The position numbers and the translations under genes are program-made. The notes under the pieces were generated by a model, which saw only the letters and a program-made list of their open reading frames with translations, was not told the origin of the DNA and ran no database searches. Positions 1-64,000 of a DNA stretch of 64,000 bases are shown one piece after another; position 1 is the stretch's first letter, and each line of letters begins with the position of its first letter. This stretch comes from a virus: the IMG/VR virus record IMGVR_UViG_3300042874_000422, positions 13,540-77,539 of that record, one strand, 5' to 3'.

Positions 1-801
1 GATACGAACCCACAGACCGTAGTCCTTGCCCGACTCGGGATGCTTGAACCGCGCGAACGGCATGTACCGATCGCTGAACCCGAAGTAACGATCGTCGAAA
101 CCAGGGTCGCCTTTGACGAAGCCGATCTTGCGCATCCAGCCGAAGTTGGTGAGCCAGCAGCCTGGACCCCTGCCGGCGACGCACGCACCCCAGCCCGGTG
201 CCGCTGCGGGCCACCTGTCCGTCGCGCGGATCTTGCCTTCGTTGGTGAAGCGGTAGCTCGTGCTGCCGGGTTCGGCTGCGAAGCCCGCGTAACGATCCCA
301 CTTCTCGTTGAGATTGATCCAATTCGAATCGCCACGCCCGCTGATCTTCTTCATCACCTGCGTTTTGATCTGCGCGCCTTGCTCGGGCGTGAGCTTGTTG
401 TATTCGTCCAAGCCCCAGATGTACGAGGCACCCGATCGCACGACCGGGATCGTGAACAGACCGACGCGCATCACCTTCGTCGGCGACACGGACACGCCGC
501 CCTGCGGGACGTAGTTCTCTGCGCCCGCCCGGTGATCGCGCACTTTTGGGCCGCTGCTGCCCGGCACGATGTTCGCCGGATCGCAGCTTTGTCCGACGCG
601 CAGACGCGACCAGTGGCCCGCCACGGTCGCGGTCGCGGCGACCCAGATGAACTTGCCGTCGGCGGTGCAGGCGCCGTTGTTGGGCTGCGGTGTCGTGACG
701 TTCACGACGGCTTCCCTCGGGACGAACGCCGCCGTGATCCGGTTCAGATCGATGATCTTGATGGGAAAACCGTCGACGCCCTTGAGGGAGAATTGCAGCA
801 C
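1..801 (-). CDS. hypothetical protein, partial (runs off the left edge)
   Basis: Not in the ORF track. Manual translation from GTG at 801 (VLQFSLKGVDGFPIKIIDLNRI...) stays open to position 1 and directly follows 803..1105. Confidence 0.7.
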   Translation of the reverse strand, partial: MLQFSLKGVDGFPIKIIDLNRITAAFVPREAVVNVTTPQPNNGACTADGKFIWVAATATVAGHWSRLRVGQSCDPANIVPGSSGPKVRDHRAGAENYVPQGGVSVSPTKVMRVGLFTIPVVRSGASYIWGLDEYNKLTPEQGAQIKTQVMKKISGRGDSNWINLNEKWDRYAGFAAEPGSTSYRFTNEGKIRATDRWPAAAPGWGACVAGRGPGCWLTNFGWMRKIGFVKGDPGFDDRYFGFSDRYMPFARFKHPESGKDYGLWVRI

Positions 802-802
802 G

Positions 803-1105
803 TCAAGATGATACCGCGCTTATCGGCCGAATCTCCAGCTTCCAGCCCTTGCCGAAATCCTGAACCCATTCGTCGGAGAGCCGGCCCAGGTTCACTTCGA
901 TCCTCGACGTCGGCCACGCTTCGTCGCCCGCATCGATCGACCAACCAGCGGTGATCAGGAGCTTGCCGGTCTTCTCACCTGTCATCTTTACGACGACTTC
1001 GTTGGGCATCCAGGCCACGCCTTTGCCGCACCGTTTCGTCTTGGTGGCGTAGAGCAGACTCTTGGTGACCTTCGGCTTCTTCGCCTTCGTCTTGGGTTTG
1101 TTCAT
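803..1105 (-). CDS. hypothetical protein, Lys-rich N-terminus
   Basis: Coupled (ATGA overlap) ORF in the minus-strand gene string. Confidence 0.6.
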   Translation of the reverse strand: MNKPKTKAKKPKVTKSLLYATKTKRCGKGVAWMPNEVVVKMTGEKTGKLLITAGWSIDAGDEAWPTSRIEVNLGRLSDEWVQDFGKGWKLEIRPISAVSS

Positions 1106-1332
1106 TGGATATCTCCGACTGCGAACACGAGATCTTCACCGGGGAAGTAGCGACCGACCGTCCCGAATTGCTCCTGCGCGAGCCACAGCATCCCGGGCAT
1201 TCCCGGGTATGCCGCCGACGTCAGCTCCAGAATGCAGCGCAGGTCACCGCTATCGACACACCGCTCGCAGTTCTCGATCGAGTATTCCTCGTCGGTGTCG
1301 AACCAAAACTCGCCGCAAGTCGGACACTTCAT
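1102..1332 (-). CDS. small CxxC-CxxC putative zinc-binding protein
   Basis: MKCPTC...NCERC; ATGA overlaps at both ends. Confidence 0.55.
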   Translation of the reverse strand: MKCPTCGEFWFDTDEEYSIENCERCVDSGDLRCILELTSAAYPGMPGMLWLAQEQFGTVGRYFPGEDLVFAVGDIQ

Positions 1333-1532
1333 TGGAGCCTCGCTACCTGCATCAGCAGCATCGCAAGCAACCGCGCGGCGCGCTTGTCGTCGATAGGCGC
1401 CCACTCCTTGGCGTCTGCGCCTTCGAGGTAGTTGGCATCCTCCTTGGGCACGAACTCGCAGATGCGGAACGCCAGACTGTTCAGGGCTGCGAGCAGATCG
1501 CGAGCGTCGTCTTCTTCAGTGCGTCGGCTCAC
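1329..1532 (-). CDS. hypothetical protein
   Basis: Coupled small ORF. Confidence 0.5.
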   Translation of the reverse strand: MSRRTEEDDARDLLAALNSLAFRICEFVPKEDANYLEGADAKEWAPIDDKRAARLLAMLLMQVARLQ

Positions 1533-1575
1533 TTACGTGCTCCTTGGGTGGTAACCGGATAAGCATGGAATGCAC

Positions 1576-1857
1576 TCATCGTTTCCTCGCGAACCGCTGA
1601 CCTGCGAGCAGCGCATGATGCCGCGCTTGCACGGCGCACGTGGTGCGATTCAGCTTGTGCGCGATCAACGCCCACAGCTTCAGACCGCTCAGCTCCGCGT
1701 GCTTGGTGACCAGGCGAAGCAGCCGACGATCTTCGGCCAGCTTCCACGGCTCGCCGTGCCAGACGAGCGACGTCGGCGTCAGGCCGTACTTCTGCGCGAT
1801 CATCTGCTCGGTGGCTACGCGCCAGCTATCGCGCCACAACGGGGCTCGGCCTCTCAC
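1576..1857 (-). CDS. Myb/SANT-like helix-turn-helix protein
   Basis: PWKLAEDRRLLRLV...WALIAHKLNRT..AVQAR fits the Myb-repeat pattern W..eED..L...V....W..IA..L.RT.....R. Confidence 0.55.
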   Translation of the reverse strand: MRGRAPLWRDSWRVATEQMIAQKYGLTPTSLVWHGEPWKLAEDRRLLRLVTKHAELSGLKLWALIAHKLNRTTCAVQARHHALLAGQRFARKR

Positions 1858-1974
1858 GTCAGCGCGGCTCGACGGGCTAGCTCTGCGATCCGGCGGCTGA
1901 TGCGTTGTCCGAGCCGCCGCCGGTTCCGGGCTCGTCAGGGAGCGTGAGAAGCGGGAGGTCTTTGAACCACTCGA

Positions 1975-2919
1975 TCACGGCATCACCAGCTTCGAGAGCC
2001 AGCCCGGCGTCGAGCGGCGCGCCTCTTCGCCGAGGCGCGCTGGATCGATATACACGCCCATGCCGGCGAGCCCTGGCAGGTTCGCCATCTTGTGACCGGT
2101 GATCGCGGCGATCTGGTAGGGCGTCAACCCCGCGACCATCCGCCACGTCACGAACGTGTTGCGGAAGATGTGCGGGTGCATGTGCTCCAGCCCGCACTTC
2201 TCGGCACGACGCTCGACGATCTTGTAGATCGACACGAGCGAGAGCCCCTCGCCGACGTTGTAGTCGAGCCGCCCCGTGCCGCGCGCGATCTTGCGATGCA
2301 GCGATCGGAACACCGAGCCGGTGGTGACCTTCTGCTTGCGCAGCCAGGCTCGCCATGGCGCGAGCGCGGCGACGGCGGTGTCGGAGAGCGGAACCGGGTA
2401 GAGCGTGTCGCCCGAGCCCTTGATCGGGACGGGCGCGACAGGGTAACCTTCTCGGGCGTTCTTGATCGTTTCGAGGGTCATGCCTTGGAGCGACATCCGA
2501 CGCATGCCGGTCTCTAGGCCGACGACGAACATCGCCCGATCGCGCAGGTCGATCGGCGAGCCGGCGGCACAGGTCGCGAGCAGCGTGATGGCTTCGTCGT
2601 GGGTCAGGGCGCGGCGCGGCGCTTTGTCGTCGTCGGGCGCAGTCTGCACGACGGCGAAGTGAAGCTCGGGCTGGTTCTCCTTCTTCGCCCACCACGAGCT
2701 GGCGTGCGCGAGCGCCGCCATGATGCGGTTCGCGCTCTGCGGCTTCATGCGCTCCAGCAAGTGGTTGTAGAATTCCTGGGCTCGGTAGCGCGTCCACCCC
2801 GCTGGGTTCGTGCCGGCGAAGTCGATCCACAGGTCGATGTCGCGCAGGTAGTCGGTGCGGGTCTTCTTCGACAGCCGCAAGCTCGTCTTGACGATCTGGT
2901 GCAGGATGGTGTCGGCCAT
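1975..2919 (-). CDS. tyrosine recombinase/integrase (XerC-like)
   Basis: Catalytic motifs TGMRR (R), IKG (K), HPHIFR (HxxR), TGH, GVY (Y); N-terminal SAM-like region. Confidence 0.9.
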   Translation of the reverse strand: MADTILHQIVKTSLRLSKKTRTDYLRDIDLWIDFAGTNPAGWTRYRAQEFYNHLLERMKPQSANRIMAALAHASSWWAKKENQPELHFAVVQTAPDDDKAPRRALTHDEAITLLATCAAGSPIDLRDRAMFVVGLETGMRRMSLQGMTLETIKNAREGYPVAPVPIKGSGDTLYPVPLSDTAVAALAPWRAWLRKQKVTTGSVFRSLHRKIARGTGRLDYNVGEGLSLVSIYKIVERRAEKCGLEHMHPHIFRNTFVTWRMVAGLTPYQIAAITGHKMANLPGLAGMGVYIDPARLGEEARRSTPGWLSKLVMP

Positions 2920-2923
2920 GGGG

Positions 2924-3463
2924 CTACTTCCCTTTGGGGGAATCATCTTTCTCGATCGTTTTCTTGAGCAGCCACTGCGCGGCTGTGTGGAAGATGACGA
3001 TCCCCTCGGGCTTCATGAAGCCCGGTGCGGCGACGCTTCCACCTTCTTTGAGCTTGTTGATGATGTCGCTCGCGTTGAGCTGATCAAATGGGCCTTGCCA
3101 CAAGATCGGTACGACACCGCAGCACGCGGGCCGTGTTGTCGCATCTGACCAACGATGCGTGTTGAACAGCGAGAAGCGCTTCTCTTTGAGATCGTATCGG
3201 CGCTGAATGCCGGTGCCCCACCACTCACCGAAGTGGCTACCAGGCCCGAGCTTGAGCAGCTCCTCCTTGTGCTCGGCGACCCATCGAGCAAAGCCAAAGT
3301 TGTCGCCATCGGGTCCGATCCATTGTGATCGCGAGCCCGCGAACACTTCGGTCATCGTGTCATTGACGTAGACCTGGCCGTTGGTGCCGTCGATCTTCTC
3401 GGTGACGACGACCTCGCGCGAGTAGCGCGCGATCTTGGGAAATTCAACGAATGGTGGAAGCAT
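2924..3463 (-). CDS. RNA ligase (Rnl2-like adenylyltransferase domain)
   Basis: FPKI, motif I TEKIDGTN, GEWWG.GIQ, EGIVI. Confidence 0.85.
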   Translation of the reverse strand: MLPPFVEFPKIARYSREVVVTEKIDGTNGQVYVNDTMTEVFAGSRSQWIGPDGDNFGFARWVAEHKEELLKLGPGSHFGEWWGTGIQRRYDLKEKRFSLFNTHRWSDATTRPACCGVVPILWQGPFDQLNASDIINKLKEGGSVAAPGFMKPEGIVIFHTAAQWLLKKTIEKDDSPKGK

Positions 3464-3488
3464 AGAATCCTTTTACAACGAGGGTCCG

Positions 3489-3665
3489 TCACTTGCCGCG
3501 ATAGCGGCGAGCGGGGCGTACCGGCACCGGCTCGTGTCCGAGCGCAGGCGCGACGATTTGCTCGATGATGCTCGCGATCGAGACGTTGCGCGCCTTGGCG
3601 TACGCTCGCAGGTGCTCGTACAGCGGGCCGGGGATGCTGATGTGGCAGCGGTTCTTGTCGCTCAT
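3489..3665 (-). CDS. ribbon-helix-helix (Arc/CopG-like) regulator
   Basis: HISIPGPLYEHLRAYAKARNVSIASIIEQIV; ATG at 3665. Confidence 0.7.
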   Translation of the reverse strand: MSDKNRCHISIPGPLYEHLRAYAKARNVSIASIIEQIVAPALGHEPVPVRPARRYRGK

Positions 3666-3967
3666 GGCTTCGTTTCGCGCTCTTTTGCTTTGGCAGGCGG
3701 TATGCGTGGCGCTCGAATCTGATGCACGCCGCGAATGACGAATCGGATCGCGTAGTAAAGCAGAACGAATACCCATAGCGGCCATGTGACCGCGTAGACG
3801 ATCGCCCAGACCGCACGCCCCTCGACAGGCAACCCCGCAGCTCGGCGTCTGTAGCTCTTGATCGGCACGAGGTAGCTATCCGCTGCGAGCAGTGCGGTGA
3901 AACCGATCGTGAACAACACGTAGACAGCGATGGCCGGTGCCAATTCTCTAACCACGGGCAACCTCAC
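3662..3967 (-). CDS. small membrane protein
   Basis: Two hydrophobic segments; start uncertain. Confidence 0.45.
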   Translation of the reverse strand: MRLPVVRELAPAIAVYVLFTIGFTALLAADSYLVPIKSYRRRAAGLPVEGRAVWAIVYAVTWPLWVFVLLYYAIRFVIRGVHQIRAPRIPPAKAKERETKP

Positions 3968-4367
3968 GCTTGTAGAGCGCTTCGAGCAGCTCGATCGCGT
4001 CAGCGAAGTCGACGCCTCGGTTGGTTCCGTGGTTCGGATCTGCCGCGATGCTGGAGTGGATGTTTCGCGAGCGCGCGTAGAGCACGTCGATGCAATCAAG
4101 CACGCCCTTCTGCCAGCCGGGCCCGCCGATCAACGTCATGTTGGTTGGATCGAGGTTGATCTGCCGCTGGCGCCACGTGCGGCGCTCGCGCCACAGGTGC
4201 GCGCTGACGACGCCGATGCCGACACCGAGCACCATCGCGACGATCGTCGGCCACGGCTCCAGCAGAACGCGGTCAGCCACGTATGCGATGGCGATGACGC
4301 TCAGCCACAGCGCGAGCTGCGTGATCACGTAGCGCGTGCGGGTCTTCGCGAACCAGGTGGGCGTCAT
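3948..4367 (-). CDS. membrane protein (2 TM)
   Basis: MTPTWFAK... with two TM helices; coupled to the AlkB-like gene. Confidence 0.55.
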   Translation of the reverse strand: MTPTWFAKTRTRYVITQLALWLSVIAIAYVADRVLLEPWPTIVAMVLGVGIGVVSAHLWRERRTWRQRQINLDPTNMTLIGGPGWQKGVLDCIDVLYARSRNIHSSIAADPNHGTNRGVDFADAIELLEALYKREVARG

Positions 4368-4948
4368 GGCGTGTAGTTCCGGTAGGTGAGAGAGATCCGC
4401 GTCGTCATCGGACGATCGCCTTTGGGGATGCGGTGTTGGTGAGTGCGCTGCATGCCTGGCGGCATGACGAAGATCGAGCCGTGCTCCAAGAGCTGACGCT
4501 GTTCGTGCGGGATGACGCCGGTCTGCTCCTTCTCGCGCCACCAGATCTCGCGAGGCTGCCCGAACGAGACCACCGCGATCGGGTGCTCGTGGTTCATGCC
4601 GGGCGAATCGTCGGAATGCCAGCCCAGCTGCATCGCTGCGTTGTCGTAGCGGTTCAGGAAGCAGACGTTGTACGCGAACACGTCGCGCATCGCGCCGTCG
4701 AGCCCACCGATGTCGTCGCGGTTGAGCTGGTGCTGGATGTCGGCGACGATTGGCGAGTACGGGACCGGCGTGTACGTGCGAACGCCGCGACCTTCGCCGT
4801 AGGTGTACGTCTCGGTGCTCGCCGACATGAAGCACTCCAGCCGTGCGTCGGTCACCTGGATCCACGGCGTGCTCGCGAGCACGTCTTCGAGCTTGATGTC
4901 GCGAAACCCAGGGCGGTAGTAGATCGGTTTTCTGATCAGGTAGTTCAT
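4364..4948 (-). CDS. AlkB-like 2OG-Fe(II) dioxygenase
   Basis: YTYG, CFLNRY, WHSDD (HxD), HQHRIPK (H), RISLTYR. Confidence 0.9.
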   Translation of the reverse strand: MNYLIRKPIYYRPGFRDIKLEDVLASTPWIQVTDARLECFMSASTETYTYGEGRGVRTYTPVPYSPIVADIQHQLNRDDIGGLDGAMRDVFAYNVCFLNRYDNAAMQLGWHSDDSPGMNHEHPIAVVSFGQPREIWWREKEQTGVIPHEQRQLLEHGSIFVMPPGMQRTHQHRIPKGDRPMTTRISLTYRNYTP

Positions 4949-5253
4949 CGTTTGGCCCTCGCGACGATCTCGGCGACCTCTGCGATCGTGTAGAGCCGCT
5001 CGTTCTCGTCGGGTTCTGGGATTCGGAACGGCTCGATGCTGTTCTTGCCGTTGAAATAGGTCCACTTTCCGTCGCTGCTCACGCTCGCGAGCCTCGTTGC
5101 GAATGTGGAGCCCTCTAGGATGAAGTAGTCACCTTCGCGGATCTCATGCGTGCCGCAGTAGAACTGCTCCGCGACCGCATCGAGGCGCACGCGCTCGGCG
5201 AGATCGTTCAGGCGGTCTCGTAGCTCGGCGATCTCTTCTTCCAGCTTCGTCAT
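4945..5253 (-). CDS. hypothetical protein
   Basis: MTKLEEEIAEL..., coupled at both ends. Confidence 0.55.
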   Translation of the reverse strand: MTKLEEEIAELRDRLNDLAERVRLDAVAEQFYCGTHEIREGDYFILEGSTFATRLASVSSDGKWTYFNGKNSIEPFRIPEPDENERLYTIAEVAEIVARAKR

Positions 5254-5628
5254 GGCTTCGTTCTTTCGAGCGCGAGGAGGATGCGCTCGGCTTCTTTGAT
5301 CGCGAATTCGCGCTCGGCGATCTGCGATTCGATCTGCACGGCGCCCTCGCGAATGAGCTGCTCGATGTGGCCACCGCTGAGGACTTCCTGTCGGACGCTG
5401 CGCGGTGCTTGCAGAAGCGCGGTCGTCTCGGTGCCGTTGCGCTTGCTGAGGATCAGCGCCCACTGACCGCGATGCTTGCCGAACACCAGCTGCGTCTCGT
5501 CGTTGAACGCCGTATGCACCCGTCGAGAAGTGCAGGCGCAGGCCCGCCTCGATTTTCGAGATGAAGTCGGCGAGTTGATCGTCGAGCGCGTCGAGCCGCC
5601 GACTGGCTTCGGAGATCTCAGTCTTCAT
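5250..5628 (-). pseudogene. hypothetical gene with an apparent 1-nt frameshift near 5520
   Basis: MKTEISEAS...LHFST in one frame continues as VHTAFNDETQLVFGK...ERTKP in another. Confidence 0.45.
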
Positions 5629-5896
5629 ATGTCAGCCGCTCGTCGATGAACGTGAAGCGCGGGACCGGCTTGAAGCTGTTGGCCGTGAAGCGCGGGACCG
5701 GCTTGAAGTTGGCCACGATCTCGTGAAACTCTTCCTCGTCGCGGATGTTGATCACACCGTGCGCCAGGCTGACGTAGACGACATGCGGGCGATCTTCCGT
5801 GGGCCCGTTGGTCGACATGCGAGCGACGAACAGCACGCGGTACAGCCCGCCCTTGTAGTGACGGTAGACGCCGGGCTTGGTGGGGACGGTGATCAT
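5618..5896 (-). CDS. DUF1653-like protein
   Basis: PGVYRHYKGGLYRV...VVY.SL...R..EEF...PRF. Confidence 0.8.
   Translation of the reverse strand: MITVPTKPGVYRHYKGGLYRVLFVARMSTNGPTEDRPHVVYVSLAHGVINIRDEEEFHEIVANFKPVPRFTANSFKPVPRFTFIDERLTYED
5651..5708. repeat. tandem duplication with 33-bp period inside the DUF1653 gene
   Basis: CGTGAAGCGCGGGACCGGCTTGAAG at 5651 and 5684, giving FKPVPRFT twice. Confidence 0.85.
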
Positions 5897-6300
5897 GTGA
5901 GCGCCTTCACTAGCTCCGCGACGACGGCGTCGCGATCGATGTTGTCGTCGAGGCAGCGGGCTTCGTGCTGAACGAGCACGTCGTGGATCTTGTCGCGCAG
6001 CGTCTGCTCGGTCGCGTGCCGCTCGTCGTGCGTGAGCACGGCGCCGCCGAACAGCTCGGTGATGATCACGCTCGCGAGGTTCCACAGCCGGTTCGCATCG
6101 AGCGCCACGGTCGCGTTGAACCCGCTCGGCGAGTCGACTTCGATCAGGTTGTCGTCGTTGTCGCGCTCGTGAACGGTGATGCAGCCGCCATCGTCGCTTT
6201 CGATGCGGATTTTCCGCGTCATCTCGCCCGCCTTGGCGAACTTCGTCGTGATGACGGCCCAGACCTCGTCGCCGGGATCCTTGCGACGGTCGTTGTTCAC
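5893..6300 (-). CDS. hypothetical protein
   Basis: Coupled ORF; GTG start inferred. Confidence 0.5.
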   Translation of the reverse strand: MNNDRRKDPGDEVWAVITTKFAKAGEMTRKIRIESDDGGCITVHERDNDDNLIEVDSPSGFNATVALDANRLWNLASVIITELFGGAVLTHDERHATEQTLRDKIHDVLVQHEARCLDDNIDRDAVVAELVKALT

Positions 6301-6656
6301 AGCTTGACCGACCCGCTGACCTCGGTCAGCTGGCGAACGGTGTACTCGACGGTGGTCTTGCCGTTCGCGTCGGTGACGAGCGAGAACTTCGCCAGCTCGG
6401 GGAGCTTGGCGCGCAGCATCTTTGAGACGACCTCCAGCTGCTTGGCGAGGTAGCTCGTGGCGCTCGATGCCTTGGGGCTCTTGCGCTTCTGCTTGGGCTT
6501 GCTCGCCGCCTTGACGTGCCGGTGGTACCACGTCGACACGGTCTGGCTCGGGATGCCCAGCTCGTCGGCGATGGCGGTCTGCGTCTTGATGCCGGCCTTG
6601 AGCATCGCGATGGCGCGGGCCTTGAGCTTCGGGTCGTGTTTCGAGGGGAACGGCAT
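6297..6656 (-). CDS. HTH DNA-binding protein
   Basis: KARAIAMLKAG.KTQTAIADELGIPSQTVSTW. Confidence 0.75.
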   Translation of the reverse strand: MPFPSKHDPKLKARAIAMLKAGIKTQTAIADELGIPSQTVSTWYHRHVKAASKPKQKRKSPKASSATSYLAKQLEVVSKMLRAKLPELAKFSLVTDANGKTTVEYTVRQLTEVSGSVKL

Positions 6657-7065
6657 GGCTACCACCGGTCTTTCTTGCGCGAGTCGCGACGACTCGTGCG
6701 GCATTTGCGGACGTCGCGGGCGACTCGTGATCGATCACGATCACCGCACAGGGAAAGTGCGCGGGCTTCTGTGTCACCGTTGCAATACCGGACTCGGGAA
6801 GCTCGGAGATTCGGTCGCAGGGCTGGAACGGGCCCTGGAATACCTACGTCGCCCTTGGGCCATCCCAGTGCATCAGGGCGCCCGAACCGAACCCAGCCGT
6901 CCCAGGAGCCATCAACCGGGGACGTCGACGTTGCAGGGCCCCGTACCGCCGTGCCTGATTTCGAGTACAGGGAAATGTATCCGATCGACCCCGTGCTCGA
7001 CCCCCGATCGGATGTTGGATGGGTGCCCTCGTCGTAAGACAACCGCAAACGTCTGTAATGATTAG
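6655..7065 (+). CDS. endonuclease VII-like HNH domain, N-terminally short (possible remnant)
   Basis: CGICG...LVIDHDHRTGKVRGLLCHRCNTGLG..GDS...L..A..YL. Confidence 0.7.
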   Translation: MATTGLSCASRDDSCGICGRRGRLVIDHDHRTGKVRGLLCHRCNTGLGKLGDSVAGLERALEYLRRPWAIPVHQGARTEPSRPRSHQPGTSTLQGPVPPCLISSTGKCIRSTPCSTPDRMLDGCPRRKTTANVCND

Positions 7066-7157
7066 GTAATTGACAGGATCGCCGATGTTCGTGTATCACA
7101 TAGTATACGCGCATATCGACAAACCTAGGTTGTTGATACAGAACGTCGACGTCGGTG

Positions 7158-7418
7158 TCAAGGTTTCTGCAGCTCGGGTGTCAGATCCCCGGTCTTCCGT
7201 GCGTCATCCGAGTCATCCGAGTCGATCTCCGTCGGTGACTCGGAAGACTCGGATCGATGAGGGCAGCGCTCCTGACACCGTTCGCATAGCGAATCGAGCT
7301 GTTCCCGCAGACTGGAGGCAAGCGTTGCGAGCTCTTCGATGTACGCCTCAACGCAGCCCCTGCAGTCGAAGAACCGGGCTTTGTGGCCACGATCGCAATA
7401 GACCTTCGGTGTCGTCAT
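7158..7418 (-). CDS. small Cys-rich hypothetical protein
   Basis: CxxC pairs and an acidic tail. Confidence 0.5.
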   Translation of the reverse strand: MTTPKVYCDRGHKARFFDCRGCVEAYIEELATLASSLREQLDSLCERCQERCPHRSESSESPTEIDSDDSDDARKTGDLTPELQKP

Positions 7419-7676
7419 CGTTGGGCCTTTCGTGGTGGGTTGCGTGCGAGCGAGCGGGCGATCAGATCCGAGTCGTCGGCCTTCTGGGCGTCGAACAGTA
7501 CGAACGGATTGCCGCAGGCTTCGAGGTACTTCTGCAGATCCGCGAGCGTGGTGTTCTCTTTCATCTTCACTTCACGATCGGTAAAGGTGGTGGCGGCGGC
7601 AGACAACCGACGCACGTCGGAATGGCCCACGTGGTGCGACCGCCGATGATCGGCACGCCGCACGCACAGCGGATGA

Positions 7677-8105
7677 TCATGTCTTCCTCTTCGCGTACTC
7701 GACAGCGTCGGCCCAGCCGTCGCGGTTACCAGGGAACCGCGCAGCTGGCGACGGCGCTTCGATGACGGGATGGTTGGCGTTCGGGCCACGGAAGTGCGGA
7801 TCGATGCTCTTCCAGCGCAGCGCGGAGATTGCCGACACGTTGAGAAACACCATCGTCTTGACGCCGTCGAATTCGCGGTGCTCGCAGTGCGGGTACTTCA
7901 CCAGCATCACGAGATGCTCGCCGACCTGATCAGCGCGCTCGACGATGTAGTCAGTCGTGCTGCGCGATGCCGCGAGCTTCGCGGTCTCGGTCGCACGAGC
8001 GAGCGCCTCGGCTGCACGCTCCTTTTCGAGCCGACCGTAATACTCGGCGCTGTTGGCGTCCGCACGCGCTTGGTGCTCGGCTTGTGTGGCGCAGCGGCAC
8101 GTCAC
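7677..8105 (-). CDS. hypothetical phage protein
   Basis: GTG start coupled to the dCMP deaminase stop; ...IDPHF...PSPAARFP...GWADA. Confidence 0.6.
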   Translation of the reverse strand: MTCRCATQAEHQARADANSAEYYGRLEKERAAEALARATETAKLAASRSTTDYIVERADQVGEHLVMLVKYPHCEHREFDGVKTMVFLNVSAISALRWKSIDPHFRGPNANHPVIEAPSPAARFPGNRDGWADAVEYAKRKT

Positions 8106-8572
8106 CAGAGCACCCGTGTCACGTAGGAGAGGTTGACCATCTCGATGCCGCGCGACTGCATCAGCTCGACGATGTTGATCGCACCCGAGCGGGCGCTGTC
8201 GTACTGCGCGCCGTAGACGATGCGCTTGACGCCGGCCTGTGCTGCCATCTTCGCGCAATCGTAGCAGCAGCTCGCGGTGGTGTAGAGCGTGGAGCCGTCG
8301 AGCCCGCCGCCGTGCCGCGCAGCGGTCACGATCGCGTTCTCCTCGGCGTGAACCGTGCGGACGCAGCTCTGGCGCCCGTTGATGTCGACCAGCTCGTGGC
8401 CGATCTCGTCGCAGCTCGGCCAGCCGCTTGGTGCGCCACCGTAGCCGGTCGACAAGATGCGCCGGTCGGGCGAGACGATCACCGCACCGATGCGGGCGCG
8501 GTCGCATGACATGCGCAGCGACACCGCGTCGGCGATGATCATGAAGTAGAGATCCCAGCCGGGGCGCGTCAC
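8102..8572 (-). CDS. dCMP deaminase
   Basis: RPGWDLYFM..A..VS.R.SC.RA.IGAVIV, HAEENAI, CCYDC zinc ligands. Confidence 0.9.
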   Translation of the reverse strand: MTRPGWDLYFMIIADAVSLRMSCDRARIGAVIVSPDRRILSTGYGGAPSGWPSCDEIGHELVDINGRQSCVRTVHAEENAIVTAARHGGGLDGSTLYTTASCCYDCAKMAAQAGVKRIVYGAQYDSARSGAINIVELMQSRGIEMVNLSYVTRVLW

Positions 8573-8805
8573 TTGCCCCTCCGGTCGCGATCGTTGAGGT
8601 ACTTCTCGACGGACTGGTAGCCCATCGCCTTGGCGACCTCCGCGTCGGGCGGGCGCGAGATCACCTTGCAGGTGACCTCGTTGCCGTTGACGTGCGGGTA
8701 GGCCGCTTGCACCATCTCGTCGGCGCGACGATCGGTGAGATCGAAGCCGTCCTCGACCCACGTCTCGTCCATCGTGACGGTGAGGGTCCACGTGTATTTC
8801 TTCAT
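8569..8805 (-). CDS. hypothetical protein
   Basis: Coupled small ORF. Confidence 0.6.
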   Translation of the reverse strand: MKKYTWTLTVTMDETWVEDGFDLTDRRADEMVQAAYPHVNGNEVTCKVISRPPDAEVAKAMGYQSVEKYLNDRDRRGK

Positions 8806-9296
8806 GGCAGCTCCAGCACGAGAACTTGAAGGATGTTGCGAGCGATGGATTCGATGACGTGATCGGCGTCGGCACCGAGCACGAGCGCGTAGTCGCCGTA
8901 GCCCGACGACAACTTGCTCTCACTGACGAGCGCGATGCCGGCGGTTTGCAGCTGGATCTTGATCGTCCGCTTCATCGCTTCGACGCGAGCGGTGATCGCG
9001 GCTTGCCCGGCGACCCGATCGGCGAGCTGGCGCGCGACGATCAGCGCGCACCGCTCGCGGTTGGTGGTGGGCGACGTCTCGACGCAGCTCGTGCGATCGT
9101 GGTCGGGCACGAGCATCAGCAGAAACTGCCGGACGTCGGGCGAGCGGTGGATCAGATCGCTGATCGCCTGGTTGCGCTCAGCCCGCGCTAGCCGGCGCAG
9201 CTCCTTGCGGTGGGCGAGGACAGCGAGCAGATCGCGGTCGGTCAGATCACCGACGGTCTTGGCTTCGTGCTCGTGGGTTTGATCGTTCTTGGTCAT
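8802..9296 (-). CDS. hypothetical protein
   Basis: Coupled ORF. Confidence 0.5.
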   Translation of the reverse strand: MTKNDQTHEHEAKTVGDLTDRDLLAVLAHRKELRRLARAERNQAISDLIHRSPDVRQFLLMLVPDHDRTSCVETSPTTNRERCALIVARQLADRVAGQAAITARVEAMKRTIKIQLQTAGIALVSESKLSSGYGDYALVLGADADHVIESIARNILQVLVLELP

Positions 9297-9342
9297 GGTC
9301 TTGGACCTGGCATCTTCAGGACGAGTAGGTCAGCTCTCGCCG

Positions 9343-9430
9343 ACGACGGAAGGGTAGTCACCGTTGCTCCCGTCGTTTCGCCGCGCACCGAGGGGACACA
9401 CCCCTGCGTAACCCCGGTGCGAGCGACGAA
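9343..9430 (-). ncRNA. candidate structured RNA (two hairpins) containing the antisense of the left-arm leader motif
   Basis: Minus-strand stems TTCGTCGC/GCGGCGAA, GCACCG/CGGTGC, ACGCA/TGTGT and ACGACGG/CCGTCGT; contains GGGGTGTGTCC (9394-9404). Confidence 0.5.
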
Positions 9431-10540
9431 CTAGCTGCGGCGGCGGCGCCGGACCTTGAGGATTTTGGAGACGAGCGTGGCCTTGCCGCCGGCCATCTTC
9501 GAAGCTCCGACGATCTTGAGATGCGCCGAGGCGTACTTGCGCAGATCTTCGATCGGCTGCTCCATCAGCATGGCCGGCGACATGCGGGCGAACTTCGCAG
9601 CCTTCGGGGCGGCGGGCTTGCCGGCGGGCTTGCCGGCGACGATGCGGGGCGCAGCTTTGACCTCGGTCTTGGTCTTCGCGGGCTCGGGCGTCGCACCGTT
9701 GCTGAGCGCGTCGTAGTCGACGGCGGGCGTGTTGTCGTGCTCGTCCTGGTCCTCGCCCTCGACATCGCCGCCCCACTCTTCGTCGTCCGCGTCGGACGTA
9801 TCGACGTCCACCGACATCGTGGTGCTCGGCATGTACTCGCTGTCGCCCGCGCCGGTCCAGTTGCCGACGACAAGGTACTCGCAGACGCGCATCTTTTGGA
9901 ACAAGTGATCGTTGGGCACGCACACGACGTGCTCGGGATCGATGCGGCAGATGATCACGCGCTCGCTGAAGTTGTGAGCGTACTGCAGCGCGCCCACGTG
10001 CAGCCCCTGGTGACACGCGGTCGCCGGGTTGTCAGAGATCAGGTTGCGCGCCATCTTCACGACGCGACCGGGGCTGTTGTCGATCGTCCCCGAGTGAGCG
10101 TCCATGTAGTCGTGCTTGACGCCCTTGTACGCGAGGAACGTGCCGTCCGGCTCGATCGGCACACCGACGTGCTGCAGGAAAGCGTGCAGCTGCGTGCGCG
10201 ACTGGAACGAGGGATTCTTGTGGAGCCGCTCGTAGAACTTGAACAGCGGCTCCGGGCTCTCGCCAGCCGCCGCCATCGTGAAGATGCGGCGCGACAGCGA
10301 GTCCGGCAGCGGGACGCTGTCGTACGAGATCGTGCGACCGTCGACGACGAACTTGTCGCCCAGCCACTGCTGCAGCGAGCCGCTGAGCGTGACGAGCTTT
10401 TCGATGTCGCCCCACTGCTCGTCGAAGATCGCTCGCCGCAGCGTGTGGTACTGCGGCGTGCCGGCATGCACGGTGTGCGACTTGCCGGTGAGGAGGACGG
10501 TGATGCTCTCGTTGGTCATGGTGAACGGGATCGTTGACAT
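9431..10540 (-). CDS. rIIB: T4 rIIB-like protein with acidic then basic C-terminal tail
   Basis: LFKFYERLHKNPS, DGTFLAYKGV..DY.D.HSG..DNSPG, C..GLHVG...YA, IDPEHVVCVP.D....MRVCEY; adjacent to rIIA. Confidence 0.85.
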   Translation of the reverse strand: MSTIPFTMTNESITVLLTGKSHTVHAGTPQYHTLRRAIFDEQWGDIEKLVTLSGSLQQWLGDKFVVDGRTISYDSVPLPDSLSRRIFTMAAAGESPEPLFKFYERLHKNPSFQSRTQLHAFLQHVGVPIEPDGTFLAYKGVKHDYMDAHSGTIDNSPGRVVKMARNLISDNPATACHQGLHVGALQYAHNFSERVIICRIDPEHVVCVPNDHLFQKMRVCEYLVVGNWTGAGDSEYMPSTTMSVDVDTSDADDEEWGGDVEGEDQDEHDNTPAVDYDALSNGATPEPAKTKTEVKAAPRIVAGKPAGKPAAPKAAKFARMSPAMLMEQPIEDLRKYASAHLKIVGASKMAGGKATLVSKILKVRRRRRS

Positions 10541-10665
10541 GGGGCGTGTCCTTTCGTGTTTGCTGTGGTTGCTGTGCTCGCCGCAGATGCGGCAGCGTGT
10601 CGTGAGTAGCTCGTCGGGAATGAAAGCGTGGGACCTGTACCGGGCCATTGGTGATTCGTCGTCCA

Positions 10666-12747
10666 TTACGGCACGCTCTTGAACTGGACGACGTTGGCCG
10701 GGCTCGGCGCGAGCGCGCTGTCGAAGATCTCGATGTAGCGCGCCCACTCCTCGCGGACCTCGCGGGCCTCAGCGTTGTACGGGTCGCACCACAGCTCGGA
10801 GAAACCGGTGCGACGGAGCAGCGGGTACCGCTTCTTGATGTCAGCGTACGCGACCTTCGCGGCGCTCTTGTCCCACGTGTTGCCGCTGCGCTCGGCGAGC
10901 GTGCCGATGGCGCCCGAAATCTCGGACTTGATCGCCTTCTGAGCGTCGACCCAGCCGGTGAGCCATTCAACGATCGGGTGGTTCTCACCGAGCCGCTCGG
11001 TGACCCACTTGCAGGCCTTCGCGCCCGGCACCGACATGCCGCCGTAGTAGCTGTGGCGATCGTCGCGCGGGTTGGCTCGCCAGTGCAGCGCGATCAGCTC
11101 GATGTTCTCGGGCGTGAGCAGATCTTCGAGGAACGCCTCGCGCCACTTCTCGTACGTGACGCCTTCGAGCGTGGCCTTGTCGACGGGCTTCTTCTCCGTC
11201 GTCTTGTAGCCGTAGACCGCTGGCATCGTGACGCCGAACGCATTCGCCAGCTGGCGATCGGACGTGTAGTGCCGGAAGAAATCGCTGTGGTGCGGCTTGA
11301 AGCCCTCGATGATCACCCAGACGTCGTCGGCCGTCGGGATCCGCGTGACCGCGTTCCAGTTGTCGCTCCACGGCGCGCAGAACGAGGATTGCGTCGTGTC
11401 GAGCACGAACATGCGTGCGCGGTGCTTGGGGTTGGTCTTGCGCTTGGGCTCGACGTACGGCGCGTTCCAGTGCCGCGTCGACAGCAGCTCGATCTTGACG
11501 CCGACGAGCCCGCTGGCGACGAGCGCCGCGTCGAGCGAAGCTCGCAGCTCCTCGGGCGTCTTGGTCTGCGAGCGCACGACGTAGTCGTCGTGACCGAACA
11601 TGTAACCGCCGAGATCCTTGCCGGTGTCGTCGATCAGGAGGACCGTCGAGTCGGTGACGAGCAGGCGCGTGCAGGCCGACTTGTTGTGGATGATCGAAAA
11701 GTCATCGTAGGTGTACGTGACCTTCGCGAACCCCTCGGCGTACGGCTTCCACTTCTCGGGCAGCGGCAGATCCATCTTCGCCAGCACCTGCACGCGGAGC
11801 CGCGTTTCCCAGCCGGTGAACACGCCGGCCTCCAGCTGCTTGAGCGCATGCGTGACGAATTCGTCGACGAGCAGCGTGAACTTGCTCGCGAGCGCGGCCT
11901 TGGTCGCGGGGTTGTACTTCAGCTCCTCGCGGGACGCCGACATCGCGACCTCGCCGATCCCAAACTTCAGCTGGCCCGACACCGAACGGAGGCACGCGGG
12001 GATCGTGCGCGGGTCGAGCGCGTCGAGAGAGATGCGGTACGGGACGCAGCCCATGATCGCGATCCAGTCGCCGCCGCCGGGCGTGATGACGCCGGCCTCC
12101 AGCACCGTCTGCTCGTCGGGCAGCGCCGGCAGCTCGATGTTGATCGCGGGGCGCGGCGTGAAGTGACGGAACAGCCGCTTGGCGGTCCGCTGGAATTCGT
12201 AGATGTCGCTGTGGCGCACAGCGATCTGGATCTCGACACCGGTCTCGGTGGGCTCGCACGCGGTCTCGTCGAGCAGGTTGATCGCACCCTTTTCGCTCTC
12301 GTCGAGCACCGCAACGTACGTGCGCCGCATGCCGCCGTGCCACGAGACGATCGTGAAGCTGTCGGCGTACGCGAAACCGGACTTGCTGCCGATTCCCAGC
12401 TGGCCCACGACCTCGTTGCTGTCGCGCTTGGTGCTCTTGCCGTACTGCGTGTAGACGGAGAACACGTCCTCGTGCGAGAGCCCGGGACCGAAGTCACGGA
12501 TCCGCAGCGTGGCGTCGTCGTCGTCCGGCAGCGTGACGCTGATCGGCAGCTCGGGCTTGCCGATCGAACGGTGGGCGTCCCAGGCGTTCGCGCTGTACTC
12601 GCGGAGCACCGCGAGCACCTTGTCGGTGTACAGCGTGTCGCGGAGGATGCCCATGATGTGGGCGCTATCCTCGACGGAGATTTCGAAGCTAGCGGTCGCT
12701 TGAGCGCCGCCGATCAGCGTGGCGCGATTGTTCTGGTGAGGGATCAT
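10666..12747 (-). CDS. rIIA: T4 rIIA-like protein (N-terminal GHKL/Hsp90-like ATPase)
   Basis: LYTDKVLAVLREYSANAWDAH, IRDFGPGLS, YGKSTKRDSN..VGQLGIGSKSGFAY. Confidence 0.88.
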   Translation of the reverse strand: MIPHQNNRATLIGGAQATASFEISVEDSAHIMGILRDTLYTDKVLAVLREYSANAWDAHRSIGKPELPISVTLPDDDDATLRIRDFGPGLSHEDVFSVYTQYGKSTKRDSNEVVGQLGIGSKSGFAYADSFTIVSWHGGMRRTYVAVLDESEKGAINLLDETACEPTETGVEIQIAVRHSDIYEFQRTAKRLFRHFTPRPAINIELPALPDEQTVLEAGVITPGGGDWIAIMGCVPYRISLDALDPRTIPACLRSVSGQLKFGIGEVAMSASREELKYNPATKAALASKFTLLVDEFVTHALKQLEAGVFTGWETRLRVQVLAKMDLPLPEKWKPYAEGFAKVTYTYDDFSIIHNKSACTRLLVTDSTVLLIDDTGKDLGGYMFGHDDYVVRSQTKTPEELRASLDAALVASGLVGVKIELLSTRHWNAPYVEPKRKTNPKHRARMFVLDTTQSSFCAPWSDNWNAVTRIPTADDVWVIIEGFKPHHSDFFRHYTSDRQLANAFGVTMPAVYGYKTTEKKPVDKATLEGVTYEKWREAFLEDLLTPENIELIALHWRANPRDDRHSYYGGMSVPGAKACKWVTERLGENHPIVEWLTGWVDAQKAIKSEISGAIGTLAERSGNTWDKSAAKVAYADIKKRYPLLRRTGFSELWCDPYNAEAREVREEWARYIEIFDSALAPSPANVVQFKSVP

Positions 12748-12965
12748 GGGGTGTGTCCTTCAGAGCGTGAGTGGTTGTGGTGGGAGTTACTTGGGGAGGA
12801 CTTCGTACGTGTGCCCGTTGGTCCGGAACTTGGTGCCGGGCTGCAACGTCTGCGAGAACGCATGCGACGACGCGGCGCCAGGCGTGAGGTACTGGTGACC
12901 TCGTGCGCCCGAGTGCCGGTCGTACGTGAGCGTGGTCTCGACGCCGTCGATGAGGACGCGGTACG

Positions 12966-13394
12966 TCACGGCGTGTGGTTGACGAGCGCGTGCTCGCTCC
13001 AGAACTTGGTCGACGCCTCGACGTCCTTGCAGCCGGGATCGGCCGGCTCCTGCGGCGTCGGCGGGCCACCGAACGCGGTGTAGAGCACGCACGGCTGGCC
13101 GTCGTGCGGACCGGCGATCACCGTGACCTTGCGCGTGGTGCGGATGCCGTTGCGCTGCACGATGCGCGAGAACCACGCTCGCGTGCCACGGACGCCGTAC
13201 GTGACTTCGTCCTCGGTGACCGGCGCGTCGCCCATGACCGGACCGAACAGCGCGCACAGCACGGCGCCCAGGCTCTCGGGCAGCTCGATCGTCTCGATGA
13301 AAAACCCGGTGCGCCCGACGAACAGGGCGAACACGTGTTCGACCTGCGCGGGCGTGAGCCCGTGGTCGAGGTGACTGTCCTTGTGCTTGATCAT
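12966..13394 (-). CDS. hypothetical phage protein
   Basis: MIKHKDSHLDHGLT...LYTAFGGP..PQEP...FWSEHAL. Confidence 0.65.
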   Translation of the reverse strand: MIKHKDSHLDHGLTPAQVEHVFALFVGRTGFFIETIELPESLGAVLCALFGPVMGDAPVTEDEVTYGVRGTRAWFSRIVQRNGIRTTRKVTVIAGPHDGQPCVLYTAFGGPPTPQEPADPGCKDVEASTKFWSEHALVNHTP

Positions 13395-13807
13395 GGTTGC
13401 TTGCTCGCTAGACGCCAGATGGTTTCGTTGCCGCTCGCCCGCCACCACAATCGGAGTGCGTCCTTCGCAGCCATGCTGAGCGTGCGGAAGTTGTACGCGA
13501 CGGGTACGACAGTGATGCCGGTGACCTCGGTGACAGCCGCCGCGAACGTCGACTGCCAGCGTTGATCGTGCGCCGCCTCGATCGTCGCGGCGTGCGCAAG
13601 CTCGTGGATCAACGTGCCCAGCTCGTCGACGAACGAGACGCCCCGGTAGATCACGAGCCGCTGCTGCAGCGGCCAGCACGTGCCGAGGCGATCGGCGTGC
13701 TGCTTGTCGCTGATCTCGATCTTGGTCTCCGAGAGATCCCGCCGCCACGCGCGGAGCGTGACCCAGCGGGACGCCCACGTGCGGAGCCCTTGTTCACGGG
13801 TGATCAC
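13391..13807 (-). CDS. SprT-like zinc metallopeptidase
   Basis: LGTC, TLIHELAHA (HExxH), AHDQRW. Confidence 0.7.
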   Translation of the reverse strand: MITREQGLRTWASRWVTLRAWRRDLSETKIEISDKQHADRLGTCWPLQQRLVIYRGVSFVDELGTLIHELAHAATIEAAHDQRWQSTFAAAVTEVTGITVVPVAYNFRTLSMAAKDALRLWWRASGNETIWRLASKQP

Positions 13808-14646
13808 GACTTGCCGCCCTTCAGCCGGCCACGTCCGGCGGGGAGTCCTGCGCGCTTGCCACCGAGCGACACGCGGCCACCGGCCTCGCGGCCCGCGTCG
13901 TAGCCCGAGCGGTTCGACACCTGCCCGACGGACGCCACGGTCCCCCAGCCCTTGCTGTAGGTGGCGTACTCGCGATCGACCTCCTCGCGGTCGCGCTCGA
14001 CGATCGCGAGAGCTTTGCTGCGGTCCACCGAGCCGCCGTCGCCGCTGCTCGCGCTCGCGTCACCGGCCGGCTCGCGCTCGTCGTTGACGTGCGTGTGAAC
14101 GGGCGCCGCTTCGCGGGCCTGCCGTTCGGTCCAGATGCGCTCCGCGATCCGCTGCGAGCAGCCGACGCGGAAAGCGTTGCGGTACGCGCGGGCGGTCGCC
14201 CACTGCGGGGCGCTCTCGGCCTCGGCCAGCTCGTCGATCTGGCGCCACAGGTACTGGCACGTGTAGCGCCAGGTCTGGATCGCACTCTCGCGGCCGAACC
14301 CACGCACGTCGCTGTACTTGCGCCCGCTCTTGTTCCAGTCGCGAGCGTGCGTCCAGTGCATGCGGACGCCGAGATCCTTGGCGACAGCGAGCGCGATGGT
14401 CTCGCGCCACGCCACACGCTTGCGACCGACGAGCGGTTGGTCGGGCTCCAGGCGCGCCGACTTCTCGATGGGCTCGGGCGGAAGGTCGGGCTGATCGACG
14501 CGCAGCTGCGCCTCGGTCAGCTGGTACTCGGCGATCAGCGCGGTCGCGCGACCGGCGGCGGCGGCAGCTTCGTGCTCGCTGCCGGCACCTTCGGACAGCG
14601 CGAGCAGTTTGCGCACGCGGTCGATGATTTTCTCGATGTTCGACAT
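13804..14646 (-). CDS. DUF2786-domain protein
   Basis: IIDRVRKLLALS....EHEAAAA...A..LIAEY; RNAFRVG; GYDAGREAG. Confidence 0.8.
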   Translation of the reverse strand: MSNIEKIIDRVRKLLALSEGAGSEHEAAAAAGRATALIAEYQLTEAQLRVDQPDLPPEPIEKSARLEPDQPLVGRKRVAWRETIALAVAKDLGVRMHWTHARDWNKSGRKYSDVRGFGRESAIQTWRYTCQYLWRQIDELAEAESAPQWATARAYRNAFRVGCSQRIAERIWTERQAREAAPVHTHVNDEREPAGDASASSGDGGSVDRSKALAIVERDREEVDREYATYSKGWGTVASVGQVSNRSGYDAGREAGGRVSLGGKRAGLPAGRGRLKGGKS

Positions 14647-14916
14647 GGGGGTGTGTCTCGGGGTGTTGGGTGTGTCGTGTCGGCGGTTCGCGGCGAACCA
14701 CGCGATCGGCTGCACGGGTATCAACCGTGCGCAGCTGCAGACTGCAGAGCGCGTGGCGCGCCGCCAGCCGTCGTCGGCGACGGGGCGAGGGTTAGTCGAG
14801 TGCTGCGATGCCCCACGCTGTCGCGCGGTGGAGCGTGAATCCGAGGCGGGTGATCACGGCGCACGACTTGCGACCGTTGAGCACGGTGTGAACGTGTTTG
14901 AGGCGGGCCATGGATG

Positions 14917-15600
14917 TCACTTCGGGTTGATGGTCAGCGACAGCGAAGAGTTGTTGTAGGCGCACGGCAGGAGAGTACGAGCGCGCAGCTCGCTTGCGCT
15001 CGGGAACCGCTGACACGCGAACGCGGTCTGCCGTAGCTGCACGGGCGGGCCGTCGTCGTCCCAGACGTACAGGCGGTACTGCAGACCGGCTGCAGTCAGC
15101 GTGACCTCGATCGGACCGGGGAACGTCACGGCGAGCCCGGTCACCGTCGGTGTCAAGCGGACGAAGTCGTTCTGGTTGCCGAGGTAGAGATCCGGCGCGC
15201 TGCTGTCGGGATCCCACATGGCGCCCTGGTTCGTCGTCGAGATCGACACCACGACGTCGGTGATCACGTACGTGCGGGGGAACGCCGCGACGCAGGCGCC
15301 GCCGACGCAGAGCGTGTCGCCCGTGCAGGTGTCGTTCGCGGCGGTGCAGGCCGGCGCCCCGCAGTCGCTCGCGCAGTTGGCGGGCGACTCCGAGCCTTCG
15401 CACGTGCCGTCGCCGCAGACCGGGCCACCCGGCACGCAGTCGACGCCGCACGTATCGGGCGTCTCGGCATCGGCGCACGCGCCGTCGCCGCAGACGCCGC
15501 CGTCGATCGCAGCGTCGGTGCCGCCGTCGACGGTGTCGTCGTCGCCCGTGTTCGTGCCGCCGCATGCGGCGATGACTGCCAGCAAAATGATCCGCTTCAT
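14917..15600 (-). CDS. lipoprotein with myxobacterial-type Cys-rich CGDG repeats
   Basis: Signal and lipobox MKRIILLAVIAAC; VCGDGAC..AET..TC..DC twice. Confidence 0.75.
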   Translation of the reverse strand: MKRIILLAVIAACGGTNTGDDDTVDGGTDAAIDGGVCGDGACADAETPDTCGVDCVPGGPVCGDGTCEGSESPANCASDCGAPACTAANDTCTGDTLCVGGACVAAFPRTYVITDVVVSISTTNQGAMWDPDSSAPDLYLGNQNDFVRLTPTVTGLAVTFPGPIEVTLTAAGLQYRLYVWDDDGPPVQLRQTAFACQRFPSASELRARTLLPCAYNNSSLSLTINPK

Positions 15601-15617
15601 GGTCGTGTCCCCGTCCC

Positions 15618-15914
15618 CTAGTTGGTGTTGGTGTTGTCGGTTTCGACGGCGGGCCTGCAGTTGCTGCAGTCGCACATCGCGGCGATCTCGGCGCCCACGT
15701 TGGGGCTGCTCGCCAGCGAGTCGATGATCGTGAACGCCTCGGCGAGCACGCGGGCGTGCGCCGCGACCTTCAGCGCACGGTCCTCACGGGTCTCGCCCGG
15801 TTCGAACGCGGTGTAGAGCAGGCGCTCGATCTCGGCGCTCGCGCGCCGTGCGTTGTCCGTGGCCTGGACGAAAAGCCCGCCGGGCGACAGATCGGTGATG
15901 ATGACAGTCGGCAT
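15618..15914 (-). CDS. hypothetical protein
   Basis: Preceded by both the leader motif and the promoter motif. Confidence 0.6.
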   Translation of the reverse strand: MPTVIITDLSPGGLFVQATDNARRASAEIERLLYTAFEPGETREDRALKVAAHARVLAEAFTIIDSLASSPNVGAEIAAMCDCSNCRPAVETDNTNTN

Positions 15915-15978
15915 CGTGGGGTGTGTCCTTTCAGAGTGACAGACGCAGAGTAGGGGCAGGGTTTGACAGACAATCGTC

Positions 15979-16455
15979 TCAGATCGGGCAGTCGCCGTCG
16001 GCGTCGGCGCTGGCGCGGTCGTACTCGATCGAGCCCGACTCCTCGGGGTGGATCTCGCCTTCCGGGGCGCCGCCGCTGCTGGCCAGGAACCGGTCGTAGC
16101 TGTCGTTACGGTCAGAGAGCGCCGTGGACACCGGCTGCGCGAAGATCGCCGCGTCCCGTGCCGCGAGTAGCTCCTGCACGTGGGCGGCGAGCGCCAGCCG
16201 CACCGACTCGCTCGTGGCGAGCACCGTGCGCAGCTGGGCGATCACCGCGTCCTGTTCGCCGATCCGCTTGCGCAGTGCCTGCGCGTCGGCCTGTGCCGCG
16301 TTGCGCTCCTGCTCGCAGCGCGAGATCAGCTCGCCGGCCAGCGTCGCCGTCGATTGCGCCGCCGGCTGCGTACCTCGCGCGGGCTCTTTGGTGCGGTCTC
16401 GCTTGTCGTCGGCTGCGGGCGTATCGGTAGCGGGTTCTTTGCTCTTCTTACTCAC
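15979..16455 (-). CDS. coiled-coil hypothetical protein
   Basis: Heptad-like central region; start uncertain. Confidence 0.55.
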   Translation of the reverse strand: MSKKSKEPATDTPAADDKRDRTKEPARGTQPAAQSTATLAGELISRCEQERNAAQADAQALRKRIGEQDAVIAQLRTVLATSESVRLALAAHVQELLAARDAAIFAQPVSTALSDRNDSYDRFLASSGGAPEGEIHPEESGSIEYDRASADADGDCPI

Positions 16456-16804
16456 GGTTAAAGCCCTCAAATTCGAGTGTGTTGTAGATAAAGGATGAGA
16501 GTGTGCCGCAATCTAGTCGCCCGGTTTCGCCGTCAAGTAGTGTATGAATGGCTCGCCCTACCGCTTGCCAGCCTTCACCCATAACGTGGTCATCACTTAC
16601 GCGTGACTCGTAGCGTCGCTTATGCTCGTCGGCGTACCTAGCCCAGCCTTCTAACATCTCAACGATTGAGCGTTCGAAATCGCGCGGTACCTTCAGCGCG
16701 GCAATGTGGCGAGTCTGCCACCCCGAATCGTTTGGCATGACGAGACCGTCAGCGGGGTTAATGAACGTCGGATTACGCAATGCATGTGAGTAGCTAGTCG
16801 ACAT
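16448..16804 (-). CDS. hypothetical protein (visibly lower-GC cassette)
   Basis: Leader motif directly upstream; more A/T-ending codons than neighbouring genes. Confidence 0.7.
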   Translation of the reverse strand: MSTSYSHALRNPTFINPADGLVMPNDSGWQTRHIAALKVPRDFERSIVEMLEGWARYADEHKRRYESRVSDDHVMGEGWQAVGRAIHTLLDGETGRLDCGTLSSFIYNTLEFEGFNRE

Positions 16805-16874
16805 GGGGTGTGTCCTTCGGGTCGAGTGTGTGAAAGGGGAGGGGCTCGCAGCCCCGGTGGGTTGTTGTCGTCGG

Positions 16875-18671
16875 CTACGCCTTCGGGGCGAGGACGTCCA
16901 GCTCCAGCAGCGACGCCCGGAGATCGCCGTCGCTGCACAGGCCGCGCAGCGATTCCATGGCGACCGCGATACCGTCGCGGACCTTCGCGGCGTACGTGCC
17001 GCCGAGGACCTCGGCGTGCTTGCTGGCGCGGGCGCCCAGCTCGGACAGCTGCGCGAGGAACGCCGCAGCGCGGGCGGGCGTCAGCTGCGAACGCTTGGGC
17101 GACGCCTTGAGACCGGCTTGGTGCTCGGTCTCGATGTCCGCGAGCACCGCGTTGACCTCGTCGGCCAGCGACTTGGTGAGACCGGCGCGGAGCGCGTCAC
17201 ACGTCACCATCGGCATGGGCACGCGCCAGCGTCCCCACTTGCGCTCGACGGCGTCGTACAGCCGCTGCGCGGCGGCGGCGTGCTTGGCGGGGATGTACCA
17301 GCCGTAGTGCTTGATCCCGTGCCACTGGCCCGTGATGATCTCCTGCAGCCACGCCGTGACCTGGCCCGCTTCGTAGACTTCCTCGTCGCGGCGGCGGTTG
17401 TACTCGGTCTCGACGCGAGCCCGGATGTTCTCGTCACCCTCGACGGTGATCGAGCCGTCCACCCAGACCGTCGCCGTGGCGAGAATGGTGCCGGCGTGCT
17501 CGCCGACTTCACCGTGCGACGGCTGCTGAATCGTCCACCGCGACAGGTACGAGCGCGGCATGCCGTCGATCATCACGACGCGGTGCTTGCGCTGGCCCTT
17601 GACCATACGCTCGGGCTTGGCGATCAGACCGTGGCGGTTTTCGCCGGTCACGACGAGCCCGGCGAGCGCCTTGGGCGACGTCGGCGCCTTGACCCACGCC
17701 TCGGGCAGCTTGGCCTCGGCGAGCACCGCGAGCATTTCGCTGCGCTTGAATTCGCCCAGACCGTCCCAGGCGATGGCGACGCCCGACGACACCGCGCCAG
17801 CGACCGCCATGATCTCGCCGCTGCGCATCGCATCGCGGACGCTGCGCATCGTCTCGGTCTCGCCGCTGACGATCGGCTTGGCCCAGTGCGCCTTGACCTC
17901 GGCGGGCGTCATCTGGTCCACCGACTTGCCGCTGGTCACGCGGTGAACGATGCCGGGACCGACCGGCAGCGCCGCTGCCTCGGGGATGACCGTGACGACG
18001 AGCGCGGCGATCTGCGCCTCGGTGTAGCCGTACGAGCCGCGCAGCGTGCTCTTGTAGCTGTCGGCGGTCGCTTGCTTGACGCCGTTTGCGAGCGCCGTGA
18101 CGTAGCCGGCAGCCGTCGAGAAACCGACGCCGCGCAGCTGTCCACCGGCCATGCTGCCGGCGCCCTGCACTGCCGCGTTGCTGCTCGCCTCATGGCCGAT
18201 GCCCTGCAGCGTGTCGACGAGCGCGTCACCCGTCGGTGCCGGTACCGTGGTGTCGACCGCGACCGGCGCGAGCGCGGGGCGCCGCACGAGCGACGGGCGC
18301 TCCTCGATCGCGTCGGCCAGCGTCGCCCAGATGCGGACCCAGAGCAGCGCGAACATGGCGACGAACGCCTGGCGCTGCAGATCGGCGCGGCGCGTCTTGA
18401 ACACGTCGCGGAGTGCCACGCGCGTCGGGTGGTCCTTGTCGGCCAGACCGTTCGCGAGGCAGAGCGCGGCGACCTTCTGCGCCGCAGCGTCGAGCGCCTC
18501 GATCGTGGTCGCGGCGCGGAGCATGTCGGTGCCGGTCGCGAGCGGCGAGACCGGCGCCGGGCGCGGCGTCACGACGGGAGCCGCCGCCTTGGGCGCGGTG
18601 GCGGGCTTGGTGTTGGGGACCGAGTCAAGCTCGATCATGCTGAAGCGGTCAGCGGTGTCGTCGGTGGCCAT
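16875..18671 (-). CDS. large hypothetical early protein
   Basis: ATG at 18671 preceded by the leader and promoter motifs. Confidence 0.7.
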   Translation of the reverse strand: MATDDTADRFSMIELDSVPNTKPATAPKAAAPVVTPRPAPVSPLATGTDMLRAATTIEALDAAAQKVAALCLANGLADKDHPTRVALRDVFKTRRADLQRQAFVAMFALLWVRIWATLADAIEERPSLVRRPALAPVAVDTTVPAPTGDALVDTLQGIGHEASSNAAVQGAGSMAGGQLRGVGFSTAAGYVTALANGVKQATADSYKSTLRGSYGYTEAQIAALVVTVIPEAAALPVGPGIVHRVTSGKSVDQMTPAEVKAHWAKPIVSGETETMRSVRDAMRSGEIMAVAGAVSSGVAIAWDGLGEFKRSEMLAVLAEAKLPEAWVKAPTSPKALAGLVVTGENRHGLIAKPERMVKGQRKHRVVMIDGMPRSYLSRWTIQQPSHGEVGEHAGTILATATVWVDGSITVEGDENIRARVETEYNRRRDEEVYEAGQVTAWLQEIITGQWHGIKHYGWYIPAKHAAAAQRLYDAVERKWGRWRVPMPMVTCDALRAGLTKSLADEVNAVLADIETEHQAGLKASPKRSQLTPARAAAFLAQLSELGARASKHAEVLGGTYAAKVRDGIAVAMESLRGLCSDGDLRASLLELDVLAPKA

Positions 18672-19249
18672 GGGGTGTGTCCTTCCGGGTGAGGGATCTT
18701 GAGTGTGGGGTGGATGGTAGGGGTGGGGTCTGACGTCAGGCTGGCGCGCGGTGGCCCCGTCGCGAGCGCGACCAGCGCCGCGTACAGCCGGCGGGCCGCG
18801 CGACACGCGGGGCACGCGGGGAACGTGGGGGCCGGCGTGGGGCGTGCCGCCGGGCGGGCTGCGAGCGCGGCACGGACGACCGTGCGGACAACCGTGCGCA
18901 GCGTCGCGCGGACCGTCGCCGCGACCTTGCGCGCCGTGCGGGCGAGCGCCGCTGCAGCGCGGGCACGGACGAGCGCCGCCGCCCGAGCGAACGCCCGAGC
19001 GAACACGCGGCCGATTTCGGCCAGCGCGAGCATGCCCTGGCGGGCGCGGTTGCGGGGCGTGCGGGGCAGCGCCGCCACGGGCAGCGGGAGCCCTGCTTCG
19101 ACCATGCGGAGCCGGTGCAGCGCGCGGCCCGACGCAGCGGCCAGGCGCCATGCCCGGGGCTCCGTGGCGGCGTTTTCCTCGGCGCGGATGGCTGCCGCGT
19201 ACTCGCGGGCCAGGCGCCGCAGGAGCCGGCTGTGTTGTTTCTGGGTCAT
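18635..19249 (-). CDS. Ala/Arg-rich protein, first gene of the left-arm string
   Basis: Leader motif upstream of ATG 19249; low complexity; CPAC near the end. Confidence 0.5.
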   Translation of the reverse strand: MTQKQHSRLLRRLAREYAAAIRAEENAATEPRAWRLAAASGRALHRLRMVEAGLPLPVAALPRTPRNRARQGMLALAEIGRVFARAFARAAALVRARAAAALARTARKVAATVRATLRTVVRTVVRAALAARPAARPTPAPTFPACPACRAARRLYAALVALATGPPRASLTSDPTPTIHPTLKIPHPEGHTPWPPTTPLTASA

Positions 19250-19289
19250 GGGGGTGTGTCCGTCCCGAGGGGTTGCCCCGGTGAAAACG

Positions 19290-19600
19290 GTTGTATCGCG
19301 ATGCCCAGAATGCAGATACAAGTATTTCGTAAGTGCGTGATATTTCAGGCGAAAAACAGGGTATTTTTCCTGTTCTGGGGGGTCTAAAAACGTATTACAG
19401 GGGCCCCGAAAAACGGCCGATCCCCGGGGATCTGACTCGGATCCCTATCCGAGTCGACTCGAATGAATCCAAGTAGTTAGCCCAACCCCTTCACTGAAGG
19501 CCGAAATCCGACCGGTTCCGATCGGATCCGACCCGCCGTGCGGGCCGGTTCCGAGCAGGTTCCGAGCGGGCGCGCGGGCGGGGGGCCGCAAGCTCGCAAA
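19290..19600. promoter_or_regulatory. non-coding divergence region with AT-rich tract, palindromes and short repeats
   Basis: GATCCCCGGGGATC (19419-19432), GACTCGGAT/ATCCGAGTC (19434-19455), three GGTTCCGA copies. Confidence 0.6.
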
Positions 19601-19620
19601 GCTTGAAAGGACGTCCACGA

Positions 19621-19908
19621 ATGGCAGGTCCACTGTGTTTTCGACTACCCGCTGATCTCCACGCTGCCGTCGAAGATCTCGCGCAACAGGCCGGCATCAG
19701 CACGTCGGAGTGGGTCCGTGATGTGCTGTTCCGGATCGTCTACGGCGAGCCGCCGGGGATCGATCAAGGCTACATGACCGGTCGCCAGCTGGGCTTCCGG
19801 ATGATGCAGCTCGCATTCAAAGACGCCTGGGACATGACGCCGATGACCGCCGAGGAGGCGACGGAGCGGCTCGGCGTGGGTAATCCCGGGAAAGGCTCCG
19901 GGGGCTAG
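19621..19908 (+). CDS. ribbon-helix-helix regulator
   Basis: LCFRLPADLHAAVEDLAQQAGISTSEWVRDVL; RBS GAAAGGA. Confidence 0.75.
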   Translation: MAGPLCFRLPADLHAAVEDLAQQAGISTSEWVRDVLFRIVYGEPPGIDQGYMTGRQLGFRMMQLAFKDAWDMTPMTAEEATERLGVGNPGKGSGG

Positions 19909-19910
19909 GC

Positions 19911-20297
19911 TTATGCGTTGTAGACGTCGGCTTCGCCGGGTCCGATCGCCGTCGCCGGGTTCCAGAACAGGATGTTGACGACGAGTCCGGCGAGCCCAGC
20001 GTTGTTGATCGTCACGAACACGGTGCCGGTGGCGGTGTTGAACCACGGCTCGCCGTGCGTGATCGGCGTGGTCACCCAGATGTCGGTCGGCGCCAGCGGG
20101 ATCACCATGACGCGCGACGGAGGCTCGGTGCCATCAGCGGGGGCCGCAGCACCCGCGATACCGAGGTTCGGCTCGGCGACAGAGCTGAGTGCGAAGCCTT
20201 GGTTCACCTGCGTGAGCCCGGTGTTGATGCTGTTCGCGCCTGCCGCCAGCGTGATGCGCTGACGATTCCAAAGAAGCTGCCCTGCGTTCGTGCTCAT
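19911..20297 (-). CDS. MSTNAG-family paralog 1 (putative minor virion protein)
   Basis: Clearly homologous to 20816..21196 and 37108..37476. Confidence 0.7.
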   Translation of the reverse strand: MSTNAGQLLWNRQRITLAAGANSINTGLTQVNQGFALSSVAEPNLGIAGAAAPADGTEPPSRVMVIPLAPTDIWVTTPITHGEPWFNTATGTVFVTINNAGLAGLVVNILFWNPATAIGPGEADVYNA

Positions 20298-20351
20298 GTG
20301 GCCTCCAGGTCCGAAGATACGGGAACATCGGAGACCACGTCAAACACGGAG

Positions 20352-20819
20352 CTAGCGAGCTTCGAACGCGATCGTCACACGCGGCGAGCCACCGAAGCAT
20401 GGCTCGACGTAATGCGGAACCTTCGACGGCGAGATCACGAGCAGCCCGACCTCGGGTGTGACGCGCTCGATCCGGTCGGGGAATTCGAACACCGTGTCGC
20501 CTGAGCCTGACGTCACGTAGTAGATCCCGGTCCAGTCGCCGCTGTGCTTGTGGCGCTCGTGGTGACTGCCGTTGCGATTGACGATCGCCCACGCTTGCCA
20601 CTTCTTGCGGCTGGTGTTCGCGATCTCGTCGAACGCGGCGCGCACGCGATCATGGAGCTGGCCGATCGCCGGCACGGGCCACATGAGCAAATCTTCGTCG
20701 GAGCGCCAGCCTCCCCGGTTGTAGCTCGGGTGGCTGGGCTCGTATTGAGCACGCAACAAAATCGCGTCGTACAGCTCAAGATCGAGATGCGCGGTCGCGA
20801 GACGACGGCGATAGATCAC
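20352..20819 (-). CDS. 2OG-Fe(II) oxygenase (TIGR02466-like)
   Basis: GGWRS, WAIVN..G..H..HKH...WTGIYYV, HYVEP, RVTIAF; GTG coupled to the paralog 2 stop. Confidence 0.8.
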   Translation of the reverse strand: MIYRRRLATAHLDLELYDAILLRAQYEPSHPSYNRGGWRSDEDLLMWPVPAIGQLHDRVRAAFDEIANTSRKKWQAWAIVNRNGSHHERHKHSGDWTGIYYVTSGSGDTVFEFPDRIERVTPEVGLLVISPSKVPHYVEPCFGGSPRVTIAFEAR

Positions 20820-21196
20820 GCGATCGGATGATACGTCTCGGCTTCGCCGGGGCCAATCGCCGTGTGCGGGTCCCAGAACAGGACGTTGATGGTCTCGCCA
20901 CCACCGCCGGTGAACGTGACGAACACGGTGCCGGTCGCCGTGTTCACCCACGGCTCGCTGTGGTCCACGTTGGTCCACTGCGAGAGGGGCGCCATCGGGA
21001 TCACCTGCACGCGCGAGGCGGGCAGCGTGCCGTCGCCCGGCGCCGCGATGCCCGGAATGCCGAGGTTCGGCTCGCCGACGCTGTTCGCCGCGAAGTTCTG
21101 GTTCACTTGGCGGATGCCGGTGTCGACGAGGGTGTCACCCGCTGCGAGGGTGATGCGCTGACGGTTCCAGAGAAGCTGACCTGCGTTGGTGCTCAT
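20816..21196 (-). CDS. MSTNAG-family paralog 2
   Basis: Homologous to paralogs 1 and 3. Confidence 0.7.
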   Translation of the reverse strand: MSTNAGQLLWNRQRITLAAGDTLVDTGIRQVNQNFAANSVGEPNLGIPGIAAPGDGTLPASRVQVIPMAPLSQWTNVDHSEPWVNTATGTVFVTFTGGGGETINVLFWDPHTAIGPGEAETYHPIA

Positions 21197-21246
21197 GGCC
21201 TCAGAAGATACCAGACGTGTCGGACCCTTGTGTTACGCACGTCAAC

Positions 21247-21456
21247 GTGGACGTGATTGTCAGGCCCAAAGCTCCTCCTGCGGCGCAGGTCGCCAACCCT
21301 CCAATCGCCCGAACCTTCGTGCTGATGTGCGCCGGAAAGTGCCGATCGCCGACGTCACACGGCTACGTCATTACACGTCGCGCGGGCATGATCGGCTTCG
21401 AGCACGTCTACGCTTGCTCGTGCTGTAAGACCGAACGGCGCTTCGGGCTCGTATAG
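21247..21456 (+). CDS. small zinc-ribbon protein
   Basis: CAGKC...CSCC; promoter motif at 21218. Confidence 0.55.
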   Translation: MDVIVRPKAPPAAQVANPPIARTFVLMCAGKCRSPTSHGYVITRRAGMIGFEHVYACSCCKTERRFGLV

Positions 21457-21468
21457 TAGCATCGGTGG

Positions 21469-22368
21469 ATGCAGCTCGGAATCGACTACGCATCCGTCGA
21501 CGACAACGCCCCGCCGAACTGGGCCCTCGCGAAGCAGCCGAGCGCCGACGGCTCTCGCCTGACGTTCGCGATCGTTCGCGGCGCGTACGGAAACTGGTCG
21601 GATACGACGTGCATCCGCGATTGGTCCGGGATCAAAGCCGCCGGGCTCGTGCGCGGTTCGTATCTCTACCCACGCTACAAGAACGGCCAAGGCGAGCTGA
21701 TGCCGATCATGTCGCAGGTCGCGGCGCTGCAACACGCGATCAAAGCGGGCGGCGGGCTCGACGCCTACAAGGATTTGCCGCCCGCGATCGACATCGAATC
21801 AGGTGGCAGCCCGACGTCATTTGGTTGCACCGCTGAGCAGGCGCTCGTGTGGTACCGCGAGATCTGGAACGAGATGCAGCTCGCGTTCGGTGTGCGCCCG
21901 CTCATCTACACGAGCGGTCGCGTGTGGCTGGAAGATCTCGACAACCAGATGGCGCCAGATCTTGCGACGAGCGCAGCGTGGCTCGCAAAGCCGTGGCCCT
22001 GGAAAGCCAAGACCACTGCGCATCGCGACATCACCAAGCCGTTTTCGAATGGCGCGTACGATCCGCAGGTGCCGATCCCGTGGGGCGGCGGGAACTGGTG
22101 GATTCATCAGTACCAAGGCGACGCGGTGAACTTCCCGGGCTTCACGCACACCGTCGACATCAATCGCTTCAACTTGATGCGCATCGGCGAGAAAGGCGCT
22201 CGCGTGTCGTGGGTGCAACGCCGCGTCGGTACGAAGCCTGATGGCGACTTCGGCCCGAAGACGGAGACAGCGGTCAAGACGTTCCAGAGCCAGCACAAGC
22301 TCACCGCTGATGGTGTGATCGGTCCGCTCACGTTCGCGCCACTCTGCTGGACGCCGCCGGTCTACTAG
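21469..22368 (+). CDS. endolysin: GH25 muramidase plus C-terminal peptidoglycan-binding domain
   Basis: GIDYAS, LPPAIDIE (DxE), PLIYTS, WWIHQY, VDINRF; DGDFGPKTETAVKTFQ..HKL.ADGVIGP.T. Confidence 0.9.
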   Translation: MQLGIDYASVDDNAPPNWALAKQPSADGSRLTFAIVRGAYGNWSDTTCIRDWSGIKAAGLVRGSYLYPRYKNGQGELMPIMSQVAALQHAIKAGGGLDAYKDLPPAIDIESGGSPTSFGCTAEQALVWYREIWNEMQLAFGVRPLIYTSGRVWLEDLDNQMAPDLATSAAWLAKPWPWKAKTTAHRDITKPFSNGAYDPQVPIPWGGGNWWIHQYQGDAVNFPGFTHTVDINRFNLMRIGEKGARVSWVQRRVGTKPDGDFGPKTETAVKTFQSQHKLTADGVIGPLTFAPLCWTPPVY

Positions 22369-22388
22369 CGCGTGTTACCCTTCGCGGC

Positions 22389-22763
22389 ATGAAGCTCATC
22401 GCCGCGCTCTTGCTTCTCGTGGGTCTCAACGTCGGCTGTCCGGGCACCGGCCCCGTGCCGGCCGTCACCGCGATCGTCGATTGCACGATCCAGAACAAGG
22501 ATCAGCTCGGTGCGCTCGTCGCCGAGTTTCGGACAATCCTCTCCGGGCAAGCACCGGATTGGTCGGCGGTCTACCAGCGCGCGAAGAACGCCGGCAAGGC
22601 GATCGGCGGCTGCGCGCTCGCGACGATCGTGCAGGAGTACCTCGGCAACCGCGCCGCGCCGCCCGCGCAGGCGGATGGCTGGGCCGCGTACAACACGTTG
22701 GAGCGGTTCCGTCGCGAGGAAGCCGCCAACGCGACCTTCCGGACTGCAGCCGGGGATCTCTAG
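22389..22763 (+). CDS. lipoprotein in the lysis cassette (possible spanin-like role)
   Basis: Signal peptide with lipobox LNVGC; position after the endolysin. Confidence 0.55.
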   Translation: MKLIAALLLLVGLNVGCPGTGPVPAVTAIVDCTIQNKDQLGALVAEFRTILSGQAPDWSAVYQRAKNAGKAIGGCALATIVQEYLGNRAAPPAQADGWAAYNTLERFRREEAANATFRTAAGDL

Positions 22764-23527
22764 TGGAGCACGGCAGGCTCGGGCGCTCTGCGCCCTCACG
22801 CCGCGACCTGCGCACGCTGTGGTTTTCTAGGTACGCGGCAGGGCCCGGCTTCTCGGCGCCGCCGCCGATGGACGACTGGACCGGACCGCAGACCGACTAC
22901 ACGTGGCTCGGCAACGATCGCGTCGGCTGCTGCACGCGCACCTGTTACGGCCACATCGTGCAACAACGGTGTGCGCTGATCGGCGCTCGTTGCGAGCTGA
23001 CCGCCGACGACGTCCTGAAATCGTACAAGGACGGCACGAGCTGGGACGGTGTGCCGGGATCTGCGTCCGATCGCGGAGATCAGATCCTCAACGCGCTCGT
23101 GCAGATGCGCAACGTCGGGATCGGTCCGTACAAGATCGCCGCGTTCGGCCGCGTGAACCACAACGACACGCTGGAAATGCGCGCCGCGTTGCACCTGTTC
23201 GGGTCGCTCATTGTCGGCGCGAGCTTGCCCAAGGCGATCTTCCGTCAGGGCGTCGACTGGGACGTCAGCGAGCCCGGCCACCGGCAACCGGATGAAGCGG
23301 TGGGCTCTGCCGGTGGGCACGCCTTCATCCTGACCGGTCACCAGCGCGGCCGGTGGACGGGCATGCCGTGGGTCCGCAAGGCGACGATGACGTACGCCTG
23401 GGACGATCTCTACATCGACGAGGCGTGGTTCGTGATCGACGGGCTATGGGCTCATCAGAACCGAGCGGCCCCCAACGGCTTCGACCTCGCGCGCCTCGAA
23501 GCGGAGGCTGCTGCGATCACGGCGTAG
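22763..23527 (+). CDS. papain-like (C1) cysteine peptidase
   Basis: LGNDRVGCCT (Cys), GGHAFILTG (His); the third triad residue looks divergent. Confidence 0.7.
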   Translation: MEHGRLGRSAPSRRDLRTLWFSRYAAGPGFSAPPPMDDWTGPQTDYTWLGNDRVGCCTRTCYGHIVQQRCALIGARCELTADDVLKSYKDGTSWDGVPGSASDRGDQILNALVQMRNVGIGPYKIAAFGRVNHNDTLEMRAALHLFGSLIVGASLPKAIFRQGVDWDVSEPGHRQPDEAVGSAGGHAFILTGHQRGRWTGMPWVRKATMTYAWDDLYIDEAWFVIDGLWAHQNRAAPNGFDLARLEAEAAAITA

Positions 23528-23774
23528 GCGGTGCGGGCGGGATCAGAGCAGGCGGAACTTCCGCCGGCTTGGCGGCAGCGCCCTTGGTGGCGATCAGCGC
23601 GACCGACGTCGTCACGGTCTTGCCGCCGACGAAGATGCCGAAGATCGTCATCGAGAAGTCCTGCCACTGCGTCACCGTCATCAGGCTCAGCGCCGCGAGC
23701 ACGGTCGCGGCGATGACGAGGACGATCGCGAACAGGCCACGCTCACTTGCGAACAGGTCTTTGATGGCTCCCAT
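23517..23774 (-). CDS. holin-like 2-TM protein
   Basis: Two TM helices; next to the lysis genes. Confidence 0.55.
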   Translation of the reverse strand: MGAIKDLFASERGLFAIVLVIAATVLAALSLMTVTQWQDFSMTIFGIFVGGKTVTTSVALIATKGAAAKPAEVPPALIPPAPPTP

Positions 23775-23783
23775 CCGTCCACA

Positions 23784-23820
23784 CTATCACGAGGGTTCGC
23801 TGACACGCCCTCGTGATAGG
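23784..23820. promoter_or_regulatory. back-to-back divergent extended -10 promoters forming an inverted repeat
   Basis: CTATCACGAGGG...CCCTCGTGATAG; each TGnTAnnnT lies 6 nt before an ATG. Confidence 0.65.
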
Positions 23821-23828
23821 GTCAGGCC

Positions 23829-24398
23829 ATGGCCGAGGATCGGCGGTACGAAGGGTTCAGCTTGCTTGCCGGATTCGTGATCGGCTCGCTCACGATCGGT
23901 TTGCTGGCGTACCTCCTCGCCAAAACCTTCGCGGCTCTGCGCGGTACATCCGGTGGTCAACTCGGTAACGGTAGCCCGCCAATCAACATCTACAACAATC
24001 ACGGTCACGTGTTACCGCAGCCTGTTCCGACGACGGAGTGGGGCACGCGCGATCGGACCGACGCGATGGCGCTGCCCGATGGCATCTCGCTCGCGTCGAA
24101 GATGGAGACGTACACGCTGAGCCCGTTGCGATCGGCGCGGGTGTTCACCGCACCACGCAAGGGTCCGATGTGGCGCGTCCGCATTCAAGTGGTCGGCCCG
24201 GCTGGCGGCTTCGGTGTGTTCGCGATCGATTCGCCGATCTCGGACACCACACCGATCGGCTCGCCACAGGGCATCGTCGTACCGTCGAACGGCTTCAGCG
24301 AGATTCGCCTTGGGCCTCGTCAGATCCTCTACGGTCGCGCCGCCGGTACCGAGGAAGACGTACAGGTGAGCATCACGGCGTCGGCTGAGATCGTCTAG
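23829..24398 (+). CDS. TM-anchored beta-rich virion protein
   Basis: N-terminal TM; C-terminus (IVVP......IRLGPRQILYG) resembles 38601..38924. Confidence 0.55.
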   Translation: MAEDRRYEGFSLLAGFVIGSLTIGLLAYLLAKTFAALRGTSGGQLGNGSPPINIYNNHGHVLPQPVPTTEWGTRDRTDAMALPDGISLASKMETYTLSPLRSARVFTAPRKGPMWRVRIQVVGPAGGFGVFAIDSPISDTTPIGSPQGIVVPSNGFSEIRLGPRQILYGRAAGTEEDVQVSITASAEIV

Positions 24399-24400
24399 CA

Positions 24401-24802
24401 ATGGCGAAGAAAGGCCCCATCACTGGGGCGGCGGTTCGCGACGACCCGCCGGACCTCGATGATTGGGGGCTTGTCGTACGCCCGATCTTCGCCGGTCCGG
24501 TCATCGTCATCGCGACGATCGCGGGTCCTACCGTCGGCGTCACGACGACGATCGCAGCGTCTGTGGTGCCAGCGGTGTATCTTGCCGTGAACGCTGCGCG
24601 ACTCGGCGCGACGATCAACAACGACTCGGCAGGCCGCTTTCTCTACATCAAGCTCGGCGCGGGCGTGAGCGGTGTCAGCTACTCGGTTCGTCTGGGGCCA
24701 CACAGCTATTACGAGCTGCCGTTCCCCGCGTACACGGGCGTGATCGAAGGTGTCTGGACCGCAGGCGTCGGCGGCTTCGCGACCGTGACCGAATTGACGT
24801 AG
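24401..24802 (+). CDS. beta-rich putative vertex/spike protein (paralog of 26076..26627)
   Basis: Shared RLGA...Y.KL...SVRL...SYYELPFP.YTGVIEG...TELT. Confidence 0.65.
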   Translation: MAKKGPITGAAVRDDPPDLDDWGLVVRPIFAGPVIVIATIAGPTVGVTTTIAASVVPAVYLAVNAARLGATINNDSAGRFLYIKLGAGVSGVSYSVRLGPHSYYELPFPAYTGVIEGVWTAGVGGFATVTELT

Positions 24803-24811
24803 GATGGGCGC

Positions 24812-25087
24812 ATGCCCGCTCAAGCGTTGATTCGTAACCTGAACCGTCAGCAGGTCGAAAAGGCCATCGCCGACTCCAAGCAGAAACTGTCGATTCATGA
24901 CAGCAACGGGCAGATGCTCGTTGTCGTCGACGGATCGGCCGAAGGCACGGACCCGGTCGCGCTCAAGGCGTTGCAGGGCATCGCGGACGCCGACTCCGCG
25001 ATCACGCTGAAGAACCAGGCTGACGCGAAAACGAAGGCAAAGACAGAAGCCGATGCTGCGAAGGCGAAAGCAGCGGCGAAGCCCTAA
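24812..25087 (+). CDS. hypothetical protein with Ala/Lys-rich tail
   Basis: TAGGAT 6 nt before the ATG. Confidence 0.55.
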   Translation: MPAQALIRNLNRQQVEKAIADSKQKLSIHDSNGQMLVVVDGSAEGTDPVALKALQGIADADSAITLKNQADAKTKAKTEADAAKAKAAAKP

Positions 25088-25989
25088 CGACGCTTCGCCT
25101 TCGTCACCGAGCGCACGGGCTTACCCTTGCGCTTGGCTGCCGCGACTTTCTTGATGAGGCTCGACGGGTTCTCAGGCAGCGGCGCGGGCGGCGGTGGCGG
25201 ATTCGCATTGTACCGTGCGAGTGCGATGATCTGCTGCACCGTCACGATCAGCGGCTTGGGTGGGTGCTCAGCGTCGTACCAGTCCACGCTCTCCCACATC
25301 GGATCGAGCGGTACCGGCACGCCCTCGATGTACTGCACCGACATCACCAGCGAGATGAAATGCTGTCCGGCTTTCTCGACGAACGTCGAGACGTAAGGTG
25401 CGTGCTTGGACACTGAGACCGCGCCGACGTCGAGGCCGGTCGAGATCTTCACCGCGCGGCGGATCGCACTCTCGTTCGACTCGCCGACTTCTAGCTCGCC
25501 TTCGGGGAGCACGTAGTGCCCACTCTTCTTGAGCTTGCCGAGGAGGACTTTGCCTTGGTGCAAAATCAGCGCGGCGACCGCGACGCGGACGACGGGCTTG
25601 TCGGTCGCATCGATCTCGCCGATCTTGTAGTGCGGCGAGACAGCGCCCGGATCAGCGGGATCCGTCGGCCACTTTGTGATGGAGTAGTGCTCGGCGTCTG
25701 AGCGATAGAAAAACGTCGCGACCGGCTCCTGGCTCTCGGGCGGTGAAAACACACCGTGAACGCGGCGACCGCCGATTGCCAGCTCGGGCGGTTTCGAGCC
25801 TATCGTGATGTAGACAGGCTTTCCATCCCCGCCTTTGCCGAGCACGAGCAGCGCGTCATCGCCTAGTTCTGCGCGGCGTTGCGCATAGGCTTCCGACAGC
25901 ATGTTGATCGCGAGCGATGGTAGTTTTTCCTGGGCGATTCGCTCAGGTGTGTCGACAGCGTGCGGGCTGATGCGAATGATCGTCTTCAC
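25084..25989 (-). CDS. Nudix-fold protein with a degenerate Nudix box
   Basis: VRVAVAALI...GKVLLG...LPEGELEVGESNESAIRRAVKISTGL; start placed from the promoter motif at 26012. Confidence 0.7.
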   Translation of the reverse strand: MKTIIRISPHAVDTPERIAQEKLPSLAINMLSEAYAQRRAELGDDALLVLGKGGDGKPVYITIGSKPPELAIGGRRVHGVFSPPESQEPVATFFYRSDAEHYSITKWPTDPADPGAVSPHYKIGEIDATDKPVVRVAVAALILHQGKVLLGKLKKSGHYVLPEGELEVGESNESAIRRAVKISTGLDVGAVSVSKHAPYVSTFVEKAGQHFISLVMSVQYIEGVPVPLDPMWESVDWYDAEHPPKPLIVTVQQIIALARYNANPPPPPAPLPENPSSLIKKVAAAKRKGKPVRSVTKAKRR

Positions 25990-26075
25990 CGGTCGGCACG
26001 CTAACACGCACGTCCGACAGCGGTTGGAGTAGACTCGGTGGGACGATCGCAGTTCGCGGTCGCTAGGGAGCACAG

Positions 26076-26627
26076 ATGTCGCTGACGAACGCCTACACGG
26101 TCCTCTACGATTCTGCTGACGTCGAAGTCGGTACCGCCACCAACCCGCTCCGCGTGGATCCCACCGGTACGACGCCGCAGCCGGTCACCGGTACGGTCAC
26201 GGCGAATCAAGGCACAGCGGCAGTCGTCGCGAGCGCGTGGCCGATCCTCGTCACCGACGGCGTTGATACCGCTGAGATCGTGAACGCCGCACCGGGCGCG
26301 GGCGCGTTCGGTCTCGTCGTTCGTATCGCAGGCACCATCTCGACCACGATCGCGCAGCCAGCCACGTCGACCGTCACTTCGGTTGTTGTGGCAGTTGCGA
26401 CGACGGTGATCCTCGCTGCCAACGCGAACCGCCTGGGCGCGATGCTCTACAACGTCGACGGCACGACGTACGTCAAGCTCGCGACCGCCGCATCAAACAC
26501 GAGTTTTACGGTTCGCCTCACGGCCAACTCGTACTACGAGCTGCCGTTCCCGGTGTACACGGGCGTGATCGAGGGTTCGGCCGGCGCGGGCACCAACACC
26601 GTTCTCGCCACCGAGCTGACGCCGTAA
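26076..26627 (+). CDS. putative vertex/spike protein
   Basis: GTATNPLRVD, QPVTGTVTANQG and a C-terminal domain shared with 24401..24802. Confidence 0.65.
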   Translation: MSLTNAYTVLYDSADVEVGTATNPLRVDPTGTTPQPVTGTVTANQGTAAVVASAWPILVTDGVDTAEIVNAAPGAGAFGLVVRIAGTISTTIAQPATSTVTSVVVAVATTVILAANANRLGAMLYNVDGTTYVKLATAASNTSFTVRLTANSYYELPFPVYTGVIEGSAGAGTNTVLATELTP

Positions 26628-26641
26628 GCTAAGCTCGGCGC

Positions 26642-27865
26642 GTGCCGGTCGACCTCAACGAAGAACATGTACTGCTCTTCGACTCCGCTGGAGTCGAGAT
26701 GGCAGTACAGAACGGCGTTGCGATCCCGGTCAGCACGCGCGGGTATCTAGCGGCGGGATCCGACGGCGCCAACGCGCGCTTTCTGATCACGGACACGACC
26801 GGTCGGCAGATCGCCGTCGGCGCCGCAGCAGCGGGTGCCGCTCCGACGGGCAACCCGCTGCTGGTCTCCGGATCCGACGGCGCCGCTGTTCGTGCGCTGC
26901 TGACTGACGTCGGCGGGCGCCAGATCGCCGTCGGTGCCGCTGCTGCGGCGGCGGCGCCCATCGGCAACCCCGTGCTTGTCGGCGGCTCCGACGGTGTGGC
27001 GGTGCGCACGCGACTGCTCGACACGTCGGGGCGTGGCATCGCCGTCGGTGCCGGCGCAACGGGTGCAGCGGTGACGGGCAACCCCGTCTTGATGGCCGGC
27101 AGCGACGGCGCGAACGCGCGCACGTTGCTCACCGACGCGTTCGGGCGGCTGGCTATTACAACAACGGCTGGGACACCGGACAGCATCATGGGCGAAGTCA
27201 GTACCAACGCGCAGACGCGCACCGCGATCAACGCGACCGTGTACACAAACCAGAGCACGAACGCACAGCGGTCGGTATCGAGCACGAGTGCAAACGACAC
27301 CGCAGCAGGTACAGGCGCACGGACGATTCGGATCACGTACTACTCGATCGCGGCCGGTGTCGTTACGGGACCGTTCACCGAGACGATCACGATGAACGGC
27401 GTCGCCGCCGTGAACACAGTCTCAACGACGATCGCGTTCGTCGAGAAGATCGAGGTCATGACTGCCGGCTCGGGCGGCGTCCCGGCCGGCGTGATTTCAA
27501 TCTTCGTCACAACCGGTGGCGGCGGTGGTGCGTTCGGGACGCTGGGCTCTGGTAGTAACGTCACGCGATGGTCACAGCACTGGGTTCCGTCGGGCAAGAC
27601 CTGTTCGATCTACAGCGTGTACACCCAGAATACGGCGGCGTCGGGCAACAACCCTCGAATTACCATCGACGTGTTCGATGTCGCGACAGTAAACGCCGCC
27701 GAACGTACGATCGCAACGTACCGCATCGATGGCCGAACCAACATGGCGCTCGGCGCAACCACGCCCATCAACGTCGTCGGTCCAGCGCGTATCCGTGCGT
27801 ATGTGACACCTGCGAACAACCCCGTGCAGATCACGACCTTCGAGGCGCGGTACATCGAGGCCTGA
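26642..27865 (+). CDS. putative fibre/receptor-binding protein with tandem repeats of about 38 aa
   Basis: GSDG.....L.TD..GR.IAVGA.A.GA...GNP three times plus a partial copy, then a head domain shared with the next two genes. Confidence 0.7.
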   Translation: MPVDLNEEHVLLFDSAGVEMAVQNGVAIPVSTRGYLAAGSDGANARFLITDTTGRQIAVGAAAAGAAPTGNPLLVSGSDGAAVRALLTDVGGRQIAVGAAAAAAAPIGNPVLVGGSDGVAVRTRLLDTSGRGIAVGAGATGAAVTGNPVLMAGSDGANARTLLTDAFGRLAITTTAGTPDSIMGEVSTNAQTRTAINATVYTNQSTNAQRSVSSTSANDTAAGTGARTIRITYYSIAAGVVTGPFTETITMNGVAAVNTVSTTIAFVEKIEVMTAGSGGVPAGVISIFVTTGGGGGAFGTLGSGSNVTRWSQHWVPSGKTCSIYSVYTQNTAASGNNPRITIDVFDVATVNAAERTIATYRIDGRTNMALGATTPINVVGPARIRAYVTPANNPVQITTFEARYIEA

Positions 27866-27866
27866 C

Positions 27867-28565
27867 ATGACGCTGCAATCATCGATCAATCGATCCGGCT
27901 ACGTCGGCACGTCGAATCAGGTTACGACGGCGATCCGCGCGTCCGATTACACAGAGCAAAGCGCGAACGCGCAGCGGTCGATCGCGTCGGCGAGTGCGAA
28001 CGACAGTGCAGCAGGAACCGGTGCCCGCAAGGTACGCATCCGTTATCTCGACAGCACGTTGACGGCGCTCAAGGAAGAAGTCGTCACGCTCAACGGCGCG
28101 ACACCTGTGAACACCGTCGCTACTGATATCTGTTTCATCGAGAGCATGGTCATCGAAGACGTCGGCGCGGTCGGCGGTAACGTTGGCAACATCACGCTGT
28201 TCGTCGGGCTCGCAGGCGCAGGCGGTGCGATCGGTGTGATCCTCGCAGGCGACAACCAAACCAACTGGTGTCAGCACTACGTCGCGCAGGGCTACACGGC
28301 TTACGTGACAGTGATCCAGGCGGACACCAAGGGCGCGAGCAGCGGGCTCGTGTCGATCCGTGCGACGCCGCTCACGGCGCCTGCGAAAGCGGAGCTGACG
28401 ATCGCGGTGCAACTCCGTGTCCCTGCCGGGGACGAGTCAGCACTCGGGTTCAGCGACGTTCCGCTTGCGGTGGTGGGTCCGGCCCGCATCACGCTCTACG
28501 TGAAACAAGATGCGCCTGGCGGCGTCAACACTTGGTATGCCGGCTTCGGCTACTACGAGAACTGA
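27867..28565 (+). CDS. paralogous receptor-binding-like domain protein
   Basis: SANDSAAGTGARKVRIRY...LNG...FIE...W..HYV. Confidence 0.65.
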   Translation: MTLQSSINRSGYVGTSNQVTTAIRASDYTEQSANAQRSIASASANDSAAGTGARKVRIRYLDSTLTALKEEVVTLNGATPVNTVATDICFIESMVIEDVGAVGGNVGNITLFVGLAGAGGAIGVILAGDNQTNWCQHYVAQGYTAYVTVIQADTKGASSGLVSIRATPLTAPAKAELTIAVQLRVPAGDESALGFSDVPLAVVGPARITLYVKQDAPGGVNTWYAGFGYYEN

Positions 28566-28567
28566 TC

Positions 28568-29359
28568 ATGCTGACCAACCGTCCTGCGCGTAACGCAGTC
28601 AGTTTCAATCCAGGCTTGCTGATCAACGCAGGGCTCGACGAGGGCGCCGCAGGGCACGTAGTCGCGTACGCCGCTGCAACCGCTGCTCCGACGACCGTCG
28701 TCCGCGCGACAGCATACGTCGAGCCTGCCGCAGCCGCGCAGCTCGAAGTCGTGTCGAGCAACGCCAACGACGATGGCGCCCCGGCAGGTACCGGAACGCG
28801 GACTGTTCGTATCGTCTACTACGATGGCAGTTGCAACGGTCCGTTCACGACGGATGTCGTGATGAACGGTGTGACGGCTGTGCCGACGACACCGACGGAC
28901 CTACGCTTCATCGAAAGCATCTGCAGTCTCACCGTCGGCAGCAACGGGACCAACGTTGGGACGATCACCCTTCGTGGGCTCGGCGGCGGTGCACTGGTCG
29001 GGACGATCGCAGCAAGTGACGGTCGAACGTACTGGGGCCACCACTACATTGCGACGGGCCGCATCGGGCAAATCCTCGACGTGAACGGCGCGTTCACGCT
29101 CGCCAAAGGATCGCTCTTTCTACGATCGATCGATGTCCTGACCGCCAACGCTTTCGAGCTGCAAATCACGCCGCAGCTTCGACTCACCCCCGGCGCGGTT
29201 GGTGCGGCAGCGAACCCTGCACCGTTTCAGCCAACGTTGGTGTTCCCGTTCGGGGGCTTGTACGTCGCCGGCCCCGCGCGCGTGACTGCATACGTAGACC
29301 CGGACACAGCCGTCGCGAACAATGTCGCGTTCGTGGGGTTCAGCTACCTTGATGTTTGA
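28568..29359 (+). CDS. paralogous receptor-binding-like domain protein
   Basis: NANDD...GTGTRTVRIVYY...MNG...FIE...WGHHYI...GPAR. Confidence 0.65.
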   Translation: MLTNRPARNAVSFNPGLLINAGLDEGAAGHVVAYAAATAAPTTVVRATAYVEPAAAAQLEVVSSNANDDGAPAGTGTRTVRIVYYDGSCNGPFTTDVVMNGVTAVPTTPTDLRFIESICSLTVGSNGTNVGTITLRGLGGGALVGTIAASDGRTYWGHHYIATGRIGQILDVNGAFTLAKGSLFLRSIDVLTANAFELQITPQLRLTPGAVGAAANPAPFQPTLVFPFGGLYVAGPARVTAYVDPDTAVANNVAFVGFSYLDV

Positions 29360-29601
29360 AAAACTCTGCCGTTTTTTCAATCAGGCAGCCTCGATGAGTT
29401 CCGGTCCGGCGGGACCGACGTACGTGAGCTGTTCAACCTGATCGTCGATGCCGTCGTCTTCGAGCTGATCCCAGGCGAGGTCTCGCAGTTTTCGTGTGTT
29501 CTTGAAGGTCACGCCGGGCGGTACCTCGACGAATAGATCGGCCGCGCCGCCTTCGGTAAAGACAGCCACGAACCGTACGTAGCGCTTCCGTCGAGACATC
29601 G

Positions 29602-29814
29602 TTACACCCTGCAGCGGTGCTGACGCAGCACCTTGGTGGTATCCCGAATTTGCTTCTCGGCGAGGTGGCGCCTGACCTTGCTGCGGACGCGCTTCAGATC
29701 CTTCTGGGCGCGTTCCAGATAGACCTCGGCTTCGATGCAATTCCCCGCACGCGCCTCACGCCGCGCATGATGAGTGAACTGCGCGATGTAGCTGAGCATC
29801 GACCGACGCGGCAT
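29602..29814 (-). CDS. small basic hypothetical protein
   Basis: Part of a string of small minus-strand ORFs (29381-29948). Confidence 0.45.
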   Translation of the reverse strand: MPRRSMLSYIAQFTHHARREARAGNCIEAEVYLERAQKDLKRVRSKVRRHLAEKQIRDTTKVLRQHRCRV

Positions 29815-29956
29815 GACTAGATCTCCTCGAAGTCTTCATCGAAGATCGCCGTCACTTCACCGTTCACCTGGTTAGCGACCTGTTGAGCTGCTGCTTCGGC
29901 CTGTGCCAGCGTGCCGTGGAAGTCGAAACGGACTTTGGGTGTCGGCATCCTGAACC

Positions 29957-30583
29957 TCACCGAGAAGTTATCACGAAACCGGCAATAATTTTGCCACGAT
30001 CCAGCGCCCGCTCGATGCTGCCGTAGGTGTCGAAAAGGACCAAGCGGCCGGACCCGTCAGCGTACGGCTTGGTGTTCTGGCCCGAGGGCACGACGAACTG
30101 GCGCATCTTATCGCGCTCTGCTAGGATTTCTTCGTTCACGGGTTGCTCCGTGAAACCGGCGGGCCCGTGGCTGGGCGCCGCCGGATTTCTTAGCGAGCGA
30201 TGCGCTTCTTGGCCATCGGTCAGCACGGCGCCGACATAGGTGTCGGTCGGATTCGCGACCTCGACCCCGTAGTGATGCAGCAGGCACTGCGTGTCGAACG
30301 CGAGGTTGTGGCCGATCTTCGACGACGGCCCTTCGAGGATCGCGCGCAGCGCATCCGGCATGCAACCGAGCTGGCCGAGATCGAAGATGGTCGCGGCCTC
30401 GGCGGTCCCGAGCTGCAGGAGACGCACCTTGTTGCGAAATGGATCGAGCGCAGCCTTGCCGTCGGTATTCGGGCCTGCCGCGAACGTCTCGATGTCGAGC
30501 CCGAGGTGAGGCCGTTCCGCGAGGGCGCTGCAGGCGGCCACCGCTTGGTCGAGAGTCACGGCGACCTTGTACGCAGGCGTCAT
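29957..30583 (-). pseudogene. truncated family-A DNA polymerase 3'-5' exonuclease domain fused to an unrelated C-terminus
   Basis: ExoI LGLDIET, LDP...VRLLQL, ExoII KIGHNLAFD, DTY; ExoIII and the polymerase domain are absent. Confidence 0.7.
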
Positions 30584-31044
30584 CGCGACCCCGCCCGTGA
30601 TCGTCGGGCCCGGTTGCTCTGGTGGGCTTGGTGGGCAAGCATCGGATCGCGCAGAGGCGGGATCCGAGACTCGAATCGCTGACCTCGTATGGGGTAGAGG
30701 GTGGAGACCCACCAGACCCACCAGACCCACCGGGCTCGTGGCGACCCGGCTTGCATTGCTCGACACGCCACCTCGCCACGCCCGCTCGACCCGGCTGGAT
30801 CGCGAGGACCCTCTCAGCGGACACGCGCATCAGCGCCGCAGAACGTCGGCTATCCCGTTACTGCGCTACTGCCGCGTCCGGATCGCGTTGCAGATTGATG
30901 GCTCGTTCCAAACGCCGGCTCGCTGCGCATCCTCTTCGGTGAGCGTGTGCAAGAGACGGATGTCGAGCGTCTCGACGCGCAGGAACAGGCCCGCGCGCTC
31001 GCGCGGCATCGGCTCGAAACGTTCGATCATCCGTTCGGGCACGG

Positions 31045-31506
31045 CTAACCTCGCTTCTTTCGGCCACGGATCAAGAGGAACATGCTCAGCACGAACGCCG
31101 CGCCGCCTCCGTAGACGGCCCAGTTCGGTAGCCCGAGCCCGAGCAGCCCGGCGCCGATCGCGTTCTGGTTCTTGAGGATGTTGACCGGGTTGAGCGAGGC
31201 GCCTGGCTTTGGCGTGACCGTGATCGCCACCGTTGGCGGGGGCAGCGCGCCTTCGTCGGCGGCTTGCCCGAGGAACACCGCGAGCCCGGCGGCGCCTGAT
31301 TTGATCGCCGCGATGTCGATCGCGCCGCTGTCCGTGACGAGCGCGACCGAGAGGCCTGACGCCGTGTCCGAGCCGATCGCCGCGAGCGCCTTGAACAGCG
31401 CCGCTGCCGTGGCCGATCCGATGTTGCCGTCGACGCCGATCGACGTGAAGCCAGCGGACGCTGCGAAGCGATTGATCGTGGCCTGCAGATCAGTGGCGGC
31501 TGACAT
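31045..31506 (-). CDS. peptidoglycan-binding-like domain with C-terminal TM anchor
   Basis: LQ..IN....IGVDGNIGSAT..AL; TM followed by RGRKKRG. Confidence 0.6.
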   Translation of the reverse strand: MSAATDLQATINRFAASAGFTSIGVDGNIGSATAAALFKALAAIGSDTASGLSVALVTDSGAIDIAAIKSGAAGLAVFLGQAADEGALPPPTVAITVTPKPGASLNPVNILKNQNAIGAGLLGLGLPNWAVYGGGAAFVLSMFLLIRGRKKRG

Positions 31507-31552
31507 GACCTGACGCTATCACGGGGCCCCAAGGCTGCGGTAATCTGCCCAT

Positions 31553-32215
31553 ATGGCCTTCAGCCCGTCCGTCGAGAAATGGCGCCCGCTCGCGGAGCTA
31601 TTCATCGCGGACGCGCCGACGAACTACCTGCTCGATTGGATTCGCGGCGAGTCTGGCGGCAACCGCTGCAACGTGACGACGAGCGCCGGCTTCCCCGAGA
31701 TCGGCCTGTTCCAGCTCGACCCTGGCAACGCACGGCTCGGCGGCATCGAGCAGGATGCTCTACGTGTCGGCTGTTCTGGTTCGTCCGAAATCGACGACTC
31801 GCCCGCGTTGCAGCTGCTCGCGATGTCGAGCGGTGTCGAGTACATCAAGGCGCTAAAGACGCTCGCCCACAAGCGACTGCAAGCCGTCGGCACGGATTGG
31901 TCGGAGACCGACCCCGGATTCTGGGCGTTCGTGCGCTACCACTTCTCGGCGGGCTCGGGCGCGGCGCAGTCCGCACTATCGCGCGCGACGACCGCGCTCG
32001 GTCGTGCGCCGACGAGCTGGGGCGAGATCGTCGCGAACGGATCACCGTCGCAGCACTGGGCCGAGGTCTCGACCGCGAACGGGCTGTACGCGCTCGGCTG
32101 GGCGCCGGGTGGTGGGACGCTGTCGCGAGGCGAGTGGGCTCTGATGGCGCTCGCTGGGATCCTGGGTGTCGCCGCTGCGATGCGGTTCGATCAGTGGCTG
32201 GCCAAGCCCGTGTAA
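31553..32215 (+). CDS. lytic transglycosylase-like protein with C-terminal TM anchor
   Basis: VEKWRPL, I.GESGGN (catalytic Glu), GLFQ. Confidence 0.7.
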   Translation: MAFSPSVEKWRPLAELFIADAPTNYLLDWIRGESGGNRCNVTTSAGFPEIGLFQLDPGNARLGGIEQDALRVGCSGSSEIDDSPALQLLAMSSGVEYIKALKTLAHKRLQAVGTDWSETDPGFWAFVRYHFSAGSGAAQSALSRATTALGRAPTSWGEIVANGSPSQHWAEVSTANGLYALGWAPGGGTLSRGEWALMALAGILGVAAAMRFDQWLAKPV

Positions 32216-32464
32216 GGGCTTTGTCGTCGACGGGAGCCCCAGTCCCCGGTGTGTCGCCATCTGCCGAGGTCACCTGAAGCAGAAGGGCCGTAAGAGCGCA
32301 CAAGCTCCGCAAGAGCACTGGTCCTTCGGGCTGTGATACCGTAGGCAGCATCATGAACGTCAACGTACAGAAGCCCAAGCAGGCACCGGCCAGCGCCGGT
32401 TGCTGCACGCGCCCCGTTCGTCCCATCAAGCCGATCAAGCCGATCAAGCGCTAGGATTACGACC

Positions 32465-32725
32465 ATGGCCAAAGCAAAGACCGCATCGTCCACGAAGTCC
32501 GCGAAGAAGAAGGCCGGCTGCCGTGGCGCGACGATTTCGTTCAAGACCAAGCGCGGCAAGACGATCGAATTCAAGGGCCGCGCCGGCAAGGCGTGCGGTC
32601 CTCGTCGCAAGCCGACGCCGCCGCCCAAGCACTTCCGCACCGAGTTTGCCCGTCAGGCGAAAGCCTGCAAGGGCGGAACGCGCGGCGTGTTCCTGAAGTG
32701 CATGAAGCGCCTGCAGTACAGCTAG
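32465..32725 (+). CDS. small highly basic protein (candidate DNA-condensing core protein)
   Basis: Lys/Arg-rich with 4 Cys. Confidence 0.6.
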   Translation: MAKAKTASSTKSAKKKAGCRGATISFKTKRGKTIEFKGRAGKACGPRRKPTPPPKHFRTEFARQAKACKGGTRGVFLKCMKRLQYS

Positions 32726-32732
32726 CCCTGCG

Positions 32733-33287
32733 ATGGCGCGCTGGCCGACCGCCCCGTACACGACGCATCGCACCGGTTGCTATCGATGCCGTCGGATGAC
32801 GTCGGCCGACGGCGGGTGCGGTGTGAAGGGCTACCCCTGCACGCACTGGGGTGTCGACACATTCACGATCGACGGCAGCCGCGATGTGTGGGCGCCAGAG
32901 GCCGGCACCGTCGTCGCGGTCGCCAACGGCAGCTCGCCACCATTTTCAGGCTACGGCCCCGGTATCGTGCTGATGCTGGGCGCGAGCGGCGTCTACCATC
33001 TGCTTGCGCATCTCGACTACTCGACGATCGACGTTCGCGAAGGTCAGCAGCTCGCCGAAGGTGAGCCGATCGCGATGTTCAGCGAGGCATACGGCCACTG
33101 CCACTACGAGATTCGTCTGGCGCCGACGGGCCCGTCCGACGTGAACACAGTCGACCCGGTCGCGTGGCACGCGGGAGCCACCGGCATCACCACCGGCGAG
33201 ATCGCGCTCATGTTCGTCGCGGGCGTCGTCGGGCTCGCGGGTGCGATCATGCTCGACCGCTGGCTTGCTGGCGAGCCCGTTGGTTGA
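32733..33287 (+). CDS. M23-family peptidase with C-terminal TM anchor
   Basis: HWGVD (HxxxD), AP..GTV, LAHL, HCHYE (HxH). Confidence 0.85.
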   Translation: MARWPTAPYTTHRTGCYRCRRMTSADGGCGVKGYPCTHWGVDTFTIDGSRDVWAPEAGTVVAVANGSSPPFSGYGPGIVLMLGASGVYHLLAHLDYSTIDVREGQQLAEGEPIAMFSEAYGHCHYEIRLAPTGPSDVNTVDPVAWHAGATGITTGEIALMFVAGVVGLAGAIMLDRWLAGEPVG

Positions 33288-33570
33288 TCGCGACGAGATC
33301 GCCGAACACCTTCGACTCGCGGATCCGACGCAGATGCCCGACGAACGTACGGGCGTCGCACTCGATCGCGCCGGCCGCGACCGCGAGCGCCCGCTTGCCC
33401 TTCGCGATGTCGTAGTGCCAGAAGCTCGCCTTGGGTGGGACCTGATACCAACGACGAGCGACGCCAATGCGATCGGCCATCGCGTGTAACTCGTCCGGCG
33501 TGTCCGCGATCATGTGGCACATCACCATCTGACCGAGCGGATGGATCGAGCTGTCGACGTACACGCTCAT
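33247..33570 (-). CDS. DUF4031-like protein
   Basis: VYVD...MCHMIADT.DELHAMA..IG..R.WYQ...HYDI...KRALA...GA. Confidence 0.8.
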   Translation of the reverse strand: MSVYVDSSIHPLGQMVMCHMIADTPDELHAMADRIGVARRWYQVPPKASFWHYDIAKGKRALAVAAGAIECDARTFVGHLRRIRESKVFGDLVAINQRARQQASGRA

Positions 33571-33899
33571 TTCGAGGCGTTCTCGATCGCTCGGTTCAGG
33601 TACCACGCGGCTTTTTTGAGGTCTTCGACGAGCTTCGCGGGATCCTTCTTGCCGGCGCGACTGATGTACTTCACCGCGTTGCCGAGCGCGAAATCGAGCT
33701 GCCACGCTTCGATCACCTTGATCGCTTCGTAGGTCGTGTCGCCACCGTAGTGGTTCGGGTGATTCACCGCCTCGGGTTTGGCATCGGGATGCGGACGACA
33801 CGGACCCTCATGTTGATCAGGCAACGTGCATTTTCGGCCGGACTTGCACCACGGCAGCCCGCTGATAACCGACTCACCGATTTCACTTCCCGCTGGCAT
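33567..33899 (-). CDS. DUF3310 (SaV-like) protein
   Basis: VNHPNHY...E.I..I....F.LGNAVKYISRAGKK...EDLKKA.WYL. Confidence 0.85.
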   Translation of the reverse strand: MPAGSEIGESVISGLPWCKSGRKCTLPDQHEGPCRPHPDAKPEAVNHPNHYGGDTTYEAIKVIEAWQLDFALGNAVKYISRAGKKDPAKLVEDLKKAAWYLNRAIENASK

Positions 33900-34569
33900 T
33901 GGCTTTCTCCCAGCTGGCGATGATGGTCGGATAAATCGGTCGGAGCAGAGCCAGCATCGCGTCGGCATACACCCGGACCTCGTATTGCGCGTGCGGATCG
34001 CGCCGCAGGCTCAGCAGGTGAAGCGTATTGTGGAGGTCGCACTGCCAATACCACTCCGTGTACGTCCCGACGGGAAGAACGGAGCGGGCTAGCTCGGGCG
34101 CGAGGCCCATTTCGAGTAGCTGCTCGTAAGCGTCAAACGCCTTGTGGCCGATGTCGACCATGATGCGGTTGCACGCAAGCGGATCGTCGACGATCTCAGA
34201 AGAGCTGCCCTGCTTGTTCGTCTCGGCCTTGCGCTGCATCCGGTCGCCCGTCGGGACGTAGAATTCACGAGCGGCTTTGACGTAGCGGTAACTGACTTCG
34301 TTGATGCTCGCGGTTCGATGGCGAACGAGCTGCCGCGCGACGAAGATCGGCATCTTCATGTAGAAGAGCACCTGACAGAATTCGAGCGGCGTCGTGTGAC
34401 GATTGCGCACGAGGTAGTCGGTCAGCTTCGCGTCTTCGTCGGGCGTCCGCTCCTTGCGGTTACGGAAGCTGGTGCGCGCGGTCGATGCTGGCGTGCGATC
34501 GGTGCCCATCGTGTCGACGAGCGCGACGAAGCCATGATCGAGGAGCAGAACTTCGTTGAGTCGTTCCAT
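33883..34569 (-). CDS. thyX: FAD-dependent thymidylate synthase
   Basis: H.TPLE, PIFVARQLVRHRTASINEVSYRY, ELARSVLP, HAQYEVR. Confidence 0.95.
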   Translation of the reverse strand: MERLNEVLLLDHGFVALVDTMGTDRTPASTARTSFRNRKERTPDEDAKLTDYLVRNRHTTPLEFCQVLFYMKMPIFVARQLVRHRTASINEVSYRYVKAAREFYVPTGDRMQRKAETNKQGSSSEIVDDPLACNRIMVDIGHKAFDAYEQLLEMGLAPELARSVLPVGTYTEWYWQCDLHNTLHLLSLRRDPHAQYEVRVYADAMLALLRPIYPTIIASWEKANASGK

Positions 34570-34606
34570 TCGTATGCTTTGTCGGTACCACGAGGGTCCG
34601 ACAGCT

Positions 34607-34810
34607 CTACGGATCGCGACGTCCTGCATGAAGCCCGGCACGTCGACGTTCTTTCGCCGCTTCGATCTTCTTCTGCGATCGGAGCTGGCTCGCGGCGGTG
34701 AGCTTAGGTCCGCGTTTATTTCGCGGCGCCATCCTCTTCCCGTTCGCCCGTCGCGAGCCGACCTTCATCACGTCACCGTTGATGACCCACCACGACGAGC
34801 GAATTTCCAT
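34607..34810 (-). CDS. small basic hypothetical protein
   Basis: Promoter motif directly upstream. Confidence 0.45.
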   Translation of the reverse strand: MEIRSSWWVINGDVMKVGSRRANGKRMAPRNKRGPKLTAASQLRSQKKIEAAKERRRAGLHAGRRDP

Positions 34811-34832
34811 TCAGACGATCCTACATCGAGGG

Positions 34833-35117
34833 TCAGACACCCGGCAGCGGGGCCCTTGGTGGCCAGCTCCACGTGCCGGGGTGCTTGTTCTCGTAGGCGC
34901 GTTCGCTGATGCCGAGCCGGTAATTGTCGAACAAGGCGCAGCTGGTGCCCAAGCCGTGCTCTGCGTCGGTGGGTTCGAAGAACACGTGCAGGTTCACCCG
35001 GCCATCGACGAGGATCGACGTGATCAGCGCGGGGCGCGACACGATCGGCTGCGTCGGATCAGAGACGAAGTGATACAGGACGAGGCGGCAGGGCGAGGGC
35101 AACATCTGCACGAGCAT
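34833..35117 (-). CDS. hypothetical protein
   Basis: PS..R.VLY...PA.IT....VNL.VF...TWSWPPR pattern. Confidence 0.6.
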   Translation of the reverse strand: MLVQMLPSPCRLVLYHFVSDPTQPIVSRPALITSILVDGRVNLHVFFEPTDAEHGLGTSCALFDNYRLGISERAYENKHPGTWSWPPRAPLPGV

Positions 35118-35134
35118 AGCCCGCCCCTCTGACG

Positions 35135-35419
35135 TTACCGCTTGGTACCTGCGCGAGCGGGCGCCGTACGAACGGGCGCCGACGCGATCACACGCTCGAC
35201 CGCGATCACCATCGAGTCCTCTTCGCTCAGCTCTGTCGTCGGGATGCCGTGCGGCGAAGTGACCTCGTCCAGCTCTTCAGAGAGTCGCGTCGCGACGCGA
35301 CGAAGGCGTGTGTACGATTCGAGGGCGCGAGCGCCGGCTGCTTGTACACGTGGGTTCAACGTGGTGATCGAACCGCCAGGTGTCATCGTGGGCTTGATCA
35401 TACTCGTACGAGGGTGCAA
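35135..35419 (-). CDS. hypothetical protein
   Basis: In the minus-strand string; start uncertain. Confidence 0.45.
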   Translation of the reverse strand: MHPRTSMIKPTMTPGGSITTLNPRVQAAGARALESYTRLRRVATRLSEELDEVTSPHGIPTTELSEEDSMVIAVERVIASAPVRTAPARAGTKR

Positions 35420-35422
35420 GAA

Positions 35423-35848
35423 CTAGCGCCGCCTCGGGCCGACCAGGCGATCGTAGAACTTCTGGAGCATGTCGACGAGCGCTGCCGACGACTTGCTCGC
35501 CTCCGACGAGACTTGCTCCATCAGCTCCGCGAATTCTTTGCGGACGAGGTCTTCGTGCGTGCGGTTTTCTGCGCGCTCGTCCCGCGCAATGCGCGCGTAC
35601 GTCTCAGCAAGTTGCAGGTGCTTGTGCTCGTAGTCGGCGCGGATCGACTCTCGCTCGGTCGCCCAGCTCTCCCGCTCCACCGCCCAGTCGGAGCGCTCCT
35701 TTTCGCGAGCAGCGTCGGACGCCCGGATGCTCGCTTGATCGGCCCTAAGAGCCTTGAACAAATGAATAATCGCATACCCGAAAACGAGCGCGACAACGCC
35801 TAGAACGCCGTACTGCCAGGCGGTAGGTGCGATGGAGCTTGATTCCAC
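35423..35848 (-). CDS. N-terminal TM plus coiled-coil protein (holin/spanin-like architecture)
   Basis: QYGVLGVVALVFGYAII then a charged helix. Confidence 0.55.
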   Translation of the reverse strand: MESSSIAPTAWQYGVLGVVALVFGYAIIHLFKALRADQASIRASDAAREKERSDWAVERESWATERESIRADYEHKHLQLAETYARIARDERAENRTHEDLVRKEFAELMEQVSSEASKSSAALVDMLQKFYDRLVGPRRR

Positions 35849-35905
35849 CCTGCAATATTACATGGAGGCTCTGACGCCAGACTGCCGCAAAATGTTGCGA
35901 TTGGC

Positions 35906-36262
35906 CTATTGGTTGGCGTTTAGGGCATCCACGAGCAGTTTGTCGATGTCGCCCGGCGGGATCGCACCCTCGACCTTCGTCGTGCCGCGCTTGGTCATGA
36001 CGCACGTGGTTGGCGTGGCCGTGACGCCGAGCTTGTCGGCGAATGCCTGCAGCTCTTCGTTCTCGGCGGCGGCGTCGTAGAACATCACCGGGATCTGGCC
36101 GGGCTCCAGTACGTCACCGGGCTGGTAGATGTGAAGCGGCGCTCCACGCTTCTTGAGGGCGTTCACCCGCTTGGTGAATTCCGGCAGGTACTGATCGCAC
36201 GCGCCGCAGCCGGGCATGGCCCAGACGACGATGAGCACGCTCGTGTTGCGAAGATCGACCAT
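35906..36262 (-). CDS. thioredoxin-fold protein
   Basis: W...CGAC, cis-Pro loop GVTATPT. Confidence 0.8.
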   Translation of the reverse strand: MVDLRNTSVLIVVWAMPGCGACDQYLPEFTKRVNALKKRGAPLHIYQPGDVLEPGQIPVMFYDAAAENEELQAFADKLGVTATPTTCVMTKRGTTKVEGAIPPGDIDKLLVDALNANQ

Positions 36263-36413
36263 CAGTCAGGAAGCTGCCACGCCTCGGGTAGCTTTGGAAG
36301 AAACGAGCCGCGCTCGACCTTGCGTAATCCGGGACGCCTGCTCGTTCATGTCGGCCATGAGGGTTACTGTACCTCTGCTTGCAACTGAGCTTCAACTTCG
36401 GACCGTCTACGTA

Positions 36414-37178
36414 ATGTACCCCCGAGCCATCGGCTTACTCGCGACGAGGAACCGCCACGAACTGGCGCACCAGGCCGCGCACGCCTTTTTGGACCAGCAG
36501 TACGCGGGCGATAAGACGTTGCTCATCTATGACGACAGCCAAACGCCATTCGCCCTCTGCGACGAATTGCGACAGTTCGATGTCGTCGTGAAGAACATCG
36601 CGCCTACGAGGCTTCCGGTGAAACGGAACCAAATGATGCGATTGGCCATCGAGCGCGATCCCGAAGCGATCTACTTCGTCTGGGATGACGACGATTACAT
36701 CAGCCCGCATCGCGTGCGGCGCCAGATCGAAGCGCTGCTCGCCAACCCAAACGCCGACGGTTGCATCCTGTGCCCGTACCTGACGTACGACGTCACTACG
36801 CGAGAGGTCGCGCAGCTCGGCAAGGCGAACATCACCGGGCTACGGCTTCGCGTGTTCGCCGACGCCACGCTCGCGTTCCGACGACGATTGTGGGAACGGC
36901 TGCCGTGGGACGAGACCCGCGATCCGAACGCTTGTTGGCGCTGGATGCGTGAACCCGTCGACCGCATCGTCGACATCCCAGGCGATGACGACTACATCGT
37001 GATCCGTCACCCGACGAATCACACGGTAGGCATGCTCCCCAAGACGTTTCACCCTCAGCTACGCACGCTGGACGTCCGGCTCTCGGCCGACGACGTCGAG
37101 CGGCGAATCACGGCGCGTTGTACGTGTCCGCGTCGCCAGGGCCCGCCAGCGTGTGGGGATCCCAGAACAGCACGTTGA
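36414..37178 (+). CDS. glycosyltransferase family 2
   Basis: F..QQY....LLIYDD, KRN, WDDDDY..P.R...Q. Confidence 0.8.
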   Translation: MYPRAIGLLATRNRHELAHQAAHAFLDQQYAGDKTLLIYDDSQTPFALCDELRQFDVVVKNIAPTRLPVKRNQMMRLAIERDPEAIYFVWDDDDYISPHRVRRQIEALLANPNADGCILCPYLTYDVTTREVAQLGKANITGLRLRVFADATLAFRRRLWERLPWDETRDPNACWRWMREPVDRIVDIPGDDDYIVIRHPTNHTVGMLPKTFHPQLRTLDVRLSADDVERRITARCTCPRRQGPPACGDPRTAR

Positions 37179-37476
37179 TCTCGGCGTCAGCGGCGTTGTC
37201 GTTGCTGAAGATGACGTGGATGGTGTTCGTCACGGCGCTGAGCGTGGGCTCGCCGTGCGTGATGAACGTCCACGCCGAGATCGGCGACATCGGCATCACC
37301 TGGACGCGCGACGGGTCCGTGAAACCCGGCTCGGCGACCGAGTTAGCGACGAAGTTCTGATTCACCTGACGAAGTCCGGTGTCGATGTCTAGGACGCCAG
37401 GGGCGCCGCCGTTGACGCCTGCCGGAATCGTGGCCCGGATACGGTTCCAAAGGAGATTGCCCGCGTTGGTGCTCAT
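37108..37476 (-). CDS. MSTNAG-family paralog 3
   Basis: MSTNAGNLLWNR...INVLFWDPHT..GPG.ADTY. Confidence 0.7.
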   Translation of the reverse strand: MSTNAGNLLWNRIRATIPAGVNGGAPGVLDIDTGLRQVNQNFVANSVAEPGFTDPSRVQVMPMSPISAWTFITHGEPTLSAVTNTIHVIFSNDNAADAEINVLFWDPHTLAGPGDADTYNAP

Positions 37477-37598
37477 GACCCACACTCTACCCCCGCTTGC
37501 AACCGAGCTTCAACTCGTGCGATACGGGCCGGATCGTGGGGTGGACAGACGACGAGAGGATCGAGCGAGCCCTGTGCGAGCTAGCCGACCACTGGTGG

Positions 37599-38588
37599 CT
37601 AATCTTCGGCGACGATCGTCCACGCGCCGCCGGCGGGGCCGACGTTGCCGTTGGTGATGTGGACCGAGAGATAGTCCGCACACGGGTTGGTGAGCTGAAC
37701 GTTGACGGGAACGTCTGCGGGGGCGGCGAGCTGTTCGAACGCCTTGACCTCGAAGACAGGCGTGAACGAACCAACTGGATGCTCGTTGATGTTGCGAATG
37801 AGGCCAACGCGGTAATCAACGATCTGCGCCGGAATACCGTCGAAATTGTGCGAGAGGAGCGAGATGCCGATGCTCTTACGTCCGTAGATCGGAATCATCG
37901 CGAAGTAACCCGAGTTACCAGCGCCGAGCCCCCAAAGCCCCTCGCGCGCCATCGCAGCACGCTTGGTGGGTGGCGAGAACGCGGGCAGCTTGGCGTAGAA
38001 CTGGAGATGTAAAAACGGCGCTTCTGTCGGCGTGAACGCACCCGTTACGCCGAACATGTTCGTGAACTGCTGACCTGCGTAGTAGCCGGTCGTCGTTCCG
38101 AACTGACCGCCGTGCCCATTCGCACCGACACCCTGGGCCAGATCGTTGTTGGACGGCTTGGGGCCCCACGGAAACACGTAGGCGGTCCCGGCCTGCATCG
38201 CGTCCCACCACGACTGGTTCGCGGTGCCCAGCGTGGGCTCCTTCTGCGTCGCTTGCGAGAACAGCAGCGGCGCTTCGCGCGTGATGATGCGCGGGAGACT
38301 GACGACCAGCTCGGGGAGCATGACATCAGCCGGCGGGATGTTGAGCGTCTTCAGCCGATCCCACGTGTACCAGCAACGATCGATCGTGCTGCGCGGGCCG
38401 ATCGCGACCGCCGCCACCGACGACGGCACTGGACGGCTGCCGGGCGGTGGCCACTGCAGGTTGATCTCGGGTGTGACAGCGCCCGGCGTATCTGACCGAA
38501 CGCCCCAGTCCGTGAATTCAAGCTCGAAGACGTCGTTGCTACGCGCGAGCGCGTCTTCGAACGGGAAGCTGTGCAGGGATTGAGGCAT
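37599..38588 (-). CDS. putative virion structural protein
   Basis: Beta-rich; same string as the capsid candidates. Confidence 0.55.
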   Translation of the reverse strand: MPQSLHSFPFEDALARSNDVFELEFTDWGVRSDTPGAVTPEINLQWPPPGSRPVPSSVAAVAIGPRSTIDRCWYTWDRLKTLNIPPADVMLPELVVSLPRIITREAPLLFSQATQKEPTLGTANQSWWDAMQAGTAYVFPWGPKPSNNDLAQGVGANGHGGQFGTTTGYYAGQQFTNMFGVTGAFTPTEAPFLHLQFYAKLPAFSPPTKRAAMAREGLWGLGAGNSGYFAMIPIYGRKSIGISLLSHNFDGIPAQIVDYRVGLIRNINEHPVGSFTPVFEVKAFEQLAAPADVPVNVQLTNPCADYLSVHITNGNVGPAGGAWTIVAED

Positions 38589-38600
38589 GGTCTCTCCGCG

Positions 38601-38924
38601 TTAAACGACGTCGCTGTTGGGCTTGACCGGGATTGCCTCGGACGCAGCCACCGAAATGATGACGCCGGTGCCGATGCCGACGGCGTAGAGCGCCTGACCC
38701 GGCGCGAGGACGAACGTGTCCTCTTTGTTGATCGGAATGATCCAGGCGTTCGCGAACACAGGGATGTTCGACAGCGTGCCGACGTCATGCGCGAGCAGCG
38801 CATTGTTCGGTCCGAAGTTGCGAACGACCACACGAAGCGGCACGCCAGCGGCCTTCATCAAGGTCGCAGGATTCTGCGTGCCCTGAATCGGGAGAACGAG
38901 GCTGTTCAGCTGTGAAGGCTGCAT
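38601..38924 (-). CDS. small beta-rich virion protein (penton-like candidate)
   Basis: RBS GGAGG; similar to the C-terminal domain of 23829..24398. Confidence 0.55.
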   Translation of the reverse strand: MQPSQLNSLVLPIQGTQNPATLMKAAGVPLRVVVRNFGPNNALLAHDVGTLSNIPVFANAWIIPINKEDTFVLAPGQALYAVGIGTGVIISVAASEAIPVKPNSDVV

Positions 38925-38944
38925 GTCGGACCCTCCGAGTAGAA

Positions 38945-39475
38945 CTAGCGCGTGTTCGACGGCGGTGCGACTTGCAGGAGAAACCCTTGAAAGCCCACTT
39001 CGATGCGGAGCGAGACGAGCGGATCGACGGGAACCGCCGTCGGGATCTGCGCGCCATCCCACGTCGGCAGCGCGAGCGTGTCAACCACGACCTGGAAGCC
39101 CTCGGAGCGGATCAGGTAGTACGGCTCGGCCCACTCCCACGTCCGCTCGCTGCTGCCCTTGGTGAGCAGGTTTATCAGCGTCGGATTCTTCGTCATGATG
39201 ACGTTCTTGCCGAAGTCGTTGATGCGCAGGCGCACCAATTCAGCAAGCATGTCTTGCGACGGCTGGTTCGGCAGCACGCCGTTCGCGTCGTCGAGCGCGG
39301 TGATGCGCGGGATCATGCGGTGGCACTCGAAGGGCATGTCGATGTTGTTGGTGAACACCGCGTCGGGGAACTGCGTGCCCGACTGACTGCCCTGCATGAT
39401 GATTTCACCTGGCATCTCGTACGGGATGCGCATGGTGATTTCGCGATTGGCCCACGTGCTCGGAAGACGACCCAT
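38945..39475 (-). CDS. candidate single-jelly-roll capsid protein (small)
   Basis: All-beta pattern D.PFE...VRLRIND......M.K.P..I....W..PY.L.....FQV.V...IEVGFQG; strong RBS AAGGAG. Fold inferred. Confidence 0.6.
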   Translation of the reverse strand: MGRLPSTWANREITMRIPYEMPGEIIMQGSQSGTQFPDAVFTNNIDMPFECHRMIPRITALDDANGVLPNQPSQDMLAELVRLRINDFGKNVIMTKNPTLINLLTKGSSERTWEWAEPYYLIRSEGFQVVVDTLALPTWDGAQIPTAVPVDPLVSLRIEVGFQGFLLQVAPPSNTR

Positions 39476-39548
39476 GTCAGCAGCTCCTTGTCGACGTTTT
39501 AACTTGATGTCGACGTCCAAACCCTATCACGGTGCCGACCCGTTGGTC

Positions 39549-39860
39549 ATGTTCAAGGCTCCGACCATCGGTCCGCACATGTACCTGGTCGTGGCGACGA
39601 TCTCGACGTGGCCCGAGGCGTTCGACCGTAAGACCGCCGACAAGGCGCTCGCGGCGTTCGTCGAACCACTCGATATGGACACGATACTGTCGACGTTCGA
39701 CACGAACGTTCAGCTCGAAGAGCGAGCCCTCAACTGGGCCGACGTCATCGGTTTCCTCGCTCGCATCACCCAGCGAACGAATGACCTGGTACCGACGAAC
39801 GTCGGCGTCGCGTTCTGGGCGCACTACCTACTTTGGGAAAACCAACAAGGAACGAATTGA
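39549..39860 (+). CDS. hypothetical protein
   Basis: ORF upstream of the NDT-like gene. Confidence 0.5.
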   Translation: MFKAPTIGPHMYLVVATISTWPEAFDRKTADKALAAFVEPLDMDTILSTFDTNVQLEERALNWADVIGFLARITQRTNDLVPTNVGVAFWAHYLLWENQQGTN

Positions 39861-39861
39861 G

Positions 39862-40380
39862 ATGAAGATTTACGTCGCAGCGGCATCCAGCGAGATCGAG
39901 CGCGCAGAGAAGCGCATGGCGCAGCTTAAGGAGATCGGCTTCGACGTCGTCTCGACGTGGCCAGAGGTCATCCGCAAGGTCGGCTCCGCGAACCCAATAG
40001 AGGCGTCGCGCGAGGACCGCGCGACGTGGGCTGCCGAGGATCTATCCCAAGTCGCGACGGCGGAAGTGCTCTGGTACCTGATCCCCGAGAGCGCGCCGAC
40101 GGACGGCGCTAACGTCGAATTCGGCTACGCCTTGATGCTCGGCGTGATGTCGCAGGAAGCCCGCGCCGCCGGGATCAACGCCCCCGTCTATCGCTTGCTC
40201 ACGTCGGGCAAAGAGCGGTCGATCTTCACGGCGCTCGCGATCCATTACAAGACCGACGAAGAGGCGCTCACGGCGCTCAGGGTTCAGCTTGGCTTCCACC
40301 AGATGCTGGCCGGAAAAACGAAAAGCCCCGGAGCTTCCTCCGGGGCCGGACTCGACGGGCCGTCGAGCGAAGGTGGTTAG
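39862..40380 (+). CDS. nucleoside 2-deoxyribosyltransferase-like protein
   Basis: MKIYVA, EDL..V..A, GANVEFGYA (catalytic Glu). Confidence 0.7.
   Translation: MKIYVAAASSEIERAEKRMAQLKEIGFDVVSTWPEVIRKVGSANPIEASREDRATWAAEDLSQVATAEVLWYLIPESAPTDGANVEFGYALMLGVMSQEARAAGINAPVYRLLTSGKERSIFTALAIHYKTDEEALTALRVQLGFHQMLAGKTKSPGASSGAGLDGPSSEGG
40313..40347 (-). terminator. intrinsic terminator
   Basis: GCCCCGGAG-GAAG-CTCCGGGGC-TTTTCGTTTTT on the minus strand. Confidence 0.7.
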
Positions 40381-41424
40381 GGCGTCCAGCGAGTGCGATC
40401 TCGGCACGGCCCAAACCCGGGCGGCGTGCCCAGCGCCTCACCAATCTCCCAGCCGTAACGCTGGACCCGACGAGCAACCAATTCGTAGCGGACGTTAGCC
40501 AGCTCAGCCCATTCGCTGATGGTCCGCGATTGGCCGTTCAGCTCGTACCGGCGCGTAGTGCGTTGGTTCCGGTTCTGCTCGGTGGGTGTCGCCCACCTGA
40601 TGTTGCCGGGCTCGTAATGCCCGTCATTATCGATGCGATCCAACGAGAACAATCGCTCCGATCCGTGGTCACGCGGCGGCCTCGATGCGAACGAGGGCCG
40701 CCGCAAACTTATCGAGGGTTGCGGCGACGACCGCCGCCACCGGCTGTGTCGAGCGCATCTACATCTGCGACGTCGACGGTGGTCCTCCCGTACACGCGGC
40801 GCGTGTGTAGGTCACCGCGAGCAATGGCTCGCCAAATGGTCGACGCGCTGACACCACGTCGAGCGGCAGCGGCTTCGATCGTGACCTGCCGGGCCAGATC
40901 GACGATGCGAGAGAGTGATTTCATGTGAGTCATGCGATGCTTTCTGTCGCATGCCTCGCCGTGGTCCATGGCGAGCATTACTAGTGACACCGATGTCATG
41001 CCTGGCCCTCGTCGAACGAGACCCAAGAAAGCGCCTCGCACCGCCAAGAAGCTGGCGAAGCGCAAGCGCAAGCGCACGACCGCGCGGAAGCCGCGTGACG
41101 TGGAGGTCACCCGCCGTTCACTAGCGATCGCGTCCTGTGACAATGCGACCCGCGCTCGATGCGCGGGAGGGACACGGCGTGCCCGCCTTGGCAGGATGTG
41201 TCCACCCGACACGTGTGGGCGCACACTGCGTGCATTGTGATGCCGCGACCGCCGTAGTCCGGGTACGGCTCGCTGCGCTTGTTGAAGCACCGCGTCTTGA
41301 TGCTCGACCAGGCACGGTAGAGGGCGTTCACGGTTGTGCCGGTGGCGCGCGTGCCTCTGGCCGCACCGTGCTTGGCGCTAGCGATATTCCGCGCGACGAG
41401 ATCTGGTCGAGGTCCAACACCCAT
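40377..41424 (-). pseudogene. HNH-type endonuclease gene split by about 0.5 kb of unrelated DNA
   Basis: 5' part YRAW..IK.RC.N....Y.DYGGRGIT; 3' part SLDRIDNDG.YEPGN.RWAT..EQ.RN. Confidence 0.8.
40709..40933 (-). CDS. excisionase-like HTH protein inside the insert
   Basis: TIEAAAARRGVSASTIWRAIARGDL. Confidence 0.55.
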   Translation of the reverse strand: MTHMKSLSRIVDLARQVTIEAAAARRGVSASTIWRAIARGDLHTRRVYGRTTVDVADVDALDTAGGGGRRRNPR

Positions 41425-41451
41425 GACCGACCGTCGCACGCAGGTCAGACA

Positions 41452-41481
41452 AACGAAAAGCCGCCCACGTTGGGCGGCTTT
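41452..41481 (-). terminator. intrinsic terminator after the capsid gene
   Basis: AAAGCCGCCCA-ACG-TGGGCGGCTTTTCGTTT. Confidence 0.8.
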
Positions 41482-41520
41482 GGTTGCCGAAGCAGCTACG
41501 CCTAAATAGGCGTAATTGCT

Positions 41521-42231
41521 TTAGACAACGCTCCTCTTGATGAGGCCGTAGAGGTACGTCTTGACGTCCGCGAACGTCAGAGCCGCACCGTTGTCAGCAG
41601 CCGCCTGGCTGATGACGATCGGCGCCTCGGGCTGGAACGACATCTTGAAGCCGAGGTTCTCGCGGAGGTCGATCGGCAGGACCATCGCGTTGCGATCACG
41701 GGGCGACGGGACGCCGTTCTGCGCCAGCTCGAATGAGCTGGTCGTGGCGAACACGTAGTAGCCGTGACCCTGCGGGTAGTCCTGCATCACGCCGTACGTG
41801 TAGACCTTCCCGTTGTACGAGAATTCCAGGTACGTCACGCGATCGAACTGGAACAGCGTGTTGAGGATCGGCGGGGCCGAGAGCGCGCCCGAGCCGTCCG
41901 CGAGGACAGGCTGCGTCGGGTTCGCCGTCGGGCCGCGCATGACGCGGACCATCTTCACGCCGATGCCGTACACGTACATCTCCCACGACTGCGGCAGACC
42001 GGAGTCGCCGTTACGGGGGACGTTGGTGTCGACGCGCGTCGAGGCGCGCGTGCCGCCCGGGATGGGCTGCGAGCGGCCAGCCGTGAACGCCTCGACCGGC
42101 GAGGTCTGGGTGTTCGTGATCTGGACGGTGCTGTAGAGCTTGTCGTCGATCCAGTCGCTGATCGCGACCGTCTGCCCGTTGGGCAGGGTGAGGGTCGTGG
42201 TTCCGGGTGCTACGCCAACAGTTCCAGCCAT
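41521..42231 (-). CDS. candidate major capsid protein, single-jelly-roll type
   Basis: LYST, DTN.....LP....VYGI, NGVPSP.....LPI.L.....F...F, C-terminal VK.YL.GL..R.V; RBS AGGAG, own terminator, strongly biased codons. Fold inferred. Confidence 0.65.
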   Translation of the reverse strand: MAGTVGVAPGTTTLTLPNGQTVAISDWIDDKLYSTVQITNTQTSPVEAFTAGRSQPIPGGTRASTRVDTNVPRNGDSGLPQSWEMYVYGIGVKMVRVMRGPTANPTQPVLADGSGALSAPPILNTLFQFDRVTYLEFSYNGKVYTYGVMQDYPQGHGYYVFATTSSFELAQNGVPSPRDRNAMVLPIDLRENLGFKMSFQPEAPIVISQAAADNGAALTFADVKTYLYGLIKRSVV

Positions 42232-42317
42232 GTCACGTTCTCCTGAGAAGAGGGTCTAGGAAGCCCGAACGTCGGGGGACGTCCCCCTGGGTTCGGTAGG
42301 CCGCGAAACACGCGGCT

Positions 42318-42399
42318 TGGCCGGCTTAAACGGGGTCGAACCGTCTCCTCCCTCGGGCCTTGAACCTTCGGGTGCTCTCACCGGAGAGCTTGTCAGCCG
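42318..42399 (-). tRNA. tRNA-like element / pseudo-tRNA with aberrant anticodon arm (possible CAA)
   Basis: Acceptor CGGCTGA/TAAGCCG plus GCCA, D arm GCTC..GGT..GAGC, T arm GACGG-TTCGACC-CCGTT. Confidence 0.6.
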
Positions 42400-42438
42400 T
42401 CGACACGGGTTGCCCCGTGCGAGCGAGTTGTCAGGGAA

Positions 42439-43131
42439 CTAGCGGCTGCCGCCGAGCAAGGTCGCGCCGTACGCAGCCGACAGACCGTGGATCTGCGGAC
42501 CGCCGAGGAGCGAGACCTGGCTCGACCGCGAGCTGGGCTGGCCGAGCAAGCTCACGGGAGCCGAGCGACCGAGTGACGTACCGGCGAAGCCGGGACCCGC
42601 AACGCCCGGGATCGTGCCGACCGACTGCGGCTGTGGCGCGATCGACGGGATGCCAAGGCCATTCAGGTAATTCATCTTCGGGATGCCGAGACCGTTCAGG
42701 TACGTCCCATCAGCCTGACGACGCATACCGAGGCCGTTGAGCGCGTTCACCTGCGCGATACCGAGGCCGGCCATCGCGCCCGGCTCCTTCTCGACGGCGG
42801 TCTGCACGGCGGCACTCGCCACCGCGACCGGGAACAGGAGCTTCTCGATGTACGAGAGGCCCGCTGCGAGGAACGAACCAACGACGGAGCCGAGCGCCAT
42901 CGGGCGCGTCGAGCGCATCGCTGCGAGGAGACCGGAGGTGCCGAGGCCCGCGAGCAGGCCGTACAGCTCGCGGTTCTTCGCGTTCTTGCCGCCCTGGACG
43001 TGAGCGAGCGCCATCGACGTCACGCCTGCGACGCCACCGCCGATGAGCGTGCCGTAAAAGCTCAGCGGACCAGCGCTGAGACCGAGGCCGAGCAGGTTGA
43101 CTTCTCCGAGTAGCTTCGCGCGACGGGCCAT
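42439..43131 (-). CDS. major membrane protein candidate (3 TM) with LNGLG repeats
   Basis: Three hydrophobic helices; MAGLG and three LNGLG; directly upstream of the capsid gene. Confidence 0.65.
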   Translation of the reverse strand: MARRAKLLGEVNLLGLGLSAGPLSFYGTLIGGGVAGVTSMALAHVQGGKNAKNRELYGLLAGLGTSGLLAAMRSTRPMALGSVVGSFLAAGLSYIEKLLFPVAVASAAVQTAVEKEPGAMAGLGIAQVNALNGLGMRRQADGTYLNGLGIPKMNYLNGLGIPSIAPQPQSVGTIPGVAGPGFAGTSLGRSAPVSLLGQPSSRSSQVSLLGGPQIHGLSAAYGATLLGGSR

Positions 43132-43145
43132 TGACGTTCTCCTTG

Positions 43146-43328
43146 TTATCGAGTCGGGTTGGAGCAGCTACCGGTGAACACCAGCCCGCTGCGATGCTTC
43201 TTGCTCTTGGGGACTCTGCAGATCTCGACGCCGCGCTTCGTTCGCTTGTTGAACACGCAGCGACAGTCGGTGCGCTGAACCGGACGTTCCCCGACGCCGG
43301 CCAACGTCATGACGTGATTCTTCGCCAC
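43146..43328 (-). CDS. small basic Cys-containing protein
   Basis: GTG overlapping the upstream TAG; LAGVG then a K/R-rich segment. Confidence 0.5.
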   Translation of the reverse strand: MAKNHVMTLAGVGERPVQRTDCRCVFNKRTKRGVEICRVPKSKKHRSGLVFTGSCSNPTR

Positions 43329-43813
43329 TAACCGTTCCACCAACGGTTGGTCCACTGGTGCCAGCTCGTCTCGGCCTGCGAGCGAGCGTAAGCGTTCGGC
43401 AGACCACCACCCTTGAGGAGATGGGCGACCATCTGCTCCTTGGCGATCATCTGCGGCGCGATCTCCTCGCCGACCTGCGGGTAGCCCGCGCCCCAGCCGG
43501 GCTGGATCATGCCGCCGGCGCCGATCGCGTGCATCCGCTCCATCGGAAGCGCCTGGAGGACCTGCTTCTTCGCCTGCTTCTTCGCGCGCCACGCGGCGAA
43601 TTGCAGACGAATGCGATCGATGACGCCGACACCGCGAAGACCGCCGAGACCGTTGGTCTGGAGATCCATCGGGTACTGCGTGAACGACGCCGCCACCGAC
43701 TGGACGTCGGCATTCGGGTCGTAGCCGATCGCCGGCTGGAGGACGCTCGTGCGGTAGACCCTATCGGGCCTGACGTAGTGCGAGGTGCCCCCATGCCGCG
43801 TGATGATCTGCAT
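43328..43813 (-). CDS. putative virion protein with a GLGGLRGVG motif
   Basis: In the capsid gene string. Confidence 0.6.
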   Translation of the reverse strand: MQIITRHGGTSHYVRPDRVYRTSVLQPAIGYDPNADVQSVAASFTQYPMDLQTNGLGGLRGVGVIDRIRLQFAAWRAKKQAKKQVLQALPMERMHAIGAGGMIQPGWGAGYPQVGEEIAPQMIAKEQMVAHLLKGGGLPNAYARSQAETSWHQWTNRWWNG

Positions 43814-43879
43814 GGTTCATGTGTACCGACGTAGACGTAACTAAGCAATATTGTTAAAGAACTTAGAACAGCAGATCAC

Positions 43880-44515
43880 ATGAGGCTTCATAACACCCTG
43901 AAAGATCGTTCCAAGCGCCCGCGCTTGATCAATTCTTTGATCTGTCGTTCGGAAGGTGCGACAGAACGTAGACACGTGCGAACCGTGTATTTCCTGTCGA
44001 ACAGCGATCTCTCGCGCGTGAAGATCGGCAAAGCGACACGAACTTCGACACGGGTTCGCGCCGTTCAGGCTGGGTCTGCCGAGCAACTCTTACTCGTGGC
44101 CGAGGTCGACGGCTACACACACGTCGAACGCTGGTTTCACGATCGCTTCGCGACACGCCGAATCCACAACGAGTGGTTCGTAGTCGACGACGAGCTTGGA
44201 AAAACAATCGCAGAGATCCAGCGCGCAGGGCGCGGCGCGAGCAGACATCTTTGCCCTGATGCTTTTGCGAAAGATCTGCCGCCACAGATCAACGCGCACA
44301 CGAAACTGACACCCGAGATCGTCGAAGAAGCACGCTGTCGCTACGATCGCGGAGAATCGATCACGGCGCTGATTCACCGCTTCTCGGCGATCAAGCCGCT
44401 CGATCTCAGTCGGGCGGTGTTCGGGCTCACCTGGCAACAACTGGCGCCGACGACGCGAAAACCACCTGACGATCTGCGTCGGTTGCTTCAGGGCAAGTAT
44501 CGTAGAGTCTCGTAG
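43880..44515 (+). CDS. T5orf172/MUG113 (GIY-YIG-like) domain protein
   Basis: VYF.....VKIG......R...Q.GS...L......ER.FH.RF...RI..EWF. Confidence 0.8.
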   Translation: MRLHNTLKDRSKRPRLINSLICRSEGATERRHVRTVYFLSNSDLSRVKIGKATRTSTRVRAVQAGSAEQLLLVAEVDGYTHVERWFHDRFATRRIHNEWFVVDDELGKTIAEIQRAGRGASRHLCPDAFAKDLPPQINAHTKLTPEIVEEARCRYDRGESITALIHRFSAIKPLDLSRAVFGLTWQQLAPTTRKPPDDLRRLLQGKYRRVS

Positions 44516-44517
44516 CC

Positions 44518-45054
44518 ATGATGATCCTCAATCCGACGACCGCTGCTGCCGTGGTGCTGCACGCGAGCGATGGGGTGTGGATCATGTTCCTGCAGTCGAC
44601 GGCGCCCTGTGATCCGTACGGCCCAATCATGATCGAGAGCACGATGCGGGAACGGCTCGCGGCTCGTTTGACAGATCTCAACGAGGACAACGCCTACGGT
44701 CTCCGATTGATCGGTCTGATGCCGGTGAACGACCCCAAGAATGTCGACACCGTCTTGGAGGCGTTCGACGCCTACCGGCTGCACGATGCGTGGTTCGCAC
44801 CGAACGCCGAGCTTTTGGCGTTCATCGCCGAGAACGCCCAAGACGCGATCTCGTTGCTCCTGGCGCAAACGCGGCCCGGCGCGCTCCCTGACGCACCGAT
44901 CATGATCAACGAAATGGCTGACATCCTCGGGGTCTCGGTACCGACGGTGCGGCGCATGATCAAGCTGGAGGAGATCCCGTTCCTGAAGTTCGGCCGAGTC
45001 TACCGTTTCATCGCCGCCGATGTTCTCGCGAGCCTAGAACGACGCCAGCGGTAA
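44518..45054 (+). CDS. degenerate T5orf172-like domain plus excisionase-type HTH
   Basis: F..YRL..AWF; INEMADILGVSVPTVRRMIK...IP..KFGR..RF. Confidence 0.7.
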   Translation: MMILNPTTAAAVVLHASDGVWIMFLQSTAPCDPYGPIMIESTMRERLAARLTDLNEDNAYGLRLIGLMPVNDPKNVDTVLEAFDAYRLHDAWFAPNAELLAFIAENAQDAISLLLAQTRPGALPDAPIMINEMADILGVSVPTVRRMIKLEEIPFLKFGRVYRFIAADVLASLERRQR

Positions 45055-45080
45055 CCGCACTGCCGCGCTGCCGGATCCTA

Positions 45081-45353
45081 CTACTTCAGAATCGCCGCGA
45101 GCCCGCCGAGAACGCCGAGACCGAGCGCGGCCACGGTGCCGACGACAATCCACTTGCGATTCTTCCACCACCATGAATCGAACATCGCGTTAGCGGCGTC
45201 GATCGGGGCGTCCATTGTACCGCCGAGGTAAGGGCCGACCGGCTGCGCCGTCGACTGCGTCATGCCCGGCGGGAACCGCATGTCGGTGACCTGCGGATTC
45301 ATCGCGGGATCCATGTTGAACTGCCACGCTGGGATGAACCCGAGGTTGTTCAT
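45081..45353 (-). CDS. small virion membrane protein (C-terminal TM)
   Basis: YLGG; terminal hydrophobic helix. Confidence 0.6.
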   Translation of the reverse strand: MNNLGFIPAWQFNMDPAMNPQVTDMRFPPGMTQSTAQPVGPYLGGTMDAPIDAANAMFDSWWWKNRKWIVVGTVAALGLGVLGGLAAILK

Positions 45354-45367
45354 GGCGTCAGCTTACA

Positions 45368-45682
45368 TCACTTCGGTTTCGCGAAGCCGGGCTTGCGAGC
45401 GATGGCCACGATCGGCGTGAACACCGGGAAGAGCCCACCCATGAGGAACCACCACACACCCCAGCCAATGCTGCCGTGGTTGCGCTTGATCCCGTGGTAA
45501 CCACTCGCGCCTGCTGACGCGAGCGCAAGGAGCCCCCAGATCGTGTTCTTTGTGATCTTCGACGAGTCGACGATCGGCGGTGCGTCGGTGACGACAGGTT
45601 CAGCACTGAGGTGACCGAGCCCGTTCAGCCCGTACAGCCCATGTACACCGGTCATCCCGCGCAACGCTTGCAGATTCAACAT
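45368..45682 (-). CDS. small virion membrane protein with LxG repeats
   Basis: LRGMTGVHGLYGLNGLG then 2 TM. Confidence 0.65.
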   Translation of the reverse strand: MLNLQALRGMTGVHGLYGLNGLGHLSAEPVVTDAPPIVDSSKITKNTIWGLLALASAGASGYHGIKRNHGSIGWGVWWFLMGGLFPVFTPIVAIARKPGFAKPK

Positions 45683-45700
45683 GCGTCGATGATGCCGCTG

Positions 45701-46393
45701 CTACGCGGGGAAGTCGAGAGCCTCGGCGTAAGGGACCTCGACCGCGTACTTGTTGCGGCCGGGTAGCGTCGTGTCGAGCGCGACCCACTTCGACGGGCCG
45801 TTCTTCGGCAACCCTGCGAGCGGGAAGATGTGCGACCAGTCGTCGCTCTTGCTCTCTTTCATCACGCGAAGGCGCGGCGTGATGCCATTGAGCGCGAGCA
45901 AGGTCGCGATCAGCACGCTCTGGTCGTCGCAATCACCGCCGCCGAATTCCAGCGTGCGCCGCGCGCTCTGATAAAGGTCGATACCCTCGACGTCGCCGTT
46001 CGGGAACTTGATCGGCGCGACATCGCCCGTGTACCGGACGTTGTCCTTGACGAAGTTGTACACCGCACGCGCCTCGCACTCACCATCGCGCTCGGGGCAC
46101 TGCGACGTGATCTTGAGTGCGAGCTTGCGCATCTCCGGATCTTGCACCGACTTGTGGACGAGTTTCTGGATCGACGCGAGGCGCTCTTCGATCGGCATTC
46201 CTTCGCTGGCGCGAAGCGTCGTTCGCATGTTGCCGTCGGAGTAGCCGTCGATCGCCGGCGCCTCTTCGTACCGCTTCGACATGAAACGTACACGTCCGAG
46301 GCTCGCCGTCTTGCGCTGACGGTAAATGAAGTACCCGCCAAGGAGAGCGACACCGAGACCAACGAGGCCCCATTGCTTGCGTGACAGCGCCAT
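45701..46393 (-). CDS. TM-anchored transglutaminase-like (papain-fold) cysteine enzyme
   Basis: VYNFVK.NVRY..D, GDCDD (Cys), WSHIF (His), VALDTT (Asp). Confidence 0.85.
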   Translation of the reverse strand: MALSRKQWGLVGLGVALLGGYFIYRQRKTASLGRVRFMSKRYEEAPAIDGYSDGNMRTTLRASEGMPIEERLASIQKLVHKSVQDPEMRKLALKITSQCPERDGECEARAVYNFVKDNVRYTGDVAPIKFPNGDVEGIDLYQSARRTLEFGGGDCDDQSVLIATLLALNGITPRLRVMKESKSDDWSHIFPLAGLPKNGPSKWVALDTTLPGRNKYAVEVPYAEALDFPA

Positions 46394-46432
46394 TGGTCCT
46401 GACGGTATCACGCTCTATGTTAGGCTCGCGAT

Positions 46433-46831
46433 ATGCTCCAGTTCTCCCCTCTTGGCTCCGTGTCCGATGACTACGTGGATTGCTTGGCCGAGGGTGGAGA
46501 TGCGGACGTCTGCCGAGAGCTGCATCCGCCGACACCTGGCGCGCCCACGACCTCGCCGATCATGACGGCGGAAGAACAGCAGATCGCTTCGAGCCATGCG
46601 TGCGACGTCTGCGACCCGAACACGCAGTGGTGTGACGGCACGACGTGTATCCCGTTTACCGTCGAAGAACAGGCTAAGTGGGCTGCTGTCGGAAAGCCGC
46701 CCGAGCAGATCGTCGTTCGGGCGAGCCCGACCCGATCGCTCATCCCCGGTGTTTCCAACACGACGCTCGCGATCGGCGCGGCCTTGCTCGGGCTGGGTGT
46801 CATCGCCTACAAGCGCACGCGCCGAGCGTGA
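46433..46831 (+). CDS. Cys-rich virion membrane protein (C-terminal TM plus basic tail)
   Basis: CDP.TQW...CIPF module also present in the next gene. Confidence 0.6.
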   Translation: MLQFSPLGSVSDDYVDCLAEGGDADVCRELHPPTPGAPTTSPIMTAEEQQIASSHACDVCDPNTQWCDGTTCIPFTVEEQAKWAAVGKPPEQIVVRASPTRSLIPGVSNTTLAIGAALLGLGVIAYKRTRRA

Positions 46832-46862
46832 TAGCCTACGTTCCAAGGAAGGTGAAGAAGAC

Positions 46863-47225
46863 ATGATTACGATGAACGGACTCGGAGCAGGCGGCGATAA
46901 CTGCGACCCAGCAACGTCGTGGTACCAGTCCGACCCGAACATGGCGTACTACGGGAGCTGCATCCCGTTCGCCGGCCTTCCCGGCTCAAGCTCGACCGGC
47001 CCCGCGCCGACGACGCAGACGACGGCAGCGTCTCCGTGGTGGGGCTCGCTCCTCACCAGCCTCACGTCGGGCGTGGTCAAGGGCATCGTCGGCAACGACG
47101 GTCAGCCCGCGACTCCGACGATGCCGCCGCCCAGGATGCCGCCCACGCCGTGGTACGCAACGCCGACCGGCATGATCGGCATCGGTGTCGGTGCGGTCGC
47201 GCTGATCTTCCTGCTGAGGAAGTAA
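46863..47225 (+). CDS. virion membrane protein
   Basis: MITMNGLG; CDP..SW...CIPF; TM then RK. Confidence 0.65.
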   Translation: MITMNGLGAGGDNCDPATSWYQSDPNMAYYGSCIPFAGLPGSSSTGPAPTTQTTAASPWWGSLLTSLTSGVVKGIVGNDGQPATPTMPPPRMPPTPWYATPTGMIGIGVGAVALIFLLRK

Positions 47226-47479
47226 TGCTGGCGGTCTCACCAGCAAAGCAACCGCTCGCCGGGATTCTCGATAACTTCATCGACTCAGTCACCGGTAGAG
47301 CCGTCTCCAGCGCGACCACCGCCGCACAACCGCTGCTCGACGACGTCGAGCGACGAGTCAAGGCGCTCATTCTGCCTGTGGTCTTCTTCACCGCCGGTAG
47401 CTTCTTGATCGGGCTACTCACGTACCGCGAAGTGGCCAAGCGATCGAAACCGGTCGCGGGACTCCGAGGGCGCCGATGA
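47225..47479 (+). CDS. small membrane protein
   Basis: LAG; TM; VAGLRGRR. Confidence 0.55.
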   Translation: MLAVSPAKQPLAGILDNFIDSVTGRAVSSATTAAQPLLDDVERRVKALILPVVFFTAGSFLIGLLTYREVAKRSKPVAGLRGRR

Positions 47480-47775
47480 TTCTCCTGAACCCGAACGTTG
47501 GCGTTGCGCCAGGCACCACGACCATGCAGCTCGGCGAAGCGTGCGCGCCGGATCCGATCGAGCCCGAGTCGCCGTTCACGCAGATGGTCACGACGTACGC
47601 GCCGTCGTCGACGACACTCGACACCGGCGTGGAGCTGTGGATCCCGTACCAAGACACCGTTCGCTTACGTGGGCTCGGTGAGATTGCGCCGCCGCGCTGG
47701 GGGCTCGTGCTGCTCGCCGGACTCACCGCGTTCGGCATCGTGCTCGGATTGCGACGTTGGCGCGCCAAGCGTTGA
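47476..47775 (+). CDS. small membrane protein
   Basis: LRGLG; TM; RRWRAKR. Confidence 0.6.
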   Translation: MILLNPNVGVAPGTTTMQLGEACAPDPIEPESPFTQMVTTYAPSSTTLDTGVELWIPYQDTVRLRGLGEIAPPRWGLVLLAGLTAFGIVLGLRRWRAKR

Positions 47776-47793
47776 GCGTGATACCGTAGCCGC

Positions 47794-48237
47794 ATGCTCG
47801 GTTTCATTCCCGCGCCGATGGGCCAGAAGGTCCCCGGGCAGTACCCGAATCAGATCCAGTACAGCTACGGCGGCGACGGTCACTACCTCTGTCCCCCGGA
47901 TCCGCGGTTCAACCAGCACGGCGAGATCGGGATGTACTACGACACGCCGCTCGGTGGCCCACAGATCCCGACGGACGCAGAGCTGGCGACCGTCTACGGC
48001 CGGACACCGGTCGCGAGCGCGTGGATCACCGCCAAGGAAGGCTACTTCCCGTCGCCGTGGCGACCGCCGGGCGGCTGGAACCCCGCTGGCGCATGGGGCC
48101 CGCAGCCGAGCTTGGGCGCTGCGCCCATGATCTTCTACAAGTTCGGCATGTCGCCGCTACTGTGGGGGCTCGTCGCGGGCGCGGGCGGGCTCCTCTGGTG
48201 GATGACGCACAAGACCAAGCCGCGTCGGAGGCGTTAG
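47794..48237 (+). CDS. Pro/Gly-rich membrane protein
   Basis: SLG; TM; KTKPRRRR. Confidence 0.6.
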   Translation: MLGFIPAPMGQKVPGQYPNQIQYSYGGDGHYLCPPDPRFNQHGEIGMYYDTPLGGPQIPTDAELATVYGRTPVASAWITAKEGYFPSPWRPPGGWNPAGAWGPQPSLGAAPMIFYKFGMSPLLWGLVAGAGGLLWWMTHKTKPRRRR

Positions 48238-48477
48238 ATGCTGACGCTCGGGCTCGGTGATCCCGTCGATCTGACGTTGCCAGAAACGGCGACGGCGACC
48301 GAGACACAGGCTGTGATCGCCGCGCTCAACGCGCACAACGATCGTGTTTTCAAGGTCACGCTGATCTCGACGATCGTTGTCGGGCTCGCAGCGGCGCTCA
48401 ACACGCTGCGCACGTTCCGCACCCTTCAGCGCGAGGAAGCGCGCGAGATGGCTCTCTTAAAAAGGCTCAAGAAATAA
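48238..48477 (+). CDS. small membrane protein
   Basis: MLTLGLGD; single TM. Confidence 0.6.
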   Translation: MLTLGLGDPVDLTLPETATATETQAVIAALNAHNDRVFKVTLISTIVVGLAAALNTLRTFRTLQREEAREMALLKRLKK

Positions 48478-48791
48478 TGGCGAAGCAAGCGGCTCTCCCG
48501 ACGTACCGCACTGCCGCTCGCGTTCTTGAGGGCGAAAAGGGTTCGGGCATTCGCCTCGCCGGCTGGACAGTCGCCCGCACGCTCATGATCGCACCGCCGA
48601 TGATGATCGTCGGTGTTCCGATCCGGCAGGCGTTCACAGGCGCGGCGCTCTCGTCAGCGCTGATCAGTCTGTTCACGGTGATCCGCCTCTTCGATGCACG
48701 GCAGACCGGCATGGCCGGGCTCGACTATGGCAAGCAGATGGCCGGGCTCACTCGTCGACGGCCGGTTCGCCGGCGCTCTTACGCAAGGTAA
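48477..48791 (+). CDS. small membrane protein
   Basis: 2 TM; MAGL twice; Arg-rich tail. Confidence 0.6.
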   Translation: MAKQAALPTYRTAARVLEGEKGSGIRLAGWTVARTLMIAPPMMIVGVPIRQAFTGAALSSALISLFTVIRLFDARQTGMAGLDYGKQMAGLTRRRPVRRRSYAR

Positions 48792-49035
48792 GAATCAGCG
48801 GGATCGACGGCCAGATCACGCCGAACACGATCGACGAGCCCGTGATCAGGAGCAGCTCTTGGATGTCGAGCGGTTCGTCGATCACGTGACGCCGGGCCGC
48901 TTCGTAGAGCAGCACGACACTGGTCATCGTCACAAGGATCGCGACGGCGACGTACGTTGGCCCGACGAATACCGCGACAGCGCCCGAGATGAACAGCGCG
49001 AAGACAATCTGACCAAGTGCGGTGAGGAACTGCAC
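48748..49035 (-). CDS. 3-TM membrane protein
   Basis: Hydrophobic throughout. Confidence 0.5.
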   Translation of the reverse strand: MQFLTALGQIVFALFISGAVAVFVGPTYVAVAILVTMTSVVLLYEAARRHVIDEPLDIQELLLITGSSIVFGVIWPSIPLILTLRKSAGEPAVDE

Positions 49036-49075
49036 CCCCTCTATCTACACGAGGGGTACGTCATCGCGCGAAATT

Positions 49076-51163
49076 TCACGCTCGCGCGCGCCCGTTCGCG
49101 GGCTTGGCGGGCTTGACAGGCGGCTGAACCTCGACTGCGTTGTCGTCACCGGTCTCGTCACCTTCGTCTTCCTCGTCCTCATCTTCGTCGTCATCGGTGT
49201 TGCCCGACAGCTCGTTGAGAACGATCTGTGCGGCCTCGTCGCGGAACTGCTGCGAAGCATCCGGCAGGAGGACGTCCATGAAGTCGGCGACACGACCCTG
49301 ACCGAGCAGCTCGGTCATCGCGAGGATTTGGATCTGCTGCTGCATCACGATCATCGCGGCCTGCAAGATCACACTCGCCGCCTGTTCTGGCTCGACACCG
49401 TCGACGGTGCTGTCCTTCTTGAGACGCGGCGGCGACATCTTCAGCGACTCGTGGAAATGCGCGACACCGACACGAAGCTCTTCGACCTTCGGCAGAATCG
49501 GACCGAACCATTCAAGATCGGTGCGCCCATGGATACGCCTGACCTGTGCGCCCTCGACGACAGCGGGAACCGGGCCCGTCGTCCATTGTGCGTTCGGATC
49601 CTTGCCGTTGCCGTTCGAGGCTCGCACCGACGACGTCTGCGAGACTTGCGTGTCACCGGCGGGGCCCGCGCTCGCGGGAACCTGTGGGCCGTTCAGACCG
49701 CCAGCTTGCTGACGCGCCTGCATCTGCGCCTGCACCGTCATCGCCTGCGCCTGTGCCTGCATCGCGGCGGCGTTCGCCTGCGCGAGTGACGCCTGCGATT
49801 GCTGTGTCGCTACGGCTTCCTTGGTCTTGCCGCCGAGATACCGCTCGGCCATCGACGACGCGCGCTCCAGTCCCTTCTCGATCAGCTGGATGGTCTCGCT
49901 ACCACCGCCGCTGTTGAGCTGCAGGATTTGCTCGACGGCGTTGCGCTGCATTTCGAGGATCGACTGGTACGTCGACGTGATCGAGCGCGTCGCCTGATCG
50001 AGCCCGTTGCTTGACTCCTTGGCCATCGCCATCACGTCGCGCGGGTTCATCATGTACGACTGCATCTGCGCCATCTGTGCGGTCTGGTTGCGGGCTTGCT
50101 CCTTCACCGCTTCGACCTGCTGGCGTGCGTTCTCCTGTAGGAACATCAGCATCGGGTCCGGGCCCTTGTTCGCTGACGCTGCGGCGAGCGCAGCGGTCTG
50201 TGCCGCAGCTTGCTGTTGTGCCACGACCGACGCCTGCATCGCTTCCATCTGGCGACGGCTCTCCTCGGCCTGACGCTGGATCATCTCCTTCATCTCGCGC
50301 TCGCGGCGTTCAGCTTCGCGCTCGCGGCGCTCATCGGCGGCTTGCTGCGCGAGCACGCGGTTCTGTTCCTTCAACGCCTCGATCGCGGGGTCGGTCGTCG
50401 GGCGCTGCGTCGCCGCCGTGGCGAGGGCCGCGATCATCTGCTCCAGCTTCGAGAACTTCTCGTTCTGGGCGTTCGCCTCGGCACGCATACGAGCCTCGGC
50501 GCGCTCCAGCTCCTGTCGGTGCTGCGCCTGCATCTGCTCCTCGCGGGCGCGCTGCAACTGCGCCTGCATCTCCTTGAGCTGCTCTTCCATGCGTCGACGG
50601 TCCGCGTCAGCCGCAGCGAGCGCGGCGCTGTTCGGGTCATAGCGGACGACCGGCTCACGCGGCGTGTACTGCGAGGCCGGCGGCTGCTGCACGTAGACCG
50701 TCTGCGGCTGACCGGGAACGTTGGCGGGGAGACCGTTGTGGAACGCGGAAGGGAAAGAACCCATAGGACGCACCTGCTGTGGCTGTGAGGGGGCGATCGG
50801 ACGATCGGGGGCGGCTGCTGCCGAGAGCGTCGGCGGAACCTTCTCGGGGTAATCTTGCGGGTTGTAGAAGATCGTCCAGTCGTGCTTCGCCGGCTGCGGC
50901 ATCGACGAATCGGTGACGGTGATGGCGTACATGCCGCCACCCGACCAATCCGTCACGAGCCACTGCTCCAGTCCCTTGACGTCTTCCTTCGACCAATTCG
51001 AGCCCTGCGATGACCCATCGTCACCGGCGGGCAGCGGGATCATCGTGCGGGCGTTGCCCTTCAGCTTCTCCACACGAACGGAGAGCGGTTCTGACATGGA
51101 CTCCAGCTTGGCTGGATCGAACACCTTGGCGCCGATGGGTTGCTTGCTCACGGCGTCCACCAT
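49076..51163 (-). CDS. large Gln/Ala-rich coiled-coil protein
   Basis: Globular N-terminus, Pro-rich linker, long helical middle, acidic tail. Confidence 0.75.
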   Translation of the reverse strand: MVDAVSKQPIGAKVFDPAKLESMSEPLSVRVEKLKGNARTMIPLPAGDDGSSQGSNWSKEDVKGLEQWLVTDWSGGGMYAITVTDSSMPQPAKHDWTIFYNPQDYPEKVPPTLSAAAAPDRPIAPSQPQQVRPMGSFPSAFHNGLPANVPGQPQTVYVQQPPASQYTPREPVVRYDPNSAALAAADADRRRMEEQLKEMQAQLQRAREEQMQAQHRQELERAEARMRAEANAQNEKFSKLEQMIAALATAATQRPTTDPAIEALKEQNRVLAQQAADERREREAERREREMKEMIQRQAEESRRQMEAMQASVVAQQQAAAQTAALAAASANKGPDPMLMFLQENARQQVEAVKEQARNQTAQMAQMQSYMMNPRDVMAMAKESSNGLDQATRSITSTYQSILEMQRNAVEQILQLNSGGGSETIQLIEKGLERASSMAERYLGGKTKEAVATQQSQASLAQANAAAMQAQAQAMTVQAQMQARQQAGGLNGPQVPASAGPAGDTQVSQTSSVRASNGNGKDPNAQWTTGPVPAVVEGAQVRRIHGRTDLEWFGPILPKVEELRVGVAHFHESLKMSPPRLKKDSTVDGVEPEQAASVILQAAMIVMQQQIQILAMTELLGQGRVADFMDVLLPDASQQFRDEAAQIVLNELSGNTDDDEDEDEEDEGDETGDDNAVEVQPPVKPAKPANGRARA

Positions 51164-51226
51164 AAGTCGTCTCAACGAGCCTAGCTAATATTTGCGAGCA
51201 GAAGATCGAAAGCCTATGTTGCCGGC

Positions 51227-51706
51227 ATGGGCCATTCGAACCTCAAGAAAGAGCTGAACACCCTCCTCGTTCCCAAAGAGCGAGTGATCTCGAAAGGTCA
51301 GGGCTGCTGGAACTGCAAGCACTGGGATCGCGAGATGGCCAAACCCCTGTGGACACAGAAACGCCAAGGGGATCTCACGACGGCGTTGAACCTCGCGCTC
51401 GATCTCCCCAAAGGCGAACCGACGACGATGCAGGAGGCAGTCGAGGCCGGACCGAACGGTGTTCGCTGCTTCAACATCAAGTCGATGGTCGACAGCCTCG
51501 ACCACCTGGTCGCCTCCGGTCACGTGGGCGTCTGTAAGGGCGGGGGCCGGAACGAGAAGGACGACCCCGTCGGTGACTTCGTCGTCCACTCGTTCCAGTG
51601 CGATCGATGGACCGGTGTGTCCGGCGCCTCGCTCGCGACCGGCGGCAAGAGCGACACGCTGCCGATGGAGCTGGCCGAGAAGATCGACAAGCCCAAGCCG
51701 AGCTGA
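51227..51706 (+). CDS. hypothetical Cys-containing protein
   Basis: CWNCKHW...GVC...CDRW. Confidence 0.6.
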   Translation: MGHSNLKKELNTLLVPKERVISKGQGCWNCKHWDREMAKPLWTQKRQGDLTTALNLALDLPKGEPTTMQEAVEAGPNGVRCFNIKSMVDSLDHLVASGHVGVCKGGGRNEKDDPVGDFVVHSFQCDRWTGVSGASLATGGKSDTLPMELAEKIDKPKPS

Positions 51707-51731
51707 CCCGTTTTACGGCTCGACGCCTTCT

Positions 51732-52247
51732 ATGTCGGGCTCCACCCAGAAACACGCGGAGAATCGACAGGCTCAAGAACTGATGCAGCTCGACGCCAAC
51801 AATCTCACAGAAAAACGTTGCACTAAGTGCAAACAGATTAAGGCGTTAGATCAGTTCTACGCGCAACCCAGAGGTCACTTAAAACGCGCGGCCCAGTGCA
51901 AGGCGTGCGACCGCACGTACTACAGCAAACGCTGGCGGGACAACAAAGACGCTCTGCGCCCCAAGCTCAACGCCTGGAAGAAAAACAACCCGGACAAAGT
52001 CCAAACCATAGCCCTCCGACGGTACGGGCTAACCAGCGCGTCCTACAAAGCCATGCTGAAGGCTCAAGGCGGCTTGTGCGGGCTCTGCGGCAAGCCGTTC
52101 GACAACACCCGTCTGGGGCGCCCGAACATTGATCACGACCACGATACCGGCGTCGTTCGTCAACTGATTCACGGGTCCTGCAACCTCGTGCTCGGCATGG
52201 CCAAAGAGGACGTCGAGGTACTACGTGGAGCCATCGACTACCTATAG
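51732..52247 (+). CDS. endonuclease VII-like HNH endonuclease
   Basis: KRCTKC, CKAC, RYGLT...Y..M...Q.G.C.LC, IDHDHDTG.VR.L....CN..LG. Confidence 0.85.
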   Translation: MSGSTQKHAENRQAQELMQLDANNLTEKRCTKCKQIKALDQFYAQPRGHLKRAAQCKACDRTYYSKRWRDNKDALRPKLNAWKKNNPDKVQTIALRRYGLTSASYKAMLKAQGGLCGLCGKPFDNTRLGRPNIDHDHDTGVVRQLIHGSCNLVLGMAKEDVEVLRGAIDYL

Positions 52248-52258
52248 AGGCACAAACG

Positions 52259-52594
52259 ATGATGGAAGTCCTGTTTGTCTACTCGTTGTTAACGTCGGCG
52301 CTGTTCTACCTTGGTAGCCGCGCCAAAATCACCCAAGTCTTGTGGTCGAAGTACCCGCCGTGGCTTGCGAGCTGGGCCGATTGTGCGGCTTGCTCAGGAG
52401 CCTGGTACGGCTTCGCTGTCGGACTCGTGGCCTCCAACAGCGGCGCAGACCTCCCCCGTATACTGACGCAGTGGTGGTCGCCCCTGATCGTCGGCCTGTG
52501 CTCGATCGTGTGGACCCCCATCGTCGCAGGCTTCATGCAGGCCGGGTTCGAACGGCTCGGCACCACGATCGCAGAAGACGATGCCCAGACCTAA
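52259..52594 (+). CDS. DUF1360-like membrane protein
   Basis: TM helices around CAACSGAW. Confidence 0.5.
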   Translation: MMEVLFVYSLLTSALFYLGSRAKITQVLWSKYPPWLASWADCAACSGAWYGFAVGLVASNSGADLPRILTQWWSPLIVGLCSIVWTPIVAGFMQAGFERLGTTIAEDDAQT

Positions 52595-52862
52595 CCGGTC
52601 GATGGCGCCGTACTTCGTGCAGATGCGGGAGCTGGAACGCAGGCTCTTGCGCAGCGCGTTGACACAAGCGCAAGAATCGGTCGGTTCTGTCACTACCAAG
52701 CCCGGGGATCTCATACACGTCGTCGCCGCGATGCTTGGCGTCAAGCCCGGCTACATCAAGGTGCGCGCGAAGGTGCTCGGCGGCGTACTCGACGATCAGC
52801 CTCTGGAACCACCACCCAAGATCGCGACCGAGGTCTGGGCAGAACAGGACAACAAATCGTGA
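52581..52862 (+). CDS. Fis-like HTH protein
   Basis: ELERRLLRSAL...AAMLGV. Confidence 0.5.
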   Translation: MPRPNRSMAPYFVQMRELERRLLRSALTQAQESVGSVTTKPGDLIHVVAAMLGVKPGYIKVRAKVLGGVLDDQPLEPPPKIATEVWAEQDNKS

Positions 52863-53134
52863 TGCGAAACCTGGTCGTTCAGGCTCTGCCGGCGGGCGCC
52901 GTGATGACAATCAACGTCGAGCCGCCGATGGCTGACGACGAACGGCCGATCCTCCTCCCGTTTCGAGGCAGCGGGACCGTTGTCGTACGTGTGATCCATA
53001 ATGCCTGCCTCGAAATCGAAAACACGACATCCGAAATCGCGCCGTTCGCGATCTGCGTCGGGAAACCGCCACAGCTGCCCCCACAGGTGCAAGTGCTGGC
53101 GAACCTGCTCATTCACACGTTGAGGAACCGCTGA
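52859..53134 (+). CDS. hypothetical protein
   Basis: Coupled ORF. Confidence 0.5.
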   Translation: MMRNLVVQALPAGAVMTINVEPPMADDERPILLPFRGSGTVVVRVIHNACLEIENTTSEIAPFAICVGKPPQLPPQVQVLANLLIHTLRNR

Positions 53135-53610
53135 TGCAATCTGCCACGCTGACCCTGACTCTCGCCGACTACGACGCGCTCAAAAACGCCCGCACGACGG
53201 CCGAGAACGAAGCTGCCGATCTCCGACGACAACTCAAAGAGGCGCGCACGGCCGACCCGCTCGGCAAGCTGACCGACCTCAACAAGTTCACGCGCGACTG
53301 CATGACGGTCGCTCGCTTCGCCGTCGCGAATCTTCCGCCCGAGACGATTCGCGGCTGGCCGTACGAGGCGCTGCAGAACCTCGCGCACAACATCCACGTG
53401 CTGCCGGACTTCTCGACGAACGATCGCGACATGGCGCTCGATTTGCTCGCGTTCGCGCGCGACGCCGAGGAGCTGGAGAAGCGTCGTAAGGCGACCGCGA
53501 TGGTGCCGACGAAGTTCACCGCTGAAGAGCTGGAAGAGCGTCGACGTCGACTAGAACAGGATCCGATCGCACAAGGATTGATCGCCAAGATGCAGGGCAC
53601 GAACGTTTAG
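53134..53610 (+). CDS. helical hypothetical protein
   Basis: Coupled ORF with typical codon bias. Confidence 0.6.
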   Translation: MQSATLTLTLADYDALKNARTTAENEAADLRRQLKEARTADPLGKLTDLNKFTRDCMTVARFAVANLPPETIRGWPYEALQNLAHNIHVLPDFSTNDRDMALDLLAFARDAEELEKRRKATAMVPTKFTAEELEERRRRLEQDPIAQGLIAKMQGTNV

Positions 53611-53749
53611 TTGCTCGCGATCTCTGTCGTGTGGTAACTCCGAGATCAGGATCGTCGTCCGTCTCGACCCGGACCGATCCAAGGCACCCTCGACACACTC
53701 GCCCCCGAGAGTTGAGGGTGCCCAACCGCTTTCTGATACGATGATCGCC

Positions 53750-54106
53750 ATGATCATCCGTGTCGCGTACGACGGCCCACCGTACTCGTACGAACCGAAA
53801 GAGCAGCCGATGCTGGGCTGCGGTTCGTGTAACAAGCCGCTCGGGCTCGTTCGCGAGGGTCTCCGTGGACTCGGACGTAGCGCACCGCCAGTGGTGAACC
53901 CAGGTGATGGGGGCTTCGATCCGGTGAGGGATGATCCGGCTGTCAAAGACTATTACGAGCAGCAAACGGCTGCAGCCTCAGCCTCAATAGCGGCCGGCTC
54001 GATGCCGATCCACATGATGCAGAAAGTGCAGCCTGTTGTGAAATATTGGCCGTACATCTTCGCAGCTGGCGCGATCGGGCTCTACTTCATCGTCAGGAAG
54101 AAGTGA
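53750..54106 (+). CDS. virion membrane protein
   Basis: MLG, PLG, GLRGLG; C-terminal TM then RKK. Confidence 0.6.
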   Translation: MIIRVAYDGPPYSYEPKEQPMLGCGSCNKPLGLVREGLRGLGRSAPPVVNPGDGGFDPVRDDPAVKDYYEQQTAAASASIAAGSMPIHMMQKVQPVVKYWPYIFAAGAIGLYFIVRKK

Positions 54107-54312
54107 TGCTGACGCTCAGCGACGCGGTCCCACCGCAGGATCCGACCACCGCTGACGCGCCGATCGTCAAGCCACCAGCTATCGAGATGGTGAAGATCAA
54201 GGCGCTGTCAACGTGGAACGCGCTCACGATCGGCGTGATCACCGGGTTCGCGCTCAGCCTCGGCACGTTCATCTTCGAGAGCGCACGCGATAAGATTCGC
54301 GCTCGTCGCTAG
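54106..54312 (+). CDS. small membrane protein
   Basis: MLTLSD (compare MLTLGLGD at 48238); TM. Confidence 0.55.
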   Translation: MLTLSDAVPPQDPTTADAPIVKPPAIEMVKIKALSTWNALTIGVITGFALSLGTFIFESARDKIRARR

Positions 54313-54926
54313 TACACCTGCTTCTGCGGCTTCCGTCGATTCTCCCACTCTTCCTTGGCGATCTCCTGGCCAGCCCTCTCTCTGACCTGCTGAACGCTCA
54401 AGGTGTCTTGGTGCTCGTCGGCGATTCGCTTGAGTCGGATCGCGTACTCGCCGTACGGGAGCTTGTGCTTCTGGTAGTGGAGGTAGCGCGCCCACGCCGC
54501 TTCTTCGGCGGCTGGGAAGAAACCGATCACCATCTCCTCGTTCAAGAGGGGATTGCGCCCCACGGCGCGGAATCGCTTCTTGCCGTTCGTTCCGCCGGTC
54601 ACGTAGATGCCGACGAACCCGCTCGCCAGGTCATCGCTCCGGTGCAGCTTTGAGAGGTCGATCTGATCGATGAGCTGTTGATGCGCGTTCAAAAACTCGG
54701 GGCCGAACACGTCTAGGTCCCCAGTTTTCACCATGTGATCGATCTTCCGGAAGAACCACCGGAGGACCCATCGGGGTGTCGTATCCATGTCCGAGGCCAG
54801 CTGGAAGAACAGCTGCCAAACAGCGGGAGGTATCGCAATCCTCGTTTGCCTGAAGCCGGAATCGTCCAAATCCGAGGGCTCGGTGGTTTCTGGATCCGGC
54901 TGATCTGTAGTGCTTTTGGCAATCAT
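54309..54926 (-). CDS. AP2-domain DNA-binding protein
   Basis: SGFVGIY...KRFRA...IGFF.AAEEAA.A; RHH-like N-terminal part; no HNH motif seen. Confidence 0.6.
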   Translation of the reverse strand: MIAKSTTDQPDPETTEPSDLDDSGFRQTRIAIPPAVWQLFFQLASDMDTTPRWVLRWFFRKIDHMVKTGDLDVFGPEFLNAHQQLIDQIDLSKLHRSDDLASGFVGIYVTGGTNGKKRFRAVGRNPLLNEEMVIGFFPAAEEAAWARYLHYQKHKLPYGEYAIRLKRIADEHQDTLSVQQVRERAGQEIAKEEWENRRKPQKQVY

Positions 54927-54929
54927 CCC

Positions 54930-55200
54930 CGGCCATCTAAACGAATTTCGACCAAAACGTCCATCTCATTTTCCGGAAAACCCTCAAATCCGACCCTCCC
55001 CTGTCGAGCAACTTGATACACGGGATGTATCACCAAATCGCAAGTATCTGTATATATAGGCTTCTATAAAACCGTAGTAGTAAAGAGTGTGTTTGGGAAA
55101 GTCCGTAGGATTTTTCGAGATTTCGAAATAGAAAACGAAAGCTCGAAGGATAATTACAAAGACTACTAACCCCATTTTTGCCTCCGAGCGATGTTGATAC
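54930..55200. promoter_or_regulatory. AT-rich non-coding region (candidate origin or control region)
   Basis: Sharp GC drop; inverted repeat TGATACA-CGGGA-TGTATCA at 55014-55032. Confidence 0.5.
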
Positions 55201-55255
55201 ACCGCCAGAACGAGGACGCAGCTATCCCGACAGGTTGAGCCGGCTTCGGTGAGCC

Positions 55256-56038
55256 CTACTCGGACTTGCGGCTGAGCGGCTTGATCGCGCGGAGTGCCGG
55301 GAAGCGATCCTTGATCGCCTCGCGATGCCGCCAGGCGTAGCGCCCGCCGAAGAACAGGATCGCCCCTCCGATGAGGAGGGGAGCGTGCGTCGACACCCAA
55401 CCGAGGAGGTCGAAGCTCTTCTTCGCGATGGTCACCACGGCTTTGCCGGCCTGGTAGGTCGCATTCACGACGTCCTCTGCGACACCTGCGATATTGCGCA
55501 GAATCTCGTAGGCGTCGCTGACCAGGTTGATCACGATGAGCGCCATCTGCGACCACCAGGGTCGAATGCAGCTGACGACGTACGAGTCGCCAATCGCGTC
55601 AGAAGCGGCCCCCAGCGCGTCCATCGCCCATTCCTTGAAGCCGTCGGCGAAGACGTAGGCGGTCTTGAACGCAGCGGCAGCGGAGGTCTCAGCGCTGTCT
55701 GCGGCGTCGAGGTAGTTCTTGGACTGGTTGGTCACGCGCAGGAGCGCCCGGTAGCGGTCCATCCCCGTCGGGAACGAGCAGCCCGGAGCGACCGCGCAGT
55801 CGGTCTGAGCCTTCGCCAACACGTCGAACGCCTGCGAGAGCACAGCTTGCACCGACGCCACGCCGCGCCGGATCGACTCGGGCTCAAAGTAGTTCGTCGG
55901 GTGCCAGTCCCTGCCGAGCGCGTACCGGCGCTCGTCGATCGGCGACGTCAGCTCGTTCGCCTTGTTGATGCACCGGATCGTGTCGTCCTCGCCCGCGCCG
56001 ATCGGCACCAGCGAGTCAAAGAAGCCGTTAAGCGCCAT
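55256..56038 (-). CDS. virion membrane protein
   Basis: MALNGFFD start; C-terminal TM. Confidence 0.6.
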   Translation of the reverse strand: MALNGFFDSLVPIGAGEDDTIRCINKANELTSPIDERRYALGRDWHPTNYFEPESIRRGVASVQAVLSQAFDVLAKAQTDCAVAPGCSFPTGMDRYRALLRVTNQSKNYLDAADSAETSAAAAFKTAYVFADGFKEWAMDALGAASDAIGDSYVVSCIRPWWSQMALIVINLVSDAYEILRNIAGVAEDVVNATYQAGKAVVTIAKKSFDLLGWVSTHAPLLIGGAILFFGGRYAWRHREAIKDRFPALRAIKPLSRKSE

Positions 56039-56381
56039 GGCGCGCCCCCTTGGTCGAGTGCGTGAAGAGGTAGACGCCGAGACTGAGCCCGATCGCGATG
56101 GCGGTCCCGACGCGCCACCAGTTCGTCTTGTACTGAGGCTCGTAGCCCGGGGGCGGCTGTAGCTCCGGGGGGAGGTCCGACGGGTTCATGCCCGGCGGCA
56201 GATCGGCCACCACGATCGGGATGTTGTAGTTCTCGTCGAGCACACACTGACGCAGGCACGTGGCATACGCAGCAGCGTAGGCGTCCGTCGACGGAAACAT
56301 GCGCGGGTTGACCGCATCGCAGCGATCAAGGCACAGCCCGTAGTTGGTACGAGGATTAGCGAGCCCGCGTCGAAATCGCAT
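56028..56381 (-). CDS. virion membrane protein
   Basis: Cys pairs, Pro-rich repeat, C-terminal TM. Confidence 0.6.
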   Translation of the reverse strand: MRFRRGLANPRTNYGLCLDRCDAVNPRMFPSTDAYAAAYATCLRQCVLDENYNIPIVVADLPPGMNPSDLPPELQPPPGYEPQYKTNWWRVGTAIAIGLSLGVYLFTHSTKGARHGA

Positions 56382-56408
56382 GGCTCCGAGCCTATCACGA
56401 GCGACAAG

Positions 56409-56597
56409 TTAATCGCGCAGCGGCTCCTTCTGGGGTGGCGCCGGTGGCGGGTCCCATGCAGATTCAACGTCCTCGTCGACGACGGCGTTCACGAGAGCGT
56501 CGACGGTCGCGAGCAAATCGTCGATCACCGGCATCAGCCGCTCCATCACCTTGTCGGCGACACGCTCAGCGAGAGCATCGATCTCGGCTTCGGTCAT
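56409..56597 (-). CDS. small acidic hypothetical protein
   Basis: MTEAEIDALAERVA; RBS GGAG. Confidence 0.45.
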   Translation of the reverse strand: MTEAEIDALAERVADKVMERLMPVIDDLLATVDALVNAVVDEDVESAWDPPPAPPQKEPLRD

Positions 56598-56776
56598 TTC
56601 TTCTCCGGGTGTTTGCAGTTGGAGCCGTGCCCGAAGGAGATTGAGCAATGCGCTCGCCACACCGCGTGCGCGAGGCAGACGTCGACGCATCCGCGCCCGT
56701 CGTGCGTCGTGAATACAACCGGGCCCTCGCACTTCGGTGAAACAGAATCGACGTACGCGCACTTCACTTATCAACC

Positions 56777-57349
56777 CTAGCTCATGGGCCCGACGCGGGC
56801 GATTTTCCGAAGCCGTGCGGCGAGTCGCCGGATCCTCGACGGGTAGCCGTTGCAGCGACCGGTGGTCACGCCGTGGTTGCCGCAGCCGTAGCCCGCGAGC
56901 GCGAGCGGCATGTCGCCACGGGTGCGCTTGAGCCACGTCCGCAGCTCGGCCGCTTGCGCGAGCATCGCGGGCCTGAGGTCACGGAGCGCGAGGCACGCAC
57001 GCCACGTGGTCGCCGCCGTCTGCGCGATCCCGCAGTAGAGGTTCCCGGTCCAGCCGAACGGGGCGCGCATCGATCGCCAGGCTCCGGTCTGTCGGGCATC
57101 ACCGATGAGTCGCGACACCGCTGTGGGATCGAAGCGACTCTCGATGTATTGCTGCGCGAGCAGCGCCACCGGGTCGAGATCGTCACCAGCTGCGTCCATA
57201 GCGGACGAGACCAGTCGGTCAGCAGCCGCCCGATCGAGCTTGGTGTTTGGGAGATCTTGGATCGCTTTGGAGAGCCGTTTGTCGTCGAGGATCTCGGCGG
57301 AAACTGATCTGGAAAGCAAGGCGAAACCTACAACAAGAATCGGTCTCAT
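56777..57349 (-). CDS. SLT-family lytic transglycosylase with signal peptide
   Basis: IESRFDP.AVS (Glu), GIAQ, ALAGYGCG. Confidence 0.8.
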   Translation of the reverse strand: MRPILVVGFALLSRSVSAEILDDKRLSKAIQDLPNTKLDRAAADRLVSSAMDAAGDDLDPVALLAQQYIESRFDPTAVSRLIGDARQTGAWRSMRAPFGWTGNLYCGIAQTAATTWRACLALRDLRPAMLAQAAELRTWLKRTRGDMPLALAGYGCGNHGVTTGRCNGYPSRIRRLAARLRKIARVGPMS

Positions 57350-57377
57350 TCCAGCGTGGTAACACGCGGGTCCGACG

Positions 57378-57653
57378 CTACCGCTTGAGGTACAGGCGCT
57401 GAAAAATCTCCGAGGTCGTTCGGCCCCTTACCTTCTCGAAGTCGCCATCGCTGACGTCGGCCGCGACCAGCGGACGCTCCTCGCGCCAGCCCTCGCGGAT
57501 CGATCCTTCGCGCACTGATTCGTTCGCGACGACCTCGCTCGGTTTGAAGTCTGGATCGTCCTTGATCGCCAAGACCAGCGCCTTGCGGGCAGCTTCGCCG
57601 GACTCGGCGACGATGTAGATGTCGTAGATCGCAATCGCGTTGAACAGCTTCAC
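57378..57653 (-). CDS. hypothetical protein
   Basis: GTG coupled to the upstream stop. Confidence 0.5.
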   Translation of the reverse strand: MKLFNAIAIYDIYIVAESGEAARKALVLAIKDDPDFKPSEVVANESVREGSIREGWREERPLVAADVSDGDFEKVRGRTTSEIFQRLYLKR

Positions 57654-58267
57654 GAACCCTTCCCTCCTTTGATGACGGGCAGCTTGATCACGGCTTGCGG
57701 CAAGCTGTACGCGGCGGCGTAGAGCCCGCGCTTCCACGCGATCCAGAACGCGCGACGCAGACGATCGTCGGCGTCGCCGACGAGCCGCGCGCTGACGCCG
57801 ATCGAATCGCGACAGCGGTATTCGAGCACCAGCTCCTCGACGTTCATCGGGTCGAACCCAGAGAATGTGCCGATCAAGATCGCGTTGTAGATCTCGCCGC
57901 CGCCGTCGCTCTTCGCGAGCATGACTTGCAGACACCGGAGCGCGGCGCGCAGCGTGCGATTCGGCGTTGTCGTCGTTGCGAGCAGATCCTGCGCGGTCCA
58001 GTAGGTGTCATCGCTCGTCGTGCGATTACGGCAGACGTCGTCGAGCCAGAGCAGCTCGCACTCACCTTTGTCGTGACACGCAGCGCGATTCGCCAGCTCG
58101 ATCGCGTTCCAGCCGTTTCGCCACGGCAGCGTGAACCAACCGTTGGCGTTGTTGTCGAGCTGATGCTCGGCAATGACGGCGGCTAGCTCATGCAGATCTT
58201 CGTCGACGATCGGTTCTTTGGCTGGCGGTCGGCGGGGTCGTTTACGGCTCGGCGATTTGCAGGCCAT
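57650..58267 (-). CDS. hypothetical protein
   Basis: Downstream of the helicase. Confidence 0.55.
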   Translation of the reverse strand: MACKSPSRKRPRRPPAKEPIVDEDLHELAAVIAEHQLDNNANGWFTLPWRNGWNAIELANRAACHDKGECELLWLDDVCRNRTTSDDTYWTAQDLLATTTTPNRTLRAALRCLQVMLAKSDGGGEIYNAILIGTFSGFDPMNVEELVLEYRCRDSIGVSARLVGDADDRLRRAFWIAWKRGLYAAAYSLPQAVIKLPVIKGGKGS

Positions 58268-58297
58268 CCATCGCTTGTAGCAGGCGGGTCCGACACG

Positions 58298-59902
58298 TCA
58301 CTTGAACAGCGTGTTGCCTTCGTCCTCATCTGGCGGGCGTGGCACGCTCTTGAGCTTGGGCTCACCTTTGCGCCAGATACGGTAGACCCGATGGCCACCC
58401 GTGACGACGGTCTCTACCTCGAAGTCGCGATCAATGTGCGGCGAGCGGAGTTTCTGCGCCAGCGTCTTCGACGATTTGTAGAACGTCACACCGTTGGCTT
58501 GCGCGAACCCTTCCAGCTCGTGGTGCAGTTCGTTGAGGGACATCTCGCGACCGGTGTTCTTGTAGCCGCCGCCGCGATAGACGACCCACTTGTGGAGTAA
58601 CTCTACGAGCGGGTCCTCTTCGTTGATGAACGCATCACGCTCAGCGGCGAGCGCCAGCATCAGATCGCTGACGGCGTTCTTCTCCCAGTGCAGCACTTCC
58701 CCGACGATGCGCGCAAACGCCGCGAAGTCGGCCATACGAGTCGTTTCGACACTCTTCTCGTCGTTATAGACGCGCATGTGATGGACGATCCGGTTGACGT
58801 ACCACATGTATTCGCCGAGAAGCTCCGAGCGCAGGTCGAGGATTTCTTGCCGGATCTCCTGGAACGGAACGAAGTTTTCGAGTCGCTCCAAACGCAAGAT
58901 CACCGAACGATCAGCGACGTCTTCTCGACGGAAGCTGGCCGGGTTCTTTGACGCGATGACGACGAAGGCGTGCGGCTTAATCTTGACCTCTTCGCTGTCG
59001 GAGAACAGCTTGCGCTTCACCCAGAAGCCGAGCGTCGTGTACGCGCAGATCGCATCCGGCACCCATTCGATGTAGCTGTCGGTGTTGTCGAACAGTGCGA
59101 TCGGCGAGCGCAGCAGCATCACACCGAAGTCGTCTTCCTTGTTCTTCGATAAGATCATCGGCTTGGCTTCGCCGAGGAGCGCGAGCTGCAGGAGTTGTGC
59201 GCCGACGGTCTTGCCTGAGCCTTGCGTGCCTTCGACGATCAACAGCGGCTTGGTCGGCATCAGGTCGGGGAACGCGAGCGCGAACACCCAGACCGTGAGC
59301 GCCTGTCGCTGCTGTTCAGGCGTCATGCCGCCGAAGCTGACCGGCGCGAAATTCAGATTCGTTAGCTTGTCAAACAAGATCCCGTGCGGCGCGATGCTGG
59401 GCTCAGCGGTAACGCCGCCGTCGTCGTCGATGAAGAACACGTTGTCGTCGCCGTTGTTCATCTTCGTCGGAAGTCCACCCCCGTCGATCTTCCACATGGT
59501 GCCGTCATACGACGACATGTAGACGGTCTTGGAGGCGTTATCGAACATCACGAATCGGCGCAGCTCGCCGTCGATCGCGTTCATCACGCCGAAATCGATC
59601 AGCGAAGCGAGGATGAATTTTCCAACCGGCGTCGTCTGCGACAGACCGTAAACGTGGTTCAAGTATGCCTGCACGCGCTCGCTGCTTTTGCTTAGCGGCA
59701 ACATCTCTTGCGCCATCCCGAGATAGGCATAGAGCGCACCCTCACGACTACGGATGACGCGCGTACCGGCCATCACCTCAGCCTCGATAAAGTAGTTCCA
59801 GATCGCCATGTTGCGGGCGTTGGTGTTCGGGTACGCCTTCGAAAACAACAACCCGTGAACCTTCATTCGATGCCGCGCACACAGGTCGTTGGTCACCATC
59901 AT
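58298..59902 (-). CDS. SF3/D5-like replicative helicase (primase-associated P-loop ATPase)
   Basis: Walker A GTQGSGKT, Walker B IALFDN, R.LFSD, motif C VVIASKN, D.ADR. Confidence 0.75.
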   Translation of the reverse strand: MMVTNDLCARHRMKVHGLLFSKAYPNTNARNMAIWNYFIEAEVMAGTRVIRSREGALYAYLGMAQEMLPLSKSSERVQAYLNHVYGLSQTTPVGKFILASLIDFGVMNAIDGELRRFVMFDNASKTVYMSSYDGTMWKIDGGGLPTKMNNGDDNVFFIDDDGGVTAEPSIAPHGILFDKLTNLNFAPVSFGGMTPEQQRQALTVWVFALAFPDLMPTKPLLIVEGTQGSGKTVGAQLLQLALLGEAKPMILSKNKEDDFGVMLLRSPIALFDNTDSYIEWVPDAICAYTTLGFWVKRKLFSDSEEVKIKPHAFVVIASKNPASFRREDVADRSVILRLERLENFVPFQEIRQEILDLRSELLGEYMWYVNRIVHHMRVYNDEKSVETTRMADFAAFARIVGEVLHWEKNAVSDLMLALAAERDAFINEEDPLVELLHKWVVYRGGGYKNTGREMSLNELHHELEGFAQANGVTFYKSSKTLAQKLRSPHIDRDFEVETVVTGGHRVYRIWRKGEPKLKSVPRPPDEDEGNTLFK

Positions 59903-59916
59903 GAGGAGCCCGCGAA

Positions 59917-59962
59917 GCTAACACGCACGTCCGACAGGCTTGTCGGACCCACGGGATAGGGT
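59917..59962. promoter_or_regulatory. divergent pair of TGTCGGAC-N8-TAnnnT promoters
   Basis: GTCCGACA-GGCT-TGTCGGAC; the left copy shares 21 identical bp with 26000-26020. Confidence 0.75.
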
Positions 59963-59968
59963 GCTTGC

Positions 59969-61531
59969 GTGACGGTGAACCACAGAATCAGCGGAACCAA
60001 GCGCATCGACTGGTACCTCGGCGATGTGCAGGTGGTCGCACCGATCATCGGCGTACCTGGTCTGAAGATGATCAACAGCGCGACGTGGCAGCTGCATCGC
60101 AGTCACCTTCCACTGCTCGCACATAACGACGCCGCAGCGCGAATTCTGATGCTGGCGATGAAACCGGATTGGGGGGCGCGAAACCTCACGACCGAGCCGC
60201 TGGGTTTCACTCTCCGCAACGTACAGCACGCGGGCATCGACTACATCACCCAACGAAAAGGCGTGCTGCTCGGCGACGACATGCGCGTCGGCAAGACGTT
60301 GACGTCCATCATGAGCCACGACCCCGCGTCGGGCCCGATCGTCATCATCTGCCCTGCGATGGTGCGGCCGGTCTGGATCAGCTGGCTCTCACGAGTATTC
60401 CCTGACGAGCCGATCGGCGTGATGACCGGCCACACCTTCGACCACAAGGCTCTGCAAAACCGCATCATCGTTGGCCATTACGACATCCTGCCGTGGTGGC
60501 AGTCGGCGATGCGCATCGGCACGCTGATCTTCGACGAGGCGCACACGCTGACCAACCGCAAGTCGAAGCGATCGAAGGCGGCGATTTTTCTCTCGATGCG
60601 CGCGGAGCGCGTAATCGCTGCCACCGGTACGCCCATCTGGAACATGCCGCCGGATCTGTGGAATGTGTTGGGGCTCGTAGCCCCCGGAGCCTTTGGGGGC
60701 TTCCACGATTTCGCGTATCGCTACGGGCTGCCGGTTCCGACCGCGCACGGCACGAAGTACACCGGCATCTCTAATGAGGAGGAGCTGAGCGCCCGGCTCT
60801 CCGAGGTCATGATCCGCCGGCGCTGGGTCGATGTCGCGGACGACTTGCCGCCGATCACTCGCTCGGTCTCGCTCGTCGAGCTGGACGATGTGCAGCGCCG
60901 GAAGCTCGACATCATCGCGGCGTCGCTCCGTGAAGCGAAGGGCACGCCCGCGACGACGATCGGTGTGCTCTCCGCATATCGCGAGAAGCTGTCGACGATC
61001 AAGCGGGGCGCGTGCGTGAAAGAGGCGACCACGATCCTTGATCGCGGCGAGCCCGTCGTCCTGTGGACGTGGCATCGGGCGCTCGCGGAGCGGATCGCGG
61101 CCGATCTCGGGTCCCGTGCGTTCCTTCTGACCGGCGACGTCCCGAACAACAAACGCGACGAAGCGATCGGCGGCTGGAAGGAGCGCCCCGCAGCGGCGCT
61201 CGTCTGCACGATGTCGGTCGCGCAGGTTGGTCTCGACTTCTCGCACGCGCACCTAGCGATCTTCGCTGAGATCGACTACACGCCGGCCATTCTCGCGCAG
61301 GCCGAGATGCGCACGTACTCGCCGCTGCGCCCGATGAGCATCACGTTCATTGTCGCTGACCACTTCATGGACCAGCGGATCGTCCTCGCGCTGACGCGCA
61401 AGTTGTCAGCAGCGGATCCGCTCGGCGTCGGCGCCGCGAACGATGCAATTTCCGCATTGCAGTTCGCTATTCACGGCAAGCCTGAAGAAGCTGACCTCGG
61501 CAAGATGCTCGACGACTGGCTTGCCGCGTGA
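59969..61531 (+). CDS. SNF2-family (SF2) helicase
   Basis: LLGDDMRVGKT, FDEAH, ATGTP..N, GLD, QAEMR. Confidence 0.9.
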   Translation: MTVNHRISGTKRIDWYLGDVQVVAPIIGVPGLKMINSATWQLHRSHLPLLAHNDAAARILMLAMKPDWGARNLTTEPLGFTLRNVQHAGIDYITQRKGVLLGDDMRVGKTLTSIMSHDPASGPIVIICPAMVRPVWISWLSRVFPDEPIGVMTGHTFDHKALQNRIIVGHYDILPWWQSAMRIGTLIFDEAHTLTNRKSKRSKAAIFLSMRAERVIAATGTPIWNMPPDLWNVLGLVAPGAFGGFHDFAYRYGLPVPTAHGTKYTGISNEEELSARLSEVMIRRRWVDVADDLPPITRSVSLVELDDVQRRKLDIIAASLREAKGTPATTIGVLSAYREKLSTIKRGACVKEATTILDRGEPVVLWTWHRALAERIAADLGSRAFLLTGDVPNNKRDEAIGGWKERPAAALVCTMSVAQVGLDFSHAHLAIFAEIDYTPAILAQAEMRTYSPLRPMSITFIVADHFMDQRIVLALTRKLSAADPLGVGAANDAISALQFAIHGKPEEADLGKMLDDWLAA

Positions 61532-61560
61532 ATGTCAGACCCCCCGTGTAAGGTCGTCGC

Positions 61561-62589
61561 GTGTTCAAGACCTCGTGTTTTCTCTGCGGTGCGGCCCTCA
61601 AAGCGGTCGACGACGATCTGCAGGAACACCCGAGCACGCCGGACTGCGACGTTCGCCATACCGATGCGTGGGGCGTCGCGATCACGCAGGTCACCGTCGA
61701 CGGCAAGCTGAAGCTGGCGATCGATGACCCCGAGCAGTACGAGTTTCAGACGTTCCCGTTCGTCGACGTCATACTCGAAGACATCTTCGCGCAGCTCGGG
61801 CTCCCGCGCCTCGGCGGCATGTCAACCGGTCGCGGCTGGTCCAGCTTCTCCACGTTCCAGCGGTGCCCGTATGCGTGGCGTCGCAAGTACGTCGACAAGA
61901 TCAAGCCGGCGTTCCTCATCGAGAGCCCGAGCCTGGCGATCGGCTCGCTCGTCCACACGTTCCTCGCGGTGTTCTACACACAGATGATCGACTCGAAGTA
62001 CCCGCTCACGCCCGAGGCGATTTACGACCACACCAAGGCGCAATGCAATCCAGAATTTGTCGACAAGTCGTGGCGGATGTTCGTCGGCTACCGGCTCTAC
62101 TTCAAGAACGAGAAAATCACACCGCTCGCCGTCGAGCACGATCTCAAAGACCCGCGCACGGGTGAGAGCTGCCGCTACGACTTGGTGGCGTTCTTCGCGG
62201 AGTGGGAAAACGGGCGCGCACCAGGCACGTACATCATCGAGCACAAAACCGCGAGTCGGTTCGATGCTGATGCACTCGATGGTTGGGTTAACGATGGCGA
62301 GGTCATCGGCGAAGTCGCGTTGTGGAAGCATCTCGGGCTCGACCTGCGGTTCGGCAAGCTCAAGGGCGTGATCGTGAATCTGCTTGGCAAGCACAAGGAG
62401 CCGCAGTTTCACCGCACGATCGTCGCGCCCGAGTCGTGGCAGATCGAAGCGCACCTCGACGATCTTCGTCGGTGGGAAGGGCTGATCCAGCTCTCGCGCT
62501 CGTCGAACAATTTCCCTCGCTCGCGCAACGGCTGTATCGGGCGCTACGGCAGGTGCGACTATTTCGACCACTGCGCCACAGGAGAATGA
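61561..62589 (+). CDS. PD-(D/E)xK exonuclease (RecB/Cas4-like)
   Basis: F..CP, GSLVH, VE, RYDL, IIEHKT, C-terminal C......C.Y...C. Confidence 0.85.
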   Translation: MFKTSCFLCGAALKAVDDDLQEHPSTPDCDVRHTDAWGVAITQVTVDGKLKLAIDDPEQYEFQTFPFVDVILEDIFAQLGLPRLGGMSTGRGWSSFSTFQRCPYAWRRKYVDKIKPAFLIESPSLAIGSLVHTFLAVFYTQMIDSKYPLTPEAIYDHTKAQCNPEFVDKSWRMFVGYRLYFKNEKITPLAVEHDLKDPRTGESCRYDLVAFFAEWENGRAPGTYIIEHKTASRFDADALDGWVNDGEVIGEVALWKHLGLDLRFGKLKGVIVNLLGKHKEPQFHRTIVAPESWQIEAHLDDLRRWEGLIQLSRSSNNFPRSRNGCIGRYGRCDYFDHCATGE

Positions 62590-62748
62590 CGTGTCACCCG
62601 TTCTCGTAGAAGCCAAGCGTTACATCTATCTCTACGGCACCGTCACCGACACCACCATCGAGCCGATCGAGCTGATCCGCGATCTCACCGCGCAGCTGGA
62701 GAAGTACGAAGGCAAGCCGCCGAAGAAACCCAAAGCCAACTCCGCACG

Positions 62749-62991
62749 ATGATCGTTCCCGACCACCCCGACGACCTCTTACTCGATCCGGACTTCAAAC
62801 CGTGTCGCGACGAGCGGTGCCCGGAACCTTCCCTGCACGCGGAGCACAACGTTCCGGTCGGGCGTGGTCGTCAAACTCGTCGCTGTCCGATCTGCAGTAG
62901 CCGTATCATCCACGTCCCGCGTAAGTGGGCGTCTTGCTCCAAGTGCTCTTGGCGCATCAACAACCAAGCGAAGGAATCCAGCTGTGCGTGA
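62749..62991 (+). CDS. small zinc-finger protein
   Basis: CPIC...CSKC. Confidence 0.5.
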   Translation: MIVPDHPDDLLLDPDFKPCRDERCPEPSLHAEHNVPVGRGRQTRRCPICSSRIIHVPRKWASCSKCSWRINNQAKESSCA

Positions 62992-63856
62992 AATCAACCT
63001 CGATCAACCAACGGACGTGATGCCGATCAACACGTTCCTCACCTACGGTGACAGCCGTACAGGCAAGACCACGTGGGCAGGATCGTTCCCGCGCCCGGTG
63101 TTCTTTTCTGACGTCTCCGAGGGCGGCTGGGATTCGCTCGCGAACATGGAAGACGACCAGCTCTTCGAACCCGGTGTGCGCCCGCTCGTGTGGGGCATCG
63201 AGGAGATGGCCGATATGCTCAAGGCCCGCGAGAAAGCGATCCCGCTGATCCAGTCGGGCCGCATCCGCACGATCGTCGTCGATTCGCTCTCGTTCTACAG
63301 CGACCTGTTCCTGAACTTCCTCGTCGGTATGCAGACGAAGAAGGACATGCGGGCCGCGTACGGCGACCTCGGCAACCACTTGCGCGATCTCCGCGTGAAG
63401 ACCCACGCGCTCAACGTCAACGTGGTGTGGCTCTGCCTCGCCCGTCACCCGGATGACGACGTCCCGACGGGCCGACCGATGATCCCTGGCCAGCAGGGCG
63501 ACAAGTTCATGGCCGGCGTCCATTACATCTTCCACTCTCGCGTCGACCAGAAGAAGCAGGGGCAGATCACGCTGCCGCCGGTCTTCGAGATGCGGACGAA
63601 AAAATACTTCAATTACATCGCCGGTAACCGCCTCGGCGGTCGCGCGATCGATCTGCCCGATCCGCTCGTCGGCGACTACGAGACGATGATCACCGCGCTC
63701 GGTTACGACGCGGACGCGATCCGCGCGAGCATGCCGAAGTTGCCGGCGCCCGGCGCGAAGCCGGCGATCGTCCAGAATGCGCAAGCTCGTCCTGTTGTTA
63801 CGCAAGTCGTTGCGCGCCCTGCGGCCCCCATCGTTCGTCCGGCAGTTCGCCGATAG
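62984..63856 (+). CDS. AAA_24/Sak4-like ATPase (single-strand annealing)
   Basis: YGDSRTGKTT, TIVVDSLS; located between the exonuclease and the putative SSB. Confidence 0.8.
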   Translation: MREINLDQPTDVMPINTFLTYGDSRTGKTTWAGSFPRPVFFSDVSEGGWDSLANMEDDQLFEPGVRPLVWGIEEMADMLKAREKAIPLIQSGRIRTIVVDSLSFYSDLFLNFLVGMQTKKDMRAAYGDLGNHLRDLRVKTHALNVNVVWLCLARHPDDDVPTGRPMIPGQQGDKFMAGVHYIFHSRVDQKKQGQITLPPVFEMRTKKYFNYIAGNRLGGRAIDLPDPLVGDYETMITALGYDADAIRASMPKLPAPGAKPAIVQNAQARPVVTQVVARPAAPIVRPAVRR

Positions 63857-63929
63857 CGGCTGATGTCGGACCCCTGTTGTAGAACCCTTCACACACGTTC
63901 CCTCTGATCAGAGAAAAAGGAAAAAGGAA

Positions 63930-64000
63930 ATGGCGAATCAGCAGCAAGCGGTCGATTTCGAAGTACAGATCAACACCGAAGGCGTTCAGGAATTCGGTGG
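63930..64000 (+). CDS. start of a probable ssDNA-binding protein (partial)
   Basis: Strong RBS and position after the Sak4-like gene; function inferred from synteny only. Confidence 0.4.
   Translation, partial: MANQQQAVDFEVQINTEGVQEFG

Follow-up and report, generated by a model that had tools for sequence, protein, structure and literature searches.

The sequence comes from an uncultured 77-kb bacterial virus (IMG/VR record IMGVR_UViG_3300042874_000422), of which a stretch of 64,000 nucleotides (positions 13,540 to 77,539 of the record, here called the window) was analysed. Its late block contains genes whose products share a short Leu/Gly motif, grouped around a gene for a transglutaminase-fold enzyme. 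The features concerned, cited below by their first coordinate, are the following:

28568..29359 (+): late protein with LRGLG, conserved in the relative L017
37599..38588 (-): late protein with LWGLG
41521..42231 (-): putative major capsid protein
42439..43131 (-): membrane protein in which the motif occurs six times (MAGLG, three LNGLG, LLGLG, LAGLG)
43146..43328 (-): 60-aa Cys/Lys/Arg-rich protein with LAGVG
43328..43813 (-): soluble 161-aa protein with NGLGGLRGVG in a variable linker
45081..45353 (-): tail-anchored protein; variable-length leader ending in LG, then a conserved (F/L/M)IPxWQF
45368..45682 (-): small membrane protein with LYGLNGLG close to the N-terminus
45701..46393 (-): membrane-anchored transglutaminase-fold Cys-His-Asp enzyme, candidate protease (Pfam, AF2 model, alignment)
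46863..47225 (+): tail-anchored protein starting MITMNGLG
47476..47775 (+): tail-anchored protein; LRGLG lies nine residues ahead of the TM helix
47794..48237 (+): protein starting MLG followed by FIP
48238..48477 (+): module starting MLTLGLGD, a loose match
48477..48791 (+): membrane protein with MAGL twice; its Arg-rich tail is preceded by G(M/L)xG(L), a loose form
53741..54106 (also 53750) (+): tail-anchored protein; LRGLG is located at residue 41
55256..56038 (-): tail-anchored 260-aa protein starting MALNG, a weak and partial match only

All motif copies listed in the original prediction were found in their genes, the last three (48238, 48477 and 55256) being loose, and 28568 and 37599 lie outside the range that it had covered. 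To judge from gene position only, the tagged proteins are presumably particle proteins; most late proteins belong to no detectable family.

The proteome contains 20 matches to [LM]xG[LV]G over 15 proteins, against 2.60 expected from shuffles within each protein (0 of 1000 reached the observed number) and 3.0-3.6 expected when shuffling was confined to windows of 30, 20 or 12 residues (0 of 400), which puts the enrichment far above the Gly/Leu background. In an unbiased scan, L.GLG ranked first among 74,640 four-residue patterns (11 proteins versus 1.15 expected, P=4e-8). The signal is confined to the late block (20 matches versus 1.85 expected), as none was found in the 46 replication and early proteins (0.64 expected). 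The 15 carriers show no detectable similarity to one another, and codon usage varies among the motif copies, which places the motif at the protein level. An LG within 14 residues of the N-terminus occurs in 14 of 90 late and 0 of 46 early proteins, but about 9 would be expected from its rate elsewhere in late proteins, so this modest excess was given little weight. Altogether, these results support a selected, protein-level signal that is specific to the late block.

Conservation was assessed in 15 related IMG/VR contigs. The structural loci of 14 relatives hold 59 motif occurrences versus 13.2 expected, and the motif is retained across orthologs that have diverged by 40-60%: its columns are 0.72-1.00 identical, the flanks of the same linkers 0.12-0.50. 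In 42439, whose C-terminal tail holds MAGLG and three LNGLG(I/M)P units, identity across 12 orthologs is 0.72-0.86 in the motif columns and 0.12-0.50 in the flanks; in 47476, both available orthologs carry the motif while flank identity is 24-35%. Its placement near N-termini and between modules, noted earlier, is also kept in relatives. N-terminal leaders of variable length end in the motif; a conserved mature start follows, and it is at this point that several of the orthologs begin. The leader (I/V)MTL(S/A)GxG of 43146 is conserved in an alignment of 11 sequences, the L012 ortholog of 43328 has an additional leader (MHQVTLLGLG) ahead of the conserved start, orthologs of 46863 start MMFLGLSGLG (L002), and orthologs of 47794 read LRGLG and then xIPTD. 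The motif also marks two junctions where genes are split or fused, 47794 with 48238 and 45081 with 45368. Orthologs of 47794 are fused to the module of the next gene, the 48238 module forming their C-terminal part in L004, L005, L008 and L012 via LSGLREG or LSGYGLGE, and in L006 an anchor module of the 45368 type is joined through GLNGLG to a head of the 45081 type. Other copies lie in flexible inter-module linkers and just outside membrane anchors, with G(L/V)xGLG found ahead of the anchor in 45081 orthologs as well.

Replication proteins, on the other hand, are depleted of the core tripeptide: in this virus and five relatives GLG occurs 4 times versus 12.2 expected and G[LF]G 7 times versus 16.8, counts that rest on orthologous, hence non-independent, proteins, whereas the control tripeptides GGL, LGG, LGL, GAG and GVG are at expectation in the same proteins. 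The rIIA gene was unusable for locating the early arms of the relatives because it is present in only one of five.

The 45701 product is a genuine transglutaminase-fold protein (PF01841, papain-like clan), which matches the Pfam profile with E=7.5e-7 and 29.8 bits (curated cut-off 23) over positions 3-107 of 108. It is laid out as an N-terminal TM helix, a basic patch, a tether with TASLG and the catalytic domain. Its Cys-His-Asp triad had been called intact, and this is borne out: C155, H188 and D207 (in GDCDD, SHIF and ALDTT) are invariant in 15 of 15 aligned orthologs, and in L009 the catalytic Cys is the insertion point of an intein. The SLG reported just after the TM anchor is likewise real, being the weak local version of a conserved LxGLG in the tether, where L32 is nearly invariant and G33 invariant across orthologs. 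The enzyme has at least 700 homologs, is encoded beside tagged genes at every one of the 16 related loci, and is the only conserved peptidase-like protein that Pfam found there. In a cultured virus, the only homolog is gp34 of SSIP-1 (blastp 2e-14, 24% identity; Foldseek E=3e-9), a tailless, membrane-containing phage (PMC6356626). This distant homolog, which carries a structural-protein annotation, shares the membrane anchoring and the transglutaminase fold of the present enzyme, but its anchor is C-terminal where ours has an N-terminal TM helix, and [LM]xG[LV]G is absent from the SSIP-1 proteome.

The AF2 model of the enzyme (pLDDT 84.3, pTM 0.78) gave Foldseek probabilities of 1.00 to 3isr, 3kd4, 4xz7, PNGase, LapG and CPR-C4, with TM-scores of only 0.3-0.4. 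Among these neighbours, 3isr and 3kd4 are transglutaminase-like putative proteases, LapG and CPR-C4 are proteases, 4xz7 and TG2/TG3 are true transglutaminases, and weak matches were obtained to the phage pseudomurein endoisopeptidases PeiP (E=4e-3) and PeiW (E=4e-3). Because this neighbourhood mixes proteases, transglutaminases, PNGase and pseudomurein endoisopeptidases, the fold alone cannot tell what the enzyme does. Pfam detected no peptidoglycan-binding domain in it, and its profile had no match among PDB sequences. Co-folding of enzyme residues 40-230 with the motif-rich tail of the 42439 product (its residues 110-180) scored 0.00 and weighs neither way.

The enzyme is a candidate for cutting at the Leu-x-Gly-Leu-Gly tag. 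That the late tag is a processing site, cut in assembly or maturation by a packaged or co-assembled transglutaminase-fold enzyme, is a reading to which we would give slightly less than an even chance. In its favour count the enrichment, late-block confinement and conservation of the motif, its location at leader ends and gene junctions as is usual for cleavage sites, the GLG depletion in replication proteins, the conserved enzyme with an invariant triad and a tagged tether, the structural annotation of gp34, the failure to find a competing peptidase family in the late block, and the adenovirus precedent. The tag has a hydrophobic-Gly core and the full form (G)-L-x-G-L-G. The enzyme, packaged or co-assembled with the tagged late proteins, would be a papain-type endopeptidase that acts on the tag as particles assemble or mature, and cleavage would remove leaders, separate modules and release the enzyme from its own tether. 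The preferred scissile position would be after the last Gly of the tag, since Leu then falls in P2, where papain-fold enzymes favour it.

A different, possible but rather unlikely, explanation is that the tag stays uncut and serves as a docking or loading peptide, or as a conserved hinge, through which a common partner (for example the capsid inner face or an assembly factor) brings many unrelated proteins into the particle, while the enzyme has another job, most likely cutting cross-links of the host peptidoglycan at entry, from its place in the virion membrane. Two features speak against cleavage, and a binding tag fits them at least as well: the split-off gene 48238 still begins with the tag, and 42439 has four to six copies, the repetition in its tail looking multivalent. 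Several copies sit just outside membrane anchors, and in SSIP-1 the enzyme occurs in a proteome that lacks the extended motif. Topology is a further point: the enzyme domain follows a TM helix and basic patch, whereas many tags stand ahead of a TM helix that has a basic tail. Should basic flanks denote a single face, as in simple topology rules, enzyme and those tags would lie on opposite faces of the membrane. Short shared peptides that mark unrelated proteins for the capsid interior do exist: T4 capsid-targeting sequences are removed by the prohead protease gp21, with part left uncleaved, and encapsulins use cargo-loading peptides, but their sequences, enzyme class and capsid lineage are all unlike those of the present virus. 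Docking does not, however, readily account for the tag conserved on the tether of the enzyme itself, for variable-length leaders that stop at the tag with some orthologs beginning directly after it, or for the depletion of GLG in replication proteins. As for a wall-cutting role, PeiP and PeiW are among the fold neighbours, but the genome already has other wall enzymes, namely a GH25 enzyme, an SLT-like one and an M23 peptidase that carries a PG-binding domain.

It is improbable that another protease, of the host or of the virus but lacking a recognised profile, cuts the tag and that the transglutaminase-fold protein is a mere substrate. Such a protease could hide in the late block because most late proteins lack a detectable family; the enzyme carries the tag itself, and the topological mismatch between enzyme and tags would find an explanation. 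Against this, Pfam searches of the late block yielded no further peptidase family, the adenain profile PF00770 had no match genome-wide at E<=1, and beside the tagged genes no catalytic protein other than the transglutaminase-fold enzyme is conserved at all 16 loci. The M23 peptidase was rejected as the tag protease, being absent from the complete relatives G003 and G004, which carry the motif.

Still less probable is a true transglutaminase or sortase-like transpeptidase that would, by way of an acyl-enzyme at the tag, attach the tagged protein to an amine (a capsid Lys or a lipid head group), stapling membrane proteins to the shell. Real cross-linking enzymes do belong to the fold family (4xz7, TG2/TG3), and the order of motif, TM helix and basic tail in several tagged proteins recalls a sorting signal; but many tags are at extreme N-termini or in soluble proteins, the data indicate no acceptor, and the absence of Gln and Lys from the motif makes cross-linking there unlikely. 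The interpretation first proposed is partly supported: by the selected late-block signal, its conservation at module junctions and leader ends, its adenovirus-type form and the intact, conserved enzyme. Finally, an origin of the motif in Gly/Leu-rich composition, paralogy or a DNA-level repeat can practically be dismissed: some copies are in or beside TM helices (LLGLG, LVGLG) and three fall within one repeat-bearing protein, but the 15 carriers are dissimilar, the motif survives in diverged orthologs, differing codons rule out a DNA-level repeat, and local shuffles in 12-residue windows alone (3.6 expected versus 20) rule out composition.

Returning to cleavage by the transglutaminase-fold enzyme, its closest parallel lies in adenovirus. 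The adenovirus protease AVP (adenain) cuts at (M/I/L)XGX↓G and (M/I/L)XGG↓X, and the viral LxGLG tag is identical in form to the first type. LapG, for its part, is a protease with sequence specificity, its cleavage site consisting of small residues; with the other bacterial transglutaminase-like cysteine proteinases (BTLCP) and CPR-C4 it shares the fold class and Cys-His-Asp chemistry of our enzyme, although Foldseek similarity is weak (TM 0.32-0.40) and these enzymes are cellular rather than viral. Adenovirus pVI is cleaved at IVGL↓G (PMC4246237). As in adenovirus, the candidate sites are on many unrelated proteins, here putative particle or core precursors, often near termini, with small basic proteins among the carriers; a short site shared by several unrelated putative particle precursors is also what characterises the maturation-protease class as a whole (AVP, T4 gp21, ASFV pS273R, poxvirus I7). 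The present enzyme is nevertheless not an adenain (peptidase C5, clan CE), a candidacy rejected on the PF00770 result and the different, transglutaminase fold; it is membrane-anchored where AVP slides on DNA, its host is a bacterium, and cleavage is here predicted. The suggested counterpart of adenoviral maturation consequently stands as an analogy of site form, and not for the enzyme.

Proteolytic maturation is known from tailed phages, herpesviruses and eukaryotic jelly-roll viruses (adenovirus, virophages, giant viruses). Tentatively, and with rather more doubt than belief, we propose that large viruses of bacteria, forming a widespread and hitherto undescribed group that probably lacks a tail and contains a membrane, may mature by means of a self-freeing, membrane-tethered transglutaminase-fold protease that cuts LxGLG on dozens of membrane and core proteins, a protease non-homologous to known viral maturation proteases and convergent with the adenovirus code, with a non-structural proteome that avoids the site. 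If true, cleavage-based particle maturation would have arisen independently in such bacterial viruses, with their own non-homologous protease and an adenovirus-like code; a simple sequence rule would allow mature virion proteins to be predicted across hundreds of genomes from metagenomes; and transglutaminase-fold enzymes would gain a new specificity class. In the shared gene set linking bacterial tectiviruses to the eukaryotic jelly-roll lineage, the protease is the missing part (PMC4405056).

As to the lineage of the virus itself, the putative major capsid protein (41521) had no relatives among GenBank phages, its profile matched neither PDB nor SSIP-1 gp45, and a link to the Methylomirabilis bioreactor phage (PMC5099504) was not found. 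The capsid candidate is the most conserved late protein (60-80% identity, 15 contigs); its low-confidence model (pLDDT 49.7) is all-beta, and the ESM Atlas gave a weak lead to PRD1 P3.

The 77,539-bp viral contig from which the window derives has a terminal overlap and is therefore probably a complete genome. Gene calling with a codon-usage model yielded 136 genes. One part of them serves replication and nucleotide metabolism (family A DNA polymerase fused to UDG, SNF2 helicase, PD-(D/E)XK nuclease, ThyX, dCMP deaminase and rIIA/rIIB); the rest, here termed the late block, encodes mainly small proteins. Pfam and PHROG assign a family to almost none of these, and in many a single TM helix precedes a basic tail. 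Among the matches listed there was no terminase, portal or tail family, and the virus is likely tailless. The best conserved of the late proteins is a putative capsid protein (41521-42231), for which fold assignment was attempted without success. A second putative capsid protein lies at 38945-39475.

The original prediction proposed that a recurrent (L/M)xG(L)G motif forms processing or cross-linking sites for a membrane-anchored transglutaminase-like enzyme (45701-46393, minus strand), and every motif instance that it listed was found. Under the strict definition [LM]xG[LV]G, 20 matches occur in 15 proteins, when 2.6 are expected from within-protein shuffles (0/1000 reach 20) and 3.6 from shuffles in 12-residue windows, which preserve local Gly/Leu richness (0/400 reach 20); the supposed enrichment over the Gly/Leu background was thus borne out by a wide margin. 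To guard against cherry-picking, we scored all 74,640 patterns of four residues, with no gap or one, across the proteome: L.GLG ranked first, being present in 11 proteins where 1.15 are expected (P=4e-8), followed by GL.GL, which overlaps it. The third pattern, MSTN, was due to three paralogous small proteins starting MSTNAG(Q/N)LLWNR:

19911-20297 (-), paralog with the shared N-terminus
20816-21196 (-), paralog with the shared N-terminus
37108-37485 (-), paralog with the shared N-terminus

Codons vary among the motif copies, which rules out a DNA repeat as their origin. The late block holds all 20 matches, where 1.85 are expected, and the 46 replication/early proteins have neither a match nor a single GLG tripeptide (0 vs 3.3 expected).

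We extended the analysis to relatives, namely at least 15 IMG/VR contigs (39-221 kb) that share 60-80% identity in the capsid candidate, and a profile of the enzyme retrieved at least 700 homologs, many on 75-100 kb contigs. One of these homologs (P0047, 86% identity) carries the NCBI label of a Tepidisphaeraceae (Planctomycetota) metagenome bin, which is at most a hint at the host. Across 14 relatives, the 20-kb structural loci contain 59 motif copies where 13.2 would be expected. Nearly every one of these loci shows a two- to four-fold excess of GLG, and GFG is used as well in a more distant, GFG-rich clade (stretches L010, L011, L016 and L017). Motif columns are 72-100% identical in ortholog alignments, vs 12-50% for the linker flanks. 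The enzyme gene lies near the capsid candidate in 16/16 loci.

The same alignments showed that the motif marks module junctions. Proteins 47794 and 48238 (named by their start in the window) are one gene in the IMG/VR stretches L004, L005, L008 and L012, where the joint reads LSGLREG or LSGYGLGE, and in the window the downstream half, 48238, begins MLTLGLGD. Likewise, the 45081 head and the 45368 anchor module are fused via GLNGLG in stretch L006. Several families carry N-terminal leaders that differ in length and sequence, close with LG and run into a well-conserved start: MNNLG, MRFARTSLG or MMIARNSAKPAGIAGLG precede (F/L/M)IPxWQF, MLG or MSHLGLG precede (I/F)(I/V), and among the 43328 orthologs the L012 protein has an additional MHQVTLLGLG ahead of the point where the others begin. 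An N-terminal MTL(S/A)GxG is conserved in the Cys/Lys/Arg-rich protein 43146 (60 aa), and LRGLG and LAGLG occur in two small basic proteins upstream of the window.

The enzyme itself has a Pfam Transglut_core match above cut-off and a confident structure model (pLDDT 84.3), whose Foldseek neighbours are the transglutaminase-like putative proteases 3isr and 3kd4, a bacterial TGase, PNGase, LapG and the CPR-C4 protease and, more weakly, phage pseudomurein endoisopeptidases. The Cys-His-Asp triad that had been read as intact proved invariant in 15 orthologs (Cys155 in GDCDD, His188 and Asp207), as did the Cys pair C99 and C106; in the GFG-rich clade the catalytic Cys is set in EDCDG instead of GDCDD. 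In most orthologs LxGLG lies in the tether that links the TM helix to the soluble domain (about residues 34-230), with G33 invariant and L32 nearly so. One ortholog of 557 aa (L009:3617-5287, plus strand, on an IMG/VR stretch) contains an intein of ~330 aa with LAGLIDADG-type motifs, inserted directly before the catalytic Cys (...GGGD/CLPISAL...VLVHN/CDDH..., slashes marking the junctions); inteins usually occupy such sites in proteins that a virus cannot lose. Four other proteins are much longer in relatives than in this genome. The DNA polymerase has 982 aa here but open frames of 1628 and 2012 aa there, its match being split into blocks; the SNF2 helicase grows from 520 to 869 aa, the 58298-type protein from 522 to 870 aa and the PD-(D/E)XK nuclease from 342 to 791 aa. 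This suggests that the virus group has several further inteins. The overlong genes lie on these IMG/VR genomes (G) and stretches (L):

G001:C1:18031-22782, overlong gene
G005:C1:8323-14241, overlong gene
L029:221-2833, overlong gene
L029:3520-6129, overlong gene
L030:2649-5024, overlong gene

Pfam found no adenain, and in the late block it gave no match to any further peptidase family; this genome's M23 peptidase was rejected as the site protease, being missing from complete relatives that have both motif and enzyme. The enzyme's only cultured-virus homolog is gp34, annotated as a structural protein, of SSIP-1, a phage without a tail and with a membrane (PMC6356626). A full-text literature search found no paper that describes a transglutaminase-fold enzyme as a protease of phage virions or of their maturation, and in a published gene-sharing scheme capsid proteins, ATPase and polymerase are common to tectiviruses and polintoviruses, the protease joining only in the eukaryotic lineage (PMC4405056).

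If the motif were the site of an active protease, proteins that need to stay intact should avoid it. We therefore analysed the syntenic replication modules of five relatives together with the early proteins of this genome (27,604 residues):

window 803-16455, replication module
window 56409-63856, replication module
L019:1-5707, replication module of this genome upstream of the window
L020-L022 and L025-L030, replication modules on IMG/VR stretches

Across the six genomes GLG is depleted (4 vs 12.2 expected, P about 0.007, such P-values being too optimistic because orthologs are not independent), as is G[LF]G (7 vs 16.8 expected), and the permuted or neighbouring tripeptides GGL, LGG, LGL, GAG, GVG and GIG are at expectation. 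The direction of the GLG depletion is as predicted for a cleavage site.

Altogether, the simplest reading is a maturation system in which the transglutaminase-fold enzyme would cut late proteins at a hydrophobic-Gly core with the full form LxGLG, since this accounts for junctions, leaders and tether alike, for the restriction of the tag to late proteins and for the sign of avoidance in replication proteins. A cut after the last Gly is favoured, because it would unify internal LxGLG with the N-terminal ...LG leaders and would make Leu the P2 residue, the position typically read by papain-fold enzymes. The tag is formally equal to an adenovirus type-1 site, and adenovirus pVI is cleaved at IVGL/G (PMC4246237). 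We nevertheless hold this reading tentatively, at somewhat less than an even chance, because SSIP-1 has the enzyme and lacks the extended motif, because the predicted fold alone does not tell whether the enzyme is a protease, a wall endopeptidase or a cross-linker, and because flanking charges, read by a simple rule, place the enzyme domain (behind TM + RQRK) and many tags (ahead of TM + basic tail) on opposite membrane faces. In addition, the multiple tag copies in the 42439 tail (residues 110-180) and the tag kept by the split gene at its own start are as compatible with a binding tag as with a cleavage site. These same doubts set the standing of the main rival, a docking or loading tag that stays uncleaved, the enzyme having its role in entry, which we consider doubtful. 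Cross-linking at the tag itself is unlikely, since the tag has neither Gln nor Lys.

Two further genes stand out. Upstream of the window, L019:10380-10907 (minus strand) encodes a protein of 175 aa that has a TM helix at its N-terminus and, at its C-terminus, an EncFtn-like domain (encapsulated ferritin; PF22277, E=7.8e-10). Such a domain is unusual in viruses and is normally loaded into a protein shell. Within the late block, amid many small Cys-paired basic proteins, 35906-36262 (minus strand) encodes a thioredoxin-like protein with a CGAC motif, which may represent a virus-encoded disulfide system; the genome-wide Pfam list includes PF13098, which may be the match of this gene. Finally, many late proteins start with ML(T/Q)(F/L)... 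(MLQFSPLG, MLTFTALG, MLQFSLKG, MLTLGLG, MLGFIP), which could reflect either a common N-terminal leader or a constraint imposed by leaderless translation starts:

46433 (+), N-terminal ML(T/Q)(F/L)
47225 (+), same start
47794 (+), same start
48238 (+), same start
54106 (+), same start
45368-45682 (-), same start, read from the ATG at 45682
L019:12355-13050 (-), same start, upstream of the window
G000:C1:13063-14340 (-), same start, overlapping window 1-801
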